A stretch of 59,179 bases of DNA, taken from IMG/VR virus record IMGVR_UViG_3300021560_000020, positions 1 to 59,179 of that record. One strand, given 5' to 3'. Under the pieces are notes generated by a model. The model was given only the letters and a program-made list of their open reading frames with translations, was not told the DNA's origin and did not search any database. Within the stretch, counting starts at the first letter, position 1. Each line of letters begins with the position of its first letter. Shown here one piece after another: positions 1 through 59,179 of the stretch. Origin of the DNA: a virus (Duplodnaviria > Caudoviricetes). A program made the position numbers and the translations under genes.

Positions 1-11
1 ACTTCATGGGA

Positions 12-61
12 GAAAATACCATGTTCGACAAGCTGCGCACGCTGTAATTCGCCTTTGCCGG
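12..61 (+). repeat. Degenerate copy of the 5' end of the holin-like gene (matches about 1797-1846)
   Basis: gaaaataccATGttcgacaagctgcgcacgc-tgt-aattcgcctttgccgg versus gaaaataccATGttcgacaagctgcgcacgc-cac-aattcgcctttgccgg at 1797. This copy has a premature TAA. Confidence 0.9.
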
Positions 62-88
62 TTCGGTAGCGCAGGTCCAACTGGGGAG

Positions 89-181
89 TGTAATAACGGC
101 GGCGCCGAGGGTGGCACCTGTGTGGCCGGTGGTTCCGGCATGATCGTCATGCGCCTGAACGGGGTGAACAAATGCTTTTGA
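89..181 (+). pseudogene. Orphan 3' end of a tailspike-like paralog (CNNGGAEGGTCVAGGSGMIVMRLNGVNKCF*)
   Basis: Aligns with the C-terminus of 56061-58958 (CANGGTEGGSCVGSGSGQFVLRANGFYKCF*). Upstream sequence is the holin-like copy rather than tailspike sequence. Confidence 0.75.
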
Positions 182-1698
182 AGCGTTGGCTTGTGCTCCT
201 GCTCTGTCTGTGGCCGCTCGCAGCTTACGCGGAGATCGGCGGTCAGGCGGGCATCGGCGGCTATTCGGGTATGGTGGGAATAACCGGCAATCAGGGCAAT
301 GGCTCAGATGCGATTAATCACGTCAATGCGCTGAACTTTATCGATGTTACCACCTACAACGCGGTGTGCGATGGGGTGCATGACGACGCGCCCAATATAA
401 TCGCAGCAGTTACGGCGGCGGCTGGAACCGGCAAGACTGTGCTGTTTCCTGGCGGTAAGACTTGCGCAGCTTCTCAACTGAATTTCACCGGCTTTAGTGG
501 AATGAACATCGCCGGTGCTGGCAACGTGCAAGGTGGAGCGGTCGGCAGTACGCTATTGATAACTGGTTCAGGTGGTGGGGCATGCACCGGAGGCGTAAAC
601 GGCGGAATCATTTTTGGAGCTGGTACATGGGCGATCAAGGTTCATGACCTGAACATCAGTTTCAGCAACACCGCGCTGGATTGTCTGGTTAACATCGGCC
701 ACGCCAATGGTGTTGGCCTCGATCCGCAGCGTATCGAGTTTTCAAACGTGACGTTCGGCTCAAGTGGCGGCATTATCGGGACGACTACGAAGGCGGTGTT
801 CGTGGACAATGCCATCGTGCTGGATTTTAACCATAACTTATTCGATAATCAGAGTCCGTTCGGCCATTTCCAATACGGAATCTACGAACCAACTGGGGCG
901 GGCCATTATTGGACGACCTCGGTCGTTGGTCCACTGAATCAGTTTCAGGTTCTTGCCACCACTACGAACTATCAGGTTACGTTGGGCACCGGCGTACAGA
1001 CCGTAACCTTCCGGGATAACAACTTCGAGACTGGTCCTAATGGCATCGAGTGTGGCCTAGCGGCAGCTAATGGCGTGAGCGTCATGAACAACATCTTTCA
1101 GGACGCAATCACTACTGCTAGTGGGACGTGGGTTCATTGTTCCGATTCGGGCGGCAAGTTTACCGGCAACAGCATCTTCAAGGCTAGCAAGGGGATTCAG
1201 ATAGTTGCGGGCACGGTTGAAATCAGCGGCAATATCATCGGACAGCAGGGAGTGGCAGGGGTGCAGGAAGCTGGGACCGGCATTGCAATCAGGGGTAATC
1301 TGTTTCAAGGCAGCGCTACGGCGTCAGAAGTGGCGATTCTGTCGCAGGGAACTGGCACCTTAATCGGGTCGAATCGGTATGGAAGCGTAGCGGGCGCGAT
1401 TACCCACTCAATTCAACTAAATCCAGGGTCGAGCGGTTTTCTAGTGCTCGATACTGATGCGTTCAATGATCAATCGACCAGTGGCATCGTGAACTCGGCC
1501 AGCGTGGGAGCATGGACCATCGATCAGGAAAACGCGAGCGGCACCGTTGCCGGTTTTATTTGTGATGCGGCGCACGCTTCGTCGCGCGGAACAGTAGGTG
1601 ATTCGACGTCAGTGGCGGCAGAAGGTCAGCCCTGCGTAGGCGGTTCGAATAACAATGCGTTGGTTTACTGCACCGGCAGTGTAAAGAAATGTTTTTGA
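172..1698 (+). CDS. Signal-peptide-bearing beta-helix (pectate-lyase-like) tailspike/depolymerase-like protein
   Basis: N-terminal Sec signal ending AYA; YNAVCDGVHDDAPNIIAAV...TVLFPGG pectate_lyase_3-like cap; parallel beta-helix-type repeats (I.GN.F/I); C-terminal ...KCF. Confidence 0.75.
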   Translation: MLLKRWLVLLLCLWPLAAYAEIGGQAGIGGYSGMVGITGNQGNGSDAINHVNALNFIDVTTYNAVCDGVHDDAPNIIAAVTAAAGTGKTVLFPGGKTCAASQLNFTGFSGMNIAGAGNVQGGAVGSTLLITGSGGGACTGGVNGGIIFGAGTWAIKVHDLNISFSNTALDCLVNIGHANGVGLDPQRIEFSNVTFGSSGGIIGTTTKAVFVDNAIVLDFNHNLFDNQSPFGHFQYGIYEPTGAGHYWTTSVVGPLNQFQVLATTTNYQVTLGTGVQTVTFRDNNFETGPNGIECGLAAANGVSVMNNIFQDAITTASGTWVHCSDSGGKFTGNSIFKASKGIQIVAGTVEISGNIIGQQGVAGVQEAGTGIAIRGNLFQGSATASEVAILSQGTGTLIGSNRYGSVAGAITHSIQLNPGSSGFLVLDTDAFNDQSTSGIVNSASVGAWTIDQENASGTVAGFICDAAHASSRGTVGDSTSVAAEGQPCVGGSNNNALVYCTGSVKKCF

Positions 1699-1805
1699 AA
1701 CCGACATTCGACCGTTGCGCCGACGGCCAGTTCGGCCTCGGTCTCGGCGATCCGGAGTGAAAGTGTGGGTGCCGGGATGGAAATAACTTGAGGAGCGAAA
1801 ATACC

Positions 1806-2066
1806 ATGTTCGACAAGCTGCGCACGCCACAATTCGCCTTTGCCGGGTTGGTGGTAACACTGACCTTCATCCTCGATCTGCTGGCCTTCTTCTATCCGCT
1901 CCAGATCGCGCCCGACATGCTGGTCATGGTGCTCTCGATCTTCAACTCCATCGGGCTGGTCGGCGCGATCCAGTTCGTGCTCGGCAGCAGCGCCGGGAGC
2001 AAGGACAAGGACGGCTTTCTGCAAAGCCTGCGCGACAAGAACGGACTGACGCGGCCGGGACAATGA
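1806..2066 (+). CDS. Putative holin (2 TM)
   Basis: GAGGAG RBS; two hydrophobic helices; FVLGSSAGSKDKD resembles the FGSS.GS..K motif of phage holin-like proteins. Confidence 0.65.
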   Translation: MFDKLRTPQFAFAGLVVTLTFILDLLAFFYPLQIAPDMLVMVLSIFNSIGLVGAIQFVLGSSAGSKDKDGFLQSLRDKNGLTRPGQ

Positions 2067-2149
2067 GCCGTTGGGACGCCACCCTGGCCGTGGCGGTCAC
2101 CGGGCTGCTCCTGCTGCTGCTGCTGGTCGCCGCGTGGTGGACGCGCTGA
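2063..2149 (+). CDS. Small single-TM protein (MSRWDATLAVAVTGLLLLLLVAAWWTR)
   Basis: ATGA overlap with the holin stop; one hydrophobic helix; below the ORF-track cutoff. Confidence 0.4.
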   Translation: MSRWDATLAVAVTGLLLLLLLVAAWWTR

Positions 2150-2352
2150 GGCTGGCGGTGCTGCTGGTGCTGCTCGCGGCAGCGGGCTGCTGCCTCGCGT
2201 TCGAGCGGGGCCGCTGCGACCTTGGCCCGGAAGTGCCGGTGGTGGAGACGGCTCCGGCCCCGGCTCCGGCTCCCGTTCCGGATCAGGATCACCAGAGCAA
2301 CAACGATCTGGACAAGCGGAAGGGTAACTACTCAGTTGCTAATCGGCTATAG
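2137..2352 (+). CDS. Small Pro-rich lipoprotein, possible spanin component
   Basis: GTG start within ORF 2071-2352; hydrophobic stretch ending in lipobox-like LAAAGC, then APAPAP. Confidence 0.4.
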   Translation: MDALRLAVLLVLLAAAGCCLAFERGRCDLGPEVPVVETAPAPAPAPVPDQDHQSNNDLDKRKGNYSVANRL

Positions 2353-2359
2353 TAGCCAG

Positions 2360-3049
2360 ATGGATGCAGGAAAAAACAGCCGTAGAATCGATCTCGACGG
2401 GCAGCACTTTGGACGTTGGACGGTTATGCGATTTGGCGAAGTCCGCCACCGGCAGGCATATTGGCGATGTTGCTGTGAGTGTGGTGCTGAACGATTAGTT
2501 CGAGGTAAAGAACTGCGCAACGGCCATAGTCGAAGCTGCGGGTGCTTACAGCGTGAAACCGCAATCATACATGGCGATGCACGCGGCGGCAAAATCTCTG
2601 CCGAATATGGAAGTTGGCACGGCATGTTGGATCGCTGCCTTAACCCGAGATCGAAAGATTATCCCCGCTATGGCGGTCGCGGAATTACGGTCTGTGATGC
2701 ATGGCGTTTCGGTGTCCACGACTTATCCGGATTCGAGGTTTTTCTCGCGGACATGGGACGCAAGCCGAGTCCGCAGCATAGTATAGACCGCTATCCCGAT
2801 CGGGGTGGCGGATACAGACCGGACAACTGCCGATGGGCGACCCCAGTTCAGCAGGCGATCAACCGGGCCAATACCACATGGGTGAAAGTTGGCCGCAAAA
2901 GACAACCGATAACGCGGGCCCTCGCGCAGATTCCAAACGGCCGCGAGCGATTTTGGCAATGGGTAAAACGTGCTGATCTATCGCCGCAGCAAGCCTACGA
3001 ACGGGTTATCGAACGTGCGGCTCGCGGAGCAAGGCAGGGGCAACAATAA
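2360..3049 (+). CDS. HNH-type homing-endonuclease-like protein
   Basis: DL.G..FGRW, W.C.C.CG, SCGC, RC.NP....Y..YGGRGI.VC..W and SIDR...G.Y.P.NCRWAT motifs. Confidence 0.85.
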   Translation: MDAGKNSRRIDLDGQHFGRWTVMRFGEVRHRQAYWRCCCECGAERLVRGKELRNGHSRSCGCLQRETAIIHGDARGGKISAEYGSWHGMLDRCLNPRSKDYPRYGGRGITVCDAWRFGVHDLSGFEVFLADMGRKPSPQHSIDRYPDRGGGYRPDNCRWATPVQQAINRANTTWVKVGRKRQPITRALAQIPNGRERFWQWVKRADLSPQQAYERVIERAARGARQGQQ

Positions 3050-4886
3050 TGGCCGACGTATATGATGCCTATGGGCGCCCCGTAGTTTTCGAGGCGCTAA
3101 AAGAACAGCAGGCCCAACCCACTCTCGTAGGCATCCGCAACATCTATTCGATCATCGACGACTCCATCGGCCTGACGCCGGAGAAGGTGGTCAACATCCT
3201 GCGCACCGCCGAGTACGGCGATCCGTGGCTGTATCTCGAACTGGCCGAGCGCATGGAGGAGAAGGATCAGCTCTATCAGGGCATTCTCCACACCCGCAAA
3301 ATGGCGGTCTCGCAACTGGAGATTGACGTGGCCTCGGCCGGGGATGACGAGCAGTCCACCGCCGACGCCGCGTTCGTGCGCGACATCATCATCAACTCCA
3401 ACCGCTGGGATATTCACGAAGTCGTCTACGAGATGCTGGACTCGCTCGGCAAGGGCTTTAGCTGCACCGAGATCATCTGGGATCTGGACGGCACCAATCT
3501 GGAGACCGGGGCGCCGGTCTGGTTGCCCTTCGAACTGAAATGGCGCGATCCGCGCTGGTTCATGTTCGACTGGATTTCCGGCGAGCAGCTGCTGGTCCGC
3601 AGCCTGCGCACCGACGGCCCGCAACTGCCGGTCGGGCGGGAGACCTGGGACTACCGGCTCAATCCGATGAACTTCCGGCTGCGCGCCGATAACGGCGTCC
3701 AGATCGGGATTCAGCCGGCCACTGAACCGCTGGCCCCGTTCAAGTTCATTACCCACATCACCCGCGCCAAGGCCGGTCTGCCGATTCGCGGAGGTCTGGC
3801 CCGCATCGCCATCTGGACCTACCTGTTCAAGAACTACGTACTGAAGGACTGGGTGGTGTTCGCCGAGGTCTACGGACAGCCGCTGCGCCTGGGCAAGTAC
3901 GGCGCGGGCGCGACCGAGAGCGACAAGAACGCGCTGCTCCGGGCGGTGGCCAATATCGGCACCGATGCCGCCGCCATCATCCCCTCCAGCATGGCCATCG
4001 AGTTCGTCGAGTCCAAGGGCGGCGGCCAGCGCTCGCACGAGATGTACGAGAAGTTCTGCGAATATCTGGACAAGCTCCTGACCATCGGCATTCTCGGCCA
4101 GGAACTCACCACGCAGCTGCCGCGCGGGGCCGGATCGCGGGCTGCCGCCGAGGTCCATGACGTGGTGCGCCGCGACATTGCGACCGACGATGCCCGCCGG
4201 GTGGCGGCTTCGCTCAACCGCGATCTGGTCAAGCCGCTCATCGATCTTAACCGCGGGCCGCGCCGCCGCTATCCCGAGATCACCATCGGCTACAAGGAGG
4301 AAACCGACCTGGTGGCACTGGCCGAGTCGATTGGGCCGTTCGTGGATCGCGGTATGCGGGTCGAGGACAAGTGGATTCGGGACAAGTTCAATATTCCTGA
4401 CCCCGCCCCGCAGGCCGTGCTGCTGCATCCCGCCGCCCGCATCAGCGAACAACAGACCGGCGGAAACGGCCCAGGAAGCTCGCTCGCCCCGCCGGATGAT
4501 GGATCACCCGTACCTCCCCCGAAACATCGCCTAGAATCGACCCCCGCGCCAGCCAGCGCTATTGCCGACAGCCCGCTTGGCCCCGCTTTCACGGATATAG
4601 ACGGAAAAAATACCCCGGCCTTGATGGCGGCCCGCAAAAAGACCGAGGACGCGGTGGAATGGTTCGCTGCCGCGCTGCTCGAAGATGAGGCGACCGCCGC
4701 GGCAATGGTCGAGCCGGTGCTCGAGCCGGTAAAAAAAAACTTGAAACGGCGCACTCCTACCACGAACTCAACGCGATGATCCCGCATTGCGCCGCGCTCA
4801 TCGACCTCAAGCCGTTTACCGAACTGGTGGCCCGCAGCAATTTCGTGGCGCACTTGAACGGCCGCCTCAGACGGCCGCTAAGATAG
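3049..4886 (+). CDS. Portal protein (Mu gp29 / DUF935 family); 0-frame stops at 4779, conserved C-terminus in the -1 frame to 4886
   Basis: MEEKD, KGFS..EIIW, W..FAEVYGQPLRLGKY, DAAAIIP..M.IEF, ILGQ.LT, AEVH.VR motifs; A9 run at 4731-4739. Confidence 0.92.
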
Positions 4887-4892
4887 ACGGCT

Positions 4893-5141
4893 ATGAACGT
4901 CAAGCAAAAAGCCATGCTCGATCTAATCTGGACGATGGTGGTTAGTGCGGTTGAGCGCTTCCCCGACCTCAACGTGATTCCCTTCGTCATGGTGACGGAG
5001 GCGCGGGGCCTGCATCTGCTCCAGCCGGACGATTTGCCGGACGGGATGAGGGTACGGGCGGTAGAGTGGGAGGACGGCACGCGCAATGAAGTTGAAAGCA
5101 TCAGCCGCAACCGGATTACGCTCAAGTCTCCGCAGACCTGA
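4893..5141 (+). CDS. Hypothetical protein (possibly the true 5' part of the next gene)
   Basis: ATG 7 nt after the extended portal stop; overlaps the next ORF. Confidence 0.45.
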   Translation: MNVKQKAMLDLIWTMVVSAVERFPDLNVIPFVMVTEARGLHLLQPDDLPDGMRVRAVEWEDGTRNEVESISRNRITLKSPQT

Positions 5142-6519
5142 AAACAAGGGCAATCCGTCCGCGATCGGGCCGACCCTCGACCTGACCGGAGGCAGTACCG
5201 AGTTCCGCCGTCGGGTGCGCGAAGCACTGGGCGAGCTGCGGCCCGTGGTCCTGCGCCTGCTCAAGGGCTGGACCATCTCGACGCTGGCCCGTTCGGAGGG
5301 CGACTGGTGCGGCCAGACCAATGCCGCCGAGCGGACCATCAAGCTGGCCGAGACCTGGCAGAGCGGCGAGCTTAACGTCAACGTCAATCAGGTGCTCCGC
5401 CACGAAGTCTGCCACGCCATCGAAGCACTCGTCATCGAACGTATCCCCCGCTGGTGGAAGGTCTGGACCCGCGCGTGGCGCATCGATACCGGCGAGCGTG
5501 AACTGGCCCTGCGCTCGTTCGGCTTCGACTATCTGCTCAAGAGCGAGGCGGAGGCGTTCGGCGAACTAGGCAGCTATCAAATCCGCCATCCGTCCGATCC
5601 CGACGACCGCCGCTATGATTTTCTCAGCCAGTTATTGCCGCGTCTGACGGTCATGCTGCGGACCTTGTTCGGGCAGTTGGAAATGACCTTCAAGCAGACG
5701 CTCGCCAGCCGCCAGCGCGCCTTGATGGCGGGCGCCACCGGCAGCAGTCCCGACGACTTTCTGTTCGAAGCCATCGAACCCCGGCAGGCGGTGGAGTTCT
5801 TCGAGCGCAAGGGCTACAGGCTTTCCTGGTCGTGGCGCGATACCTGGCAGGCCGAACACGCCCGCGCCTTTACCGTGGCTAAAATGATGGCGCTCGGCCT
5901 CTTAACCGATGTGCGCGAGCAGGTCCAGCGGGCGATCAAGGAAGGCATCGCCTTCGAGGATTTCCGCGACGCGCTTGAGCCGCTAATGAAAAGCGCGGGC
6001 TGGTGGGGCAGGCAGCCCATGACCGATCCCCTGACCGGCGAAACCAGGGAGGTGCAGCTCGGCAGCTATCCCCGCCTCGAACTCATCTACGACACCAATC
6101 TGCGCACTAGCTATGCCGCCGGCCAGTGGCAGGATATTCAGGAGGCCAAGGAGGAGTTACCCTTCCTACGCTATATCGATCCCGATCCCAATCCGCGCCC
6201 CGACCATTTGGACTGGAGCAACGCGCCGACCATCCTGCCGGTGGACGATGCGTGGTGGTCAACCCACTACCCGCCCAACGGCTTCAACTGCAAGTGCTAC
6301 GTGGACCAGATGGCGCCGACTGACCTGGAGGATCGCGGCTACACGCCGAGCGAGAGTGCGCCGCCCGGAGCGGCCGACGAGGGCTGGAACTACAATGTCG
6401 GCATGGCGGGAGTGGAGTATTCGACCGAACTGGCCTGGCACAAGACCATGACCAGTGCCGACTCCGATATTGTGCACGCGCTCAACCGGCTCGAACCGCC
6501 CAAACGGAGACGGCCATGA
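5086..6519 (+). CDS. MuF (Mu gp30 / SPP1 gp7-like) head morphogenesis protein with N-terminal HExxH domain
   Basis: AFTVAK, GWWG, RLELIYDTNLRTSYAAGQW, RPDH, WWSTHYPPNGFNCKC; upstream HEVCH...EAFGE. Start codon uncertain. Confidence 0.9.
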   Translation: MKLKASAATGLRSSLRRPENKGNPSAIGPTLDLTGGSTEFRRRVREALGELRPVVLRLLKGWTISTLARSEGDWCGQTNAAERTIKLAETWQSGELNVNVNQVLRHEVCHAIEALVIERIPRWWKVWTRAWRIDTGERELALRSFGFDYLLKSEAEAFGELGSYQIRHPSDPDDRRYDFLSQLLPRLTVMLRTLFGQLEMTFKQTLASRQRALMAGATGSSPDDFLFEAIEPRQAVEFFERKGYRLSWSWRDTWQAEHARAFTVAKMMALGLLTDVREQVQRAIKEGIAFEDFRDALEPLMKSAGWWGRQPMTDPLTGETREVQLGSYPRLELIYDTNLRTSYAAGQWQDIQEAKEELPFLRYIDPDPNPRPDHLDWSNAPTILPVDDAWWSTHYPPNGFNCKCYVDQMAPTDLEDRGYTPSESAPPGAADEGWNYNVGMAGVEYSTELAWHKTMTSADSDIVHALNRLEPPKRRRP

Positions 6520-6764
6520 CCTACGACAGCTGTGAAATCTGCGGCCGGGAAATTGCCGAACTCCGCTGGTTCGCCCGCATCATGCGCCGCGCCGCCGTGG
6601 CCGACGGTCAGCCCGATCCGGGCACGGTCTGTCCGACCTGCCAGTGCCGCCGCGCGATCGTGCTGGACCAGGCCTGCTTCGTGCGTCTCCGTCAGGAGTC
6701 TGTGCTCGACGAGGACATTGCGGCGCGAGCCCTGCCCAACGGCAAGGTGTCCGCGCCGACCTAA
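6516..6764 (+). CDS. Small Zn-ribbon protein
   Basis: ATGA overlap; CxxC...CxxC. Confidence 0.55.
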   Translation: MTYDSCEICGREIAELRWFARIMRRAAVADGQPDPGTVCPTCQCRRAIVLDQACFVRLRQESVLDEDIAARALPNGKVSAPT

Positions 6765-7315
6765 TCCTCCGTCCGCCGTCCGAACAACGACGCCTGCACC
6801 GCGGCCTCCTGCGGCAACCGGCCCGCCTCATCGCGCATCCCGACCCACGGATGGACCTCGACCTCCACCCGCGGCCGCTCATCGAACCACTTGTCCACCC
6901 ACAGCCGCACGATCTGCCGGTCGTCGCGCAGCACGATGCCGGTCAGGCAGGCGTCATTGACCGCCTTGGCCAGATTGTCGCAGTCCTGGCGCAGCGGACG
7001 CTCGATCCCCGACAACATGCGCTCGCGGCGCTTCTTGGAGGCGCTCAGCGGCAGCGCACTGTAGACCCGGATGGACACCGTGACCGCGTCCTCCATCAGC
7101 GGCAGCTTGTGCTCATTAACGTAGGTCGCGGCCATCCCGCGGGCGTAGTCGCGCCACTTCCGGTAAGCCGGTTCATCGCGCACCCGAATAGCCATTCGTC
7201 CATTGCTCAGCGGCCGGTTGCTCAGCAGCTTGTGATAGGTGGCCGGTGTGCCTGGGATGACCAGACGCACCGACCACGCTGGCGCAGGAGTACTCGTTTG
7301 ACCGGCTTTCTTCAC
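6761..7315 (-). CDS. rusA: RusA-family Holliday junction resolvase
   Basis: DCDNLAKAVNDACLTGIVLRDDRQIV and PRVEVEV signature. Confidence 0.9.
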   Translation of the reverse strand: MKKAGQTSTPAPAWSVRLVIPGTPATYHKLLSNRPLSNGRMAIRVRDEPAYRKWRDYARGMAATYVNEHKLPLMEDAVTVSIRVYSALPLSASKKRRERMLSGIERPLRQDCDNLAKAVNDACLTGIVLRDDRQIVRLWVDKWFDERPRVEVEVHPWVGMRDEAGRLPQEAAVQASLFGRRTED

Positions 7316-7650
7316 AGCGGATCGAGACCGTAGACCAGACAGTCATTCAGCCATTGTCGAAGCGCGGCCGACGTCTTGATCTCCCCAATCGAAGTACGCA
7401 GCATAGCTAAGGCCGCGCGATCAGACTCGTCCATGAAAGGCTTGGCCTCCCAACACGGCGCCCGGACGTAGTATTCGCAGTAGCCGCGCACCAACTCGAA
7501 GTGCTCCGGAGTCAGCGGCCCGCCTTTGAAAAAGGCCAGCACCGCGTCCGTCAGTTTGCCGGAAATCTCGTCCGCCCAGTTGAGCGGTCCCGGCGGCATC
7601 GACGGAATCCTCAGCACCTTGTGATAGGGCACCTTGCTCCAATCGACCAT
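7312..7650 (-). CDS. Hypothetical protein
   Basis: GAGG RBS before MVDWSK; coupled to rusA. Confidence 0.65.
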   Translation of the reverse strand: MVDWSKVPYHKVLRIPSMPPGPLNWADEISGKLTDAVLAFFKGGPLTPEHFELVRGYCEYYVRAPCWEAKPFMDESDRAALAMLRTSIGEIKTSAALRQWLNDCLVYGLDPL

Positions 7651-7660
7651 GCTGCTTGCC

Positions 7661-7984
7661 TCACCAGTCGTATTGCCGGACTTGCTTGATGGAAGACAGC
7701 ACCTCGGCTTCCCACGGCTCATAGCCCCGCCCCGCACTATCTATCCAGTAGGAATAACAGCAGACGCTATCGCCCTGGCGCAGAACCGCGCCGCACCAGT
7801 CGCAATACAACTGGGTCGGCTGACTCCGGTAAAGTTCAATACCAGTACTCAGGTCGGTTACGGTCACGTCGCCGGACGGCCGGGAAACCGCGAGCGTGCC
7901 CCATTTCCACAGGCTGTGGCCGCGGAGCTCCGCGGTCTCCGGTTTCAGTTCGCTGCACTTCTGACAGATCAAGTGGCGGATCAT
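7661..7984 (-). CDS. Hypothetical Zn-binding protein
   Basis: CQKC and CDWC motifs; overlaps the upstream stop. Confidence 0.65.
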   Translation of the reverse strand: MIRHLICQKCSELKPETAELRGHSLWKWGTLAVSRPSGDVTVTDLSTGIELYRSQPTQLYCDWCGAVLRQGDSVCCYSYWIDSAGRGYEPWEAEVLSSIKQVRQYDW

Positions 7985-9252
7985 TTGCCGCGCATCCCTC
8001 CCAGGGTTTCGAAGAACAGGTCCAGTTCGCGCTGGTTCCTCAGGTCGCGCGGCGTGGTGTAGCCGGGGATCGCCACCATCAGCGCCTTGGTCTTGGTCGA
8101 GGACCGGCCCTTGGCGGTACGGAAATACTCGCTGGCCCGCTTGCGGTCGTCCTCCGTCAGCGGGGCGTTTTCGTCATTGGCCGCCTCCACGGCAGGCGTG
8201 GTCGGAGCTACGGCAGGAGCACTACCGCCCGCTTCCGGCTCGCTCGCGGTTTCCGCCTTGGCTGTGGTCGGTGACGGGGTGGACGAGACGTCAGCAGCAC
8301 CAGTTGCCGCTCCGGCAGGAGAGGAAGATGGATTACTCTCCCGCGCGGAGTGCGTCTCGTCCGGGGAGGAGTCTACCGGCTTGGACTGATCCTCGGCTAG
8401 CTCGGTATCGTCCAGACCCGAGCGCATATCCCGCTTGACCTCCTCGTCGGTCTTTTCCTTGCCCTTGCGCCAGTCGGCCATGATGGTCGTCCAGGTAGTG
8501 CCGGACTGTTCGCGGATCGAACTGCGCATACCGGCCAGCAGATAGAGATCGTCGAGCGTCATGTCGGAGATACTCTTGCGCTCCAGAATATCGAGCATCT
8601 CTTCGAGGCTGGCGCCGACTTCCTTCATCCGTTCGATCATGCGGTCGCGGCGCGCGGCCAGGGTCAGCGCCTTGCCCAGGCTGACCTTCTTGATTTCCTC
8701 CAGGGGCCGTTTCAGCAGAGCGATGGGAATAACCTTGAAGATCGCGTTGCGCAGGGCAATCGCGATGGCCGCGTTGCTGGTGACGATGAGCATGTCGTCG
8801 CCATAGCGCCGCCCGAAGCGATCGGTGATGCGGCGCGGGGTTTCCATGCCGACCTTGTAGTTGCTCTCCAAGTCCCAGCACATGCCCTGGCCGATGACGT
8901 GCTGGTCCTCGAAGCGGCCGAACCTGCCCGCGGCGTGAACATTGCGCCAGTTGGCCAGCGCGATCTCGGCCGCACGGATCGAAGCTCCGCTAATCACCTT
9001 GATGTGCCCGTCCCGCTCGCGCCGCTTGAGCGCGTAGAAGCACGACTCGGCAGTATCCTCGTCCACCGAGCCGAACATCACGACTTCCCTCTGGAACTGG
9101 TCGATGCCGCGCCGCGCCGACCAGCGCGGATACTGGCGGGCAACCCGAATCTGCTGTTCGATCTCCGCTATCGAGCTCCGGTCGAGCGCCCGCTCGGCCG
9201 GAATCTCCTCAGTCTCGACTTCCCCTTCAAGGGGATTTCCGTTACTTGCCAT
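7981..9252 (-). CDS. Putative single-strand annealing/recombination protein
   Basis: Conserved-looking N-terminal domain (A..YPR, CFY, GASIR.AE....W.N) plus a long disordered tail; lies between an exonuclease and RusA; GGAGAT RBS. Confidence 0.5.
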   Translation of the reverse strand: MASNGNPLEGEVETEEIPAERALDRSSIAEIEQQIRVARQYPRWSARRGIDQFQREVVMFGSVDEDTAESCFYALKRRERDGHIKVISGASIRAAEIALANWRNVHAAGRFGRFEDQHVIGQGMCWDLESNYKVGMETPRRITDRFGRRYGDDMLIVTSNAAIAIALRNAIFKVIPIALLKRPLEEIKKVSLGKALTLAARRDRMIERMKEVGASLEEMLDILERKSISDMTLDDLYLLAGMRSSIREQSGTTWTTIMADWRKGKEKTDEEVKRDMRSGLDDTELAEDQSKPVDSSPDETHSARESNPSSSPAGAATGAADVSSTPSPTTAKAETASEPEAGGSAPAVAPTTPAVEAANDENAPLTEDDRKRASEYFRTAKGRSSTKTKALMVAIPGYTTPRDLRNQRELDLFFETLGGMRGK

Positions 9253-9436
9253 CTTCTATCTCCTCACCTACTACGAGGTTGATTATATGATGAGTAACTA
9301 TACACATACCATTAGCTAGTTCAGTTAGTATCTCCGCCACGTCGTCGTGATCGTCACGGCGGCTGGCCAGCCGCACCATCCCGTTATAGACGTGCTGCAA
9401 TTCGCGGCGGGCTTCCTCAACGTCGGATCGTTTCAT
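9242..9436 (-). CDS. Hypothetical protein
   Basis: AAAGGAGAT RBS; in operon. Confidence 0.6.
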   Translation of the reverse strand: MKRSDVEEARRELQHVYNGMVRLASRRDDHDDVAEILTELANGMCIVTHHIINLVVGEEIEDGK

Positions 9437-9448
9437 GGGGTATCTCCT

Positions 9449-9673
9449 TTAGGTGGGTTTGTCATGGGACGATGGTCTAGTCATGCGGATCAGGCAGGAA
9501 CGGCAGAGCACCATTACTGCCGTCTCCGCTACCGTCCCGTACTGGCAACGGTCCTTGGGGCAGAGCCAGGCCGCTTCGCCGTCGCGGTGCAACGGCCCCC
9601 AACAGATGTGCAGATGGACCTGCCCGTAATCGAGCGTGCCGTAAGTATCAAGTCCGCTAGTCATTAAGGGCAT
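9449..9673 (-). CDS. Small Cys-rich hypothetical protein
   Basis: GGAGG RBS; several Cys/His pairs. Confidence 0.5.
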   Translation of the reverse strand: MPLMTSGLDTYGTLDYGQVHLHICWGPLHRDGEAAWLCPKDRCQYGTVAETAVMVLCRSCLIRMTRPSSHDKPT

Positions 9674-10577
9674 GTCGGTCTTTGCCTCCCTTACGCCGCT
9701 TGGGCTTGTCGCTGTCCGGCAGCGGGAGCAGGTCCACCACGGTCAGGTTGCGCCCCATGCAGCGTGACCAGTAGCCGCAGAACTTCTCCGAGCACCACCA
9801 GCCGTTGGTGCGCTTGGGAAACACCTGATGCTCGATGCCGCGCGCCACATGGGCGATCGTGTTGAGTTCCTCCAGGAGAAACTCCTTGGTCCGCAGCCCG
9901 TCCAGAATCCGCGCCTGCGGCCCGTCCTTCAACAGCTTGACCGTATCGAGCGTGACTCCGCTCTCGGCCTGCTTGTGCAGGCGGCGGTAGGCAATGGCGT
10001 AGATCGAAAGCTGATGGTCCTTGGCGATGTCCTCCGCCGTAATCAGCTTGCGCGCCCCGATGATCTTGTTGTCCCGGATGCGGGCGTTGCTGTCGATCAG
10101 ATCGATCTTGCCGATCAGCGTATAGCGGCCGATCACCTCCTTGGAATCGTGCGCCGCCCGGATCGGCAGGGTCTCCTCGAACCATTCCTCCACGCTCTGC
10201 TCGCTCGCGGCCATCACCAGCGGCGCGATCTTGAGCCGGTGCTCCTTGGTCGCCGCGATGCCCTCGTCGCGCACCTCATCGGGCTTTTCGTCCTGCTCGA
10301 AGATCACCTCCTCCCGTTCCAGTTCCTCCCGCCAGAAGGTGGCGTACATGTCGGTAATGTCGTCCACCGGCAAATCCTGCCGGCTCACCACCTTCTGCTT
10401 GTAGTTCTGCTCGATCACCGAATGCCCGACGTTCGAGCGCTTCATGGTGCCGTTGGGCGGCGTCTTGATCCCCTCGATATAACGATAGGCGTACTGACGC
10501 GGGCATTTCTCCAAGTACATATTGATCTGCGTGTGCGATAGCCGCAGACCTTCGTCGTCATGTGCTCGATTGCCCAT
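9657..10577 (-). CDS. PD-(D/E)XK nuclease (RecB/Cas4-like, Fe-S type)
   Basis: LS.TQI..Y..CPR.Y.YRY, GKIDLID, D.K, QL.IY and C-terminal C....C......C. Confidence 0.85.
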   Translation of the reverse strand: MGNRAHDDEGLRLSHTQINMYLEKCPRQYAYRYIEGIKTPPNGTMKRSNVGHSVIEQNYKQKVVSRQDLPVDDITDMYATFWREELEREEVIFEQDEKPDEVRDEGIAATKEHRLKIAPLVMAASEQSVEEWFEETLPIRAAHDSKEVIGRYTLIGKIDLIDSNARIRDNKIIGARKLITAEDIAKDHQLSIYAIAYRRLHKQAESGVTLDTVKLLKDGPQARILDGLRTKEFLLEELNTIAHVARGIEHQVFPKRTNGWWCSEKFCGYWSRCMGRNLTVVDLLPLPDSDKPKRRKGGKDRHALND

Positions 10578-10785
10578 GATTGCTCCCGTTTGCGCGTTTG
10601 CGCCCCAGGTCGAAAATCTCCTCCGCTTCTGTCAACAGCCCGGGCAGTTCCCTGTTTGGATCGATCCGCAACTTCCGGCACAGCCGCCGCGGAATATCCG
10701 CGCCCGCCGAGCCGAGCCGGGAACCGACCTCAACCCCCAGGAACATGCCCGCCAGCAGGAAAGCCTGCTCTCTATCAGTTAGCAT
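10558..10785 (-). CDS. Hypothetical protein
   Basis: AAGGAGGT RBS; first gene of the leftward operon. Confidence 0.6.
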   Translation of the reverse strand: MLTDREQAFLLAGMFLGVEVGSRLGSAGADIPRRLCRKLRIDPNRELPGLLTEAEEIFDLGRKRANGSNHGQSST

Positions 10786-10799
10786 CCTCGACCACCTCC

Positions 10800-10852
10800 T
10801 TTGATAGTCATTTCACAATATATAGACAATCTGAACGAAAGTATATACTAAT
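10800..10852. promoter_or_regulatory. AT-rich divergent control region
   Basis: AT-rich gap between divergent operons with two TATATA boxes. Exact -35/-10 elements not resolved. Confidence 0.5.
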
Positions 10853-11047
10853 GTGGCTATGGATAAACCAAAGAAACTGTACTCGTTATGGCTTCCCCGC
10901 GACTTGCTTCGTCAGCTAGAACAGCAGGCGCGCATCGAGCGGCGGACCGCCTCGAACATGATCCGCCTGTGCATCGAGGAAACCCTCGACCGGCACAAGC
11001 GCGCAGGCATAACCAGCCTGCGTAACCTGGTCCGCGAGCCAGAGTGA
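10853..11047 (+). CDS. Ribbon-helix-helix (Arc/CopG-like) regulator
   Basis: YSLWLP strand, then LL..LE..A..ERRT.S.MIR..I.E.L. Confidence 0.75.
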   Translation: MAMDKPKKLYSLWLPRDLLRQLEQQARIERRTASNMIRLCIEETLDRHKRAGITSLRNLVREPE

Positions 11048-11073
11048 CATGGGCCGCATAGGAGCTAATAAAG

Positions 11074-13401
11074 ATGGGACCGGAAAACCTGACCCTGGCC
11101 GACATTGCAGACGAACTGGCCAACTCGGAGTTCGACGGCTCGGAGATCGTGCTGAATTGTCTGGTCTGCGACGGGATCAACGCGCTCAAGATCATGTTCA
11201 AGAACGGCCGCTTGGTCTACGCTTGCCGTGAGCGATGTTCCACCAGCAAGTTGACCGCCGCGCTCGCCCTGGCCAGCACGACGGCCCGCGCTATCCTACC
11301 GAAAGGAGATGAGGCCGGCAGCAGCAAAAATCCAAACGAACGATCAACCCCCAAATACGAAAGAGGTTCCGGTGCCAACCCCGCCGCGTCCGGTCCTAGC
11401 CCGTCCGGCGCGGCCCCTAGCAAAGGCATGCTTAAATATGCCGTTGCCTATGCCCGCTACCATATGCGCGTTTTTCCCTGTCACGAGATCGAGCGCGATG
11501 GATACTGCTCATGCGGAGCAACCGAATGCAAGTCTGCTGGCAAGCATCCACGCGTTGAGAAATGGCAAGAACTAGCCACGACCGATGGGCTACAAATCTC
11601 ACGCTGGTGGAAGCAATGGCCGACTGCGAACGTCGGCATTGCCTGCGGTGAAAAGAGTAATCTGACCGTCCTCGATGTGGATGGCGATCTGGGCCGCGAC
11701 ACTCTGCGCGCCCTCGAACTTGAACATGGCGAATTACCCGAAACCCCGATCGCGCTGACCGGCTCGGGCGGCTGTCATTACTATTTCATTTATACAGCCG
11801 GACTGAACAATGCAGTCAGATTTGCTCCCGGTCTCGATATTCGTACACAGGGAGGTTTAATCATCGGCGTGGGCTCGCGTAATCGCCACGGCCGCTATGC
11901 CTGGGAAAGTATATTCACGCTAGGCGCGGACAATCTCCAACCAGCGGCCATGCCCCAATGGTTGCTCAAAACCATCCGTGAAGGTCAGGCCACGCATCGT
12001 ACTGAAACAGGAAAGGTCCAGATACCGACCAAGCTTGGTACGATGATCGAAGGCAGCGGGCGTGACAATCTCTTGTGGCGTACTGGACGCTCGCTAGTGG
12101 CGCAGAACATGCCCGCGGCCGCGGTACGCGCAGCCTTGGTGGAGATCAATAATCAGTTTGCCGAGCACTTCACCGAGCGTGAAATTGAAACCAAGATCGA
12201 ACACGTACTCAGCAGTCCCAACTCCAATATGTTCCAACTCGCGGTTAACGGCAATGGCGCGGTACCAGCCGAAGCCACCAGTTATCCGGATCGCCAGTTT
12301 CTCGACGCCTATGCGGTCTATCGAAAACTGATAGCCGAGATACGGGAATATCCCATCGAAGGCTTGCTCCTTTCGGGTGGAACGCTGGCAGTTTCCGGCC
12401 TGATGGGTTCAGGCAAGACTACCTTTCTGGCTAATGCCGCGCGCTCGCTCGCGACCACCCTGCCGTTTCTCGGACGAACCGTTGGGCCGGCCAGCCGGGT
12501 GGTCGTAATTGCTTCCTCTAAGGAATACGACAACTGGTGCGAGATTGTGGGCTTCTGGAAGCTCGAAGATTTGATCTACGTCGCCCCCAGCGTCTATGCG
12601 CATTTTGGCGACCCGCGTAAAACGGCGCTCTGGCTCGATACGGAGATGCAGCGCCTAAACGCCCGCTATTTCGTAGCTGACACCCTCTTTGACTTCTTCG
12701 GTACTCCGGATAATGGCGGCGGTGATGAAAACCGCAAGGTAATGAATGAGCAAGCCCCTCTGCTCGAAGTCGTCCGCACCCGGCGTTATTCGGGGCTGGT
12801 GGGCGGCCATCAGCCCAAGAACGAAGCCCAGGCCGAATATCCGCGCGATCCGGAGGAGGCCTTTGCCGGACATACCGGCTGGATGGCACAGCACCGGATG
12901 CGGATTTCGCTCAGACGCAAAAGCAAGGGGTATACCGCTATCATCAGCGGACGCGGTGGTTGGGGTGATACCGGCCTCCTTGATGAGCAGTTACTCGCTT
13001 ACGATCCCGAAACCCGACTAATCAAGCTGGCCGGACCTTTCGCCCAATTCCTCGGCCGAGCCGCACTAGAACCCGTAATTGAAGCACTAACCAGAGCGGA
13101 TCGCTGGTGCTCCAGAAGCGAGATTGAGAAAGAGACCGGCAAGGGCAAAAATTTTGTTCTGGCTGGTCTTAAATTGGCGGTCAAGGAGGGCCTAGCCAAA
13201 GACAACGGTCACCAAAGCCGCGCCCGTAAGTACGCTCTACCTAATATCCCGGACGAAGAATACGTGACCCCTGCCGGAACCCGGCGCAAGCGTAAAAGCC
13301 CCAACGCTGCCGAATTTGAAAAGATGGGTAACCGCAAGCTGGCCGACCTGGAACAGCGCCACTTCGAGGAACAGACCGACGATGAGGAGGACGAACCCTA
13401 G
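11074..13401 (+). CDS. Bifunctional Prim-Pol primase fused to an AAA_25/RecA-like helicase and C-terminal winged helix
   Basis: VFPC, CSCG..C...GKHP, ANVGIACG, VLDVD, TGSGG.HYYF, GLDIRT.GG; PriCT-like EG.GRDN.L; Walker A GLMGSGKT. Confidence 0.9.
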   Translation: MGPENLTLADIADELANSEFDGSEIVLNCLVCDGINALKIMFKNGRLVYACRERCSTSKLTAALALASTTARAILPKGDEAGSSKNPNERSTPKYERGSGANPAASGPSPSGAAPSKGMLKYAVAYARYHMRVFPCHEIERDGYCSCGATECKSAGKHPRVEKWQELATTDGLQISRWWKQWPTANVGIACGEKSNLTVLDVDGDLGRDTLRALELEHGELPETPIALTGSGGCHYYFIYTAGLNNAVRFAPGLDIRTQGGLIIGVGSRNRHGRYAWESIFTLGADNLQPAAMPQWLLKTIREGQATHRTETGKVQIPTKLGTMIEGSGRDNLLWRTGRSLVAQNMPAAAVRAALVEINNQFAEHFTEREIETKIEHVLSSPNSNMFQLAVNGNGAVPAEATSYPDRQFLDAYAVYRKLIAEIREYPIEGLLLSGGTLAVSGLMGSGKTTFLANAARSLATTLPFLGRTVGPASRVVVIASSKEYDNWCEIVGFWKLEDLIYVAPSVYAHFGDPRKTALWLDTEMQRLNARYFVADTLFDFFGTPDNGGGDENRKVMNEQAPLLEVVRTRRYSGLVGGHQPKNEAQAEYPRDPEEAFAGHTGWMAQHRMRISLRRKSKGYTAIISGRGGWGDTGLLDEQLLAYDPETRLIKLAGPFAQFLGRAALEPVIEALTRADRWCSRSEIEKETGKGKNFVLAGLKLAVKEGLAKDNGHQSRARKYALPNIPDEEYVTPAGTRRKRKSPNAAEFEKMGNRKLADLEQRHFEEQTDDEEDEP

Positions 13402-13402
13402 A

Positions 13403-13535
13403 AATGACCGAATCGTCATTGCGTCATTGCGTCCCTACGCGCGTAGGGACGGAAACCCGCAATGATATTTCCACGGTTATGGAAGCGTCATTCGTCATTG
13501 CGTCCCATATATACGCAAATTGCAGTGACGCAAAA
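13403..13535. repeat. Candidate replication origin: 22-bp perfect palindrome plus CGTCATT repeats
   Basis: cgtccctacgc|gcgtagggacg at 13430-13451; CGTCATT at 13414, 13422, 13486, 13493, with inverted partial copies; directly after the primase-helicase stop. Confidence 0.6.
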
Positions 13536-13568
13536 CGCAAAAATCCGGATCGATTCAAAGGAGAAGAA

Positions 13569-14042
13569 ATGGACGACAAGCTTCGGGATACCTTACTCGA
13601 CCTCAAGGAAGAAATAGACCATCCGCCTTATCCGTTACGAAACCCCTGCGGAAAGTGCGGAGAAACCCGCGGACGGATACAACCGACCGGCCTCCAAGAC
13701 GTGGTGCGCTGTCTCAACGGTCATTTCCAGTACAATGCCCCACGTACTGAAACCGGCAAGCAGCCGCGTACCTTGCAAACCATTAGGCATACACCACCCT
13801 CGCAACGCTATCGCCTATTCGAGCGTGCGCATGGACGCTGCGAACTGTGCGGTAGTACCGAGATGTTAACCATTGATCACTTCCTTTCAGTCGCGGAAGG
13901 CTTTGACTTCCTTACCGACGCTCAGATCGAGAGCGATGAGAACAAATGCGTACTTTGTGCAGAATGTAATTCAGGCAAGGCGCATCACGTCGCACCTATC
14001 TGGTTATTAGCAGCAGTGCTTTATCGAAGAACAAAAGAATAG
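13569..14042 (+). CDS. HNH endonuclease with N-terminal Zn ribbon
   Basis: AAGGAG RBS; CELCG...LTIDH...N..LCAECN.GK. Confidence 0.85.
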   Translation: MDDKLRDTLLDLKEEIDHPPYPLRNPCGKCGETRGRIQPTGLQDVVRCLNGHFQYNAPRTETGKQPRTLQTIRHTPPSQRYRLFERAHGRCELCGSTEMLTIDHFLSVAEGFDFLTDAQIESDENKCVLCAECNSGKAHHVAPIWLLAAVLYRRTKE

Positions 14043-14245
14043 ATAGCTGCGGTCGGCCCCCTTGTTTGAAGGGGGCCGAAATCTGAATGACGATTTTCCC
14101 TATTATTTATGGCCGCGCTCGACCGCTCGGTCACCTAAGATGTGACCGAGCGGTTCCCGCTAGGAGGAGGAAAAGATCGTAGTCACTCAATTCACGACGT
14201 ATTAGAATCCGATACTTGGAACCGACGATATGGAGATAACTATAG

Positions 14246-15157
14246 ATGGACTTCCTGACCTCGATCATCAACGAAGTGGCAGTTATGCCGTCCGTGACCG
14301 GAGTACTCGATACCGCGATCCTGCTCGACCGGCTCAAGCAGGCCACCGTAATCCGCACGCAGAACGTCTGCGACTACCTCTATCAGGAAACCGAACAGGA
14401 ATACTTCGTCCTCAACCGCGACTTCCCCAACATCGCGCCGCCCTGGCCGCTGTTCTTCATGCACCACCGGATGCCCCGCCGGTCGCACTCCGAGGGCAGG
14501 ATCGTGCAGACCGCCTACGGCAATGTGGACCTGGGCTTCCTGTTCCAGAGCTACCGGCCGGAAAAGTCGCACTGGCGGGTGGCGTGCGCCATCTTCGCGC
14601 GGGGCTCGGGCGGCACCTTCGTGCAGTCGGTGGCGTGGCAGGTCGCCAATGACGGCCGCTTCCTCAATGCCGACGGCACCGAGATTGATCTGGGCGAGGG
14701 GGGCTGCAAGTTCGTGGTTACCGACGCCTACCGTCTGCCGTCAGGACGGGCGAGCAACCGCGACCCGTCGTTCGATGTGAACCTGCTGTTCGTGCCGTTC
14801 CTGGCGCTGTCCTTCTGCCACTGCAAGAACGTGGCGGTCAGACGGGAGACAGTACCGCTTCCGGTCCAGCGCAAGCGCCAGCGCAAGTACGGCTGGTCAC
14901 CGCAGTCCTGGCATGAAATCCAGATCGAGCCGGTCCGCCGGGTACTCGAGAACAGCGGAGCACGTCAGGGCAGGAACGGGTTGGCGAGAGCACTGCATAT
15001 CCAACGCGGCAGCTTTCGCGATTACCGCGAAGGCCGGGGCCTCTTCGGCAAGCATCACGGCATCTGGTGGTGGGAGGCATGGCTCAAGGATGCCAGCCAC
15101 CCGCACGGCTATACCGTCAAGCCGTCCGCTACCGCCGACCTCAAGGAGCAACCATGA
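14246..15157 (+). CDS. Phage hypothetical protein (H..RG.FR...WW C-terminal motif)
   Basis: GGAGATAA RBS; 303-aa ORF. Confidence 0.75.
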   Translation: MDFLTSIINEVAVMPSVTGVLDTAILLDRLKQATVIRTQNVCDYLYQETEQEYFVLNRDFPNIAPPWPLFFMHHRMPRRSHSEGRIVQTAYGNVDLGFLFQSYRPEKSHWRVACAIFARGSGGTFVQSVAWQVANDGRFLNADGTEIDLGEGGCKFVVTDAYRLPSGRASNRDPSFDVNLLFVPFLALSFCHCKNVAVRRETVPLPVQRKRQRKYGWSPQSWHEIQIEPVRRVLENSGARQGRNGLARALHIQRGSFRDYREGRGLFGKHHGIWWWEAWLKDASHPHGYTVKPSATADLKEQP

Positions 15158-15594
15158 ACGATCATCAGGCCTATGCCCTGCACCACCACTGCCGGCTGGC
15201 GGGCGAGACCGCCCATCCCCGTTTCGGCTACTTCCTGCACGGCGGACAGCTCTCGGTCCTGCTGACGGTCAACAGCGGCTATGAATGAATCGAGCAGAAC
15301 TTCGGCGGGCCGGTCTGGCACGCCTCAGTCAGCATCGTCACGGGCCGCAGCAAACTCGGCCGTGAGGCCGTGGAAGGAATCGCGCGGGCCCAACTCGAAG
15401 GGGTCGGTAACGCCCGCCTGGGAGAATGGATCGAGACCGGTCTGGCCGTGCTCCATCTGCGCCGCCGCCTCTCGGCCAAGGAGCAATTGCTGGTGGGACC
15501 GGCGCTTGATATTCGCATGGATCGGGTCGAGGTCCGGCGGCGGCTGGCCGAGGTGAAACGGCTCGGCATCCTGCCGCCAAGCTATACCGAATAG
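15154..15594 (+). pseudogene. Hypothetical gene interrupted by an in-frame TGA at 15286-15288
   Basis: MNDHQ...SGYE*IEQNFGGPVWHASVS...LRRRLS continues in the same frame. Confidence 0.6.
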
Positions 15595-15603
15595 AGGCAA
15601 CCA

Positions 15604-16599
15604 GTGATGATTTACTACGGACTGTGCGGCAAGGATCAGAAGGGGAAATTTCCGTTGACGCCCCAGGTAGGGAATTTATCCATCAGAGCGTCATGGGCGT
15701 ATGTGGAACCCAGCCCGGGTCAGTTTCAGTGGGATAGGATTGATGCCGCGCTGGCTGCGCTGCCGCAAGGTGGTGTCGCCGGGCTGACCATCCATCCTGG
15801 GAACAATTCACCTGCGTGGGTCATGCAGCAGGTGGCGCACATCACGATGCCGGACAATACGCAGTTTCCGGCACCGTGGGACGCGAAGTTCCTGCAAAGC
15901 CTAATCAAGCTGATTCAGGCGGTAGGCCAGAAGTATAATTCCGAGCAGCGCATCAAGCATATTTTAATACCTGCGCTGAGCGCGAAGACGGCTGAAAATA
16001 ATCTGAATAATATCACGAAAACCTCAATGTCTGGTGGTGTTCCAGGCCATGATACGGGGACGCCCGATCAGATTCTGGCCTATTGGACTTCGGTAGGCTA
16101 TTCGCCGCAAAACGCCCTGCTGGCGGTGCAACAAAATATTAAAGCTATGCACAGGTATATTACGCAGCCCTGCGCGATTACTTTTCCGGGGCTCTACGGC
16201 GGTCTGGACTTCGATCTGGTCAACGGCAAAGCAGCGGTTGACGCGATCCATGCGTGGTATGCGCAGCAACCGAATATCAGGATTTACAACTGCGGCGCAT
16301 CTAGTAACTGGGTTTTTCCGAAGAGTTATTATTCCTATATCCCCTATGTTTATCAGGAACTCGCTCCACTGGGTACACAGAAGCAATTTAACCAAATGAT
16401 GAATCTGATTCATGCGCAGGGCGTGACGGAACTTGAAGTCTATCTGGCGGATTTGAAATACGTGCCCAACGCGCCGAGCACGCTGTCCTCGGAACTGCCG
16501 GCCACCGCGGAAGAGGCCGCGGCCGCCTCTTTTGAAAACTACCGCGGCGAATACGAGCCTGACGCGGAGGGCGACAACCCGGAGGACAGCGATGACTAA
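15604..16599 (+). CDS. Glycoside-hydrolase-like TIM-barrel protein (GH-A clan-like)
   Basis: SW..VEP.PG.F.W..ID, P.WV and PWD..F motifs; visibly lower GC than its flanks. Confidence 0.6.
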   Translation: MMIYYGLCGKDQKGKFPLTPQVGNLSIRASWAYVEPSPGQFQWDRIDAALAALPQGGVAGLTIHPGNNSPAWVMQQVAHITMPDNTQFPAPWDAKFLQSLIKLIQAVGQKYNSEQRIKHILIPALSAKTAENNLNNITKTSMSGGVPGHDTGTPDQILAYWTSVGYSPQNALLAVQQNIKAMHRYITQPCAITFPGLYGGLDFDLVNGKAAVDAIHAWYAQQPNIRIYNCGASSNWVFPKSYYSYIPYVYQELAPLGTQKQFNQMMNLIHAQGVTELEVYLADLKYVPNAPSTLSSELPATAEEAAAASFENYRGEYEPDAEGDNPEDSDD

Positions 16600-16876
16600 G
16601 CGGCACACCTCCCGGCTGAGCAAAGCCCAGCGCGAGACCATCGCCCGCATCGCCGCGCTCAACCGCGAACTCGACCGCGAACGCAACGAGCAAGATCGGC
16701 AGGCGCGGCGCGGCTATGACTACGATGGCCGGGCGCAGTGGTCCGAGCAGGTCAGTCCGCACATCAGTTACCAGTCAGACGGCGGCGGATTCGGGCTGTG
16801 TGATCGCTGCCGGCAGCCTGCCGCACTGGTAACACCAGGGCATAGACGGTACTGCGCGGCTTGTCTGCCGCGATGA
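16592..16876 (+). CDS. Small Zn-ribbon hypothetical protein
   Basis: GGAGG RBS; CDRC...CAAC. Confidence 0.55.
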   Translation: MTKRHTSRLSKAQRETIARIAALNRELDRERNEQDRQARRGYDYDGRAQWSEQVSPHISYQSDGGGFGLCDRCRQPAALVTPGHRRYCAACLPR

Positions 16877-17189
16877 CCAGCGGGCTGCGCAGGCGCATGG
16901 CCAGCAGGCTGTCATCGAACCGCCGCAGGATCGTGCGGGCCTGACGGTAGAAGAGCCTGCCCTCGCGGGTGAGCCTCAGGCGGCCGTAGGGATACCTGAT
17001 ACGGTCGTGGACGCGGCGAAACAGCTTGACGCCGAGGACTTCCTCCAGGCGCCGGAGCTTGCGGCTCATGGCGGGCTGGGCAATGTGCAGATGGTCGGCG
17101 CCAGCCTGCACGCCCCCCAGCTCGACCACGGCCACGAACCCTCTGAGATGGTGGAGTTCGAGGGCGGCTAGCGGCGGGAGAAAAGCCAT
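16764..17189 (-). CDS. LysR-type HTH-only protein
   Basis: L.HLR.FVAVVE.G.V..GA..LHIAQPAMSR.LRRLE..LGVKLF.R...LT.EG..F; no effector domain. Confidence 0.8.
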   Translation of the reverse strand: MAFLPPLAALELHHLRGFVAVVELGGVQAGADHLHIAQPAMSRKLRRLEEVLGVKLFRRVHDRIRYPYGRLRLTREGRLFYRQARTILRRFDDSLLAMRLRSPLVIAADKPRSTVYALVLPVRQAAGSDHTARIRRRLTGN

Positions 17190-17380
17190 AGGGCCCAGGT
17201 CACTCCGTACCAGACGCCCATCACGAACAGCAGCACGCCGATCTGGAGCTTGTCGAGAAACGGATGATGGAGGGTCACGTAGATGACGATGAGCGAGATT
17301 ATCCCGGTCATCAGCAGAACAGTCACGGTAACCGCCTGGCTCGGTCCAGTACTTGCCCCGCTGCCATCATCGTAAGCCAT
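17168..17380 (-). CDS. Small 2-TM membrane protein
   Basis: GGAG RBS before MAYDDG; two hydrophobic helices. Confidence 0.55.
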   Translation of the reverse strand: MAYDDGSGASTGPSQAVTVTVLLMTGIISLIVIYVTLHHPFLDKLQIGVLLFVMGVWYGVTWALWLFSRR

Positions 17381-17467
17381 AATAGACTCCACCCTAACGG
17401 GCCTTACGGGCAGGCAAAAGTTGATCGTTGCAGCCGATCTGATACTCGGCTGAGGATTGAAACAAAC

Positions 17468-17704
17468 ATGACCAAATGGGAACGGGCGCTCTACCTCGAT
17501 GCCTTCCGCCACGGGCTGCTCTGCGCCCGCGCGGGAGTATTCGACCGGCTCGAAGCTGCCGGCATGCCGCTGGCAGATGTCATCCGTCAGGTGCTGGCGC
17601 CGGACCTGACCCGCGACGAGCTCAATGCCGTTCATGGCTATGCCCACGAAATGCTGGTCGCGCTGGCAGCGGAGCTAACCGCGGACCTGCTGGAAAAACT
17701 CTGA
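17468..17704 (+). CDS. Hypothetical protein
   Basis: GAGGA RBS before MTKWERAL. Confidence 0.55.
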   Translation: MTKWERALYLDAFRHGLLCARAGVFDRLEAAGMPLADVIRQVLAPDLTRDELNAVHGYAHEMLVALAAELTADLLEKL

Positions 17705-17718
17705 CCCGGTAAACCCCG

Positions 17719-18345
17719 ATGCCACCCTCCCTCCAGATCAAAAGCTGCATCTGCTGCAACCGCACCCATCCCATCGAACTGTTCGAGGCCCCGATCCCGA
17801 AAACCCTGCGGGTGTGGGGCAGCGAGGCGCGTACCGGCGGCCTCGGCGTCTGTCTGGCGCTGCGCCGCGTCAGGGGCGGCACCAAGGGTACGCGCGTCAG
17901 CCTGTTCATGGACCCGCCGCGCTACACCGAGCAGGCCATCCAGGGGGAATGGATACTCGCCAAGCAGGAGCCGACCGGCCGGATCGATCTGGGCAAGACG
18001 CTAGCTCAGGACTGGTAGGATCGTGCCGAGGCCGCGGTCATGGCGGTCGCCGAGAAGCTCAAGCGGCCGTTCACGTTCACCGATGTGATGAACCAGACCG
18101 ACGGCTATACCCGCAAGGAAATCCGCCGCGTACTAAGCGCGCTCTCAGATGAGGAGCGGGCCCAGGAACCGGAGCGCAAGCGGTTGATCGATCTAGGCAA
18201 GGAGAATCGCCAGGGCGGTGCGGTGCGCTATCAGCTTCCCGATGGAGACGGCGGACAAGCGGACGACCTGGAGCAGATCAGGAACCCCAAACTGCGGGAG
18301 GAACTGCGGCAGCAGGAACGGCAACTGAAATTGCTTAAAAAGTAG
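17719..18345 (+). pseudogene. Relic C-terminal part of a RecA/AAA-type helicase plus winged helix, with in-frame TAG at 18016-18018
   Basis: ORFs 17719-18018 and 18040-18345 are in one frame; GS.A..G...L.R...TG...LG followed by a wHTH-like region, parallel to the end of 11074-13401. Confidence 0.45.
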
Positions 18346-18366
18346 GACAAAAAGGGATAGCTGGGA

Positions 18367-18512
18367 GGGTTATTTTCCAGCGATCGGATCCTATATAGGA
18401 ACGCTGGAAAATAACCCCGCGAATAACGAAAAGCGCTTGAGTTCATTAACCAATATTATTTTCCCAATGACCATCAAAAACCCGCGCTTTAAAAACTCGC
18501 CGGAAAATAACC
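18367..18512. repeat. 16-bp perfect inverted repeat with additional GGAAAATAA copies
   Basis: GGGTTATTTTCCAGCG (18367-18382) and CGCTGGAAAATAACCC (18402-18417) around TCCTATATAGGA; further copies near 18456 and 18502. Confidence 0.8.
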
Positions 18513-18584
18513 TTTCGACCTTGAAAACCGGCCCCGCCGACCACCCATCGGCGGAGCCTTAACCGACCGCGAGGAATATCGATC

Positions 18585-19520
18585 ATGGCACTAAGAGCCA
18601 TCACCACCAAGGAAGCCACCATCAGGACCGCCACGGTCGCGCTCAAGACGCTGGCCATCTCCGGCAAGCAAGTCACCTTGTCCGTGTTCCGGCAGCTTAT
18701 CGACGAAGACCTCATCGACCCATATACCGGCAAGCTCAACGGCGTTCCGTGGGGCACGGTCAATTACTTCTGGGGCGACTGCGAGCCGGACCACCTCCAT
18801 GTGGTCTGGCAGAAGGGCAGCGAGCTACGACGCGCTTGTACCTATCCGGATAGCAGTATTGCCAAGCTCTGGCGCAGCCGCGCCAAAATCTTGCGAGAAC
18901 AGACTCTGCCGACGTTGATTCTCGTGCTCAAAATGACCGGCAGCGAGATTAGCTTCGGCCGCATCGGCCGCGGCGATGATTCCATGCATGTGCCTACTAC
19001 GAAGGAGTTTGACGAACGGCCCCCGGTCTACATCATGAGCCACCCGGAGGAGGATTCTTTCAGAATTGGTAGGGATCGCTTCGGGCTTAGCTCAATCCCC
19101 GATCTGACCATCTCGAACCTGCCGCCGTATGAGGAGAGCACCTATCCTGATGAGCGCGGTTTTAACGTCTTGCGCCTGCCCACCGTAACCGAATGGCAGG
19201 CCATGATCGCGACGATGCGCAAGCACCAAGAAGAAGCCCAGGTACGTCGTGCCACCGAACGCGCTCGAGGATACCGATCTTCCAACAGCGATTATGCGCA
19301 ATGTCTGTCTGCATACAGCCTTGCGGCAGATGTGTTGCCGGACAGTGAACCGTTCGACGAGCATCAGCAACCGGAGAATTGGCGCGACTGGTGGAAAGCA
19401 GCAGGAACTTTTCGCGAAGCCGCCGAGCTTTACGAGCAGAACGCGGACCAACTCAAACGGGCCTGGAAGCAGCATTACGCCGAGGTGTCCGCACTCGACC
19501 AGCTCTTCATCGCGGTCTGA
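18585..19520 (+). CDS. Phage hypothetical protein
   Basis: GAGGA RBS; conserved-looking ends (KQVTLSVFRQL...WG.VNY; L.QLFIAV). Confidence 0.75.
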   Translation: MALRAITTKEATIRTATVALKTLAISGKQVTLSVFRQLIDEDLIDPYTGKLNGVPWGTVNYFWGDCEPDHLHVVWQKGSELRRACTYPDSSIAKLWRSRAKILREQTLPTLILVLKMTGSEISFGRIGRGDDSMHVPTTKEFDERPPVYIMSHPEEDSFRIGRDRFGLSSIPDLTISNLPPYEESTYPDERGFNVLRLPTVTEWQAMIATMRKHQEEAQVRRATERARGYRSSNSDYAQCLSAYSLAADVLPDSEPFDEHQQPENWRDWWKAAGTFREAAELYEQNADQLKRAWKQHYAEVSALDQLFIAV

Positions 19521-19652
19521 GCACGGATATACCAAAAGGGGTTAAAAGCATGATGACACTCCCAGGACGGCCGCCAAGGCGCGACCCGTATGAAACCCTA
19601 TCCCGACCCGGAAACATCGCTCCTGGGTCGTCCTGCGAGCTTGGCGGGGCTA

Positions 19653-19862
19653 TTACGGACGGGGGGCTAAGCGCTTGCCGGGTTTGGCTTTGCGCGGGTA
19701 GGTGCAATCGTAGCAACGGCCATCGTCACCGATAAAGCCGGCGTCGTGGCCCTTGCCGTCCGGCCACTGATGATAGGTCACGATGAAGCCGCCGCATTGC
19801 GGACACTGGCGCACCACATCGGGACGGCGGCGCACTTCAAACAGTTCGAGTTGGGCGGCCAT
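19653..19862 (-). CDS. Small Zn-ribbon protein
   Basis: CPQC...CYDC; follows the stop of the overlapping reverse ORF. Confidence 0.45.
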   Translation of the reverse strand: MAAQLELFEVRRRPDVVRQCPQCGGFIVTYHQWPDGKGHDAGFIGDDGRCYDCTYPRKAKPGKRLAPRP

Positions 19863-19894
19863 TAACGCGCGGTCCCCAAGGGGAGGATTGAGTC

Positions 19895-20497
19895 ATGCAG
19901 CGCAATCTGCTGGCGGTAACCTTGTTCTCGTTCATATTCCTCCTGACCTATGCGGTTCTGCCCCGCGACCTCGCGTCGAACTCCGGCAGCGCGGGCGGAG
20001 TCTACCCGCTCGCCCTGGGCATGTCGCCGGAGAACGTGGCCTGCCCGGCAAATATCACGACGCTGATCGACAGCGGCAACATCTCGCCCGCCGCCGACGG
20101 CGATTACTTCATGACCATGCAGGGCATCGTGCCGATCCAGTTGGGCGCGGTGGTGCCGTCGCAGATCCAAATCCTGGTCGAGATTACCGGCTCCGACGGC
20201 AGCACGTTCCGGCCCAGCGTGACCTACGCGCCCGCCTTCCAGTTGCAGCCCGACAACACCTTTGAGCAGGGCATCTTCAATAGTGCCGACAGCGGCAATC
20301 TCAACCCGTCGCTCGGCGGCTACTCCACCCTGGTCAAGTTCAAGGCGGGGGTAACGTACACGGTCATGATGCAGCTGACGCCGACCAACGCGCCGGTCAC
20401 CATCGTCAACGGCGGCTTCCACAACTTCCTGTTCCTGCCGGCGGGCCGCTTCTCGGCCATCCAGCGGGTCAACGGCGGCGTGCGCTATATCCCGTAA
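19895..20497 (+). CDS. Secreted or membrane-anchored hypothetical protein
   Basis: GGAGG RBS; N-terminal hydrophobic signal; beta-rich body. Confidence 0.7.
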   Translation: MQRNLLAVTLFSFIFLLTYAVLPRDLASNSGSAGGVYPLALGMSPENVACPANITTLIDSGNISPAADGDYFMTMQGIVPIQLGAVVPSQIQILVEITGSDGSTFRPSVTYAPAFQLQPDNTFEQGIFNSADSGNLNPSLGGYSTLVKFKAGVTYTVMMQLTPTNAPVTIVNGGFHNFLFLPAGRFSAIQRVNGGVRYIP

Positions 20498-20526
20498 CCT
20501 CCTTATTTGTTCCCGCCTCTGCGGCC

Positions 20527-21705
20527 TCATTTCAGGAGGTTGCCGCCGAGCGCCGCCGAAATCTGGCCGACCTCGTCGGGGCAGGTATCGAAGTCGGGCT
20601 GGTAGATTTCAATCCAGTTCGCCCCCAGGTTCGCCCCGTAGTCGATGCCGGAGGTCTTGAGCGTCGGGCAGTTGTCGGCATTGCTGCGCGCCATCTGCGC
20701 GCCCAGGTTGTCGGCGGTCGAGGACCAGCGCGCGATGGCGTTGGTCCATGACTTGCTCGCCTGCAAGGCCTCGTTGGCCAGACTGTAGCGGCCGCCGCCG
20801 GTCGGATGATGGGTTCCGGCATAGGCCAGGACGGCATTGCGAATGTCGAAATCGTAGCCGCCATCGGTACTGGTAATGTTGGGAAAGGGAAACGAGGCGT
20901 TCCAGGCCGCCACGTTCTGGTCAGGCAGGTGGCCGACCTCGTAGCTCCACAGCGTATTGAAGGCGTTTTCGACGTAGTTCTGCCAGCAGCTCTCGTTGCC
21001 CTTGCAGCCCGAGACCTTGTTCCATTGCTGGTTGTAGTATTCGGGGCTGCACACGCTCACGTTCGAGCTGTTGGTGGTGGATAGCGAGAGGTTGTAGCCG
21101 AGGTCGCTCATCGGCTGGAGTGTGACCATGGCGATTTTCCGGTCGCCGCGGAACTGCTTCTCAAAGGCGTCTACCAAGCCTTTCCAGGCCGACTGATAGA
21201 GGGGGGCAGCGGGACTCGGATCGAGCAGGATAGTACAGGCCGGGTAGGACGATGCCCCGTTGGGGCCAGTGGTGGTATGGACCCTGACTCCCGGCACGCT
21301 GCCGAGCCAGGCGCTACAGCCGGGAATGGCCTTGCCGCGAAACGAGTTGCAGGCCGCCGAGGTGGTGGGCGAGCCATAGGCGCCGACGACAATCACGACC
21401 TGCATGGTCATGCCCGGCGGCAACTGGTTTTCCAGCACGGTAAACGGCGACCAGTCAAAGACCCCTTTTTTGGGTTCGACCTGGGCCCACGAAGCCGACG
21501 CAAACACGCCGCGGGTATGGGGCGGAAACGGCGAGGGAATGGTCCCGTTCATGCCGCCATTGCGCAGCATCAGGAACACGCCCCGGTTGCGATCGGGCAG
21601 CGGTGGCGTCGGCGTCGGAGTCGGAGTTTGGGCCGCGGCCTTGAAGCTCAGCGCGGTCAGCAGGACCAGCAGGGCGAGGAGGATTCGGGCAATTGGGTTT
21701 CGCAT
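20527..21705 (-). CDS. Secreted glycoside-hydrolase-like protein
   Basis: Signal peptide (AAA|Q), TPTPTP linker, SW..VEP..G.FDW motif, paired Cys; similar layout to 15604-16599. Confidence 0.7.
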   Translation of the reverse strand: MRNPIARILLALLVLLTALSFKAAAQTPTPTPTPPLPDRNRGVFLMLRNGGMNGTIPSPFPPHTRGVFASASWAQVEPKKGVFDWSPFTVLENQLPPGMTMQVVIVVGAYGSPTTSAACNSFRGKAIPGCSAWLGSVPGVRVHTTTGPNGASSYPACTILLDPSPAAPLYQSAWKGLVDAFEKQFRGDRKIAMVTLQPMSDLGYNLSLSTTNSSNVSVCSPEYYNQQWNKVSGCKGNESCWQNYVENAFNTLWSYEVGHLPDQNVAAWNASFPFPNITSTDGGYDFDIRNAVLAYAGTHHPTGGGRYSLANEALQASKSWTNAIARWSSTADNLGAQMARSNADNCPTLKTSGIDYGANLGANWIEIYQPDFDTCPDEVGQISAALGGNLLK

Positions 21706-21840
21706 GGGTTAGGCCTCTTAACCGGGTTCACGCGAGTTTGATGGAGAGGGCCCGGTCCAGGCCGGGCCAGAGCGGGGTGTGCACGAGGTCCAGACCGGCC
21801 TACTCTAGCCAGCGGAATGCCCCCGCCGCAAGTTTACTGC

Positions 21841-21869
21841 TTGACTTATCCACAGCCTCGGCCTAATCT
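21841..21869 (+). promoter_or_regulatory. Sigma70-type promoter overlapped by a perfect DnaA box
   Basis: TTGACT-17 bp-TAATCT; TTATCCACA at 21846-21854. Confidence 0.7.
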
Positions 21870-21875
21870 GACCTC

Positions 21876-21945
21876 ACCATCTAAATTATCTCCTTTGTTT
21901 GGTAGAACGCCTGAGGACTCGTCGGCCTCGGGCGTTCTGTTTTTT
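21876..21945 (+). ncRNA. Putative anti-Shine-Dalgarno small RNA (about 70 nt)
   Basis: Bounded by a promoter and terminator, with no ORF; ACCAUCUAAAUUAUCUCCUUUGUUUGGU is complementary to early-gene RBS/start regions. Confidence 0.65.
21904..21945 (+). terminator. Intrinsic terminator
   Basis: AGAACGCCTGAGG/CCTCGGGCGTTCT 13-bp stem followed by G and T6. Confidence 0.85.
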
Positions 21946-21965
21946 AGCCGCCCGCCGCTGCTAAT

Positions 21966-22367
21966 CTAAAGGTGATTCAACTCACCTGGTTCGGGCTTGA
22001 GCGCCAGCTCGTAGACCGTGTGTCCGACACTATCGGTATGCTTGTGCAGGAAGTTCATGCGATGCAGCAGATTAAGCGCCGCATAAACGGTCTTATTGGT
22101 CAGGCCGGTATGCTTGACGAGTTCTCCGGGAGTTACATTGGATCGACCGATCTCGCGGATCGCGCGCAGGACGACTTCACGCGAAACTCCCCGGGCGAGT
22201 TTGCTGGTATGTCTGGTGAGTCGGTCAGCAGCCGGCACGGCGCGCTGCATCGGGACCAGTTCTCCCAGAATCATTTTGCGTAAATCCGCACGCTCCTGTT
22301 GCAGGTTGTGCAACTGGAGATTGACTTCTTCCAGGCGATTGAGCGCCTGTTCACGGGTCATGGGCAT
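21966..22367 (-). CDS. Coiled-coil plus winged-helix DNA-binding protein
   Basis: N-terminal heptads; TPGELVKHTGLTNKTVYAALNLL HTH. Confidence 0.65.
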   Translation of the reverse strand: MPMTREQALNRLEEVNLQLHNLQQERADLRKMILGELVPMQRAVPAADRLTRHTSKLARGVSREVVLRAIREIGRSNVTPGELVKHTGLTNKTVYAALNLLHRMNFLHKHTDSVGHTVYELALKPEPGELNHL

Positions 22368-22368
22368 G

Positions 22369-22638
22369 TTATTCCTTGCCTCCAGTCAGCCGATAGCCGT
22401 TGCGCGCCGCCTGTACCGCGAACCCATAGGCGCAACCCTGACCGCAGAACGAATTGTCACCGTAATCGCCCCACTGCATATCCAGTCGGGGATTATGATG
22501 CACCACCCGGGTCAGCCTGCCCTCCACCATTTCGAGAAAGGGTGCGCCATCGCGCCAGCGGTAGCGGCGCAGTTGACGCCCGCACCAGAGACAGGTGCGG
22601 GCCTCGTTACTTGCGTTAAATGAACGAGCGGCCACCAC
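22369..22638 (-). CDS. Small Zn-binding hypothetical protein
   Basis: CLWCG...FC...CA. Confidence 0.6.
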   Translation of the reverse strand: MVAARSFNASNEARTCLWCGRQLRRYRWRDGAPFLEMVEGRLTRVVHHNPRLDMQWGDYGDNSFCGQGCAYGFAVQAARNGYRLTGGKE

Positions 22639-22641
22639 GGA

Positions 22642-23091
22642 CTAGACCATCTCGTCCATCTGGGAGGCCGCGATCTCGTCCTCTGCCTCGGCGTGCCAGG
22701 AACTGCCGCACGCGCAGTTGAGCGAAATGCCGACCCGGTAGCCGTAGAAGGTCCGCGCGTAGCGCGGGTTGACCGGCCTGCCGGTCCTGGCGTTGACCGT
22801 CTCGGTACGGCTGGTCAACTCGATGTCGCCGTCGCTCTCTACTTCGATCCCGTGGCCTTCGCCCTGATGGGATTCAAGGTCGAACGTATCGCCGGCAGTG
22901 TTCGTGAAAACCTGGGCATCGACCTCCAGGTCGAAGGTGTATTCCTTCAACTCGGTGCCGCATTCGTCGTGAGTCAGCACCACGCGCACTCTGCTGGTTA
23001 CATCACCGTCTTGGTTGACGTTGAGCTCGTCCAGTTCCGGTTCGGTGCTATCGTCGTAGCTCGCGAACTTGTTGCAGTCGGGGCATCGCAT
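22642..23091 (-). CDS. Acidic Zn-binding hypothetical protein
   Basis: GAGGAGATAA RBS before MRCPDCNKF. Confidence 0.7.
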   Translation of the reverse strand: MRCPDCNKFASYDDSTEPELDELNVNQDGDVTSRVRVVLTHDECGTELKEYTFDLEVDAQVFTNTAGDTFDLESHQGEGHGIEVESDGDIELTSRTETVNARTGRPVNPRYARTFYGYRVGISLNCACGSSWHAEAEDEIAASQMDEMV

Positions 23092-23105
23092 GTTGATTAT
23101 CTCCT

Positions 23106-23315
23106 CTATTTTTTCCGGGGCCTGCTCTGCGGGTATAGTCCGACCCGCAGCGTATGCTTGCGGCCGAACCGCTTGCGGTGATTGGCCTGATGGCCGGGGA
23201 AAGAACTGGTTACGTCGCTGGTATAGACGCGAATAAAGGGCTTGCGGCGTTTGGGGCAGTTCTTCTGGTCGCAGACCATGCGCCATTCCGTACCCGGCGG
23301 GGCTTTGACTAGCAT
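23106..23315 (-). CDS. Hypothetical protein
   Basis: AAGGAGATAA RBS. Confidence 0.6.
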   Translation of the reverse strand: MLVKAPPGTEWRMVCDQKNCPKRRKPFIRVYTSDVTSSFPGHQANHRKRFGRKHTLRVGLYPQSRPRKK

Positions 23316-23339
23316 TACGTTGGTTATCTCCTTGTCCGG

Positions 23340-23582
23340 TTAGACCGAATGTTTCCGATCCCAGGCCGCGACCGCCTTGCGGACCCACTGCTTGATTTTC
23401 TCCACGTCGTCGTCGTCATCGAACTCGACGATATAGAACCGGATCGTCTTGGGCAGATTCTCCGGCTGCTCTCTTATCAGCAACTCGGCAGTCTCGCGGC
23501 CATGAGCCACATACTTCTTGCCGGTGCGGGTATCAATTGCCTCGACCCAATCCAGCGGGCCGAGTTCGTCGGGTAAATCCAT
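23340..23582 (-). CDS. Hypothetical protein
   Basis: AAAGGAGATAA RBS. Confidence 0.65.
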   Translation of the reverse strand: MDLPDELGPLDWVEAIDTRTGKKYVAHGRETAELLIREQPENLPKTIRFYIVEFDDDDDVEKIKQWVRKAVAAWDRKHSV

Positions 23583-23602
23583 CCTAATTATCTCCTTTGC
23601 GG

Positions 23603-23737
23603 TTACTTGCGTTGGGGTTTACGTGGCCGACCACCGCGGGCGCCGTTAATCCGGTTGGCGGCGGTCTTGGCCACGCTCTTCTTGAGTCCTCCGCGGCGGC
23701 CCATCTCGACCGCCGCGGGCAACTTCCGTTTCTCCAT
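23603..23737 (-). CDS. Small basic protein (GRRGG...K.AA.R.NG.RGGRP)
   Basis: GGAGAGGAGG RBS; motif typical of small basic phage proteins. Confidence 0.6.
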   Translation of the reverse strand: MEKRKLPAAVEMGRRGGLKKSVAKTAANRINGARGGRPRKPQRK

Positions 23738-23751
23738 GCCTCCTCTCCTGC

Positions 23752-23931
23752 CTAGCGTTTGCGTAGACTGCGCCGGAAGTACCTCCAGGCTTCCGGCCAT
23801 TTCTGCCAGCGGGGTTCGAAGCCGCCCCGCTCCAGCCACTCGCGCAGGTCTTTGGCCGCGCTCCGGGCGCTTTCGTGATCGTGCCGCCGGAGTGCCTCCG
23901 CGATGAGCCTAGCCGTCGCGTCTGGGTCCAT
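23752..23931 (-). CDS. Small hypothetical protein (MDPDAT...WLERGGFEP.W), not in the ORF track
   Basis: GGGAG RBS; 59-aa open frame filling the operon gap. Confidence 0.6.
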   Translation of the reverse strand: MDPDATARLIAEALRRHDHESARSAAKDLREWLERGGFEPRWQKWPEAWRYFRRSLRKR

Positions 23932-24094
23932 CGGCCTGCTCCCTACGCCGGATGATCTGGTTAATCTCCTCCTTGGCCTCCCGCAGGGAGTAGCGCGCGG
24001 TGATGAAGCGGACTCCCTCGTAGATGTTAAAATACAGCACGCCGCGAAACTGCTGGCGGCGCACCCGGAAGCCGCGATAGTCGTGTTCCATCAT
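23909..24094 (-). CDS. Hypothetical protein
   Basis: AAGGAGATAA RBS directly after twister A. Confidence 0.65.
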   Translation of the reverse strand: MMEHDYRGFRVRRQQFRGVLYFNIYEGVRFITARYSLREAKEEINQIIRRREQADGPRRDG

Positions 24095-24105
24095 TATCTC
24101 CTTGT

Positions 24106-24186
24106 GTGCAGCACGCGGGCTTGGAGTTTTCCGCGTGGCGCATTACACCGGGGCATGACCGCCCCGGCCTCCTCTGCAAGCCGCAC
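24106..24186 (-). ncRNA. Twister-like ribozyme, P5-type permutation (copy A)
   Basis: GUGCGGC-UU-GCA-GA-GGAG-[P1 hairpin]-G-U^AA-UGC-GC-C-ACGCGG-AAAA-CUCC-AAGC-CCGCGU-GCUGCAC. Confidence 0.85.
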
Positions 24187-24894
24187 TTAGGGTTGTCGGT
24201 AACCGGCAAGCTGTTCGAGCCGGTCGAGCCATGAGGTATCTGGATCAACCTGGTCGGTTACGTAGTGGCAGCTCCACAGGCCCGACTGCCTGACCTTGGC
24301 CTGATGACTGAAATGGCCGAGCCAGTTGGCACTCGGCGGGTCGATCGCGGTCCGGCCTTGACGATGATAGTTCGACAGCAGCGCCGTACCCTTGCGCTCG
24401 GCTTCGTCGAGGAAGTCCGTATCAGGCACGGCGATCCAGGCGAAATCGAGCTGGGTAAGGGTGTAGGAATACACCGGACCGCGCTCGAAGGCGCGCATCA
24501 ACTGCTCCAGTCCGGCATGCTTGGGATCGCCGGGAATGGCCGAGAAGTTCAGATTGAGATACTTGTTCACGTCCAGTCCGGGCCGCTTGAGCTGGCGCCG
24601 GATAGCCCCTTGCAGATCGTCGCGCAACGCCAGGGCGGTATAGATATACGAGGCAAAAATCGAGCCCTGAGAGACGGCTTGCCGGTGCTGCGTCGGACGG
24701 CTCAGGCCCGCCTTGCGGGACAATCCCATGCGCACGATGCGTCGGCTTAGATCGGCCCGCTGTTCGCCGCGCTCCCAAAAGAAGTACAGGACCTGAGGGC
24801 CGGGTATCATGTTGGGATGCTGTCCGGCATAGTCGGCAATCGCGTGCAGCCGGTCGATCATTGCCGTAAGCTGTGAGAGAGTTACGGGGTTCAT
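24187..24894 (-). CDS. Putative GIY-YIG-like nuclease
   Basis: LYFF.E.GE.R...RIVR.G...QH...GSIF pattern; weak assignment. Confidence 0.45.
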   Translation of the reverse strand: MNPVTLSQLTAMIDRLHAIADYAGQHPNMIPGPQVLYFFWERGEQRADLSRRIVRMGLSRKAGLSRPTQHRQAVSQGSIFASYIYTALALRDDLQGAIRRQLKRPGLDVNKYLNLNFSAIPGDPKHAGLEQLMRAFERGPVYSYTLTQLDFAWIAVPDTDFLDEAERKGTALLSNYHRQGRTAIDPPSANWLGHFSHQAKVRQSGLWSCHYVTDQVDPDTSWLDRLEQLAGYRQP

Positions 24895-24977
24895 AATCGG
24901 AGCCTCCTGAGTTCCGGTTGTGAGAGCGAGGCCGCCCCAGGGTTAACCGCCGCGGACGGCCTCGTGGAGTTAAAGGA

Positions 24978-26057
24978 TTAGGCCGCCTCGGCGATCTTCC
25001 TCCACTCGCCCTGCGGCAATTCCACGATCTGGCCCCCGGCCCGTTGCAGGTCGGTGCCGGTTTCGTAATCCACCTCCTCCGAATTGGCCACTGCCGTGAC
25101 CGCGTTCATCAGCCCGTAGCGGCTCAGGTCGCCGCCCTCGATCAGATTCTTGAGGATCGACTTGCCGATCTCGTCCGAGAACGAGAAGCGCTCCTGCACC
25201 GCTTCGATCACCGCGCCGATGTCGCTCGACTCGATCTTCTGCTCCGCCGCCTCTGCCATCTTGGTCACCTGGGCCACGAACAAGTCCTTGTCCCAGGCCG
25301 CCCGCACCACGTCCCGCACCTTGAGCCACAGCGCCTTGTCATCGGCCTTGCGCGACTCGTCCGACAAGACCGCGCGTACCTCCGTCTCCAGCTCCGCAAT
25401 GCGCCCGACGTGGTAGCGCTTCATCGCGGTCGGCGCGATCGCCCCGTTGAGGCAGACCAGCCGGAAGGTCATCGGCTCGATCCGCAGCGCTCCCGCGCCG
25501 ACCTCCGAGTTGCTGATCACCAGACCGGCCTGCACCACATCCCCCACCTGCCGCGAGCCGGGCACGGTCATTTCAAGCGCGTCCAGCACCGCCTTGATGT
25601 ACAGGCGCTGCTCGGTCAGTTCCGCGCTTACTACTTTGGCGCCGCGCCGCATCAATTCCGGCAGCACCACCTCCGCCAGGTCGTGGTTGTCGAGCGGCCG
25701 GTAGCGGTCACTCAGGAACGCGCGTGCGGTGCCGTCCAGCGTGCGTACCATGCGCCTAGTTTTGGGTTCCCGCTGTAGCCACTCATTGACGTTAGTGGCG
25801 AGCAGCTGCGGGGCTTCCTTGAGCATGCGCTCGTAGTAGCGGCTCGGAATCCCCACATGGTCGCCCAACTGGCCGTGGGCATGGCGGTTGAGGTCGAAGG
25901 TGCCGGTATTGGCCAGATGGAGCTGAACCGGACTCGTCGTGTCCGGCTCGTTCGCGACCAGCGCCAGCCGTCCGACCGGGGCCAGATAGTCCTTGCGGGT
26001 CTCCAGTTGCCGCTCCAACTCGGTCGCCAACTGGATAAGGGTTTTACCCTGTTGCAT
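24978..26057 (-). CDS. DUF932/DUF945-like phage protein
   Basis: H.QL....IP..YY, RAFLSDRY..LDN, ISNSEVG.G, RLVCLNG, H.G, YGL.NAVT. Confidence 0.8.
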   Translation of the reverse strand: MQQGKTLIQLATELERQLETRKDYLAPVGRLALVANEPDTTSPVQLHLANTGTFDLNRHAHGQLGDHVGIPSRYYERMLKEAPQLLATNVNEWLQREPKTRRMVRTLDGTARAFLSDRYRPLDNHDLAEVVLPELMRRGAKVVSAELTEQRLYIKAVLDALEMTVPGSRQVGDVVQAGLVISNSEVGAGALRIEPMTFRLVCLNGAIAPTAMKRYHVGRIAELETEVRAVLSDESRKADDKALWLKVRDVVRAAWDKDLFVAQVTKMAEAAEQKIESSDIGAVIEAVQERFSFSDEIGKSILKNLIEGGDLSRYGLMNAVTAVANSEEVDYETGTDLQRAGGQIVELPQGEWRKIAEAA

Positions 26058-26073
26058 CTACTTATCTCCCTAC

Positions 26074-26149
26074 GCAGCGACCGGGCTTAGGGTTGCCGGT
26101 CCGCGCGTTCTACAGGACCGTTGCCGGTCCTGCCCCTTCCGCGAACTGC
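26074..26149 (-). ncRNA. Twister-like ribozyme, P5-type (copy B)
   Basis: GCAGU-UC-GCG-GA-AGGG-G-[CAGGACCG GCAA CGGUCCUG]-UA-G^AA-CGC-GC-G-GACCGG-CAA-CCCU-AAGC-CCGGUC-GCUGC. Confidence 0.8.
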
Positions 26150-26426
26150 TAGGAGAGCTTGCGGGTATCCACTGCTGCTGCCCTTTCCGTTTCGAGCAAG
26201 TGACGGCCTTCGAAGAGCAAACGAAGCCAGGCTCCGGTATTGGTAAGGCTTACCGAATGGCTAAGGTTGCTGCCGGCCTTGAGTGCCCCCGATCGACCGA
26301 TGAAGTAGAAGCGTCCTCCTGCCGCTTAATCCGGCGATAGTCCTGGTAGGGGCTGTCAATTTCCTTGTGCCCCCGCGCAAGCAGTGCCCGCACCAGCGCG
26401 TCCGCAATCGTGAAAGTCTTTGCCAT
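26149..26426 (-). pseudogene. Hypothetical gene with apparent frameshift near 26320
   Basis: MAKTFTIADALVRALLARGHKEI... continues in another frame as GRFYFIGRSGALKAG...RKLS*, with TAG abutting twister B. Confidence 0.55.
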
Positions 26427-26448
26427 CGTCGTTACCTCCAAGGTTACT

Positions 26449-26484
26449 ATAATACTCAAGCGCTTTGCTTATAGCTATAGTCAA
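26449..26484 (-). promoter_or_regulatory. Promoter-like element containing AAGCGCTT
   Basis: TTGACT...TATTAT with a 24-bp spacer; aligns to the 30713-30741 promoter with 7 extra bp. Confidence 0.45.
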
Positions 26485-26509
26485 TCGCGATCGGTTGCGT
26501 GCCACTACC

Positions 26510-27139
26510 CTACTGGCTGGCGCGGGCGGTCGCCTCCTCTGCAAGTGCCACGACATTAGGCCCGACTTGCCGCACCCGCGCGGCAGACTCCTCCAGGAGA
26601 CCCGTATCTGAATGGTCGATGCCGCTGGCGAACTCATCAGCCGCGGTGTCCAGCGAAGCTAGCTGAGCCAGCCAGCGGTCGTTCCACTCGGACCAGCCTG
26701 CGGGCGGTTGCAGCTTCTGCGCGTCGGTATAAGTTGCCTTCCACATGGCAAGTTCCAGCGCGACCTCTGCCTGCCAGTTCCGGTCCTGCGGAAGCGGCGA
26801 CCGGCAAAGATCTGCCATCCTGCCCAGGCTCGCGCCCAAAGCTCCGGCCTCCTCATGGACCTGCCCGAAATACGCACTCCCCGCGTTATCCGTCTGCGCC
26901 GCTACCGCTACGGTGGCGGAAGCCGCGGGCGCACTGGCAGTGGAGTTATTGCTTGAGGGTGAATCCAGGCAACTGCCCAGGCTCGCGGCCAGCACCCCGG
27001 CGCCGAGCAGGGTCCACAGCACGCGCCTGCGGGTTTTCCTTGGCCCCGCGTAGCGCGTGCCGCACTTGCTGCAAAAGCTGGCATTGGCCGATAGCTGATT
27101 GGCGCACTGCGCGCATCGCCGCGTCGTAATGGTTTCCAT
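26510..27139 (-). CDS. Zn-ribbon plus TM plus helical-bundle membrane protein
   Basis: CAQC...FCSKCG, basic patch, hydrophobic helix. Confidence 0.7.
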   Translation of the reverse strand: METITTRRCAQCANQLSANASFCSKCGTRYAGPRKTRRRVLWTLLGAGVLAASLGSCLDSPSSNNSTASAPAASATVAVAAQTDNAGSAYFGQVHEEAGALGASLGRMADLCRSPLPQDRNWQAEVALELAMWKATYTDAQKLQPPAGWSEWNDRWLAQLASLDTAADEFASGIDHSDTGLLEESAARVRQVGPNVVALAEEATARASQ

Positions 27140-27264
27140 CTGATTACTCCCTTGCGGTTAAGACCGGCGATGGTGATCGCCGGTACGTTTACGGGGCAGA
27201 TGCCGTCGGGTCACCTGCCTTGCAGACCTAATTCAGCGCTGGCATTGATCGCACAGGCAGACCG

Positions 27265-27441
27265 TCAATCAATCCGGGTCAAGCGCACCGTTGGGGGGCA
27301 GCCGTTCTCCGCGCAATCCCGGCAGACTCGCATGATAATTTTCCGGTCATTCTCAGGCGCGATGCCGTCAAAGACCTCGGATTGCCAGTACTCGGCTTCG
27401 TATTCTGCCTGGGCATCACAGGTGCCATATTCACAATTCAT
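27265..27441 (-). CDS. Small Cys-rich protein (MNCEYGTC...VCRDC), not in the ORF track
   Basis: AGGAGG RBS; 58-aa frame. Confidence 0.6.
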   Translation of the reverse strand: MNCEYGTCDAQAEYEAEYWQSEVFDGIAPENDRKIIMRVCRDCAENGCPPTVRLTRID

Positions 27442-27453
27442 CCGTAGTTCCTC

Positions 27454-27648
27454 CTAGCCGATTACCATGAAGCCGGCATGCGCCACCGCCGCCAGCTGGC
27501 CGTCGAGGGTCGAGGCGTTGAAGATCGCGGTGTACCTGCCCTTGGTGGTGCAGACCACCACGTACCTGAAGCTGGCCGGAAACTGCGCCAGGGCCTTGAG
27601 CAGGCCCGTCCGCGTGGCGAAGGACCGGCACTTGTCGATGTCCATCAT
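27454..27648 (-). CDS. Hypothetical protein
   Basis: AAGGAGATAA RBS after twister C. Confidence 0.65.
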   Translation of the reverse strand: MMDIDKCRSFATRTGLLKALAQFPASFRYVVVCTTKGRYTAIFNASTLDGQLAAVAHAGFMVIG

Positions 27649-27663
27649 CTACTTATCTCCTTG

Positions 27664-27741
27664 ACCGCGCCGGGGCTTGAAGTTTCCCGGCCGCGTGTTC
27701 TATCGGGGGAGCGAACTCCCCCGACCTTCTCCACGAGCTGT
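27664..27741 (-). ncRNA. Twister-like ribozyme, P5-type (copy C)
   Basis: ACAGC-UC-GUG-GA-GAAG-G-[UCGGGGGAG UUCG CUCCCCCGA]-UA-G^AA-CAC-GC-G-GCCGGG-AAA-CUUC-AAGC-CCCGGC-GCGGU. Confidence 0.8.
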
Positions 27742-28766
27742 TAGCGAAGCCGCTTCCGCTCGGCCCCGGTATCGATCTGCTCATCCAAGCCGATGCTATT
27801 GCCGCTCGCCCGTCCGTCCCGATAGGCCGGATGGTTGCGCCGTTCCTCATCCCGTTCCCACTCCCGCTTCCGGCGCGCCTCATCGCGCTCGCGCTCCCGT
27901 TCCTCGCGCGCCTCCTCCTTGGCCTGCTGCTTCGCGGTCTTGGCTTTCGGCGGCGGCGGGATCGCCAGGCCCCGCGCCACGTAGTAGGCGCTGTGCTCAC
28001 TCATGCCGCCCGCGATAAGCTCCTGCTCGCGCTGGCGCAGCGCCTCGCGCCGGGCCTTATCCTGAGCCTCGTAGGCCGCCCACTGTGCGGCCCGTTCGCG
28101 GCGCTGACGGGCGGTGGTACCCGGCTCCCGGCCGTTGAGCGCGTCCTGGTTCAAGTCCTCCTCGCTGCCGTACACGTCGCTCAGCACCATCAACTCCGTG
28201 CCGGTGCCGTTGCCCTGCGCCTGCGCGGCCCGTCGGCTTTCCAGTTCCTGCTCGATGCGCCGCTGGTTGAGCCGCTCAATCAGCCGGTCGGCGCAACCGT
28301 CACACCATTTGGTATGCGAAACCTGCTCGCGCCGGGGATGGTACGGATTCAACCGCTGCATGGCTTGCAGCAGATAGTTATAGGTCTGGATGGTGACCAC
28401 CACGTTGACCTTGCGGCCTAATAGCTGATGGCCGCCGAATTTGCGGTAGTGGCCGGTATTGATGATGAAGTGCAGGCAGAAATTGTTGTCCGCCAGACAC
28501 GCCATCAGGCGGCGTTTCCATTTGTGACCGGCACCGCCGCCGTCCGTCATTTCCCGCGGTTCAGCCGCTGCCGCCGCGGGTTCAGCCTGTTCGAGCGCGG
28601 CTAGCGTTAGGTTATGCGCGGCCAGAATTTCCTGTATCTTGGTCGCCGCCACCAGCGCTTCATTCTCGGAGCACCCGTTCTCGGTAGTCATCCGAAGCAG
28701 GCGCTCGATCTTGCCCAATACCGCCGCCTGTTCGGCGGCTTCGGTCGTCGTCGTCATCTTGATCAT
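27741..28766 (-). CDS. DUF2786-domain protein
   Basis: KI..LL......ENEA..A..K.Q..L..HNL N-terminus; Y..G...G..I.L..Q C-terminus; true start may be 28757. Confidence 0.8.
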   Translation of the reverse strand: MIKMTTTTEAAEQAAVLGKIERLLRMTTENGCSENEALVAATKIQEILAAHNLTLAALEQAEPAAAAAEPREMTDGGGAGHKWKRRLMACLADNNFCLHFIINTGHYRKFGGHQLLGRKVNVVVTIQTYNYLLQAMQRLNPYHPRREQVSHTKWCDGCADRLIERLNQRRIEQELESRRAAQAQGNGTGTELMVLSDVYGSEEDLNQDALNGREPGTTARQRRERAAQWAAYEAQDKARREALRQREQELIAGGMSEHSAYYVARGLAIPPPPKAKTAKQQAKEEAREERERERDEARRKREWERDEERRNHPAYRDGRASGNSIGLDEQIDTGAERKRLR

Positions 28767-28774
28767 CTCCCCGT

Positions 28775-28853
28775 ATAGCGACCGGGCTTAGGGTTTCCGG
28801 TCCGCGCGTTCTGGCGGAGCCAGTGATGGCCCCGCCCCCCTTCCGTAGGCTGC
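28775..28853 (-). ncRNA. Twister-like ribozyme, P5-type (copy D)
   Basis: GCAGC-CU-ACG-GA-AGGG-G-[GGCGGGGCCA UCAC UGGCUCCGCC]-A-G^AA-CGC-GC-G-GACCGG-AAA-CCCU-AAGC-CCGGUC-GCUAU; one P2 mismatch. Confidence 0.72.
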
Positions 28854-28860
28854 GGGCGCT

Positions 28861-29034
28861 TTAGAACAAACGCCGGGCACGTCTGACGAAATCCGCGATG
28901 GTCTTGTGCGAGCGGACGATGCCCGCGGCCTCGACCAACGCGATGATAGTGGCAGTGTCCCGGTGCAGATTGCCGAACACGATCGCACGTACCCGAGCGG
29001 CTTCCTCTAACCGATTGAGCCGAATCTGTTTCAT
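28861..29034 (-). CDS. Small hypothetical protein (MKQIRLNRLEE..., 57 aa), not in the ORF track
   Basis: GGGAGAT RBS; fills the gap between twisters E and D. Confidence 0.65.
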   Translation of the reverse strand: MKQIRLNRLEEAARVRAIVFGNLHRDTATIIALVEAAGIVRSHKTIADFVRRARRLF

Positions 29035-29056
29035 CTTGCTATCTCCCTGTGATTGG

Positions 29057-29132
29057 AACGGTGTCCGGGCTTGGCTGCCGGACAGCGCATTACGTCCGCC
29101 CCGGCAGGGACGGACGGCCTCTGCGAACCGTT
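29057..29132 (-). ncRNA. Twister-like ribozyme, P5-type (copy E)
   Basis: AACGGU-UC-GCA-GA-GGC-[CGUCCGUCCC UGCC GGGGCGGACG]-U^AA-UGC-GC-U-GUCCGG-CA-GCC-AAGC-CCGGAC-ACCGUU. Confidence 0.82.
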
Positions 29133-30129
29133 AGGCTTTAAGCGCGCCGAGTTCGGCCAGGATGCTGAGCAGGTGTGATACTTCATAGATTACGAAGTGA
29201 AATGACTTGGCCGAGATGTCCAAGCCCTGCGCCTGCACTTTCTGGTAGAGCGCCGCTTCATCAACCGGATGTTTGTCGTCCGCTTTCAATACGGCTTCAA
29301 CCGCGATCTTGCGTACCGCACGGCCCGCTGACTTGCCGTTGGCCGAGGCCGGTTTGGCTGCCTTGGCCTTTTTCTCGACCACCTTTACCTTGGGATGCTT
29401 TTCCTTGATGTGCTTCATCATTTCTTCCTCAGTCGCAAATTCCAGCTTGCAGGGCTGGCAGATACTAACCGTGGGGACTTCCGGCAGCTCGATCTGCTCG
29501 CCCTTCTCCATCGCTTCCGCCAGACTCATCATGGTCGGCTTCGCGCGCTTGGCAGCTAGCACCCGGTCGAGCTCTGCGCCGATCTTGTCATGGCTTTCCT
29601 TCTGCGCCTTGCGGTTGGCGCTGGCCACGCTCACCGCCTCCTCCACCGAAGGCTTGCAGGCGTAGCAGAAGCAGGCCGGGTCATGCGGCGCGGCAGTCGT
29701 CGGCGTGCCGCCGAGGTCGGTCAGAACTGCTATCGTAGCCGCCACTGCCGCCTTGCTCGGCTGCTTCTCCTTGACCGGCTTGACCACCTTCGCCGCCGCT
29801 ACCGTCCGTTCCACGATCTCGGCCTTCAGGCCGCCGCCGAGTTCCACGATCTCCGCCTTGCGGGCCGCGGGCTTGAGAGTGAGTTGTTCGTTGGTTATGG
29901 TTGCTTCCATCTTCATCTCCTGTCGGTTGATTTCAGCCATCATCCGTTCGTAATGGCGGGGAGCCAGAAAATTGTGCAGCGGCGCGCTGGCGTCGGCCAG
30001 CGTCCGGTATTCAAGGTCGAACCAGCCGTTCCAGTCGCCGCGCCCGTGCTGTTCAAGGTAGCCGCGAATCGTGTCGCGGTGCCGCTCAGTGAATTTGACG
30101 GTCGAAAGACCGACCTGGGTGGTTGCCAT
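29131..30129 (-). CDS. Ala/Lys-rich protein with C2H2-like Zn finger
   Basis: AAGGAGAT RBS; CQPC..EF...M.KH...H; HDPACFCYAC; possible internal start at 29910. Confidence 0.7.
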   Translation of the reverse strand: MATTQVGLSTVKFTERHRDTIRGYLEQHGRGDWNGWFDLEYRTLADASAPLHNFLAPRHYERMMAEINRQEMKMEATITNEQLTLKPAARKAEIVELGGGLKAEIVERTVAAAKVVKPVKEKQPSKAAVAATIAVLTDLGGTPTTAAPHDPACFCYACKPSVEEAVSVASANRKAQKESHDKIGAELDRVLAAKRAKPTMMSLAEAMEKGEQIELPEVPTVSICQPCKLEFATEEEMMKHIKEKHPKVKVVEKKAKAAKPASANGKSAGRAVRKIAVEAVLKADDKHPVDEAALYQKVQAQGLDISAKSFHFVIYEVSHLLSILAELGALKA

Positions 30130-30151
30130 CGTCGTCTATCTCCTTGTTCAA

Positions 30152-30230
30152 AACGGCGGCCGGGCTTGGAGTTTCCGGCCTGCGTTTTACCATGCACTAT
30201 CCAATAGTGCATGCTCCTCAACTAACCGTT
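30152..30230 (-). ncRNA. Twister-like ribozyme, P5-type (copy F)
   Basis: AACGGU-UA-GUU-GA-GGAG-[CAUGCACUAU UGG AUAGUGCAUG]-G-U^AA-AAC-GC-A-GGCCGG-AAA-CUCC-AAGC-CCGGCC-GCCGUU. Confidence 0.85.
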
Positions 30231-30396
30231 ATTGATTGCGCCGGAAGTCGACGATCGCCTGCTCGTAAATCTCCTCGTAATCATCGGCCTCCTGATTAAG
30301 TGAGCGCGAGTAGCAACCCGCGCGGCGAAAGGCGGCAATCGATTCAATTGCCACCCGGTACCACTCCGGAGTTTCCGGGGCTGAGATTCGATACAT
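30229..30396 (-). CDS. Small hypothetical protein (MYRISAPE...)
   Basis: AAAGGA RBS after the hammerhead; stop overlaps twister F. Confidence 0.6.
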   Translation of the reverse strand: MYRISAPETPEWYRVAIESIAAFRRAGCYSRSLNQEADDYEEIYEQAIVDFRRNQ

Positions 30397-30412
30397 GGAT
30401 GATTCCTTTGAA

Positions 30413-30472
30413 TTTCCGTTTCGGCCTTCAATTCGGCCATCATCGGCAGGGCTAGATTTCCCTGGACGGAAA
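30413..30472 (-). ncRNA. Hammerhead ribozyme, type III (core variant)
   Basis: UUUCCG-UC^-CAGGG AAAUCUAG CCCUG-CCGAUGA-U-GGCC GAAUUGAA GGCC-GAAA-CGGAAA; three stems intact, U4->C. Confidence 0.8.
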
Positions 30473-30712
30473 ACGGATTCGACGCACATGCCGCAGTCCA
30501 CGATCCCCGGAAGCTATGCCGGAGCAGGAACGGGGTGCCTCGTCTATCCGTGTTTTTGGCCCAACTACCTTTACCGCTTAGGGAGCCTCAAGCGCTCAGA
30601 AGATGTCCGTTGCCGGAGATTGCTTTCCTTGCCGCGCCTAGCCTGAGTTATCGCTTAACCGTTGGTGCTGTTTTCCGTCCTCTCCTTTTTGTTACCGTGT
30701 GCTGACAGTATG

Positions 30713-30741
30713 AATATAACCAAGCGCTTAGCTTTAGTCCA
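30713..30741 (-). promoter_or_regulatory. Sigma70-type promoter of the leftward early operon, with AAGCGCTT palindrome in the spacer
   Basis: TGGACT-17 bp-TATATT; upstream A-tracts resembling an UP element. Confidence 0.7.
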
Positions 30742-31024
30742 GTGTTTTTTCGTCGGCAGGGAAAATTTTTTTACCGGCTGAAAGCCGAGCAGGATGGCGG
30801 ACTTTCAGCGCGAAGGCTGTAACCGGAACCGGAGAGACTGAAAATAATGGTGAGAAAATTCCGCTATGCGCAGGATCGCGCAGAGCCGATTTAAGCCACG
30901 GCTAAATGACCTCCGCTAGAAAGCTTAAGCTTGCCGGCTTCCGTCGCTCCAAACGGCTCCCTGGGCGGCCTGTGGCGATGTATGCGGAAGGGGGGGGACG
31001 GTCCAGGCCCGAAGGTATAAGGAT

Positions 31025-32539
31025 TTACCAGCTGCCGGTACGGAACCGCGCCGCGCCGCTGGTGCCGTTAAGCCCATGCCTGCCGTTATCCGGCTCGTGG
31101 TCGCGGCCTCCGCGCTGGAGAAATTCACGCGCCGAGACCTTGCGCGCTACCGGCAGGTATTCGTAGCTGGCGCTGTTGCGATAGCTCGCATAGTAGGCCA
31201 GCGCACACGCCACCGCGGCATCACCGTGGCGCTGGCCGCCGCCGATCTCACGCGTGCGCCGGTCGGGCACCTTGGCCACTCCCCGCTCCATGCGGATCAT
31301 GCGCAGGTCGGCCAGAATATCGGCGTTGCGCGGTAGTTCGAGCTGGTGCTCCTCCAGCGCCCGCTTGAACTTCGGCATCTCGTTGCGGTACCACTCTAGG
31401 TTCAGGATCAATAGCTCGATACGTTCCGGCTCCTCGCGCGTGCCGCCGTACTTGCGCCCGGTCTCTTCGGCCAGCCAGGAACCGTTGCCGCCGGCATCCA
31501 TCACCCCGCTGATTAGCCACGGACAGTGATCGAGTGCGTGGAATAAGACTTTGCGCTGGACTTCGTGCGGCACGTCGCGCAGTTCCACCACCAGCCGGGT
31601 ATGCCTGACCGTATCTTCCCCGAGCTGGAGAAACCAAAAGACCGAGAGGTCACCGGAGCGGCCGAAGTCCACCCCGAAACAGGTCTGCCGATAAGGCTCA
31701 AACTGCTCTAGCGCAGCCGTAATCAGCGGCTCCAGTTCCTCGTCAGCGTGCTCGCCCCGCGCCCGCAGCACCGCAATGCCCGTGGTCATGCAGGATTCGA
31801 TCAGTTCGGTCGGCAGGAACACGCCGCCGCCCTTCGAAGGCACGCAGAACAGTTCCTCGTCGGCGTCGTCACCGTACTGATGAATCAGGTCCGCCCGCCA
31901 GTCCCGCTCGCCCCGTGGCGTCCAGCTGATCCCCGCCTCATGGCAAATCGCGCCATAGAGACCCTGGGCCAGCGCATCATCCAGCGTGGTCCGGTGCAGG
32001 CCATAGCTGCGCCGCGCCGCGCGAATATCATTGACCAGATCGGCAAACGGATTATCCGCGCCATAATGCGACGAGATGATATGGACCGCGCCGCCCCACA
32101 TGGTAACCGCAATCGCCGCCTTGAGCAGAGCAGCCAGGTCTTCGTGGAACGCCGCCTCGTCGATAATGATCAGGCCCTGCTTGCCGCGCAGGTTGGAGGG
32201 CCGGCTGGACAGCGCCGTGATCTTGCGGCCGGAGGCGAAGCGAATCCGGTAGGCCAAGATGTCCTTGTTCAGGTCGCGCAGGACGGTCTGCTCGACCGCC
32301 GAAGCCGAAGCCTGGAACAGCCGCGCCCAGTTCGCGCAATACTCGATAAACTCCAGCGACATCTCCCGGTTATAGCCGGTATACCAGACGTCACCGCGAC
32401 CGGGGGCCGCCGTCTTTACTGAATCCGCCGCTTCCGCCCAGGTTATCCCGATCCGCCGGCTCTTCTCGTATACCTTGATCGGCGTCCGGTCCCGCACCCA
32501 CTTTTCTTGATATGATAGTAGCGGCATCGACCTGCTCAC
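31025..32539 (-). CDS. terL: Terminase large subunit (Mu gp28-like)
   Basis: LL.YQ..W, EKSRRIGITW, SSRPSNLRG, IIDEAAFH, GVDFGRSGD, HGDAAVA.ALA. Confidence 0.95.
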   Translation of the reverse strand: MSRSMPLLSYQEKWVRDRTPIKVYEKSRRIGITWAEAADSVKTAAPGRGDVWYTGYNREMSLEFIEYCANWARLFQASASAVEQTVLRDLNKDILAYRIRFASGRKITALSSRPSNLRGKQGLIIIDEAAFHEDLAALLKAAIAVTMWGGAVHIISSHYGADNPFADLVNDIRAARRSYGLHRTTLDDALAQGLYGAICHEAGISWTPRGERDWRADLIHQYGDDADEELFCVPSKGGGVFLPTELIESCMTTGIAVLRARGEHADEELEPLITAALEQFEPYRQTCFGVDFGRSGDLSVFWFLQLGEDTVRHTRLVVELRDVPHEVQRKVLFHALDHCPWLISGVMDAGGNGSWLAEETGRKYGGTREEPERIELLILNLEWYRNEMPKFKRALEEHQLELPRNADILADLRMIRMERGVAKVPDRRTREIGGGQRHGDAAVACALAYYASYRNSASYEYLPVARKVSAREFLQRGGRDHEPDNGRHGLNGTSGAARFRTGSW

Positions 32540-33053
32540 TTAGTTTCTGCGGATCGTAGGGACCGAATAAGGTCCGCTCAATGGTCTCCTCGCTGATTAG
32601 TTTGAGCATACCTGGCGGCTGCGCGTTATAGGTGCCGCCGACCGGAGCCATTTCCGTGCCGAGCAGACGGGCCCGAAACTCCTCCCACTTAAGCACCCCC
32701 AGCAACGCCCGAATCCGCACGTTCTGGTCGCCCGGGATCTGCCTGGGCGGCTGATTTGGCCGCTCGCTCGGCTCAGTGTGCGGCTGCGCCTGACGCTCGA
32801 TGGACCACAGATGGGAGACCGCGAGGTCAATCGCCTCCAGCGCTTTCTTGCGTTCCTGATGGACTACCGGCTCGGTAATCCGGCCCAGCTCACGCTGGTA
32901 AATCTGCCGGATACGGACCTCGCTGACTCCGTACTGGCGGCTGATCGCTCCCCAGTGCACACCCCGATAGCGCAGCTCGAGAATTTCCCGCGCCCGCCGC
33001 CGGGCCTCGATTACCCCCGCCGGCTTCTCCCCGCCCCTAGCGCGTCCCGGCAT
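32391..33053 (-). CDS. Putative terminase small subunit (HTH)
   Basis: LELR..G..W..I...YGVS HTH and RARLLG motif; directly upstream of terL, with a long 3' overlap. Confidence 0.6.
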   Translation of the reverse strand: MPGRARGGEKPAGVIEARRRAREILELRYRGVHWGAISRQYGVSEVRIRQIYQRELGRITEPVVHQERKKALEAIDLAVSHLWSIERQAQPHTEPSERPNQPPRQIPGDQNVRIRALLGVLKWEEFRARLLGTEMAPVGGTYNAQPPGMLKLISEETIERTLFGPYDPQKLSEQVDAATIISRKVGAGPDADQGIREEPADRDNLGGSGGFSKDGGPRSR

Positions 33054-33981
33054 GATTTCTCCTCGCTCGCTCGCGTTCCAATAGTTCACGCATCTCTGCA
33101 TGCTGAATCCGGGGCTTGACCTGGATCGGCACCAGTCCGTAATCATCAATCCCGTCAGCCGGCTGAAGCCCCGGCCTTAATTTCAACGGCCGATAAAACC
33201 TGGTCCAGTCCACCACATGCTGCGGTCGGTGGAAGCGCCGGCCCACGGTCACCACCCCCGGCCACTGCCGCTCCAGCGAGCGTGCCATCTTTAACCGCCC
33301 GTCACCGGCATAAAGCTGGTCCGTATTGCCGCCCTTGAGCTGCATCGTCGCGACCTTATAGATCATAAAGACGTTGACCATGATGGTGTAGAAGCCCGCG
33401 GCCAGAACCTGCAAGCACAGGTCGGTGTCCTCGTTATAGCGGCCCCGCCAGCGGAACGGCAGCCGGTTCAGGATCAGCATGCAGGAATAAACCCGATGAT
33501 TGACTGTGAATGGCGCATACGACTTGTTATCGGTAATAAACATCTGGTAGTTGAGGCCGCTAATCGCCACGTCCTCGTAGCGCTCGGTAAAATCCTCGGT
33601 CGCCCGCAATGCATTGCCGGCATTACAGACTACCCGTACTCCATGCGAGCGATAGCGGAAATCCCGAATGTTGTCATCGAGGATCCAGTGCCGTTCATGG
33701 CCCGCCCTGGCGGCATGTTCCCAGACCCAGTTGCGGGCCGGAATCGAACCCTGGCCCAGGTCGTGAAACGGCAGCACCAGCAGCTTCTCGGCCCCGAAGC
33801 GCCAGCCGTAAGCCTCGGCCTCCGGCGGCTCCACCACCAGCCGGAACGGCACCCGGTCCTGCATCAGACAGCGCGCCGTCGAAGAGCAGGCTGGAATATC
33901 CCACCGCCCCTTGCTGATTACATAGACCGGATAACGCGGCAGAATCCGTCCGCGGCTGCCGGACTTACTTGGCTCCGCCAT
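33037..33981 (-). CDS. GREB1/TAGT-like GT-A glycosyltransferase (candidate DNA base modification)
   Basis: YPVYVISKGR, VVEP.E...Y, ARN..WEHA, HWILDDNI, YSC.LI, WRGRYNEDTDL.LQVL, GGNT. Confidence 0.75.
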   Translation of the reverse strand: MAEPSKSGSRGRILPRYPVYVISKGRWDIPACSSTARCLMQDRVPFRLVVEPPEAEAYGWRFGAEKLLVLPFHDLGQGSIPARNWVWEHAARAGHERHWILDDNIRDFRYRSHGVRVVCNAGNALRATEDFTERYEDVAISGLNYQMFITDNKSYAPFTVNHRVYSCMLILNRLPFRWRGRYNEDTDLCLQVLAAGFYTIMVNVFMIYKVATMQLKGGNTDQLYAGDGRLKMARSLERQWPGVVTVGRRFHRPQHVVDWTRFYRPLKLRPGLQPADGIDDYGLVPIQVKPRIQHAEMRELLERERARRNHAGTR

Positions 33982-34702
33982 GGCCTACCCGCTTGTGGCC
34001 TAAAGAAGCTTCATCCTCGAACCGCACCGCTTTCAAATCCCGCATTCCCTGGTCCGGCCACCAGTAGGATTGGGCCTTTTCCAGCTTGCCCTGTAACGGC
34101 TTTAACTTAAGCCGCCGCAAACAGGCGTCACGGTCCTCCAGTGAACGGAAAAACAGCTTGAACTGGATCAGCTCCTTCGGATTCTCGTATTCCGGCATCC
34201 CGATCCATTCCGCCGCGGCCTCAGCCGAGCCAATCTCGGCCGCGTTACGGGTGGTATAGACCAGCGCCGCCACCATCGCCTCGTCGAAGCCCGTGCCCAG
34301 GAATCCGTCAATATCGACTTCCTTGATTTCCTTGAGCAACTCGCTCAAGGCGCGGTCGTCCGGTTCGCCCAACTGCCGGATATGGTTGTCCGCCACTAGC
34401 AGCCGCAATGCCCTGCCGTCCAGCGGCCCAATATCCAGCCGCTTGATCGCGATCTCGGTCCAGCCCAGCTTCCTGGCCCCCGCCACCACCCCGTGGCCGG
34501 CCAGAATCGTGCCGTCACGCGCCGTTACCACCGGCCGATATAAACCATGTTCCTTGAGGCTCTTGACGATATGCTCCAACTGGTCGTCGGGATGCCCGAC
34601 GTAATTGCGCGGATGCGGCTTGAGCTCGCTTAGAGCCACTACTTCCGTAACAAACGGGGCTGCCGCCTCCGTAACCTTATTCGGCTTGTCCGGCTTGGCC
34701 AT
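33965..34702 (-). CDS. ParB/Srx N-terminal-domain protein
   Basis: LKPHPRN...H...Q...I..SL..HG...P.V...ILAGHG...A..LG, ADN. Confidence 0.85.
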   Translation of the reverse strand: MAKPDKPNKVTEAAAPFVTEVVALSELKPHPRNYVGHPDDQLEHIVKSLKEHGLYRPVVTARDGTILAGHGVVAGARKLGWTEIAIKRLDIGPLDGRALRLLVADNHIRQLGEPDDRALSELLKEIKEVDIDGFLGTGFDEAMVAALVYTTRNAAEIGSAEAAAEWIGMPEYENPKELIQFKLFFRSLEDRDACLRRLKLKPLQGKLEKAQSYWWPDQGMRDLKAVRFEDEASLGHKRVGHGGAK

Positions 34703-34916
34703 GTTCCGCTCCTGTTTCCTCCCGGCTTGCCGCCACCCACACCGCCTCCGTCATCATCTGCTTGTCCGCTTCCTGGATCAGCCCCGCACAGCAATGGCCA
34801 CAACTTAGATTGCAGCCAAATACCGGCTCGATGACCCAGACGTGAGGCGAAGTCGCCCCCAACGGCTTGATCTTCCTGCCCGGCTTATACTGCGGCCAGC
34901 GAAACTGTGGTACCAC
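34677..34916 (-). pseudogene. Truncated radical SAM protein N-terminus
   Basis: IEPVFGCNLSCGHC (CxxxCxxC) then M..M...W, ending after about 79 aa; GGAGG RBS. Confidence 0.65.
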
Positions 34917-35169
34917 GTTCCTACCTCCCGGTTTCTCTCTGCTCTATATGCTCATAGTTCTAGCAGAAGGTTGTTTAAACGTGCTAATTGGTTTAAAAAA
35001 ATACTGCATCTAAGCGCGATAATCAGAAACGCCCGGCCCCTGCTGTCTGCCCTTTCCCTGTACCAGAAATAGCAACTTCGAACTGCCAGCTAATCCGGTA
35101 TTCGGTTACTAGCCTAATGTGCGTCTGTATTGCGTCTGCCCCGTCCGTTCGTTAACGAATTTTCCCAAT

Positions 35170-36876
35170 ATGCTCGCGAATGTGGTTAAACCCGGCCAGG
35201 AAGCCGCCTGGGACAAGGCCAAGCAGATTGCGCTCAAACAGCGCAAGGCCTCCGATCCGCTCTACTGGGGCCTGGTCATGCACCTGTTCAAGTCCATGGT
35301 GGAGAAGGACGGCAGCGCGAGCGCCGAGGAACTGGCCTGGGCCTATCCCGAAGCTGAGCATGAAACGCAGACCGCCAGTACCGGCCCTGGCCGTGCCACC
35401 TGTACCGTATTGCTGGCCTACCACCGCGATCCCGACCAACCGATGCCCGCCTGGATCGAGGTCATGCCCGGCGGCCGCTTCCAGGCCGCCGACGGCCGCG
35501 GACCCTTCGTGGTGGCCGACGCGGAGGAAATCGTTCGGGCCTCCAATGAGGACATGCCCGAAGCCGGGATCGTCATCGACTACGATCACTCCACCGATCT
35601 TGCCGCCACCGAAGGTCGTCCCGCTCCCGCTGCCGGCTGGATCAAGCGGTTTAAGGTGATCGGCGGCAGAATCATGGCCGCGGTCGAGTGGACCAAAAAA
35701 GCTCTGGAAGCACTCAAGGCCAAGGAATACCGCTACATCTCGCCGGTCTTTGAACACGACAAGGGCAACCGGGTCGAACGTATCCTGCGCGCGGCGCTGA
35801 CCAACAATCCCGCATTGACGGAACTCCCCGCGATCGCATCGAGGCAACAGGCTATGGCTAAGCATCAGGAGATGAGTCTGTCAGAACGCGCCCGCCGCAT
35901 GGAGCAGGCCGTGTCCCGGCGCGATAATGAGGAAACCGCGGCCTATCACAAGCGGCTGATGAAACATCTGGCGCTGGATGACGAGGAAGAGGGTGCCGCC
36001 GCCGGACCGCCGGGAGACACCGATGCCGCTCCCGAAGACGACGAAGGCAGTACTGCCGATCTGGAGGACGAAGCTGCCGGTGCACTCAAAGATTGGGCCG
36101 AAGAGGAGGAGGGCGAGCCGGAGCATAGCGACAGCGTGGGCGATGATGAGGAACTGACCGCCCGCCATCGCGCGGAGGATGAAGCCCTGGCCCGCCGCCA
36201 CGACGAGGAACTCGCCGCCTGCCGTGAGGAGGATATGCGCAGCCAGCTTACCGCCCGGCACAAGTCCGAATCCGAAGAACTGGCGCGCAAACATGACGAG
36301 GAACTGGCCGCGTTCCGTACCGCCGCGGCGCGCAAGGCAGGAGGCGGTCTGGAACACAAGGCCCAACCCGGCGGCGGCGAGGGCAAGAACGTCAGCGATA
36401 CGGGAACCCCGATGAAATCACGCATGAGCATTCAACTGGTCAAGCACAACCGCCAGCTAATGAACACCGTCGGTAAGCTCATCAAGCGGGTCGATACCTT
36501 GGAACATCGCCACGTCAAGGATGTGGCCGTCAGCAAGGTCGATGCCGCGATCCGCTCCGGCCGTCTGATTCCCGGTCATCGCGAGTGGGGCATCCAGTAC
36601 TGCTCGTCCGACCCCAAGGGCTTTGACAGTTTTCTGGCCGGACAACCCCAGATCATCGCCAGCGGCCCCGACGGGACCTTTACCGGCCGCGTCGGCGCAC
36701 CTTCCGCCCAGGCGCAGCCGTTCAGCAGCAGCGCGCTGGAAATTCTGGCCAATATGGGACTGGAGACCGACGAGCAGATCGAACGCTGTGCCAAGGTGCA
36801 ACAGAACTGGAATCTGAAGTTTCCGCGCCCGCAACTGCGCCTGGACGATAGCGCGCTGGATCGGCAGGACAAGTAA
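35170..36876 (+). CDS. Mu I-like prohead protease/scaffold
   Basis: DGRGP, VIDYDH, APAAGWI, VEWT, EYRYISPVF, AALTNNP; acidic scaffold region. Confidence 0.92.
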   Translation: MLANVVKPGQEAAWDKAKQIALKQRKASDPLYWGLVMHLFKSMVEKDGSASAEELAWAYPEAEHETQTASTGPGRATCTVLLAYHRDPDQPMPAWIEVMPGGRFQAADGRGPFVVADAEEIVRASNEDMPEAGIVIDYDHSTDLAATEGRPAPAAGWIKRFKVIGGRIMAAVEWTKKALEALKAKEYRYISPVFEHDKGNRVERILRAALTNNPALTELPAIASRQQAMAKHQEMSLSERARRMEQAVSRRDNEETAAYHKRLMKHLALDDEEEGAAAGPPGDTDAAPEDDEGSTADLEDEAAGALKDWAEEEEGEPEHSDSVGDDEELTARHRAEDEALARRHDEELAACREEDMRSQLTARHKSESEELARKHDEELAAFRTAAARKAGGGLEHKAQPGGGEGKNVSDTGTPMKSRMSIQLVKHNRQLMNTVGKLIKRVDTLEHRHVKDVAVSKVDAAIRSGRLIPGHREWGIQYCSSDPKGFDSFLAGQPQIIASGPDGTFTGRVGAPSAQAQPFSSSALEILANMGLETDEQIERCAKVQQNWNLKFPRPQLRLDDSALDRQDK

Positions 36877-36893
36877 GAGGAGCACGAACCCAC

Positions 36894-37406
36894 ATGGCAG
36901 CACTTACCGGCTCTCGCAACACCTCGGAATGGGCAGTAGGCAATCGCTACCATTATGGCCTTGCAGGCGTAGAGGCGGCGACCTCGCTCTATGTCGGCGG
37001 CATGGTGGCGCTCGATGCCAACGGCTATGCCGTGCCCGCCCAACCGACCGGCGCCGGACCACTGGCTACCCTGCTGGTGGTCGGTATCGTGGAGTACGTC
37101 TATGCCGGAGGCATCATGCCGCCCGGCGTCAACGCCCTGAATCAGGCTGGCTTGGGCTCGGTCTTTCCCGGCGTACCGGCGGCTTCGCTCGGCAATGCCG
37201 GAGCCATCTCGGTCGGCATCGCCTGTTCGGTATTCGGCATGGACTTCGATGGCACCATTACCGGCGCGGTCAAAATGGGCCAGTTGGCCTATGCGCTGGA
37301 CGATCACACGGTCACTCTGACCGCGACCGGCCATGTTATTGCCGGACGGATTACCGCGGTTGAGGGCGGCCAGTGCTACATCAACTTCGACTCGCGCGCA
37401 CCGTGA
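36894..37406 (+). CDS. Head decoration/cement-like protein
   Basis: MAALT..RNT, Y.G.MV.L...GYAVP, YA.DD.TV, AG.I; between protease and capsid. Confidence 0.7.
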   Translation: MAALTGSRNTSEWAVGNRYHYGLAGVEAATSLYVGGMVALDANGYAVPAQPTGAGPLATLLVVGIVEYVYAGGIMPPGVNALNQAGLGSVFPGVPAASLGNAGAISVGIACSVFGMDFDGTITGAVKMGQLAYALDDHTVTLTATGHVIAGRITAVEGGQCYINFDSRAP

Positions 37407-37473
37407 TCCAATCAGTACTCAAGCGGCCCCACGGCACCGACCATTCATTTCTCAAGCGGAGCATGCAAACGCC

Positions 37474-38466
37474 ATGATGATAAGCGCGAACAACCTAACC
37501 GTGATGTTCACCGGCTTCGACACGATCTTTCAGCGTGGCTTTGAGATGGCTCCAAGCTACTACGAGAAGCTCGTCTCGGTCGTGCCGTCCTCCACCAGCC
37601 AGACCATGTATCCCTGGCTCGGCCGCACTACCGGCTTTCGGGAATGGACCGGCGACCGCGTGCTGCAGGCGCTCGAAGCTCATGCCTACACCATCGTCAA
37701 CAAGACCTTCGAAGATACCGTCGGCATCGAGCGCGAGCGGGTGGAGGACGATCAGTACGGCGTCTACACCCCGGTCATCGAGCAACTCGGCTGGGACGCC
37801 CGTACCTTTCCCGATCAGCTCATCTTCGGCATGATGCGGGCCGCCACTTCCGGCTCTCCGGTCACCATCGGCAAGGTCACGATTCCGGTGCCGATCTGTT
37901 ACGACGGGCTCAATCTCTATGCGGCCAATCATCCGGCTGGCCCGATGAACGAGACCTCGGCCTCCTTCCAGACCACCTTCTCCAACGTCAACACCTCCGG
38001 TACCGGCGCCTACTGGTATCTGGTCGATGCCGCCCGTCCGATCAAGAGTTTCATCTTCCAGAAGCGCCGTGAGTTTGCCGTCACCCGCATGAATACCGTG
38101 ACCGACGAGGCGGTATTCTCGCAGCGCCTGTTCCGCTATGGCGTGGACGTGCGCTGTAATGCCGGTGTCGGCCTGTGGCAGCTAACCTACGCCAGCAATA
38201 CCGACCTCTCCAATCCGGCCAACTATGCCGCCGCGGTAGCCGCCCTGCGCAACATCAAGAGCGATGCCGGAGTGCCGTTCGGGGCCTGGAACGGACCACC
38301 TACCAGCCGTTTCCTGGTCGTGCCGCCGTCACTTGAAGAAGTCGCCCGTCAGCTGCTACACGCGACTTTTGGTGCTGGCGCTATCGCAGGCGCGGTTAGT
38401 GCTATTCCTATTGCTAACGTTTACTTAAATGACGCGACCTTGATTGTTTCCGAATGGCTGGTCTAG
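37474..38466 (+). CDS. Major capsid protein (Mu gpT-like)
   Basis: Y.WLG....REW.GDR, NK.FE.TV, EDDQYG.Y, CYDG..F...HP, YGVD.R.N.G.G.WQ, LVVPP.LE. Confidence 0.93.
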   Translation: MMISANNLTVMFTGFDTIFQRGFEMAPSYYEKLVSVVPSSTSQTMYPWLGRTTGFREWTGDRVLQALEAHAYTIVNKTFEDTVGIERERVEDDQYGVYTPVIEQLGWDARTFPDQLIFGMMRAATSGSPVTIGKVTIPVPICYDGLNLYAANHPAGPMNETSASFQTTFSNVNTSGTGAYWYLVDAARPIKSFIFQKRREFAVTRMNTVTDEAVFSQRLFRYGVDVRCNAGVGLWQLTYASNTDLSNPANYAAAVAALRNIKSDAGVPFGAWNGPPTSRFLVVPPSLEEVARQLLHATFGAGAIAGAVSAIPIANVYLNDATLIVSEWLV

Positions 38467-38479
38467 GAGGTATCGTTTG

Positions 38480-39094
38480 ATGAGCGATCAATCACTGGAC
38501 CAAAGCTTCGCGCGCCACTTCTCGATGGCCGGCTCACCACCCGCCTACTCGCCGGACTGGAGCGGCAAGCTCGATGAACGGCCCGATACTCCTCCCGACG
38601 GGGAGGTCGAGATCGACGCCACCCAGCTTGATCTGCTGAAATGGTCGCTGGCCACCGTCGGCCCGGTGCTGCTTTCCATCAATCTGCCCAAGCAGGAGGC
38701 GCGCACCGGTATAATGGTGCTCGCTCTACCGGAATCGAAGGAAAGCCTGCCGGCAGATGTGATGCTGACCAAATATGATCATAACGGTCTCTTTTACGGC
38801 ACGGAGCTATCGGCGGAGGGCACTCCGCAGCCCATCGTCCTATCCCCGGAAATGCTGCGCGGCCTTTACGATGACGGCATGCCCTATGTCACCAGCGCCA
38901 CGGTGCAGCTAGTCTCAGGCTGGATACTGCCGGCAGTCGGTGCGCCCGGATGGAATCATTTGAGCAATCTCGGCCAGGAACTCGCCGCGGCGTTGCCGCC
39001 GCCGACCTCTACCGCCGAGAAGCAGACTACGACAGAAATCCCATCAGCAGCCAAGACCGAGACCGACCCGGCGACTCAGACACGACCGCGATGA
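38480..39094 (+). CDS. Hypothetical protein
   Basis: AGGAGGT RBS. Confidence 0.7.
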   Translation: MSDQSLDQSFARHFSMAGSPPAYSPDWSGKLDERPDTPPDGEVEIDATQLDLLKWSLATVGPVLLSINLPKQEARTGIMVLALPESKESLPADVMLTKYDHNGLFYGTELSAEGTPQPIVLSPEMLRGLYDDGMPYVTSATVQLVSGWILPAVGAPGWNHLSNLGQELAAALPPPTSTAEKQTTTEIPSAAKTETDPATQTRPR

Positions 39095-39191
39095 AGTTAA
39101 GCCATAACCGACGACACCGCGCCTTGTTCTGCTAATTGCCGCTCAAGGCAGGGCGGACGCGCGTGCGCCTGGTCACAGGAGCAGACGTTAA

Positions 39192-39860
39192 ATGAGCTAC
39201 GCCATGCCTGCGGATATGGAGGCGCGTTATCCGGCCCGCGACCTCATTCAGCTTACCAACGAAGTCACGCCCCTGGTACTGACCTTCAACGCGGGCGATA
39301 CCATTACTCTGCCTTATAGCCCGCTCTCGCTGGTATTCGTGCAGAGCCAACTGGAAGCCCCCTTCCCGCTGACCACCAGTACCTATCAGGAAGGCCCCGA
39401 TTACACGGTCAACCGGACCACCGGCATGATTACCCGCGTCACCACCGGCAGCATCGCCGCCGGAGCCACGGTCTACGTCAGCACCGACAATCCGACCTTC
39501 ATCCAGACCTTCCTCGACGATGCGACCGACGAGATCGACTCGATCATCCGCACCCGCTTCGCCCTGCCGCTGACCAACATCCCGCGCGAATTCACCCGCT
39601 TCTGCTGCGACATCGCCATGTACCGCATTCAGCAGTTGCGGCCGATCCACGATCTGGCCCGGGCCCAGAAGGTCTACGACGAGGATATTCACTACCTCGA
39701 CCTGGTGCGTACCGGCGAGCGCAACCTCTCCCTGAGCCTGCTCAACCTCGAAATTGACGCGCCCAACAATCCCTCCGTGGTGTTCGTCAACTCGGGTGGA
39801 GACCCTACCGGCACGCTACCGCAGAGGGTATTCAACCGTGGTTCCCTCATCGGGATGTGA
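39192..39860 (+). CDS. Head-tail adaptor (Mu gp36/DUF1320) with inserted beta domain
   Basis: MSYA...DM..RY....LIQLT; DA..EIDS....RF.LPL, CDIA.YR. Confidence 0.85.
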   Translation: MSYAMPADMEARYPARDLIQLTNEVTPLVLTFNAGDTITLPYSPLSLVFVQSQLEAPFPLTTSTYQEGPDYTVNRTTGMITRVTTGSIAAGATVYVSTDNPTFIQTFLDDATDEIDSIIRTRFALPLTNIPREFTRFCCDIAMYRIQQLRPIHDLARAQKVYDEDIHYLDLVRTGERNLSLSLLNLEIDAPNNPSVVFVNSGGDPTGTLPQRVFNRGSLIGM

Positions 39861-39865
39861 TTCAT

Positions 39866-40396
39866 ATGGCCGAACCGGGTATTGCCCTTAAAATCGAAGT
39901 CAAAGGCCTCGCCAAGGCTCAGGAAGCAGTGAAGGAAATCGAGCAGCGCGGCGGCGATCTTAAGCTGCCGTTTACCAGCGCGGGCCGCTTTCTGCTCATG
40001 CGCACCCATGAGCACTTCGAAAAGACCGAGAGTGCCGAAGGCGAGAAATGGAAGCCCTTGTCGGGCCGGACGTTAAGGCAGCATCAGACCTACTACGAGC
40101 GCAAGCGCCGGAGGAAACCTCCGCCGGAAGGTGCCCGTACCGGCTACGAACCCTTGTTCCTGACCGGCCGCCTGCTCGCCTCGATCCAGATGGCCGCCAG
40201 CAAGGACGGCCTCTCTATCGGCACCAACCGCCGCTTTCCCGGCGGCACCAAGTCAGCCGGCGCCATCCATCAACTCGGCGGCCTGGCCGGGCGCAATCAT
40301 ACCGTCCATATTCCAGCCCGTCCCTTCCTGGGCATGAACGAGGATGATGCCGACCGCGTGGCGGAGATTCTGATGAGTTTTCTGGCCAAGTCATGA
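39866..40396 (+). CDS. Virion morphogenesis protein (Mu gpG / P2 gpS-like)
   Basis: G..W.PLS, TG.L..SI, GTN, AIHQ.GG, IPARPFLG. Confidence 0.9.
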   Translation: MAEPGIALKIEVKGLAKAQEAVKEIEQRGGDLKLPFTSAGRFLLMRTHEHFEKTESAEGEKWKPLSGRTLRQHQTYYERKRRRKPPPEGARTGYEPLFLTGRLLASIQMAASKDGLSIGTNRRFPGGTKSAGAIHQLGGLAGRNHTVHIPARPFLGMNEDDADRVAEILMSFLAKS

Positions 40397-41256
40397 GCAC
40401 TCCGCCCTATCTTCAGCCGCCGCCGTGGCCGGGAGGCGGGAGCTTCGAACCCCCCACCGCGGGCGACATTGCGAGCATCGAGGCCGCCCTGGTGCAGCGC
40501 CTCCAGTTGCAGATCGGCAGCAACGGGCCCAATGCGGTTGAGGTGGTGCATTTCCCCGACAAGCCGGAGAAGTACCGGGAGGTTCACCGCATCGGCGTGG
40601 TCATGGTGATCTACGGCGGCTCGGATTACGGCGAGATTATCGACACCAGCTTCATGATGCAGGAACGCACCCTCGAATGGGTCATCGCGGTGCTCATGCG
40701 TGATCTCGGCTGGGCCTACGGCGGTCCCCGTTCCGGCACTTCGCCGGGGGCCTATTCGATCATCGAGGCCATTCGTGCCGCGCTCATCGGCTGGGTGCCG
40801 ACCGGGGCCTGCACGCAGATGCGGCCGCTCGGCGACAAGTTCGTCGAACGCGACTCGGAAGGTGGCGTATGGATTTACGAGATGCGCTTCTCGACCCGGG
40901 CCATGTCGGTGCCCTACTATGCGCCGCCCGACGACCAGTATCCGCCGCTGACCCACATCAAGCTCATGGAGGAGAACGCCATCACCACGACGCCGGTCCC
41001 GGCCGCCTCCTACACCTTCTCCGGCACCGCGCCGCAGACCGTCACCCTGCCCCAGCGCAACGTCTCGATGGTGGTGGTGATGAGCAGCAATCTCGCGATC
41101 ACCTACGTGCTCAATACCGACTATCTGCTGGACAGCGTGCACGGCATCATCACCCAGATCACGACCGGCGCGATTACTGCCAACGAGCAGGTCACCGTCA
41201 GCTACGACTATGCCGACATCGTGGACGTGCCCGACCCCAACTGGCCGCAGCAGTAA
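40393..41256 (+). CDS. Tail terminator (Mu gp37-like) with C-terminal beta domain
   Basis: FP..P..Y...H..G.V.V.Y.GS.Y, GAY....IR.AL.GW.P, GVW.Y...F. Confidence 0.75.
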   Translation: MSTPPYLQPPPWPGGGSFEPPTAGDIASIEAALVQRLQLQIGSNGPNAVEVVHFPDKPEKYREVHRIGVVMVIYGGSDYGEIIDTSFMMQERTLEWVIAVLMRDLGWAYGGPRSGTSPGAYSIIEAIRAALIGWVPTGACTQMRPLGDKFVERDSEGGVWIYEMRFSTRAMSVPYYAPPDDQYPPLTHIKLMEENAITTTPVPAASYTFSGTAPQTVTLPQRNVSMVVVMSSNLAITYVLNTDYLLDSVHGIITQITTGAITANEQVTVSYDYADIVDVPDPNWPQQ

Positions 41257-41261
41257 AATTC

Positions 41262-41483
41262 ATGGCCGCACAACCGACCGATCTTTGCACCGTCCCCATC
41301 TGTGGCCACCAGCATCAGCAGCACTGGTGGGACGCCATTCACCCGCGGCAGACCCGGCTCATCGCGCCGCTCCAGCCCCGGCTGACTGCCGGACTTTGCA
41401 CGCTCTGCGCCTGCACCGGCTATCAGGCCGCCAGCTATACTACGGTCGCGTCGGCGGAGGATTCGCTAGAATCGGCATCATGA
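41262..41483 (+). CDS. Small Cys/His-rich protein
   Basis: C....CGH....H and C..C.C..Y. Confidence 0.5.
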   Translation: MAAQPTDLCTVPICGHQHQQHWWDAIHPRQTRLIAPLQPRLTAGLCTLCACTGYQAASYTTVASAEDSLESAS

Positions 41484-41797
41484 GCACCGAAAACCACGAT
41501 GAACCGGTCCGACTGCCGGCGATAATCACCAGTTCCTGGACGCGGGAAATCCTCGAGAACGGACGCAAGCGCTTCAAGTTCCATGCTATCCAGGTCCCGT
41601 TGGATCATTCGCCAGCACCCGTTATCCAGGTCGCTGTTGAGCATCCCCGCCTTGCGGCGCCTCCGGTGGTAGTGGGAGAACTGGTGCTGGAAATCGTCAA
41701 TCTGGACGTGGCGCGGATTCTGATAGCCGCGGTCCAGCAAGTACTGGCGGCACAGCCGCCCGAGCTGCATAGGGTGCCGGGATGGAGCAAACCGTAG
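41480..41797 (+). CDS. Hypothetical protein
   Basis: ATGA coupling. Confidence 0.5.
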   Translation: MSTENHDEPVRLPAIITSSWTREILENGRKRFKFHAIQVPLDHSPAPVIQVAVEHPRLAAPPVVVGELVLEIVNLDVARILIAAVQQVLAAQPPELHRVPGWSKP

Positions 41798-42276
41798 AGA
41801 ACCAAGTCGAAGTCCTGTTCAACGCCGCCGGAGACTATTACATCGCAGGCGTCGGCCGCAACCATACCTTCTGGTTGTCGGTCGGGAAGTTCCCCTTGCC
41901 AGTAGCCGACAAGTGGCAATTGCCCGGAGCCTACGCCGCCTGCATCATGCGCGGACGCGATTACTACCGGCTGGCGTTTAATCCGTGGACCCTGCCGCAA
42001 ACCGCCGGACAGGGCAAATTTCTGCTGGCCGATGATGAGTTGGCAAGAGACTACCGGGACGCCTGCTGGTGGTCCGCGGCGCTCGAAGAGGCGTGGCGCA
42101 GCCTCGACAAGGTGCCCGCCATCACTGCCGTACTTAATGCACTGCTTGAGCAAAAGGATCGCCGCATTGCCGAACTGGAGACGATGCTGTACGACCGGCC
42201 CGCCGAAGCAAAACCGGAAGCACCGCGTACTGAACCGGCACGCACCAGCGCCCGCGCCCCGCGCAAGGAGCAATAG
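41782..42276 (+). CDS. Hypothetical protein
   Basis: In-operon ORF. Confidence 0.6.
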   Translation: MEQTVENQVEVLFNAAGDYYIAGVGRNHTFWLSVGKFPLPVADKWQLPGAYAACIMRGRDYYRLAFNPWTLPQTAGQGKFLLADDELARDYRDACWWSAALEEAWRSLDKVPAITAVLNALLEQKDRRIAELETMLYDRPAEAKPEAPRTEPARTSARAPRKEQ

Positions 42277-42279
42277 ACC

Positions 42280-42654
42280 ATGGCCGACCTCCACGCCAAA
42301 CCCAATCTCGAACCCGCCGATCCGCCCGCGCCCGCTCCGGTCGCGGTGCTGAACGTGCTCTATTCCGCTTTGCAGGACGTGTACCAGGTGCCGAGTTGCG
42401 CGCAAAGCTTCTGGCTCAGCACGATGGTTTATTATCAGGACGACCAGCACGATTCGGTGGCCACTGCCGACGGCCTCGGCTATCGGCGCAAGTATGCGCA
42501 GCCGGGGATGCCGATTACTCCCGGCAGCTTTTCCGCCTTGCCGCAGACCGATCCATTGGTGGCCGATTACCTTTACACCTGCCCGACCGCGACGCCGTTG
42601 GGCAGTACCGAAACCAAGGCGCCGTCCTCCGATCTGACCGGGCAGGACGGGTAA
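42280..42654 (+). CDS. Hypothetical protein
   Basis: AAGGAG RBS. Confidence 0.6.
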   Translation: MADLHAKPNLEPADPPAPAPVAVLNVLYSALQDVYQVPSCAQSFWLSTMVYYQDDQHDSVATADGLGYRRKYAQPGMPITPGSFSALPQTDPLVADYLYTCPTATPLGSTETKAPSSDLTGQDG

Positions 42655-42845
42655 TGATCGTCTACCTCCAGATATTCGGCACCGCGCTAATCTTTTTCGG
42701 CGGCATAGCACTCGGCTTTTATCTGCGCGGAAGGTTCGAGTGGCACCAGCGGCGGCACCACAATCAAGCGCAGTTGGAACGCTGGCGCAGACAGGCGAAC
42801 TCCCCCAGGTCAGCACGCAAACTCAGTCGGGCAGAAGGACACTGA
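42654..42845 (+). CDS. Small single-TM protein
   Basis: TAATG coupling; N-terminal hydrophobic helix. Confidence 0.5.
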   Translation: MIVYLQIFGTALIFFGGIALGFYLRGRFEWHQRRHHNQAQLERWRRQANSPRSARKLSRAEGH

Positions 42846-42846
42846 T

Positions 42847-44967
42847 ATGGCAGGACCGGCCTTTTTACATGGCGTTGAAATCTTCGAGTACACCGCAGGT
42901 CCGGTACCGGTAACGGTACTCGGCGCTGCCGTCGTCGGCATCGTCGGCTCCGCGCCGCTTTTTGCGGTACCCGGCGCATTGCCCTTATGGAGCTCCCGCC
43001 GTCTGGTTCAGGCGCAACCCGGCTGGGCGGCTTCGACCATGCAGCAGGTCGGCAGCCTGATCGTCGATACCAACGGCAATACCCAGAAATGCACCACCGC
43101 AGGCGTGACCGGCACTTCGCCGCCGTTCTTCGGGCGCACGCTCAACGCCACCACCAACGACGGCACCGCAAGCTGGACGCTGATCGCGGTCGGGGCCAGC
43201 GCCGGATACCAGATCGTGGACTCGCGCGGCAATGTGGAGACGGTTACCGGCGTATCTACTGCCAACTATGCTACCGGCACCGCCTATGTCGTGAGCCAGT
43301 TGGCCATCGACGGCAACGGTAATACGCAGCGCTGTCTGGTGGCGGGAACCTCCGGCGGTACCGCACCGACCTGGAGCACCACGCTCGGTGCTTCCACCAC
43401 CGATAACACGGTGACCTGGGTGCTGGTGGCCATCGGCCGCGCGGGCCTGACCGGCACTACGCAACCGACCTGGACCGGCACGCTCAACGCGACCATCGTG
43501 GACGGGACTGCCACTTGGACCACGACCCAACTCGGCCCGATCGCCAATCTACAAACCCCGACCCTGGTGCTGGGCGCGAACCCCAATTCGCTCGCGCCGG
43601 GACAAACCGGCACGTTCGGCCCGATGATTCAGGGCTACACCATCCCCTACGCGCTCAATCAGGTGTTCCAGCAGGGCGCGGGCCAGTGCATCGTGGTCAA
43701 CGTCTTCGATCAGACCAAGCATTTCACCAGCCTCTCGGCGCAGAGTCTGGCCTTTCCGGCAACCGGCGTGCAGGCGATTAACCTGGGGCACATGGGCGTT
43801 TCGGGCGTGGTCGTAACCAATGTCGGCGCCACCATCACCTATCTCCAAGGCGCGGACTATACGGTCGACCGCACCAACGGCGTAATCACTGCCCTGGGCG
43901 GCGGACTGATCGCTGCCGGGCAGAGCGTGCTGGTGACCTACAACTATGCCGATCCTTCGAAGATCGTCGATGCCGATCTGGTCGGCACCGTAACCACCGG
44001 AGTCTATACCGGCATCCAGGCTTGGCGCATCTGCTATTCGATGTTCGGCTTCTTCCCCAAGCTGCTCATCGCGCCGAGCTACGATCCCGCCATCGGCCAG
44101 AGCGTGGGCAGTCAGGACGCCACCGTGGCGGCCGCGCTGGCCTCAGTCGCCATCGCGATGCGCTCGGTCTACTTCGTGGACTGCGCCGCCTACCAGACGC
44201 CGCAGCAGCTGCTGGTCTCGCGCGGCACCGCGGGCAGTTCCTTCAACAGTTCCGACCGACGGGCCTATCTGTGCGGACCGCACGTTCTGTTCAGCGATTC
44301 GGGCCTCAGCCCCACTGGCGTCAGCATCAATCCGGTAACCGGCGCGACCATCCAGAACGCGGTCAATCTGACCCGCAGCACCGCGCTGAGTCCTTTCGTA
44401 GCGGGCGCGACCAGCGGCAACGACGCGGTACAGGGCTACTGGTGGGGACCGTCCAATCTGCAACTCAACGGACCGCTCGGCACCGACGTGAACCTCTATG
44501 CCAGCCCGATCGATCCCAACAACGACGCCAATAATCTCAACGCGCAGGGCATCGGTACGGTGTTTCAGGCCTACGCTACCGGCTATCGTTCATGGGGCAA
44601 TCGCAGCGCGGCTTTCCCGACCTACTCCTCGCCCGACACCTTTCTCGCGGTGCGCCGCATCATGGATGGAGTCGAACAGTCGCTCCAGGTCTCGATGTTC
44701 CAGTTCCTCGACCAGCCGATTACCAACGGACTGATCTCGACCATCCTGGCCTCGGCCAACGGCTTTCTGGCCACCATGGTCGGACGCGGCGCCTTGATCG
44801 CGGGCACCGCCACGTTCAATACCTCCGAGAATCCCCCGGCGCAAATCGCCAACGGGCAGTTGGTCTTCGACATCAGCTGCATCCCGGCAATCCCGGCCGA
44901 ACGGCTGACCTTCAACGTCACGCTCGATACCACGCTGCTCACCACCATCACCGCGGTGGCGGCTTGA
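42847..44967 (+). CDS. Contractile tail sheath (P2 FI-like) with inserted domains
   Basis: FLHGVE, V.G.VG.AP, PKLLIAP, G.W..PSN, LN..GI, G.R.WGNR, F..VRR, P..PAER.TF. Confidence 0.92.
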   Translation: MAGPAFLHGVEIFEYTAGPVPVTVLGAAVVGIVGSAPLFAVPGALPLWSSRRLVQAQPGWAASTMQQVGSLIVDTNGNTQKCTTAGVTGTSPPFFGRTLNATTNDGTASWTLIAVGASAGYQIVDSRGNVETVTGVSTANYATGTAYVVSQLAIDGNGNTQRCLVAGTSGGTAPTWSTTLGASTTDNTVTWVLVAIGRAGLTGTTQPTWTGTLNATIVDGTATWTTTQLGPIANLQTPTLVLGANPNSLAPGQTGTFGPMIQGYTIPYALNQVFQQGAGQCIVVNVFDQTKHFTSLSAQSLAFPATGVQAINLGHMGVSGVVVTNVGATITYLQGADYTVDRTNGVITALGGGLIAAGQSVLVTYNYADPSKIVDADLVGTVTTGVYTGIQAWRICYSMFGFFPKLLIAPSYDPAIGQSVGSQDATVAAALASVAIAMRSVYFVDCAAYQTPQQLLVSRGTAGSSFNSSDRRAYLCGPHVLFSDSGLSPTGVSINPVTGATIQNAVNLTRSTALSPFVAGATSGNDAVQGYWWGPSNLQLNGPLGTDVNLYASPIDPNNDANNLNAQGIGTVFQAYATGYRSWGNRSAAFPTYSSPDTFLAVRRIMDGVEQSLQVSMFQFLDQPITNGLISTILASANGFLATMVGRGALIAGTATFNTSENPPAQIANGQLVFDISCIPAIPAERLTFNVTLDTTLLTTITAVAA

Positions 44968-45001
44968 GCGAGAACACTGACCGCAGGTTACGAGGTATCC
45001 A

Positions 45002-45526
45002 ATGGCTGAACTGATAAATGTTTCTCGAATTACTAATGCCAATATCTATCTGGACGGAGCCTCCCTGCTGGGCCGTGCCGACGAAGTGGAACTGGCTTGG
45101 CCCAAGGCCAAGATGGTCGATCACAAGGGCCTCGGCATGTTCGGCACCGGCGAGTTTCCCTCCGGCATCGACAAGCTCGAAGCCAAGGTCAAGTGGTCGT
45201 CGATCTACGTGGAAGTGCTCAACACCATGAGCATCTTCGCCAGCCATCAGTTTCAGATCAGGGCCAGCATCGAGCAGTTCACCTCCTTGGGCCGCACCGC
45301 CGAATCGCCCTTCGTCGGCTACATGACGGCGCTGTTCAAGGACGGCGGACCGCTCAACTTCAAGCAGCACGAACAGGTTGACTTCCCGTCAACCCTGGTA
45401 GTCTATTCGTGCCGCTACGACATCAACGGCCGCACCTGCCTGTTCTACGATCTGATGAGCAATCAGTACGTGGTCAACGGCGTGGATCAGCTCGCGCAGT
45501 ACCGCGCCAACATCGGAGCCGCCTGA
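45002..45526 (+). CDS. Tail tube protein (P2 FII-like)
   Basis: N.Y.DG...LG...EV.L, G.GM.G..E.P.G..KLE, D..N....VNGVD.L..YR..IG. Confidence 0.9.
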   Translation: MAELINVSRITNANIYLDGASLLGRADEVELAWPKAKMVDHKGLGMFGTGEFPSGIDKLEAKVKWSSIYVEVLNTMSIFASHQFQIRASIEQFTSLGRTAESPFVGYMTALFKDGGPLNFKQHEQVDFPSTLVVYSCRYDINGRTCLFYDLMSNQYVVNGVDQLAQYRANIGAA

Positions 45527-45528
45527 AC

Positions 45529-45965
45529 ATGAGTGAGGAATTTCCCAAGATCATAATGCTGCCGTACAGCGGTCGGCAGGCCACCGTCCTGCACCGCCTC
45601 CATGGCCGCGAGGCCCGCATGGCCGAGCGCGCGGTCGGACGCAACGCGGGCGGTACCGCGCTGACCTACGCCATGATGGCGCTGGTCACGCTGCTCGACG
45701 GCCAGCCGGTAGTGGTGGAGGACTTCGACGCGCTCGATCTGGAGGACATTACCGCGATCAGCGATGCCCTGGGGGTGACCGGACAGGCCGAAAAAAAATC
45801 CCCAACCGAGCCAGTCTCGCAGCCCTTGTCAAATGGGGGTTTGCCGCCCAGGAACTAGACCGCATGGACCTCGACGATCTGACCGACTGGCTCGAAGCGG
45901 TCAACGAAGCCGCCGAAATCGAGCGCGAACTGATCGAGAGCGAAGCCGAGAAGCATCGGCGCTGA
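45529..45965 (+). CDS. Tail assembly chaperone gpE (45529-45858) and -1 frameshift product E+E' (to 45965)
   Basis: Slippery GAA AAA AAA at 45790-45798; -1 frame reads LAALVKWGFAAQELDRMDLDDLTDWLEAV. Confidence 0.85.
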
Positions 45966-45995
45966 CTACCGATCCACCCCTAAGCACCTACTGTC

Positions 45996-48203
45996 ATGGC
46001 GATCAAAACTTTCGAGCTGGGCTTCATTCTCAAGGCCACCGACCTGATGTCCGGGGTGATGGACCACGCCCGCGAGAAGCTTGGCGAGCTGGGCGAGACC
46101 GCGGAGCACATGCGGGAAACCGGCGAGCGCCTGAATGTGGCGGCCGGTCTGGCCTCGGAGGGCATCGAGAAGATCGGGGAAATGGCCGAGGCGGTGCATG
46201 AACCGGCCATCGCCATGCAGCAGGTCATGGCCACCACCGCGGCGGTAACCGGCGCCAGCGCCGCCGAACTGGGCGAGTTCAAGGAGCGCGCGGTGGAGTT
46301 CTCCAATACCCATCCGGGCGTGACCGCGGAGGAATGGCTGACCAGCTTTACCCGGATGAAGGGGATTTTCGGCGACACCAAGAAGGCTTACGAAGCCGCC
46401 GACGTATCCGGCATGCTAGGCCGCTTCGGGGTCGACGCCAGCGATTCGGCCCGGCTGTTCCAGGTCGCTTCCGAGAATTTCGGCGTCAGCGCGACCAAGA
46501 CCGGCGACACCATCGCTAAGGCCATGCAGGTCGCCGGACTGGCTCCGGAGTCGATGGGCGAACTGGCCCAGGGCATCGGACGGGGCGCCGCCGCGGCGGT
46601 CAATGCCCATGCGCCGTTCAGCGAACTGGTCGCCACCCAGGCCGAGGCCATCCGGCTCTTCGGCGGCGGACGCGGCGCGATGGTCTTTAACTCGATGCTG
46701 CAATCACTTCAGCAGGCCCAGGCCCAGGGCAAGATCGCGCTCGACTTCTCGCACGGCAATATCGCCGCCCTCCAGCAGCTCAAGGAACAACTGGTCGGTA
46801 CCATGAATCTGCCGCCCAAGTTCTACGAGATGAGCACCAAGGCGCAGGAGAAATTCCTGGTCCACATGGGCAGTGCCCAGAGCGGTCTGGCGCGGCTGGC
46901 CGCCCTGGGCGTCAGCGATCCGGTACAGGTGCTCAATCTGCTCAACCATCTCGGCGACGTGCAGAAACTCCAGGGTCAGCTTGGCGACACCTCCGGCACG
47001 CTGGCGGCCAAGTACGCCGTGGCCACGAACAACATGGCCGACGCCACCAAGCTCCTGCACCAGAACTGGGAGAACTTTGCCGACGCCCTGGCCACACCCG
47101 CTCTCCCGACCGAAACCGCCGCGATCCATCTGTTCGGTGATGCTTTGAAAACGCTTACTCCGGTCATGGAGCATCACACCTATATCGCGGCTGGTCTCTC
47201 GCTCGCCTTGCAGGGCATTTCGACTGCCGGCCATATCGCCATTACCGCCATGCAGACCGTCGGCTCGACCATGATTCTGGCGAGCTACGGGGTGCAGGGC
47301 CTGGGCAAGCTGATGAACTGGCTCAAGGGCGTGGAGGCAGTAACCGCTACGGCAGAAGGGGCCCAGGCGCTGGCCACGGAAGGACTTGCCGTGGCCGAGG
47401 GTTCGGCGGAGGTAGCGAGCGTAGGACTTGCTGCTTCGCTGTGGGCCGTAATGGCGCCGATGCTGCCCCTCATCGCGATCGCTGCCGCGGTGGCGCTCCT
47501 GGCTTATGAAATCTACGAGCATTGGGATGCTATCAAGCCCCGGCTGGTGGGCTGGTGGGACGACGTTAAGGCCGCCTTCGTCAGATTCGGCGCATGGCTC
47601 AAAGCTTGGGCTCCGGTCATTGGCGAGATCGCGCTCGCCATGTTCGTGCCGATGGTGGGTATTCCGCTGCTGCTTTATCGCCATTGGGATGCGGTCAAGG
47701 CCTCCTTCGATAAGCTGGCGGAATGGCTGGCGGCCTGGTTCACCGACAAGATCAAGTGGTTCGAGCAGGCCGGCTCGCGGCTCATCCGGGCGCTGCATGA
47801 CGGCATGATGAAGGTGGTGCATCTGCCGGGCGAGGCGGTCAGCGCCTCGATGGGCTTCGTCCGCCGTCATCTGCCCTATTCTCCGGCCAAGGAGGGACCG
47901 CTGCGCGATCTCGACCGGGTCCGCATCAGCGAGACCATCGCGGCCTCCATTCGTCCAGGGCCGGTGATCGCCGCGATGCGGGGTTTAACCCTGTCGATGC
48001 TGGCCAACTCCGCTCCTGGAGCGTCCCCTGGCCGTCTGGGCGGTATGTCTGGGGGTCCGACCATCATTCTCAACCTGACCTATGCTCCGGTTATGAACGG
48101 GGCCGGGGGTGGTCAGCGCGATCCCCGGCGTGATGCCGATGAACTGGTCAGAATCGTTATGGACCGGCTCCGCCGCGAAGCGCGTCTGCGTTTTTCCGCC
48201 TAG
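45996..48203 (+). CDS. Tape measure protein
   Basis: Position; Ala-rich helical sequence; W-periodic repeats; LP.SPAKEGPL.DL. Confidence 0.9.
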   Translation: MAIKTFELGFILKATDLMSGVMDHAREKLGELGETAEHMRETGERLNVAAGLASEGIEKIGEMAEAVHEPAIAMQQVMATTAAVTGASAAELGEFKERAVEFSNTHPGVTAEEWLTSFTRMKGIFGDTKKAYEAADVSGMLGRFGVDASDSARLFQVASENFGVSATKTGDTIAKAMQVAGLAPESMGELAQGIGRGAAAAVNAHAPFSELVATQAEAIRLFGGGRGAMVFNSMLQSLQQAQAQGKIALDFSHGNIAALQQLKEQLVGTMNLPPKFYEMSTKAQEKFLVHMGSAQSGLARLAALGVSDPVQVLNLLNHLGDVQKLQGQLGDTSGTLAAKYAVATNNMADATKLLHQNWENFADALATPALPTETAAIHLFGDALKTLTPVMEHHTYIAAGLSLALQGISTAGHIAITAMQTVGSTMILASYGVQGLGKLMNWLKGVEAVTATAEGAQALATEGLAVAEGSAEVASVGLAASLWAVMAPMLPLIAIAAAVALLAYEIYEHWDAIKPRLVGWWDDVKAAFVRFGAWLKAWAPVIGEIALAMFVPMVGIPLLLYRHWDAVKASFDKLAEWLAAWFTDKIKWFEQAGSRLIRALHDGMMKVVHLPGEAVSASMGFVRRHLPYSPAKEGPLRDLDRVRISETIAASIRPGPVIAAMRGLTLSMLANSAPGASPGRLGGMSGGPTIILNLTYAPVMNGAGGGQRDPRRDADELVRIVMDRLRREARLRFSA

Positions 48204-48205
48204 CG

Positions 48206-48649
48206 ATGCGCGATGAGCGCATATTCGATCCGGTCAATCAGGCGGCTCGCATCATCAATATCGAGACGCTGGTGTTGCCGTCGCAATTTATTGCGATCAA
48301 TCATACCGCGGCGGAGATCAGCCCGGAGCACAAGTTGATGGTGGCAGTACTGGAGGATGCTTTGCGGACCTGGCAGCGGCGGCATCTCAAGGCGGGCACC
48401 CGTTCCTTCCGTCAGCAGCAGGAGGCCCACGTCTGGCTGTTTGCCGACAATCTGCCGGTGCGCCTGACCTTGCACGATGTCTGCGAGGCCCTCCAGCTTG
48501 ACGTATCCTGGCTGCGCAGCCGGCTACGCGCGTGGCGTCACCAGCAAACCGGCGACAGCACCATCAGATGGCGGCGCGTGCGGTCTGCTACGGTCGGCGC
48601 GCGGGTACTCGCGATCCCCCGCCCCAAGTCGCGCAGGCGGTTGAAATAG
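48206..48649 (+). CDS. Conserved hypothetical protein (LPSQF...PE..LM.AVLEDA...W.F...VCEAL.LD)
   Basis: Motif-rich 147-aa ORF inserted in the tail operon. Confidence 0.7.
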   Translation: MRDERIFDPVNQAARIINIETLVLPSQFIAINHTAAEISPEHKLMVAVLEDALRTWQRRHLKAGTRSFRQQQEAHVWLFADNLPVRLTLHDVCEALQLDVSWLRSRLRAWRHQQTGDSTIRWRRVRSATVGARVLAIPRPKSRRRLK

Positions 48650-48655
48650 CCGATC

Positions 48656-49366
48656 ATGGCGTGGGGCAGTCTAGGCGCGATCGTCTTTGAAGCACTGGTT
48701 TCGCCCGAACAGTTCCGGGCGCAGAACGAGTACACCTATGCCGAGCATCAGGTGGTCGAAGCCCCGCCGCTGTTGCAATGGCTGGCCAACGGTTCGCAGC
48801 AGATTTCGCTGGACTTCTCGTTTCACGTCTCCTATTGCGACCCCAACAGCCAAATGCTGGCCCTGCGCCGGGCGGCCGAACAGCATCAGGCGCTGGCGCT
48901 GGTGTTCGGCAACGGCGGCTTTCGCGGCTACTTCGTCATCCAGTCCCTCGAAGAGACCTTCCAGCAAACCGCCGATGACGGCTCCTATGTCGCGCTCATC
49001 GCCAAGATTGAACTGCGTGAATGGTTCCTGGCGACCAGTTCAGGCGGAACCTCAGCCGTGACCCTGCCGACCGGCGCAACCACCCGCACCGCCACTCCGC
49101 CGCCCGCGATTCTGACCTCGACGCCCGGCTCCGGCAGTCCCGCACCGTACAACGCGCTCGCGCCGATCGGTCCGAGCAATACCTTGCCGCCCGCGGCGAT
49201 AGTCACCCTGTCCAATGCTGGTGTGCCGCCCGGCACCACCTATTCGTCGGCACCCTACACAGAACCCGGCACCAGCGCGCTCGCCGGTCCCGGGCCGGGG
49301 ACGCCCGATCCCTCCATCGATTTCAGTTCGGTGCCGACCCGTTCGATTGCCCGCGGAGGCTGGTAG
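48656..49366 (+). CDS. P2 gpU-like tail protein with Pro/Thr-rich extension
   Basis: LG.I.F, YAEH.V....P.LQ, LV.GNG...G.FVI, L.E. Confidence 0.85.
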   Translation: MAWGSLGAIVFEALVSPEQFRAQNEYTYAEHQVVEAPPLLQWLANGSQQISLDFSFHVSYCDPNSQMLALRRAAEQHQALALVFGNGGFRGYFVIQSLEETFQQTADDGSYVALIAKIELREWFLATSSGGTSAVTLPTGATTRTATPPPAILTSTPGSGSPAPYNALAPIGPSNTLPPAAIVTLSNAGVPPGTTYSSAPYTEPGTSALAGPGPGTPDPSIDFSSVPTRSIARGGW

Positions 49367-49368
49367 TC

Positions 49369-49596
49369 ATGGCGCAGACCCAATTTCTTACCCATATTAC
49401 CCGGGCCGGGGAACGGTGGGACTCGCTGGCCTGGATTTACTATCACGACGCCACGCTGTTCGGCCCCATCGTCCAGACCAATCCGCAGATTCCGATTGAA
49501 GCGGTCTTCGAAGCCGGCATGACTATCGGCGTACCGATCCTGACGGTGGACGAGACCGCGGCCGATCCGACCGACCTGCCCCCGTGGAAGCGCTGA
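49369..49596 (+). CDS. P2 gpX-like tail protein (LysM-like)
   Basis: H.T..GERWD.LAW.YY, I...NP, LPPWKR. Confidence 0.9.
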   Translation: MAQTQFLTHITRAGERWDSLAWIYYHDATLFGPIVQTNPQIPIEAVFEAGMTIGVPILTVDETAADPTDLPPWKR

Positions 49597-49597
49597 G

Positions 49598-50647
49598 ATG
49601 GCGGCCAGCGGCATCAGCTATCCGATTCGCACTCCGGCCTGGACGCTGACCTATGCCGGAAGCTCGCAGGTGGCCAACGATATTGCCCCGATCCTGATCG
49701 ACCTGTCCTATACCGACAAGACCGAAAAGTCAGCGGAGGAGTTCGAGGTCACCCTGGCCGACCGCGAAAAGAGATGGCAGGGTCCGTGGTTTCCCGACCG
49801 CGGCGACACCATCACGGCGACTATCGGCTATCGCGGCGAACGGATGCTCAGGTGCGGGACGTTTCAGGTAGACGAGGTGGAATTGAAGGGTCCGCCCGAT
49901 CAGGTCCACATCAAGGCCATCGCGACCGGCATCACCCCCGACATTCGTACCGCGCGCACCATGGGCTACGAACCGGGCGTCGAGGGCGGCCGCCTGACCC
50001 TGCTCGATGTGGCAGGCAACGTGGCACGGCGGCACAATCTTACGCTGGTCGGTGCGCCGGAACCGATTGACGTGAGCTTCGACCGCCTTACGCAGCACAA
50101 GGAGACCGACCTCCAGTTCCTGCAACGGCTGGCCGTCGAGCACAACTACACTTTCTCCATCAAGGGCAACGAGTTGATCTTCTTCTCGCGTACCACGCTC
50201 GAGTCACAGCCGCCGGTCCTGGCCCTCTCGCGCCACGACTGCATCTCCTTCCAGTTCAAGATCGTGACCAACCTGATCTTTGCCACCGGCAACGCGACCT
50301 ATCAGGTGGCCGATACCAAGACGCTCAGCACCGCTACCGTGGACTCCCCCACGCCGACACCGACCAAGGACGTGAGCCGCACCATCAACCGCGCGATGAG
50401 CGACCAGCACGCGCAGCTTAAGGCCAATGCTGCGCTGCACGAAACCAACAAGGAGCAGATGACCGGCACCATCGAGACCATCGGCAATGTCGCGCTGCTT
50501 TCCGGCAACAGCATCATGGTGGGCGGCTTCGGCAAATTCAGCGGTCAGTACTACATCGATCAGGCCCGTCATCGGCTCGACCGTTCGCGGGGCTACACCA
50601 CGGAAGTAAGCTTCCGCAATCTGCCGGCACTGACGCCGACGTTCTAG
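49598..50647 (+). CDS. Baseplate hub (P2 gpD-like)
   Basis: IGY, G.F.VDE....GPPD, Q..ETDL.FL.RLA, G.F.G.Y.I...H, GY.T. Confidence 0.9.
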   Translation: MAASGISYPIRTPAWTLTYAGSSQVANDIAPILIDLSYTDKTEKSAEEFEVTLADREKRWQGPWFPDRGDTITATIGYRGERMLRCGTFQVDEVELKGPPDQVHIKAIATGITPDIRTARTMGYEPGVEGGRLTLLDVAGNVARRHNLTLVGAPEPIDVSFDRLTQHKETDLQFLQRLAVEHNYTFSIKGNELIFFSRTTLESQPPVLALSRHDCISFQFKIVTNLIFATGNATYQVADTKTLSTATVDSPTPTPTKDVSRTINRAMSDQHAQLKANAALHETNKEQMTGTIETIGNVALLSGNSIMVGGFGKFSGQYYIDQARHRLDRSRGYTTEVSFRNLPALTPTF

Positions 50648-50655
50648 GCCGCAGC

Positions 50656-51399
50656 ATGTTCGAGCACGGTTTCAGGATTGGTCTGGTCCAGGAGATCGGG
50701 ACCGGCGCGAAGCAGGGGCGGGTGCGCGTGCGGTTTCCCGATCACGACCAGGTGGTCTCATGGTGGCTGTTCGTCTGCGTGCCGAAAAGCGGCAGCGGCG
50801 GCAAGGGCTGGTGGATACCGGATTTGGGGGAGCAAGTGCTGTGCCTGATGGACAAGTACGACGAGGACGGCGCGGTGCTCGGCGCGATCTATTCGTCGGC
50901 CGACGTGGCTCCGAGCAGCAATACCACCGCGCCCTCGGCTACCAAGCTGACCCCGGACGGAGCCTTGCCGGTCGATCCCACCCCGCTGACCTCGACCGGT
51001 CTCAGCGCCATGTTTGTCGAAGCAGCCGGCAAGTTTCCGCAGCTTAACAACGCCTTTCCCGGCATCAGCGGCGGGGCGCTGCTGCAGGCGATTGCCTTTA
51101 CCGAATCCACCCTTGGCGCCAACAAGATCGGACCTATCGGGGTAGATGGCACCCGTTGCTACGGCGTAATGCAGATCAACCCCAAGGCCCATCCGGGCTA
51201 TTCACCGCAAGAGTTAATCAGCAATGACGAGCTAAATATCCGGCTGGGCGCGGCCGATATTGCGGGGAAGATTACGCAATTCGGCAGTTACGACGGTATG
51301 GCTCACTACAAGGGCTGGAAGTATGGCTACAACCAGTCCAGCCGGTCCAAAGGGCAGGTGGATGCAGTTATCGCCTATGCACAAGCACATCCACTCTGA
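50656..51399 (+). CDS. Baseplate spike N-terminal (gpV OB-fold) fused to a lytic transglycosylase
   Basis: RVRV.FPD, S.WL, PD.GEQV.C, G.VLG.IYS; then AIA..ES, GVMQIN, NI..GA, HY.G. Confidence 0.8.
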   Translation: MFEHGFRIGLVQEIGTGAKQGRVRVRFPDHDQVVSWWLFVCVPKSGSGGKGWWIPDLGEQVLCLMDKYDEDGAVLGAIYSSADVAPSSNTTAPSATKLTPDGALPVDPTPLTSTGLSAMFVEAAGKFPQLNNAFPGISGGALLQAIAFTESTLGANKIGPIGVDGTRCYGVMQINPKAHPGYSPQELISNDELNIRLGAADIAGKITQFGSYDGMAHYKGWKYGYNQSSRSKGQVDAVIAYAQAHPL

Positions 51400-51413
51400 C
51401 AGGAGGCAGCACG

Positions 51414-52178
51414 ATGGGTGCCGACGAATGGAGTCCCGATGATTTCGGTCAGCAGTTCTCGGACGGTGGCGGCTGGCGCTATAACCGGGCGGTCTCGGTA
51501 TATTCCGTTTCGACTCCGGATGGCGGAACGCTGCGCCTCGACGGCATCAATCATCTCTATGAACTCCGTGCACCTGACGGCAGCCAGTTGCGGCTCGATG
51601 CAGCGAACGGCATCTATGAATTGCTCAACGCCAAACAGATGAGCATCCGGCTCGACGCCGCGGGCAACATTACCTTGAACGCGACCAATCAGGTCAGCGT
51701 GATCGCGCCCAAGCTCAACCTCTTCGCCACCGCGCCCGGAGTTTCCGGCACGCCGACCGCCTGGACACCTACCACCGCCTACGCGCTAAACGAGCTGGTT
51801 ACCGATGCAGCAGGCAGCGTCTGGCGCTGTACTACGGCAGGGGTTAGCGGCGAGACCACGCCAGGCTGGAGCGGGACCGGCAGCAGCCTGAACGACGGAT
51901 CGGTTACCTGGGGAGGCGCGACCAGCGCCTCGACCTTCGTGGCGCTCGACACCAGCAACGTCACCATCGCGGCTTACCAGAACGTGACCATAAGCGTGCA
52001 GGGCACCATCGCCCTCAGCGCTCAACAAGGCATCACGCTGCAATCACAGCAGGATATAACGCTCAATACCGACCATTACGGCACGTCAGTTGACGCCTGG
52101 GCCACGAACTACAACCAGCACATCCATGCCGATCCGCAGGGCGGCACCGTAGCGGTCATCCCAACTCCGCTAACCTGA
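51414..52178 (+). CDS. Spike C-terminal beta-helix part with inserted CBM-like domain
   Basis: F.DG....Y, repeated I.LD..G.I.L strands; terminal H.H (YNQHIH) metal-binding apex. Confidence 0.7.
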   Translation: MGADEWSPDDFGQQFSDGGGWRYNRAVSVYSVSTPDGGTLRLDGINHLYELRAPDGSQLRLDAANGIYELLNAKQMSIRLDAAGNITLNATNQVSVIAPKLNLFATAPGVSGTPTAWTPTTAYALNELVTDAAGSVWRCTTAGVSGETTPGWSGTGSSLNDGSVTWGGATSASTFVALDTSNVTIAAYQNVTISVQGTIALSAQQGITLQSQQDITLNTDHYGTSVDAWATNYNQHIHADPQGGTVAVIPTPLT

Positions 52179-52197
52179 GCAGTACCGAAGTCCTACC

Positions 52198-52635
52198 ATG
52201 AGCAGTGATGCCGTCACCCTGGCCGACCTTACCAGCACCGACTGGTCGCTCGCCCTGGATCGTTCCACGCCGACCCAGACCGCCGGTTCCGGCATCGGTC
52301 TGGTGGTGCAGGGCGTGGCCGATATCAACCAGTGCATCTCCATCATTCTCTCGACTCCGCCGGGCACCGATCCGCTGCGGCCGACCTTCGCCTGCGATCT
52401 GCTATCCTGGCTCGACAAGCCGCTGGCGGTAGCCCGTTCCGGCATTTCCTCCGCCGTGATCACGGCCATTGCGCTCTGGGAGCCGCGGGTACTGGTGGTG
52501 CCGCCCATCGTGATTAATCCGGGCATCCTCGGCCAACTGGTGATCTATCTTACGTGGCGGCTCAAGTCCTCCTCTCCGATCGCGGGAGCCAATCAACAGC
52601 TAGTGTTGACCCTACCGAACCCATCAGCAACATGA
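52198..52635 (+). CDS. Baseplate wedge gpW/gp25
   Basis: DI.QCI.IIL.T..G.DP.RP.F, AI..WEPRV. Confidence 0.9.
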   Translation: MSSDAVTLADLTSTDWSLALDRSTPTQTAGSGIGLVVQGVADINQCISIILSTPPGTDPLRPTFACDLLSWLDKPLAVARSGISSAVITAIALWEPRVLVVPPIVINPGILGQLVIYLTWRLKSSSPIAGANQQLVLTLPNPSAT

Positions 52636-52655
52636 AGGGCTGATGGCAGGTAGCG

Positions 52656-54032
52656 ATGAGCAATCCAGTCTGGACGCCAAATACTCCGGTTGCGCCCGGC
52701 AAGGTGATCGTCGATCCAAACGGAAACATCGAACAATGGTCGGGCACCGCCACTCCCGGCTCGACCGGCGCAGTCCTGCCGGTATTCAGCAATCTCATCG
52801 GTACCTTCACGGCTGACGGCAACGGCGGCTGGACCTGCATTGCCGTGCTGGAAATTGCCCAACTGCCCCCGGCGCTTACCGCTCTGCCCATCCCGGTATT
52901 CGTGACCGATGCCGACGGACTCAATCCGCAGGCCGTACTGAGCGACATGATCGCGGCCTTCCAGAACCTCAGCCAGCGGACGCTCTATCCGGCCCAGGTC
53001 GAGCAGCTGCTCATCAATGACTATGCCTACCGCGAATCGCTGGTCCGCAACGCGATTCAGTGGTGCGGCATGCAGTGCTTGCTGGCCTATTCCTCCTATC
53101 CGATGCTGGATTATCTGGGCCAACTGGTGGGGGTTTCCCGCCTGCCGCCGCAGGGCGCGAGTTGCGTGCTGCAATTCACCCTCGGCGCGACCTCGATGCA
53201 GCCGTTGACGATTGCTGCCGGCACGCTGGTCGGTACGCAGGACGGCGCCTTCGCCTTTGCCACGACTGCCGATCTGACCATTGCGGCCGGAGCTCTCAGC
53301 GCCACCGTATTCGCCACCGCCACCACGACCGGCATGGCGGGCAACAACTACCCGATAGGCAGCGTCAGTGTGCAGCTGCGGCCCAATGCGCAGATCGCCG
53401 CGGTGACCAACACCACCATCACCAGCAATGGCGGCGACGTGGAGACGGACGATCATCTGCGCGAGCGCATCCAGCTAGCGCCCAATCGTTTCAGCGTGGC
53501 GGGACCGAGCGGAGCCTATGCGTTCTGGGCCTTCTCGGCCGATCCCTCGATCGTGGACGTGCAGATCACCACGCCCGTTCCCGGCACCGTGGATGTGTGG
53601 GTTCTGACCGGCCCGGTAACGCAGCCCGCGGCGGCCCCCAATACTGCCGGAATCGCCTCCGCCGCCCTGCTCGCTAAGGTCCTGGCCGTAGTCAATGCCG
53701 ACACCGTGCGGCCGCTGACCGATACCGTAAACGTGCTGGCGGTCAACGAGGTGGACTATCAGGTGGTGGCCACGGTGACGCTCTATGCCGACGTTGATCC
53801 CGTCACCACGATGACCGCCGCCCGCAATGCGGCACAACTGCTGGCGCAGGACCTGGCCAACCGCATCGGACGCGATGTGGTGGGCGAGGAGTTCATCGCG
53901 GTCATCGGCTCGGTGCCCGGCGTTTACCGGGTGGTGCTGAGCCAGCCGGCCTATACTCCGCTGACGGCCGGACAATGGGCCAACTGCACCGCGATTGCGC
54001 TGACCCAGGTTATCGGCACGGAGCATAGCTGA
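52656..54032 (+). CDS. Baseplate J protein with N-terminal CBM-like domain
   Basis: LYPAQ.E.LLI...AYRE, LDYLG, GG.D.ETDD.LRERI, FSVAGP.GAY, VRPLTD.V. Confidence 0.92.
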   Translation: MSNPVWTPNTPVAPGKVIVDPNGNIEQWSGTATPGSTGAVLPVFSNLIGTFTADGNGGWTCIAVLEIAQLPPALTALPIPVFVTDADGLNPQAVLSDMIAAFQNLSQRTLYPAQVEQLLINDYAYRESLVRNAIQWCGMQCLLAYSSYPMLDYLGQLVGVSRLPPQGASCVLQFTLGATSMQPLTIAAGTLVGTQDGAFAFATTADLTIAAGALSATVFATATTTGMAGNNYPIGSVSVQLRPNAQIAAVTNTTITSNGGDVETDDHLRERIQLAPNRFSVAGPSGAYAFWAFSADPSIVDVQITTPVPGTVDVWVLTGPVTQPAAAPNTAGIASAALLAKVLAVVNADTVRPLTDTVNVLAVNEVDYQVVATVTLYADVDPVTTMTAARNAAQLLAQDLANRIGRDVVGEEFIAVIGSVPGVYRVVLSQPAYTPLTAGQWANCTAIALTQVIGTEHS

Positions 54033-54033
54033 C

Positions 54034-54993
54034 GTGGCCAACTTGCAGCCGCAATGGTCGATCCGCGACACCCGCTCGCTGGCGCACATGGCGCTAATCG
54101 ACCGTCTCCGGCTGCTCGATCTCAGTCCGCTGCTGGTCTATCGGATCGACTCGGTACCGGACTCGGCACTGCCCGCCCTGGCCTGGCAATTCGATCTAAT
54201 CAATCCGTTGTGGGGCCTGCTGGCGGGCACCAGCGCTTCGCAGCGCGACACTATCAAGAACTTCGCGCCGCTCCATCAACTCAAAGGCACCGTCGCCGCG
54301 CTCAAGACCGGACTGGCCAATCTGGGCTATCCGAACTGCACGATTCTGGAAGGTCAGGCGAGTTGGGGCGGAACCTCCTGGCCCTCCAGCCAAGGCTGGG
54401 CGGTGGTGCGCATCGTCATACCGGTGCCGGTCTGCGTGGAGGGACCGGACACCCCGCCGTGGGACCAGACCGTGGCCTATCATGGCGGCAACATCGTCAC
54501 CTACAACAACAACTTTTTCCGCGCGCTGATCAGCCCCAATCCCGGCACCGTGCCGCAATTCACCAGCATGGACCAGATCGTGGACATCGACCTGATCGAG
54601 AACATGGATACCCTGGTGCAGTATCCGTGGTGGCTGGAGACGCCGGGAGCACTGTGTACGCCAACCTCCGAAGAGGTCGATCGGATTATCGCGCTGTTCA
54701 ATTTCGCCAAGCCCGAACGCTGCTGGCTGGACACGATTGTCTTTCAGTTTCCGGCCATAGCGGATCAGCTGCTGCCGACTCCGAGCGACGTACAAGGCTC
54801 CTTCGACTATTTGTTACCGATACCAAGCGACGTGTTTACCTGGGTGGCGCAGCCGCAGACCGATCCGCTGACTTTCGTGCCGCAGCATAATCGGACCTAC
54901 CAGCACGCGGGCTTTACCTACGCCGATCAGCCCATCGGGCCGACCGACGGGGCCACCACGCTTAACGGCATCCCAATCGAGGGCAATCCATGA
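54034..54993 (+). CDS. P2 gpI-like tail/baseplate protein with CBM5/12-like insertion
   Basis: LP.LAWQF, LH..KGT..A; WD....Y..G.IV.YN...F.A. Confidence 0.8.
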   Translation: MANLQPQWSIRDTRSLAHMALIDRLRLLDLSPLLVYRIDSVPDSALPALAWQFDLINPLWGLLAGTSASQRDTIKNFAPLHQLKGTVAALKTGLANLGYPNCTILEGQASWGGTSWPSSQGWAVVRIVIPVPVCVEGPDTPPWDQTVAYHGGNIVTYNNNFFRALISPNPGTVPQFTSMDQIVDIDLIENMDTLVQYPWWLETPGALCTPTSEEVDRIIALFNFAKPERCWLDTIVFQFPAIADQLLPTPSDVQGSFDYLLPIPSDVFTWVAQPQTDPLTFVPQHNRTYQHAGFTYADQPIGPTDGATTLNGIPIEGNP

Positions 54994-55454
54994 TGAGAGG
55001 TTTTGTTCGCCTAGCACGCTGGCAGCACGGCAGGCTCCTGTGGGTGCGCGAGCAGGAAAATCTGATAGTCAGTGCCGCGCTGCCGTTGATCGCGCATCTG
55101 GTTGGCGGCGGCCCCAGCAGCAATGCCATCGCCGCCTTCGGCATAGGTTCCGGCACCACCGCACCAGCGATTGCCGATACCGTACTGGTCGCCCCGGCCT
55201 ACTACAAAGCCCTGTCGGCACCGACCTATCCGCAGGCCGGTCAGGTCCAGTTTACCTGGACCATTACCGGCGCTGGCGATCCCGGCGCGGTCGGTCTCAA
55301 CGGGCAGGAACTGGGCATCTTCGCCAATACCGGCGCGGCAACCCTGCCCAGCACCAGCAGCAGCGGACTTACCATGTATGCCCATCTGTTGATGGCGGTC
55401 GGCCCGATACTGAGTACCGGAACCTATACCGGCACCTGGACCTTCGTGGCCTAG
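54990..55454 (+). CDS. Tail fibre-proximal hypothetical protein
   Basis: NLIV, G.G.G...P...DT.L, E.G.F, W...F pattern. Confidence 0.65.
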   Translation: MMRGFVRLARWQHGRLLWVREQENLIVSAALPLIAHLVGGGPSSNAIAAFGIGSGTTAPAIADTVLVAPAYYKALSAPTYPQAGQVQFTWTITGAGDPGAVGLNGQELGIFANTGAATLPSTSSSGLTMYAHLLMAVGPILSTGTYTGTWTFVA

Positions 55455-55471
55455 ACGCGGCGGGAAAGCTC

Positions 55472-56059
55472 ATGGCCAATCTTTCAGCCAACAGCGGTTA
55501 TGTCTGGACCGACAACGATGTCTATTCCATCGCGCTCAACGATAACGTGGAGGGTGCAGGCAGCGGGGCCAGCTTTGGCGGCATCGGCATCGACAACGAG
55601 CCGCATCAGGTCCTGCTCAACAAAGTTCAGTTGACCCATCAGAAGCAGGTTGCCGACGAAAGCAATATCACTGCGCTGCTGGCGTTTCAGGCGCTGTTCA
55701 CTTCCCATGCGGGGACCAACGGTTGGCTCAAGGCAGGATTCCAGGATACCGCGCTTGGACAGATCGATGTGATCTTGCAATGGGGCACGATCGTTATCTC
55801 CAGCAGCGGGGGCAACCTCGCGGCCAGCTACAGTCTTAACTTCGGGTTTCCTCTCGCGTTTCCCAATAATTGCTGGAATGTGGTCGGCTCAATGCTGGGC
55901 TTTGCGCCCATCGCGCTGACCAATGCTTCGGTCTGGCTGTTCTTCGAGGCCATCGCCAAAACCGGCGCCAGGGCTCGGATTGGCACTAATTATCCGGGCA
56001 CCAATCTAATAGTCACCAGTCCGCCAGCAGGCGTCACCTGGATGGCGATCGGGTATTGA
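55472..56059 (+). CDS. Short tail fibre/adaptor with gp53-like C-terminal domain
   Basis: NGW.K, ILQWG, FP.AFPN.C, W.AIGY. Confidence 0.75.
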   Translation: MANLSANSGYVWTDNDVYSIALNDNVEGAGSGASFGGIGIDNEPHQVLLNKVQLTHQKQVADESNITALLAFQALFTSHAGTNGWLKAGFQDTALGQIDVILQWGTIVISSSGGNLAASYSLNFGFPLAFPNNCWNVVGSMLGFAPIALTNASVWLFFEAIAKTGARARIGTNYPGTNLIVTSPPAGVTWMAIGY

Positions 56060-56060
56060 A

Positions 56061-58958
56061 ATGCGAAGCAAGCAGAATCGGCGCAAACGCTACTGGTGCT
56101 GGACCGGCCTGGCCGTACTGCTGGTCTGGTTCAACGTGCGGCAGGCGGGCGCGCAATGCAATCCGATTCCGCCCGGTCTCTCAGGCTCGGCCTACCAGAA
56201 CGCGGTCAACGCCAAGTTCTGCGGCACCGACACCAGTTCGCCGCAAATCGCCCATGTGCTGGCCGCCAACCTGCCCGCCAGCGTAACCAACGGCCTGCTG
56301 TACTACGTTGACGATGGCCTGCCCGGGTCGGTTCCCTGTCAGGGCGGCGGCTCTGGCGCGATTGCCCAGGGCATCAACGGGGTCTGGACCTGCGGTGCGC
56401 CGGGCGGCGGCGGCACGCCGACCACCGCCTGCGGGCAGAGCGCGATAGTTCTGTCCTCCGGCGGCACCGCGACCTACTCCGACGCCTGTGTGACGACGAC
56501 GAGCTACTGTTCGTGCCGCGATCAGACCGATCCGTCGCAGGCCTGCTATGCGGACAATGCGACGGCAGGCTCGGTGGTCCTGTACGGCAACGCCAGCGAT
56601 CAGGTGCAGGCGCTTTGTGCTATCAAGTCGCCGGTATACCCGGCGGTTTCTTCGTGCGTCGGGACGCTAAATTTATCAAGTGGCAGCGGGACGTTTTCTA
56701 ATTCGTGCATAGTCGCGCAGAGCTACTGCTCATGCCGCGATCAGACGGTCACCAGCAATTCCTGTTACGCCGACAATCCGACGGCCGGCTCGGTACTCCT
56801 GCATGGCAATGCGAACGACGCGATTCAGGCGATCTGTTCGCCCATCGCGCCGGTCTCGAACACGCCGATTCAGGCCTGCACCGCGGCAGTTCTGCTGGCA
56901 AGCGGCACGGCGAGCTTCGTCAATTCATGCGTGACCGCGCAGAGCTACTGCGCCTGCCGCGACGTGACCACGCCGGGCACCGCCTGCTACACCGACAATC
57001 CGGCGGCCAATAGCGTCGTGCTGCATGGTTCAGGCTCGGACGTAGTACAGGCGCAGTGTTCTTCCCAGGGACCGGTCAGCGCGCCCAGCGTGGCGAACTA
57101 CACCGGCCCGATCAATATGACGGGCGTCTCGACCAACGGCAGCGATGCGATCACCAGTGCCAACATCAACGGCACCGTCTATGCGCCGACCTATGGCGTC
57201 AAGTGCGACAATCTAAACGACCAGACGGCAAACTTGCAGGCCGCCATAAGTGGCACGCAGACCTTCTCCGGGACCACTCTCGGCACGGTCTATCTGCCCG
57301 CGAGTTGCAATGCTGCGACGGGCCATCAGTTGAAGCTCAATTCAACCGTGACCCTGCCCAGCCATACCAAGCTCATCGGCCTGGGCGGCGAGTGCCACGA
57401 AGGCGATAACAACTGCGTGACGATCAACTGCGCGGGCGCGAGCGGCACCTGCATGTCGAGTACCAATACCAGTGGCGCGGGCCTTGAGAATATCCGCCTG
57501 GTTAATACCGGAAGCGAAACTACGGGCCTCGATCTCGCGGGGGTTTTCAGTTTCTCCATGAAAGGAGCCGGGGCCGAAAATTTCGGCAATTACGGCATCC
57601 TGCTCGAAGATTCGTCCAGCGCCAGCACGATCTACAATAATTTTCAGGACTGTTACGGCTACCGCAGCGGCATCGGGCTTTACCTGTGGCAGCACAATGC
57701 CACCAAGTCGGTCAACGGCAACCAGTTCACCAACTGCCGCTTCCTGCAATCGACCGGCACCGCCAACGTGCGTATAACCGGGATCGCCAACGAAAATGTA
57801 TTCAGCGTGCTTGATATTAGCCACGGACCGCTGGCCATCGTGCCGCCGACCGTGTCAGGCATGCTGATCGACAATTATTCAGGGCGCGATACGGTTTTGA
57901 GCGGAGTTACCGCAGAAGGTCTCGGCACGATTTTTAATTTTGGTGCAGGGGTGGCGGGCTTTGTCGCGACGGGGGTTGATGGAGGATTTTTCAGCGGCGT
58001 TGCCGGGACGCCCATAGTTGCCGATCCTACCGCGCTGTATGACATCTCATGGGGCGCGTTCGGCAATACCGCGGTCGAACGCGACCAGGCACCATCGAAC
58101 GTCAATCGCCTGGGCTTTGGACAGATTAATGGCTACCAGGATCCGACCGGACAACTCGGCGGCGGCTACCTGCAAAATCTCGTAACCAACAGCGAAGCGC
58201 TGACCAATGCCGCGTGGGTCAAAGTCAACGCGGGCGCGCAGAGCATCACGGATAATGTTGCCGACGCGGCGTGCGCGCCGCAATGTGGTTCGATTGCAGG
58301 CGGCAGCCCGACCGCCTCGCGCGTTGCGCTGACCGGAACTCTGGCGTCGTGCAGCGGCCCAACCTGCACTTCCAGCAACGCCTGGGTGCGGCAGAGCTAC
58401 GCGAACGGCGGCGAGATTCAGAACACCTGCTTTACCTTGAAGGAATGGTTCAAGCTCGATCCGATTTCGACCGGCACGCCGCCTGCCTATATTGGCATTG
58501 CCTTGCAGGACAATGCGGCGGGCAATCAGATATCGTCCAACTACTCGCTGACCAGCACGCCAACCTGGGCGGTCGTCAAGAACTGCTATACCAATATCGG
58601 CACAGGCCATACGAGCGTGTTGGCCTATGCGGTCAAGGTTGATGGCGCCAATAATCTGACGGCGCAGAACGGCATTGTCATCGACGTGTGGGGCATTCAG
58701 TTGCAGAAATCCGGCGGCTACGGGCCGTATCTCAAGACCACTTCGAGCGCAATTACGGGGACGGTTTCGGGACTGGCGGCGCCGGTGACCTACAACACGG
58801 GTTTCGGGTTCTCACAGTTGGCCAGCTATCTGACGGCTGACGGCATGACCGGCTACTGCAAGGACTGCGCGAACGGCGGCACCGAGGGTGGTTCGTGCGT
58901 CGGTTCCGGTTCAGGGCAATTCGTCTTGCGGGCGAATGGGTTTTACAAATGCTTTTGA
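56061..58958 (+). CDS. Signal-peptide-bearing Cys-rich tailspike-like protein (3 Cys repeats, beta-helix, CBM-like domain)
   Basis: Basic n-region, h-region, AGA|Q; YGVKCD..DQT..LQAAI..VYLP cap; NL..NSE.L....W and WG.QL CBM-like region; ...KCF end. Confidence 0.8.
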   Translation: MRSKQNRRKRYWCWTGLAVLLVWFNVRQAGAQCNPIPPGLSGSAYQNAVNAKFCGTDTSSPQIAHVLAANLPASVTNGLLYYVDDGLPGSVPCQGGGSGAIAQGINGVWTCGAPGGGGTPTTACGQSAIVLSSGGTATYSDACVTTTSYCSCRDQTDPSQACYADNATAGSVVLYGNASDQVQALCAIKSPVYPAVSSCVGTLNLSSGSGTFSNSCIVAQSYCSCRDQTVTSNSCYADNPTAGSVLLHGNANDAIQAICSPIAPVSNTPIQACTAAVLLASGTASFVNSCVTAQSYCACRDVTTPGTACYTDNPAANSVVLHGSGSDVVQAQCSSQGPVSAPSVANYTGPINMTGVSTNGSDAITSANINGTVYAPTYGVKCDNLNDQTANLQAAISGTQTFSGTTLGTVYLPASCNAATGHQLKLNSTVTLPSHTKLIGLGGECHEGDNNCVTINCAGASGTCMSSTNTSGAGLENIRLVNTGSETTGLDLAGVFSFSMKGAGAENFGNYGILLEDSSSASTIYNNFQDCYGYRSGIGLYLWQHNATKSVNGNQFTNCRFLQSTGTANVRITGIANENVFSVLDISHGPLAIVPPTVSGMLIDNYSGRDTVLSGVTAEGLGTIFNFGAGVAGFVATGVDGGFFSGVAGTPIVADPTALYDISWGAFGNTAVERDQAPSNVNRLGFGQINGYQDPTGQLGGGYLQNLVTNSEALTNAAWVKVNAGAQSITDNVADAACAPQCGSIAGGSPTASRVALTGTLASCSGPTCTSSNAWVRQSYANGGEIQNTCFTLKEWFKLDPISTGTPPAYIGIALQDNAAGNQISSNYSLTSTPTWAVVKNCYTNIGTGHTSVLAYAVKVDGANNLTAQNGIVIDVWGIQLQKSGGYGPYLKTTSSAITGTVSGLAAPVTYNTGFGFSQLASYLTADGMTGYCKDCANGGTEGGSCVGSGSGQFVLRANGFYKCF
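56420..57060 (+). repeat. Three intragenic repeats of about 73 aa (about 220 bp), six Cys each
   Basis: C...L.SG......C....SYC.CRD.T.....CY.DN..A.SV.L.G...D..QA.C x3; gagctactg...tgccgcga at about 56501, 56720 and 56942. Confidence 0.9.
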
Positions 58959-59179
58959 AGCGTCTGATCGTGATCCTATTGCTCTTGTGGCCACTCGCAG
59001 CTCGTGCAGAAGTCGGCGGCAGCCACGGCATCGGCAATTTCAGCGGTCCGATCAATATGACCGGCACCAGCGGCAACGGCAGCGATGCCATCAACAAGGT
59101 CTCAGTTAACGGGGTGCTTAATGCACTGGCCTTCGCTGGTAGCGATATTGGCGCTCAGACCAACGCCGCTATTGCTGCG
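58949..59179 (+). CDS. Next tailspike-like paralog, 5' part only (runs off the window)
   Basis: MLLKRLIVILLLLWPLAARA|EVGGSHGIGNFSGPINMTGTSGNGSDAIN, homologous to the N-terminus of 172-1698; not in the ORF track. Confidence 0.85.
   Translation, partial: MLLKRLIVILLLLWPLAARAEVGGSHGIGNFSGPINMTGTSGNGSDAINKVSVNGVLNALAFAGSDIGAQTNAAIAA

Follow-up and report, generated by a model that had tools for sequence, protein, structure and literature searches.

The locus and the phage that carries it

At 21841-21945, on the plus strand of a phage record, a promoter-like sequence is followed by a sequence complementary to a ribosome-binding site (RBS) and then by a terminator hairpin, all within 105 nt. The record is 59,179 bp in length (referred to below as the window, meaning the whole stretch of DNA analysed), is rated as 98% complete and represents a myovirus-like phage. 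The features considered here are the following.

21841-21846, plus strand: -35 box TTGACT, matching TTGACA at five of six positions
21864-21869, plus strand: -10 box TAATCT, after a 17-nt spacer
21876-21903, plus strand: predicted 5' part of the RNA, ACCAUCUAAAUUAUCUCCUUUGUUUGGU, with a probable start near A21876
21886-21893 and 21878-21880, plus strand: anti-RBS seed UUAUCUCC and CAU, within the predicted 5' part
21863-21897, minus strand: orphan RBS AAAGGAGATAA (21887-21897) and a five-codon ORF (21880-21863, MVRSD*)
21904-21945, plus strand: intrinsic terminator, a 13-bp G+C-rich stem (21904-21938) followed by G and T6
21966-22367, minus strand: upstream neighbour, a 133-aa protein, with 21 nt separating its stop codon from the RNA unit
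20527-21705, minus strand: downstream neighbour, a 392-aa protein with an N-terminal hydrophobic segment and a TPTPTP linker
23575-23603, minus strand: start region of an 80-aa gene (23340-23582), the best predicted trans target
24110-24182, 26078-26150, 27668-27742, 28778-28850, 29058-29132 and 30152-30225, minus strand: six twister-P5-like modules
3049-4779, plus strand: portal
31025-32539, minus strand: large terminase (TerL)
35119-36876: head protease
37333-38466: major head protein
42847-44967: tail sheath

The candidate RNA unit sits in a 260-bp gap between two genes of a minus-strand block that runs from ~34.7 kb down to 20.5 kb and includes both neighbours. The 133-aa protein has a weak winged-helix similarity, with FUR-, MarR_2- and HTH_11-like Pfam matches below cut-off, and found no homologue but itself among 5.8 billion proteins. 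The 392-aa protein has many conserved Cys and Trp residues and five unnamed homologues at 35-65% identity, and it belongs to no Pfam or PHROG family. No host-type promoter for its gene was found in 21706-21965, suggesting that the gene depends on minus-strand read-through across the RNA unit. Beyond the 392-aa gene the final genes of the converging plus and minus blocks are separated by just 29 nt (20498-20526), with no terminator-like hairpin between them.

The six twister-like modules lie directly upstream of the starts at 30129, 29034, 28757, 27648, 26057 and 24094, 20-35 nt from the Shine-Dalgarno (SD) sequence. Their presence gives some ground to the remark in the initial annotation about mRNAs released by ribozymes. 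They are mutually alignable and the sequences of stems P1, P2 and P4 vary between copies, with pairing, judged by eye, being kept (in P2: GCA/UGC, GUU/AAC, GCG/CGC, GUG/CAC). The whole twister-P5 layout with all three stems appeared in four of the six free folds; for the copies at 30129 and 28757 the free fold gave the P1 and P4 hairpins without the outer stem. Rfam reports a single copy, below its threshold (26.4 bits vs 37.6, E 0.036).

Identical phage DNA was found in four soil metagenome runs, all of them DNA runs, and in no RNA run; region 21841-21945 showed no variation across the four, and the X3 contig 21718-21931 is identical to the phage sequence. Two of the runs, X1 and X2, are possible sources of the record. 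Relatives of the portal protein were located at 66 loci, the best at 77%, 72% and 64% identity, and the best of them occur in metagenome-assembled genomes (MAGs) labelled Candidatus Binataceae or "uncultured delta proteobacterium", several inside contigs of 0.2-2 Mb. Because the best portal relatives sit in Binataceae-type MAGs, we adopted Candidatus Binataceae as the presumed host, a working assumption drawn from the relatives of two proteins, portal and terminase. The phage record contains no detectable tRNAs. Tyrosine integrase, serine recombinase/resolvase and rve transposase domains were likewise not found in this 98%-complete record, and integrase-type domains were also absent from the individually scanned phage proteins, so the suggestion in the initial annotation that the locus might serve lysogenic immunity is left with no basis.

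Some features of genome layout deserve mention in their own right. Terminase (minus strand) and portal (plus strand) lie 28 kb apart, whereas the two are adjacent and on the same strand in L012, the one relative in which both were located, and the terminase lies at most 10 kb from the portal in 57 of 72 loci; the separation could be due to rearrangement, a mosaic genome or an assembly join. Direct repeats occur near the record ends, at 1-67 and 1786-1852 (87% identity over 67 nt) and at 95-242 and 58872-59019 (70% over 148 nt). The latter repeat, which spans both record ends, could stem from paralogous segments of tail fibres or from how the record was cut.

Promoter and terminator

The initial annotation described the promoter as a consensus one. 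All the letters quoted there for 21841-21945 are in place, TTGACT and TAATCT with a 17-nt spacer among them, but these two boxes match just 8 of the 12 E. coli consensus positions, and a standard E. coli-type scan called neither the promoter nor the terminator of 21841-21945. Across the whole genome such scans returned 9, 4 and 1 promoter matches (7.2, 5.5 and 4.5 expected) and 17, 13 and 8 terminator matches (15.7, 15.9 and 12.1 expected). These scans sit at chance level, and textbook promoter and terminator signals are not in general use in this phage.

A further comparison came from the presumed host clade. Upstream regions of 16S genes were read in seven MAGs with portal relatives, and all seven Binataceae-type rRNA operons carry TTGACA ~205-220 nt upstream of 16S, followed by a spacer of 17 nt (18 in one) and the -10 boxes TACTCT, TAGAGT, TATTGT (two), TATCGT (two) and TAATGT. 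The sequence TTGACT-17-TAATCT fits this host-clade pattern, TTGACA-17/18-TAnnnT, which was derived from the seven operons with the candidate promoter already known. The corresponding motif TTGACW-N17-TANNNT matches once in the whole window, at 21841-21869, against 0.26 expected, and 24 of 100 shuffles contained at least one match. What is rare is the conjunction: by our own arithmetic the chance that a lone site of this kind falls on the right strand within ~60-100 nt of the terminator is ~2 in 10,000. In a control scan for TTGACN-16..18-TANNNT, covering the window and ~1.1 Mb of fetched related loci, one of 22 promoter-like sites, the one at 21841-21869, has a stem of at least 8 bp and a T run within 25-220 nt.

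Other promoter-like sequences were seen at 30713-30741 and 26440-26490 (minus strand) and 18420-18450 (plus strand), which have A-AAGCGCTTG-(A/G)(G/T)T in common, with an A/T-rich box behind it; the site at 30741, for instance, reads TGGACT-17-TATATT. In the three intergenic sites of this type the palindrome AAGCGCTT directly precedes the -10-like box, and they may be operator-bearing promoters of the minus-strand block. The 8-mer itself shows no overall enrichment.

The terminator was called strong in the initial annotation, and the sequence bears this out. The hairpin at 21904-21938 folds at -23.7 kcal/mol (z -5.0), a value equalled by none of 200 shuffles, and its 13 contiguous pairs run into the T run; 13 pairs before a T run were reached in 4 of 100 shuffled genomes and 14 in none. 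By a looser, energy-only measure the hairpin is unexceptional, as 19 of 40 shuffled genomes had a T-run-ending fold at or below -20 kcal/mol. A genome-wide terminator scan ranked 21904-21945 best of seven matches and placed it, alone of those listed, in an intergenic gap; TTTTT or AAAAA occurs 39 times in the genome in all. On the minus strand the same hairpin is weaker (-19.6 vs -23.7 kcal/mol), because two U·G pairs, one in the main stem and one next to the loop, turn into C·A, and the T6 run is present on the plus side alone. Judged from these letters, the terminator is a plus-strand element.

The anti-RBS segment and the orphan RBS

Transcription from this promoter, which we infer to start near A21876, would produce an RNA whose first 28 nt are the exact complement of a strong minus-strand RBS, AAAGGAGATAATTTAGATG, plus an ATG. 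The segment had been described as an ACCA/UGGU stem exposing a loop. At 21876-21903 the best fold has only -2.7 kcal/mol (z -1.55), and 14 of 200 shuffles folded as well, so that the stem is at chance level; the anti-RBS stretch is better described as a predicted free, essentially unstructured 5' end.

On the minus strand, as the initial annotation had noted, the SD-like sequence opens only MVRSD*: AAAGGAGATAATTTAGATG is followed by ATG GTG AGG TCA GAT TAG. A second TAG lies further on in the frame behind the orphan ATG, and GC contents at codon positions 1, 2 and 3 are 0.62, 0.52 and 0.72 over 58 codons. This weakly coding-like profile, with its two TAG stops, makes a decayed small gene possible. 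An intact RBS in front of a five-codon ORF, on the other hand, is what would be expected if selection acts on the plus strand.

Several other candidates were considered and rejected. Read-through of the mini-ORF at TAG was set aside, as TAG is an ordinary stop in this phage, closing 22 of 60 ORFs, and the frame soon meets the second one. A type I toxin-antitoxin pair was also set aside: MVRSD* and the TAG beyond it leave no small hydrophobic toxin. Inspection by eye spoke against coding in two plus-strand ORFs, 21693-21866 and 21817-21969, each with an internal ATG without an SD and atypical GC at the second codon position. Rfam 15 gave no match in the window at gathering score, and so no described RNA family; within 21700-21980 it gave three chance-level matches (E 1.6-6.7, at most 14.7 bits vs cut-offs of 38-50). 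An exact search of viral contigs with the 20-mer of the orphan RBS region found one match and nothing further, the ordinary RBS of a long ORF in L006, an unrelated AT-rich phage contig.

These observations can also be accommodated with no regulatory RNA at all, an explanation that we regard as somewhat unlikely. What the minus strand carries would then be a functional mini-ORF or the remains of the start of a small gene since lost, the promoter motif would be a product of chance, and the plus-strand hairpin with its T run would merely end stray antisense transcription, which, in the absence of a terminator where the blocks converge (20497/20527), could reach 21945 by read-through. The orphan RBS does belong to the same family as neighbouring starts, its frame with the GC profile and two TAG stops resembles a decayed ORF, an unrelated phage uses the identical 20-mer as an ordinary RBS, and the chance-level E. 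coli-type scans point in the same direction. However, a relic RBS should have decayed alongside its ORF and this one is intact, the genome's one TTGACW-N17-TANNNT would have to stand beside its best terminator by chance (the ~2 in 10,000 given above), and none of the 21 other promoter-like sites, in the related loci, is followed by a terminator. We prefer the plus-strand RNA, because the RBS is intact and the ORF is not, and because the segment is flanked at the right distances by a plus-strand promoter and terminator.

Predicted pairing with phage start regions

The initial annotation had listed thirteen start regions with an unusually uniform RBS, and all thirteen indeed have GGAGAT, mostly as GGAGATA, 3-8 nt before ATG; one of them, 29910, is an ATG that lies within the 30129 ORF and in its frame. 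The sequence AAGGAGAT occurs nine times in the genome against 1.30 expected, a seven-fold excess that none of 100 shuffles reached, and when followed by A/T-rich sequence it is also the classic strong RBS of T7 gene 10. Also as described, the structural genes do without this extended SD: GGAGAT was found at none of the 25 plus-strand ORF starts from 35119 to 56061, the head and tail genes.

When the 5' 28 nt of the RNA were folded against 64 phage start regions and contiguous pairs were counted, the start of the 80-aa gene at 23582 was the best of the 64, with 14 contiguous Watson-Crick pairs and -32.1 kcal/mol; a manual alignment, as opposed to tool output, adds six further pairs over AUGG. 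The same 14-mer is the best internal match of the intergenic region (E 0.046). Next came 24094 with 11 contiguous pairs, 27648, 23315, 23091 and 9436 with 10 each, and 30129 with 9, so that at least nine pairs are predicted in 7 of the 64 start regions and at least eight in 11.

Of the 13 listed GGAGAT sites 12 are among the 15 best duplex energies, but this ranking of targets has a built-in circularity, the seed being a mirror image of one RBS-family member. The same applies to the complementarity between seed and start regions, which is real but automatic by construction, since one member of the family read in reverse complement gives the element. Three tests escape this circularity. When aligned on GGAGAT, the orphan RBS ranks 7-8 of 14 in mean identity to family members, and the seed is thus neither tuned to nor centred on the family consensus. 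GGAGAT is not a private SD "barcode" of the phage, as had been proposed, since no other GGAG hexamer is as frequent before the starts of host-clade loci (27 of 162); the base that follows it there is C in 25 of 48 and A in 7. Finally, the host-clade 16S 3' tail is canonical, CACCUCCUUU. None of the three favours a "master" regulator.

A side observation concerns the related prophages L012-L049 (e.g., L014 at 12993, L015 at 13520 and L044 at 13370), in which a gene of ~390-400 aa downstream of the portal, probably encoding the major head protein, keeps tctttcGGAGATcaaATG. Its retention suggests that GGAGAT is a preferred SD form in this phage and host group despite the canonical 16S tail.

An RNA might also be made and act at its own locus only. 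It would then be antisense to the minus-strand read-through transcript, its likeness to other RBSs would be functionless, and the 392-aa gene would be uncoupled or shut down through convergent transcription, a duplex of 70 bp and cleavage of the double strand, as happens to cII under lambda OOP. Complementarity is perfect across the whole 70 nt at this locus alone, the 392-aa gene has no host-type promoter in 21706-21965 and would need read-through, the seed is off-centre in the RBS family (rank 7-8 of 14), and OOP is described as acting in this way (PMC12197685). Against this stand the cis copy of the RBS, which serves no gene, so that blocking it would achieve nothing by itself, and the 14+6 bp match to the 23582 start, which far exceeds usual seed length and would be hard to avoid. 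On balance we consider purely local action unlikely.

A third origin, by decay of a copy of the twister-ribozyme-plus-RBS module that stands before six other minus-strand genes, was rejected for hairpin and RBS as highly improbable: AGAACGC opens the hairpin and also stands at the post-P1 junction of the 26105 and 28806 copies (AGAACAC at 27648), and the distance to ATG is similar (58 nt vs 54 nt), but AGAACGC occurs at chance frequency (11 times vs 9.68 expected), no other ribozyme part is present at 21.9 kb, and the T run and G·U pairs point to the opposite strand.

Searches for relatives of the region

Searches for relatives returned structural genes and little else. The 66 portal-bearing genome loci have only structural genes in common with the phage, and in a tblastn search of 28 window proteins against 72 loci TerL was found in 57, one protein gave a 30-aa match and the other 26 gave nothing. 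The 133-aa and DUF932 proteins were not found in the five closest genomes. When 165 genomes of the G003 family, a set that includes the unpublished genomes G160 and G164, were searched with a 695-nt stretch of DNA, 26 gave matches of ~20-45 nt, none of them over the seed or the hairpin; one 23-nt match touches the T run alone.

Viral and metagenomic sequences gave a similar picture. A distant DNA search of a phage collection with 20000-26000 as the query found two irrelevant short matches. Among viral contigs, the 392-aa and DUF932 queries found no loci and the 133-aa query found five, of which the two inspected (L001 and L005) are spurious, because the match is to the antisense strand of a capsid-like ORF. 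In metagenome contigs there was no alignment to the 392-aa protein, and the seed-plus-T-run pattern gave one chance match, in otherwise dissimilar AT-rich coding DNA.

A proposed small antisense RNA

For a promoter, an anti-RBS segment and a terminator within 105 nt, the best explanation is an antisense RNA of ~70 nt, similar in type to P22 sar or lambda OOP. Accordingly graded, our interpretation has parts of differing strength: it is probable that an RNA is made from 21841-21945; we only tentatively read the region as a self-contained plus-strand gene for a ~70-nt antisense RNA that acts at ribosome-binding sites; and it is quite unlikely that this RNA silences a dozen phage genes. Of the small-RNA gene proposed in the initial annotation, the separate ~70-nt plus-strand unit is supported by the logic of its sequence, and the structured loop and the barcode are not.

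The proposed gene would lie head-on inside the minus-strand operon. Host RNA polymerase would start at the host-type TTGACT-17-TAATCT, near A21876, and would stop at the genome's only high-quality intrinsic terminator. The first 28 nt, predicted to be single-stranded, could then pair with sites that combine an RBS and a start codon and keep 30S subunits off them. In cis the target would be a perfect match, the minus-strand read-through transcript between the 133-aa and 392-aa genes; in trans it would be the near-perfect match at the start region of the 80-aa gene 23340-23582, and six GGAGAUA-type start regions, with 9-11 contiguous pairs each, might be further targets. The minus-strand "RBS" that opens MVRSD* would be merely the mirror image of the seed. 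Such an RNA might serve as a timer or shut-off of gene expression, or might control read-through into the 392-aa gene.

A broader version can be imagined in which the RNA is a phage-made "better anti-SD". The seed UUAUCUCCUUU resembles the 16S 3' tail, and two changes turn the latter into a perfect partner of GGAGAUA(A) starts, so that the RNA could win against ribosomes at the starts of 7-11 strongly translated phage genes and, as an RNA equivalent of T4 RegA, act as an infection timer. Several of the target genes would lie on mRNAs freed by twister ribozymes, and the RNA would be titrated away by pairing perfectly with the read-through transcript of its own operon. We regard this version as improbable.

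Comparison with known regulatory RNAs

The closest known counterpart is sar of phage P22, described as a 68/69-nt antisense RNA of the immI region that blocks the ant RBS and thereby translation initiation; like sar, the candidate would be small, with its own promoter facing the operon, and would cover an intercistronic RBS (PMC12197685). Unlike sar, which overlaps the RBS of a real gene, ant, the candidate overlaps an intact RBS and ATG that open five codons, together with the leader that would carry read-through to the 392-aa gene. Further differences are the 1.7-kb distance to its best real target, the lack of sequence similarity, a presumed host from a different phylum, and a phage record in which no lysogeny module was found. 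The promoter of sar lies inside the start of its target gene.

Lambda OOP, a 77-nt RNA antisense to an operon transcript, resembles the candidate in being short, with its own promoter and a strong terminator, and in running against the operon (PMC12197685). Unlike the candidate, which would act at an RBS, OOP targets the 3' end of cII and brings about decay through RNase III. The c4 RNA of P1 and P7 is a phage RNA in which exposed complementary stretches pair around an RBS and block translation, much as proposed here (PMC12197685). The candidate differs from c4 in that promoter and terminator are its own and lie on the opposite strand. The c4 RNA is cut from a same-strand operon transcript and acts on one operon.

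Staphylococcal RsaE is a multi-target sRNA with a C/U-rich anti-SD seed. A further multi-target sRNA with a seed of this kind is described for M. tuberculosis, 6C (PMC6486639). As with 6C and RsaE, the anti-SD-like seed of the candidate could reach many start regions, but those RNAs are chromosomal and conserved and present their seeds in C-rich loops, whereas the candidate seed would be single-stranded at the 5' end and extend over the spacer and AUG as well. T4 RegA is reported as a protein repressor of many early mRNAs (PMC3014915) and would be the functional analogue of the proposed regulon, a phage factor that shuts its own early genes at their start regions, although it is a protein and not an RNA. 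The candidate would be a new and unrelated addition to the established phage antisense RNAs (sar, OOP and c4), special in that the RBS it overlaps serves no gene.

Overall, the observation that prompted this work is partly confirmed and its first interpretation partly supported, as far as sequence can tell. If the terminator and relic alone are real, the finding is an ordinary one. At the level of titles and abstracts, we found no phage RNA that silences a dozen of its phage's own genes through a common RBS, and such an RNA would be new, if true. Titles and abstracts likewise gave no study of phages of Binatota, an uncultured phylum-level group; provided that it is made, the candidate would be the first proposed regulatory RNA from any such phage. 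A sar-like antisense RNA without a partner gene on its own locus's other strand would, if true, raise the question of whether such RNAs can shift from cis to trans control. Taken with the operon's six twister-like ribozymes, the RNA would point to unusually RNA-based gene control in a single phage.

Follow-up and report, generated by a model that had tools for sequence, protein, structure and literature searches.

Does the minus-strand gene block of this phage carry ribozymes that divide its mRNA into gene-length units, and does such an arrangement constitute a new system? The window, i.e. the whole stretch of DNA analysed here, comprises 59,179 nt of a soil phage (record IMGVR_UViG_3300021560_000020, Caudoviricetes). 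A sequence-only reading of this DNA had proposed that six twister-like ribozymes and one hammerhead punctuate an operon of early genes transcribed from one promoter. The twister class was reportedly described by Roth et al. in 2014. [quoted passage not shown]

Six twister-type elements between genes of the minus strand

Six elements of 74-79 nt, all on the minus strand between positions 24108 and 30229, were identified, as the earlier reading had indicated (~80 nt each). A covariance model, R1, was built from them and used to scan the window with filters off. Its matches in the whole window were exactly the six elements, with scores of 72-92.8 bits that are high by construction; no seventh twister was found in the 59-kb genome under these settings, the next-best match reaching 15.7 bits (E 0.069). 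A second, independent descriptor, written from the general twister plan, recovered five of the six and missed copy D owing to a single A.C mismatch in P2. It gave only two further matches in ~3.3 Mb of other DNA.

Read along the minus strand, g1 (30229..30396, 55 aa, no family) is followed by twister F (30153..30229, predicted cut U30189^A30188, P2 GUU/AAC, T1 GGAG/CUCC) and by g2 (29131..30129, 332 aa), which has no Pfam or PHROG family and for which a possible C2H2 zinc finger is a weak lead. Twister E (29058..29131, predicted cut U29092^A29091, P2 GCA/UGC, T1 GGC/GCC) separates g2 from g3 (28861..29034, 57 aa, no family), and twister D (28775..28853, predicted cut G28811^A28810) separates g3 from g4 (27741..28766). 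The latter carries DUF2786 and DUF7168 (PF23771 E 1.8e-8; PF10979 E 8.8e-7; phrog_421), and its second AUG, at 28757, is the more likely start. Twister B (27664..27741, predicted cut G27700^A27699, P2 GUG/CAC, T1 GAAG/CUUC), of which an identical copy is found in locus L263, precedes g5 (27454..27648, 64 aa) and g6 (27265..27441, 58 aa); these two genes are spaced by 12 nt with no element between them. A structured intergenic region of 125 nt (27140..27264, MFE -45.3, z -1.76), with no Rfam match and a homologue only in L263, leads to g7 (26510..27139, 209 aa), which has an N-terminal zinc ribbon (PF13240 E 1.1e-5). Downstream of g8 (26149..26426) comes twister C (26074..26149, predicted cut G26110^A26109, P2 GCG/CGC, T1 AGGG/CCCU), also found in L263, and then g9 (24978..26057), encoding a DUF932 protein of 359 aa (PF06067 E 5.7e-9; phrog_1362 E 2e-58). 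A long hairpin with no U tract (24927..24964; region MFE -34.0, z -2.37) lies between g9 and g10 (24187..24894, 235 aa); g10 has no Pfam match and resembles GIY-YIG_3 as a lead only (feature score 0.95, TM 0.78). Twister A (24108..24184, predicted cut U24145^A24144, P2 GCA/UGC, T1 GGAG/CUCC) is the last of the six, and g11 (23909..24091, 60 aa) lies downstream of it. A twister is thus present at six of the 10 junctions from g1 to g11 and absent from four, so that the proposed gene-ribozyme alternation is real at the former but does not extend to the whole block.

All six elements are intergenic, on the coding strand, and their placement from stop codon to ribosome binding site was confirmed in every case. 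The element starts 0-8 nt past the upstream stop codon: in copies F, E, B and C, P5 opens on the final base of that codon; copies A and D leave 3 and 8 nt, respectively, between the two. At the other end, P5 finishes 8-23 nt ahead of the annotated AUG, just 5' of a conserved GGAGAU(A/G) Shine-Dalgarno sequence. The stop codon upstream of copy C belongs to an ORF, g8, in which the window has a frameshift near 26312; L263 has 4 extra bases at this site, and run X3 includes a contig with the same insertion. A metagenome fragment of 99.6% identity carries the ORF uninterrupted, and the intact 92-aa form ends at the TAG 26151-26149.

This tight packing raises the alternative that the elements are twister-derived but that the cut, or the release of its products, depends on whether the upstream gene is being translated, which would set the relative amounts of separate mRNAs rather than chop everything. 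As the stop codon overlaps P5, a ribosome that terminates there would have to open P5, P2 and T1', and the two cut products would be joined solely by P5, P2 and T1, 12 bp in total. In relatives, hammerheads likewise begin 0-7 nt past the DUF932 stop codon (L081, L087) or overlap the DUF932 match at its end (L039). However, the packing may be mere genome economy, and cleavage, given the fast rates published for twisters in vitro, may come before the first ribosome. We consider gating by translation unlikely, although it is the most plausible of the alternatives to simple cutting by these six elements.

Comparative evidence for the twister fold

The six elements have a common architecture: P5, P2, GA, T1', P1 hairpin, N^AA, P2', GC, P4 with its AAGC loop and P5'. 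In the six-row alignment, the nested helices were fitted by the aligning model whereas T1 and T2 lie outside that model. Standard pairs occupied 97.7% of 172 pair cells compared to 75.2 +/- 2.1% in shuffles, and compensatory, both-sided changes were present in 21 of 29 pairs, a level reached by 0 of 500 shuffles; because only six paralogous sequences are available, these shuffle statistics overstate independence. When the 3' partners were slid by 1-3 columns, pairing fell to 31.6-41.6% of cells. Compensatory pairs were distributed over all the helices, i.e. P1 (9/9, with 100% of cells paired), P4 (4/6, 100%), P2 (2/3, 94.4%) and P5 (3/5), and over the pseudoknot T1 (3/4, 95.5%), of which GGAG/CUCC, GAAG/CUUC and AGGG/CCCU are variants. 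The two pairs of pseudoknot T2, between the GC that follows P2 and the GC of AAGC, are possible in all six copies and never vary. The covariation of helices and pseudoknot listed in the sequence-only reading is therefore real. Plain MFE folding, made without comparative input, returned the P5-P2-P1-P4 fold in four copies and P1 together with P4 in all six.

Ten core positions (GA, AA, GC, AAGC) are invariant in the six copies, and the invariant core of copies A and E aligns to the upper-case consensus positions of the Rfam Twister-P5 family (RF02684), which aligns both copies end to end. The elements thus possess the essential stems P1, P2 and P4, the pseudoknot T1 and the ~10 conserved L1/L4 nucleotides of the class, including the cut-site A and the active-site G, and the twister core previously assigned to them holds in all six; the cut predicted for copy A (24145^24144) agrees with the alignment. 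They share with RF02684 its stems, the pseudoknot T1, room for the T2 pairs, the conserved core, a predicted cut 5' of A and a variable preceding nucleotide. Differences from this family are a P2 of just 3 bp compared to 4 in the Rfam consensus, a T1 of 4 pairs, a long P1 (8-10 bp) and a G before the cut in three copies (D, B and C; the residue is U in F, E and A). Their scores also set them apart from RF02684 members. In the Rfam search of the window that the earlier reading had proposed, none of the six was called at the gathering score of 37.6 bits; copy E reached 29.5 bits (E 6.9e-4) and copy A 26.4 bits, i.e. 26-30 bits where a score was reported, and copies F, D, B and C gave no match even at E <= 10.

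These low scores, the short P2 and the mismatches in copy D would suit non-catalytic repeats that resemble twisters, such as recognition hairpins for a protein or RNase III or mRNA stabilisers, or decayed copies that no longer cut; some ribozymes predicted by bioinformatics do not cleave, as recorded in the part of PMC8782182 used here. Copy D, with the lowest score of the six (72 bits), is mismatched once in P2 (A.C) and once in P5 and carries an additional G after T1'; it may be impaired for these reasons. However, the sub-threshold scores are weak counter-evidence because Rfam under-scores canonical phage hammerheads as well: those of loci L045 and L067 score 40 bits against a cut-off of 48.5. 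A mere hairpin repeat would not hold ten core nucleotides constant while its helices and a 4-bp pseudoknot change in a compensatory manner, and a non-catalytic nature appears improbable. Taken as a whole, the comparative evidence indicates that the six elements are probably self-cleaving ribozymes of the twister class, in the type-P5 permutation, cutting the mRNA of the minus-strand block.

Predicted cleavage products

The most likely function of these candidate twisters would be a protein-free cutting of polycistronic mRNA into hairpin-capped units. Transcribed within the mRNA of the minus-strand gene block, each element would fold once made and cut itself at N^AA, ~40-50 nt past the upstream stop codon. 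The upstream product would keep its stop codon and carry a 2',3'-cyclic phosphate at the end of its terminal P1 hairpin of 8-10 bp. In the downstream product, a 5'-OH would be followed by AA, the P2 3' strand, GC, the P4 hairpin, the 3' strand of P5 and, beyond these, a free GGAGAU Shine-Dalgarno sequence and the AUG. In this way the transcript or transcripts would be resolved into mono- or oligocistronic, hairpin-capped units with no protein needed, and these ends might influence stability or translation or, as suggested earlier, insulate each gene. No RNA run was found to contain this DNA. Folding of the predicted 3' products left the Shine-Dalgarno sequence unpaired in 6/6 and drew the 5' end into a stem in 5/6; the hairpins proposed earlier, P1 at the 3' end of one product and P4 at the 5' end of the other, are thus supported as predicted structures.

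Ends of this kind, 5'-OH and 2',3'-cyclic phosphate, are those used in RtcB chemistry. The cut segments might accordingly be re-joined into circular or spliced RNAs, by an RtcB-type ligase or by the reverse reaction of hybrid twisters: non-cognate halves can still make 7-11 of the 12 pairs between fragments, with 11/12 when the 5' half of C is combined with the 3' half of D. Nothing in the present analysis points to ligation, however, and Perreault et al. detected no circular or spliced RNA when they looked for it with clustered hammerheads (in the experiments covered by the part of PMC3088659 cited here), so that re-joining is highly improbable.

Comparable placement is seen at other loci. 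Canonical type III hammerheads end ~26 nt ahead of the DUF932 start in L045 and L067, hammerheads begin 0-7 nt past its stop codon in L039, L081 and L087, and a type-P1 twister in L044 and a type-P5 twister in L182 are each followed by a Shine-Dalgarno sequence. The presence of other ribozyme classes at the same positions in relatives argues that cutting, and not a particular fold, is selected. The array did not recur elsewhere in the scans: no second genome carrying it was found by R1 among 80 DUF932 viral, 69 terminase and 80 genome loci, which gave one weak match between them.

The upstream region of the block

A hammerhead-like type III element is located at 30413..30472 on the minus strand (predicted cut 30465^30464), in the 5' UTR of g1. 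Its MFE fold (-26.7 kcal/mol, z -2.44) gives a three-way junction. The stems around the core measure 5, 4 and 7 bp; stem III is open, I and II being closed, and the element is the sole hammerhead-descriptor match in the window. GAAA and C17 are kept; elsewhere the consensus CUGANGA...GAAA is altered twice, to CCGAUGA by U4C and by a U inserted between A9 and stem II. The claim of a hammerhead is thus right as to the junction but not as to the core, and of the "seven ribozymes" the six twisters stand whereas the seventh has a non-consensus core and an activity that is only predicted.

Whether this element cleaves is nearly evenly balanced. It could be a chance or degenerate motif, the g1 leader being left intact or processed by host RNases: the core departs at two points from the consensus, Rfam hammerhead models give no match at E <= 10, and reversed-sequence decoys yielded 2 relaxed-core matches in 2.07 Mb, i.e. 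~0.06 expected per window. In the portion of PMC3088659 relevant here, the in vitro activity of a U4C variant is "considerably" lowered, but a U4C viroid hammerhead is reported to be sufficient in vivo, and U4C and core insertions are natural hammerhead variants. The match lies moreover on the right strand; L060 has a U4C hammerhead directly 5' of a Shine-Dalgarno sequence and AUG, and the same 1-nt insertion occurs in four hammerheads with a canonical core (one in L087, three in L242). The odds that the motif does not cleave fall slightly short of even, and we regard it as probably a variant hammerhead of uncertain activity, which would trim a leader of ~240 nt.

Further upstream, a promoter-like site (30713..30741, minus strand) consists of TGGACT, 17 nt and TATATT, with 9/12 matches. 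Two such sites were seen in the region compared to 1.9 expected, so that the 30741-30713 site by itself does not exceed chance. Within it, at 30729-30713, lies the motif AAGCGCTTGNNTATNNT, of which the genome has exactly two copies, each on the minus strand inside the gene block. As the second copy is internal (26465-26449, upstream of g8), the block is probably not one transcript, contrary to the single transcript proposed from 30713-30741. The term "early genes" was not borne out either; the block follows, in the same orientation, the gene for the large terminase.

Comparison with known systems

The arrangement had been put forward as novel. Clustered hammerheads of prophages were, however, described in 2011 by Perreault et al., who found them on the coding strand, flanking single genes or short blocks of phage origin, and proposed that they cut long phage transcripts into gene-length mRNAs (PMC3088659, in the part cited). 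According to the same part, ~2-kb constructs with three such clustered arrangements underwent the predicted cleavage when transcribed in vitro, and for one of the three, the A. tumefaciens triple hammerhead, cleavage was also seen in vivo after cloning in E. coli. The phage block likewise has several predicted ribozymes close together on the coding strand and flanking phage genes; in contrast, the repeated class here is the twister, present six times and accompanied by a single hammerhead-like element, whereas the counts in the cited part of PMC3088659 are triple hammerheads. The co-location of twisters and hammerheads near phage genes (PMC6765202 section 13; PMC5408937) and the idea that twisters cut phage transcripts already appear in reviews. 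The array is thus an unusually dense case of an arrangement already known from prophages rather than a system of a new kind.

Weinberg et al. 2015 reportedly placed twisters, hammerheads and other self-cleaving classes at distances of a few kb from one another and from certain gene classes, often phage-like ones (PMC5737381 and PMC6765202, in the parts cited). Similar neighbourhoods were found here: of 160 loci carrying a homologue of DUF932, six have a hammerhead-like match on the gene's strand and within ~250 nt of the gene.

In RiboJ-type insulators and with Csy4 cleavage, a cleavable element between the upstream context and the RBS fixes the 5' end of each cistron, so that parts behave independently of context. 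The predicted cleavable elements of the phage occupy the same position; unlike these engineered parts, they are natural and twister-based, and are predicted to leave a hairpin on the upstream product as well.

A gene block on the minus strand downstream of the large terminase

The window is an entire IMG/VR virus record (59,179 bp, completeness estimate 98%), it carries the tailed-phage genes for portal, large terminase, head protease, tail sheath, tape measure and primase, and a sequencing-run search found its DNA in soil metagenome runs, with no RNA run among the carriers listed. The block studied occupies the minus strand between about 30.7 and 23.9 kb, and its ribozyme-bearing part covers 6.4 kb. 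The description of its genes as early genes is unsupported; the block follows immediately after the large terminase gene, on the same strand. In the series of genes g1 to g11, g4 encodes DUF2786 and DUF7168, g7 a zinc ribbon and g9 (24978-26057) a DUF932 protein. The product of g10 (24187-24894, minus strand) gave no match in a Pfam scan; an ESM Atlas comparison likens it to GIY-YIG_3 nuclease-domain proteins (feature score 0.95, TM 0.78), a lead from language model and structure only. The other genes of the block had no family match.

Six twister-class elements

Six similar intergenic elements are visible by direct reading on the minus strand of the block (24108-30229; F, E, D, B, C and A from 5' to 3'). 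Their MAFFT alignment has a mean column identity of 62% and 20 invariant columns. A covariance model built from them, R1, with a nested structure drawn by hand, recovered the six at 72-92.8 bits when the whole window was searched with filters off, as expected by construction. As no other window match exceeded 15.7 bits (E 0.069), the copy number is exactly six, and every copy is on the coding strand. Covariation was analyzed on A3, the alignment fitted to R1, with the full twister drawing including pseudoknots T1 and T2, both absent from R1. Standard pairs occupied 97.7% of 172 cells compared to 75.2 +/- 2.1% in shuffles, and pairing fell to 31.6-41.6% of cells when the 3' partners were slid by 1-3 columns. 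Both sides changed at 21 of 29 pairs (shuffled mean 9.4; reached by 0 of 500 shuffles), a count taken from six paralogues that are non-independent samples and from nested helices that were fitted by R1. Covarying pairs were present in stems P1 (9/9), P4 (4/6), P5 (3/5) and P2 (2/3) and in T1 (3/4); T2 was invariant. The sequence-only reading, which had described a twister core with pairings covarying across the copies, was thus confirmed.

A descriptor independent of R1 was written on the general twister plan (P2', GA, T1', P1 hairpin, N AA, P2, GC, P4, the loop ending in T1 and AAGC). It matched five of the six copies, D being missed through an A.C mismatch in P2, and elsewhere gave only two matches across about 3.3 Mb of fetched, unrelated loci; a clean type-P1 twister in locus L044 is one of the two. 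Plain minimum free energy (MFE) folds contained P5-P2-P1-P4 in four of the six copies and P1 with P4 in all six. DNA contigs of four soil metagenome runs, two of them possibly the source, showed no variation inside the twisters. The possibility that P2, T1 and P5 serve as orthogonal address codes against cross-pairing was also considered and rejected: non-cognate halves form 7-11 of 12 pairs and cognate halves 9-12.

In the Rfam search that had been proposed, no family reached its gathering score in the whole window. At relaxed thresholds and on small pieces, Twister-P5 (RF02684, cut-off 37.6) aligned copies E and A end to end, at 29.5 bits (E 6.9e-4) and 26.4 bits respectively, and copies F, D, B and C were unreported at E <= 10. 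The low scores result from the missing fourth P2 pair of the Rfam model and from insertions in P1 and L4. Textbook-core type III hammerheads of two related phage contigs (L045 and L067) scored no higher than 40 bits where 48.5 is required, and in a search of four loci at E <= 1, two type I hammerheads of L039, the second type III hammerhead of L067 and a U4C hammerhead of L060 were unreported. The 10 closest DUF932 loci likewise held nothing at gathering score, yet a hammerhead descriptor gave the two type I hammerheads of L039, which belongs to these ten. Because canonical phage hammerheads also score below the cut-off, the negative Rfam result is weak evidence against the twisters; judged on all the other sequence-level criteria applied, the six elements belong to the twister class. 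Rfam gathering cut-offs miss phage ribozyme candidates that carry the full core and fold, and ribozyme arrays are therefore probably under-counted in viromes.

Placement at stop-to-start junctions and predicted cuts

There are 10 junctions from g1 to g11, and six of them hold a twister. In copies F, E, B and C, P5 opens on the final base of the preceding stop codon. The stop lies 8 nt upstream of P5 in copy D and 3 nt upstream in copy A, or directly adjacent in copy A if P5 is lengthened by two pairs. The 3' strand of P5 ends 8-23 nt ahead of the AUG, and the spacer carries a GGAGAU(A/G) Shine-Dalgarno in all copies, a form that the twister-less junctions do not have. The proposed placement between stop codon and ribosome binding site therefore holds for every copy. 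The predicted N^A cuts on the minus strand are 30189^30188 (F), 29092^29091 (E), 28811^28810 (D), 27700^27699 (B), 26110^26109 (C) and 24145^24144 (A), the last derived here by alignment and identical to the site predicted earlier. Immediately 5' of the cut, three copies have U and the other three G; a review describes this twister position as non-conserved (PMC5408937).

The stop codon upstream of copy C belongs to g8 (26149-26426, minus strand), which is frameshifted in the window near 26311/26312. A 1,945-bp metagenome contig (L263), 99.64% identical to 25849-27789, has 4 extra bases that restore a 92-aa g8 reading frame ending exactly at the TAG at 26151-26149, on the first base of twister C. 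The same insertion was found in one contig of soil run X3 and the shorter form in runs X1, X2 and X4, so that either the population is polymorphic here or the assemblies differ recurrently at this place.

Run X1 also contained a 151-nt low-depth contig of a diverged relative (window 28757-29057), in which the 3' part of a twister and its Shine-Dalgarno are joined to the start of g4, skipping g3 and twister D. It is too scant to build on; a cassette of gene plus ribozyme could have been gained or lost, or a 26-nt side could be misplaced.

Twister-less junctions and transcription units

Among the twister-less junctions, g5-g6 is a 12-nt gap, g6-g7 is a structured region of 125 nt with a 9-bp GC-rich hairpin (27140-27264, minus strand) and g9-g10 holds a long hairpin without a U tract (24964-24927). 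Other ribozyme classes in the remaining junctions were sought and discarded: Rfam reported none at E <= 10, the 125-nt region included, and nhmmer found no homologue in the 3.3 Mb of fetched loci, again including that region. The 125-nt region could be another kind of processing element.

The motif AAGCGCTTGNNTATNNT, which contains the palindrome AAGCGCTT, has two exact copies in the genome, at 26449-26465 (the g7-g8 junction) and at 30713-30729, both on the minus strand and each upstream of a gene run in the block. The second overlaps a promoter-like site (30741-30713). With up to 2 mismatches, the motif has 5 genome matches compared to 0.94 expected, a number reached by 0 of 100 shuffles, and its copies may be a phage promoter or operator. 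A single early transcript starting at 30713-30741 had been proposed; since a second exact copy lies at g7-g8, the block probably forms two transcription units rather than one.

A hammerhead-like element in the 5' UTR of g1

The segment 30472-30413 (minus strand) can form a 7-bp stem III, C17, a 5-bp stem I hairpin, the core, a 4-bp stem II hairpin and GAAA, and its MFE fold is a three-way junction (-26.7 kcal/mol, z -2.44). Its core reads CCGAUGA, not CUGAUGA, with one U inserted before stem II. A descriptor covering all three hammerhead types gave 12 matches in 160 DUF932 loci (2.07 Mb) compared to 2 in reversed decoys; both decoy matches were relaxed-core, corresponding to about 0.06 chance matches per window. 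The window has no second descriptor match, and the element falls within the 5' UTR of g1, the first gene. In L060 a U4C hammerhead immediately precedes a Shine-Dalgarno and AUG, and four hammerheads with a canonical core, of which L087 has one and L242 three, share the 1-nt insertion before stem II. According to Perreault et al., the U4C change makes activity considerably lower in vitro, yet leaves enough for a viroid in vivo (PMC3088659). The hammerhead that had been placed here is supported by the fold and by its being the sole match in the window, and weakened by its core and inserted U. It is a plausible variant hammerhead, and the chances that it self-cleaves are roughly even. The leader that runs from the promoter-like site to the predicted cut (about 240 nt; 30466-30705, minus strand) has no reading frame with a Shine-Dalgarno and no Rfam match, and would be freed as a separate RNA if the cut occurs.

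Ribozymes at the same position in other loci

A survey of related phages for alternation of genes and ribozymes had been proposed. R1 gave one weak match in 80 DUF932 viral loci (L037, 27.2 bits, not a clean twister), none in 69 terminase loci and none in 80 genome loci, hence one for all 229 of these DUF932- or terminase-homologue neighbourhoods; R1 is a narrow probe, with flanks included and tuned to the six sequences. A scan of viral contigs with a 19-nt L4/P4 motif was uninformative (20 loci compared to about 14 by chance; 5 weak R1 matches; only a tRNA at Rfam gathering score in these loci). With a longer pattern, three metagenome loci were recovered, of which only L263 is related, being the same phage at 99.64% identity. 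A loose twister descriptor allowing P3 was set aside as most of its long-linker matches are noise (18 matches compared to 5 in reversed decoys); the compact matches relied on are those of L044, L182, L263 and the window.

With the descriptors, a like layout built from other ribozymes nonetheless came to light in several loci. Hammerheads end about 26 nt ahead of the DUF932 start in L045 (7925-7975) and L067 (a locus with hammerheads at 7927-7975 and 3689-3737), and start 0-7 nt past the DUF932 stop in L039 (a locus with hammerheads at 7276-7330 and 9077-9132), L081 (9099-9171) and L087 (2919-2975). The U4C hammerhead of L060 is at 9285-9338, and L242 carries three type I hammerheads in tandem (4995-5901, minus strand). 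A Shine-Dalgarno follows the type-P1 twister of L044 and a consensus-like type-P5 twister of L182, an Acidobacteria MAG. Types I, II and III are all represented among the hammerheads at DUF932 gene boundaries or in tandem in these other viral and bacterial contigs. Because different ribozyme classes occupy the same stop-to-start position, the cut itself appears to be the selected property. At most three ribozyme matches fell in any one locus, compared to six plus one here; twisters were sought in 252 loci and hammerheads in 229 of these.

Predicted consequences of cleavage and relation to known systems

From their sequence, fold and placement, we infer that the six elements act in transcript processing. 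Each twister would cut itself co-transcriptionally, leaving a 5' product that retains the stop codon and a 42-53-nt 3' UTR ending in the P1 hairpin, and a 3' product that starts with a 5'-OH. In MFE folds of the predicted 3' products, the first bases lie in a stem extending P4 in five of six and the Shine-Dalgarno is unpaired in all six. Terminal 5' stem-loops and 5'-OH ends slow 5'-end-dependent decay by RNase E/J, while at the other end of an RNA, 3' exonucleases and polyadenylation are slowed by hairpins and cyclic phosphates. Since such ends slow RNA decay, stabilisation and uncoupling of each cistron would be a reasonable consequence of cleavage. It is conceivable, if improbable, that the overlap of stop codon and P5 is itself functional: P5, P2 and T1' would be the sole contacts between the two cleavage products, and terminating ribosomes would unwind them, so that ribosome traffic gates twister folding and drives product release. 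If so, together with the hairpin-capped 5'-OH and cyclic-phosphate ends, this would provide protein-free setting of cistron stoichiometry and lifetime. As a corollary of this improbable reading, the two structured twister-less junctions (27264-27140 and 24964-24927) may contain processing elements whose classes are undescribed.

The sequence-only reading had called the arrangement a novel system. Perreault et al. proposed a processing of long phage transcripts that yields mRNAs the length of an operon or a gene, and three clustered hammerhead arrangements cleaved in vitro, one of them also in vivo (PMC3088659); a proposed cutting of phage transcripts is common to both cases, with six twisters and a hammerhead-like element here. 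Reviews describe twisters and hammerheads as lying a few kb at most from one another and from genes of particular, often phage-like, kinds, and mention polycistronic-transcript processing as a suggestion for both (PMC6765202, PMC5408937, PMC8782182, PMC5737381); one describes their role in bacteria and phages as 'largely elusive' (PMC6765202). A full-text literature search, whose scope excludes Roth 2014, Weinberg 2015 and supplements bearing on six-copy rarity, returned no six-twister array. The arrangement is thus of a known kind, and what is new is an unusually dense example. The 6.4 kb studied here offer a small natural test system, in which six paralogous twisters with different helices and one core each sit at a defined stop-to-start junction beside ribozyme-less junctions, for asking whether cistrons are stabilised, insulated from neighbours or rebalanced in amount.

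Affinities of the phage

No close relative of the phage was found: g9 alone had no relatives among viral contigs, and blastn of the block against isolate phages gave 2 records covering 3% of the query. DUF932 homologues numbered 4,839 proteins at E <= 1e-10 among 8,000 candidates scored (best non-self identity 61%). They are spread over many phyla. Outside the block, the gene at 33037-33981 (minus strand) encodes a TET-associated glycosyltransferase (PF20691, E 2.3e-42; also phrog_842), and the phage probably glycosylates hydroxymethylated bases in its own DNA.
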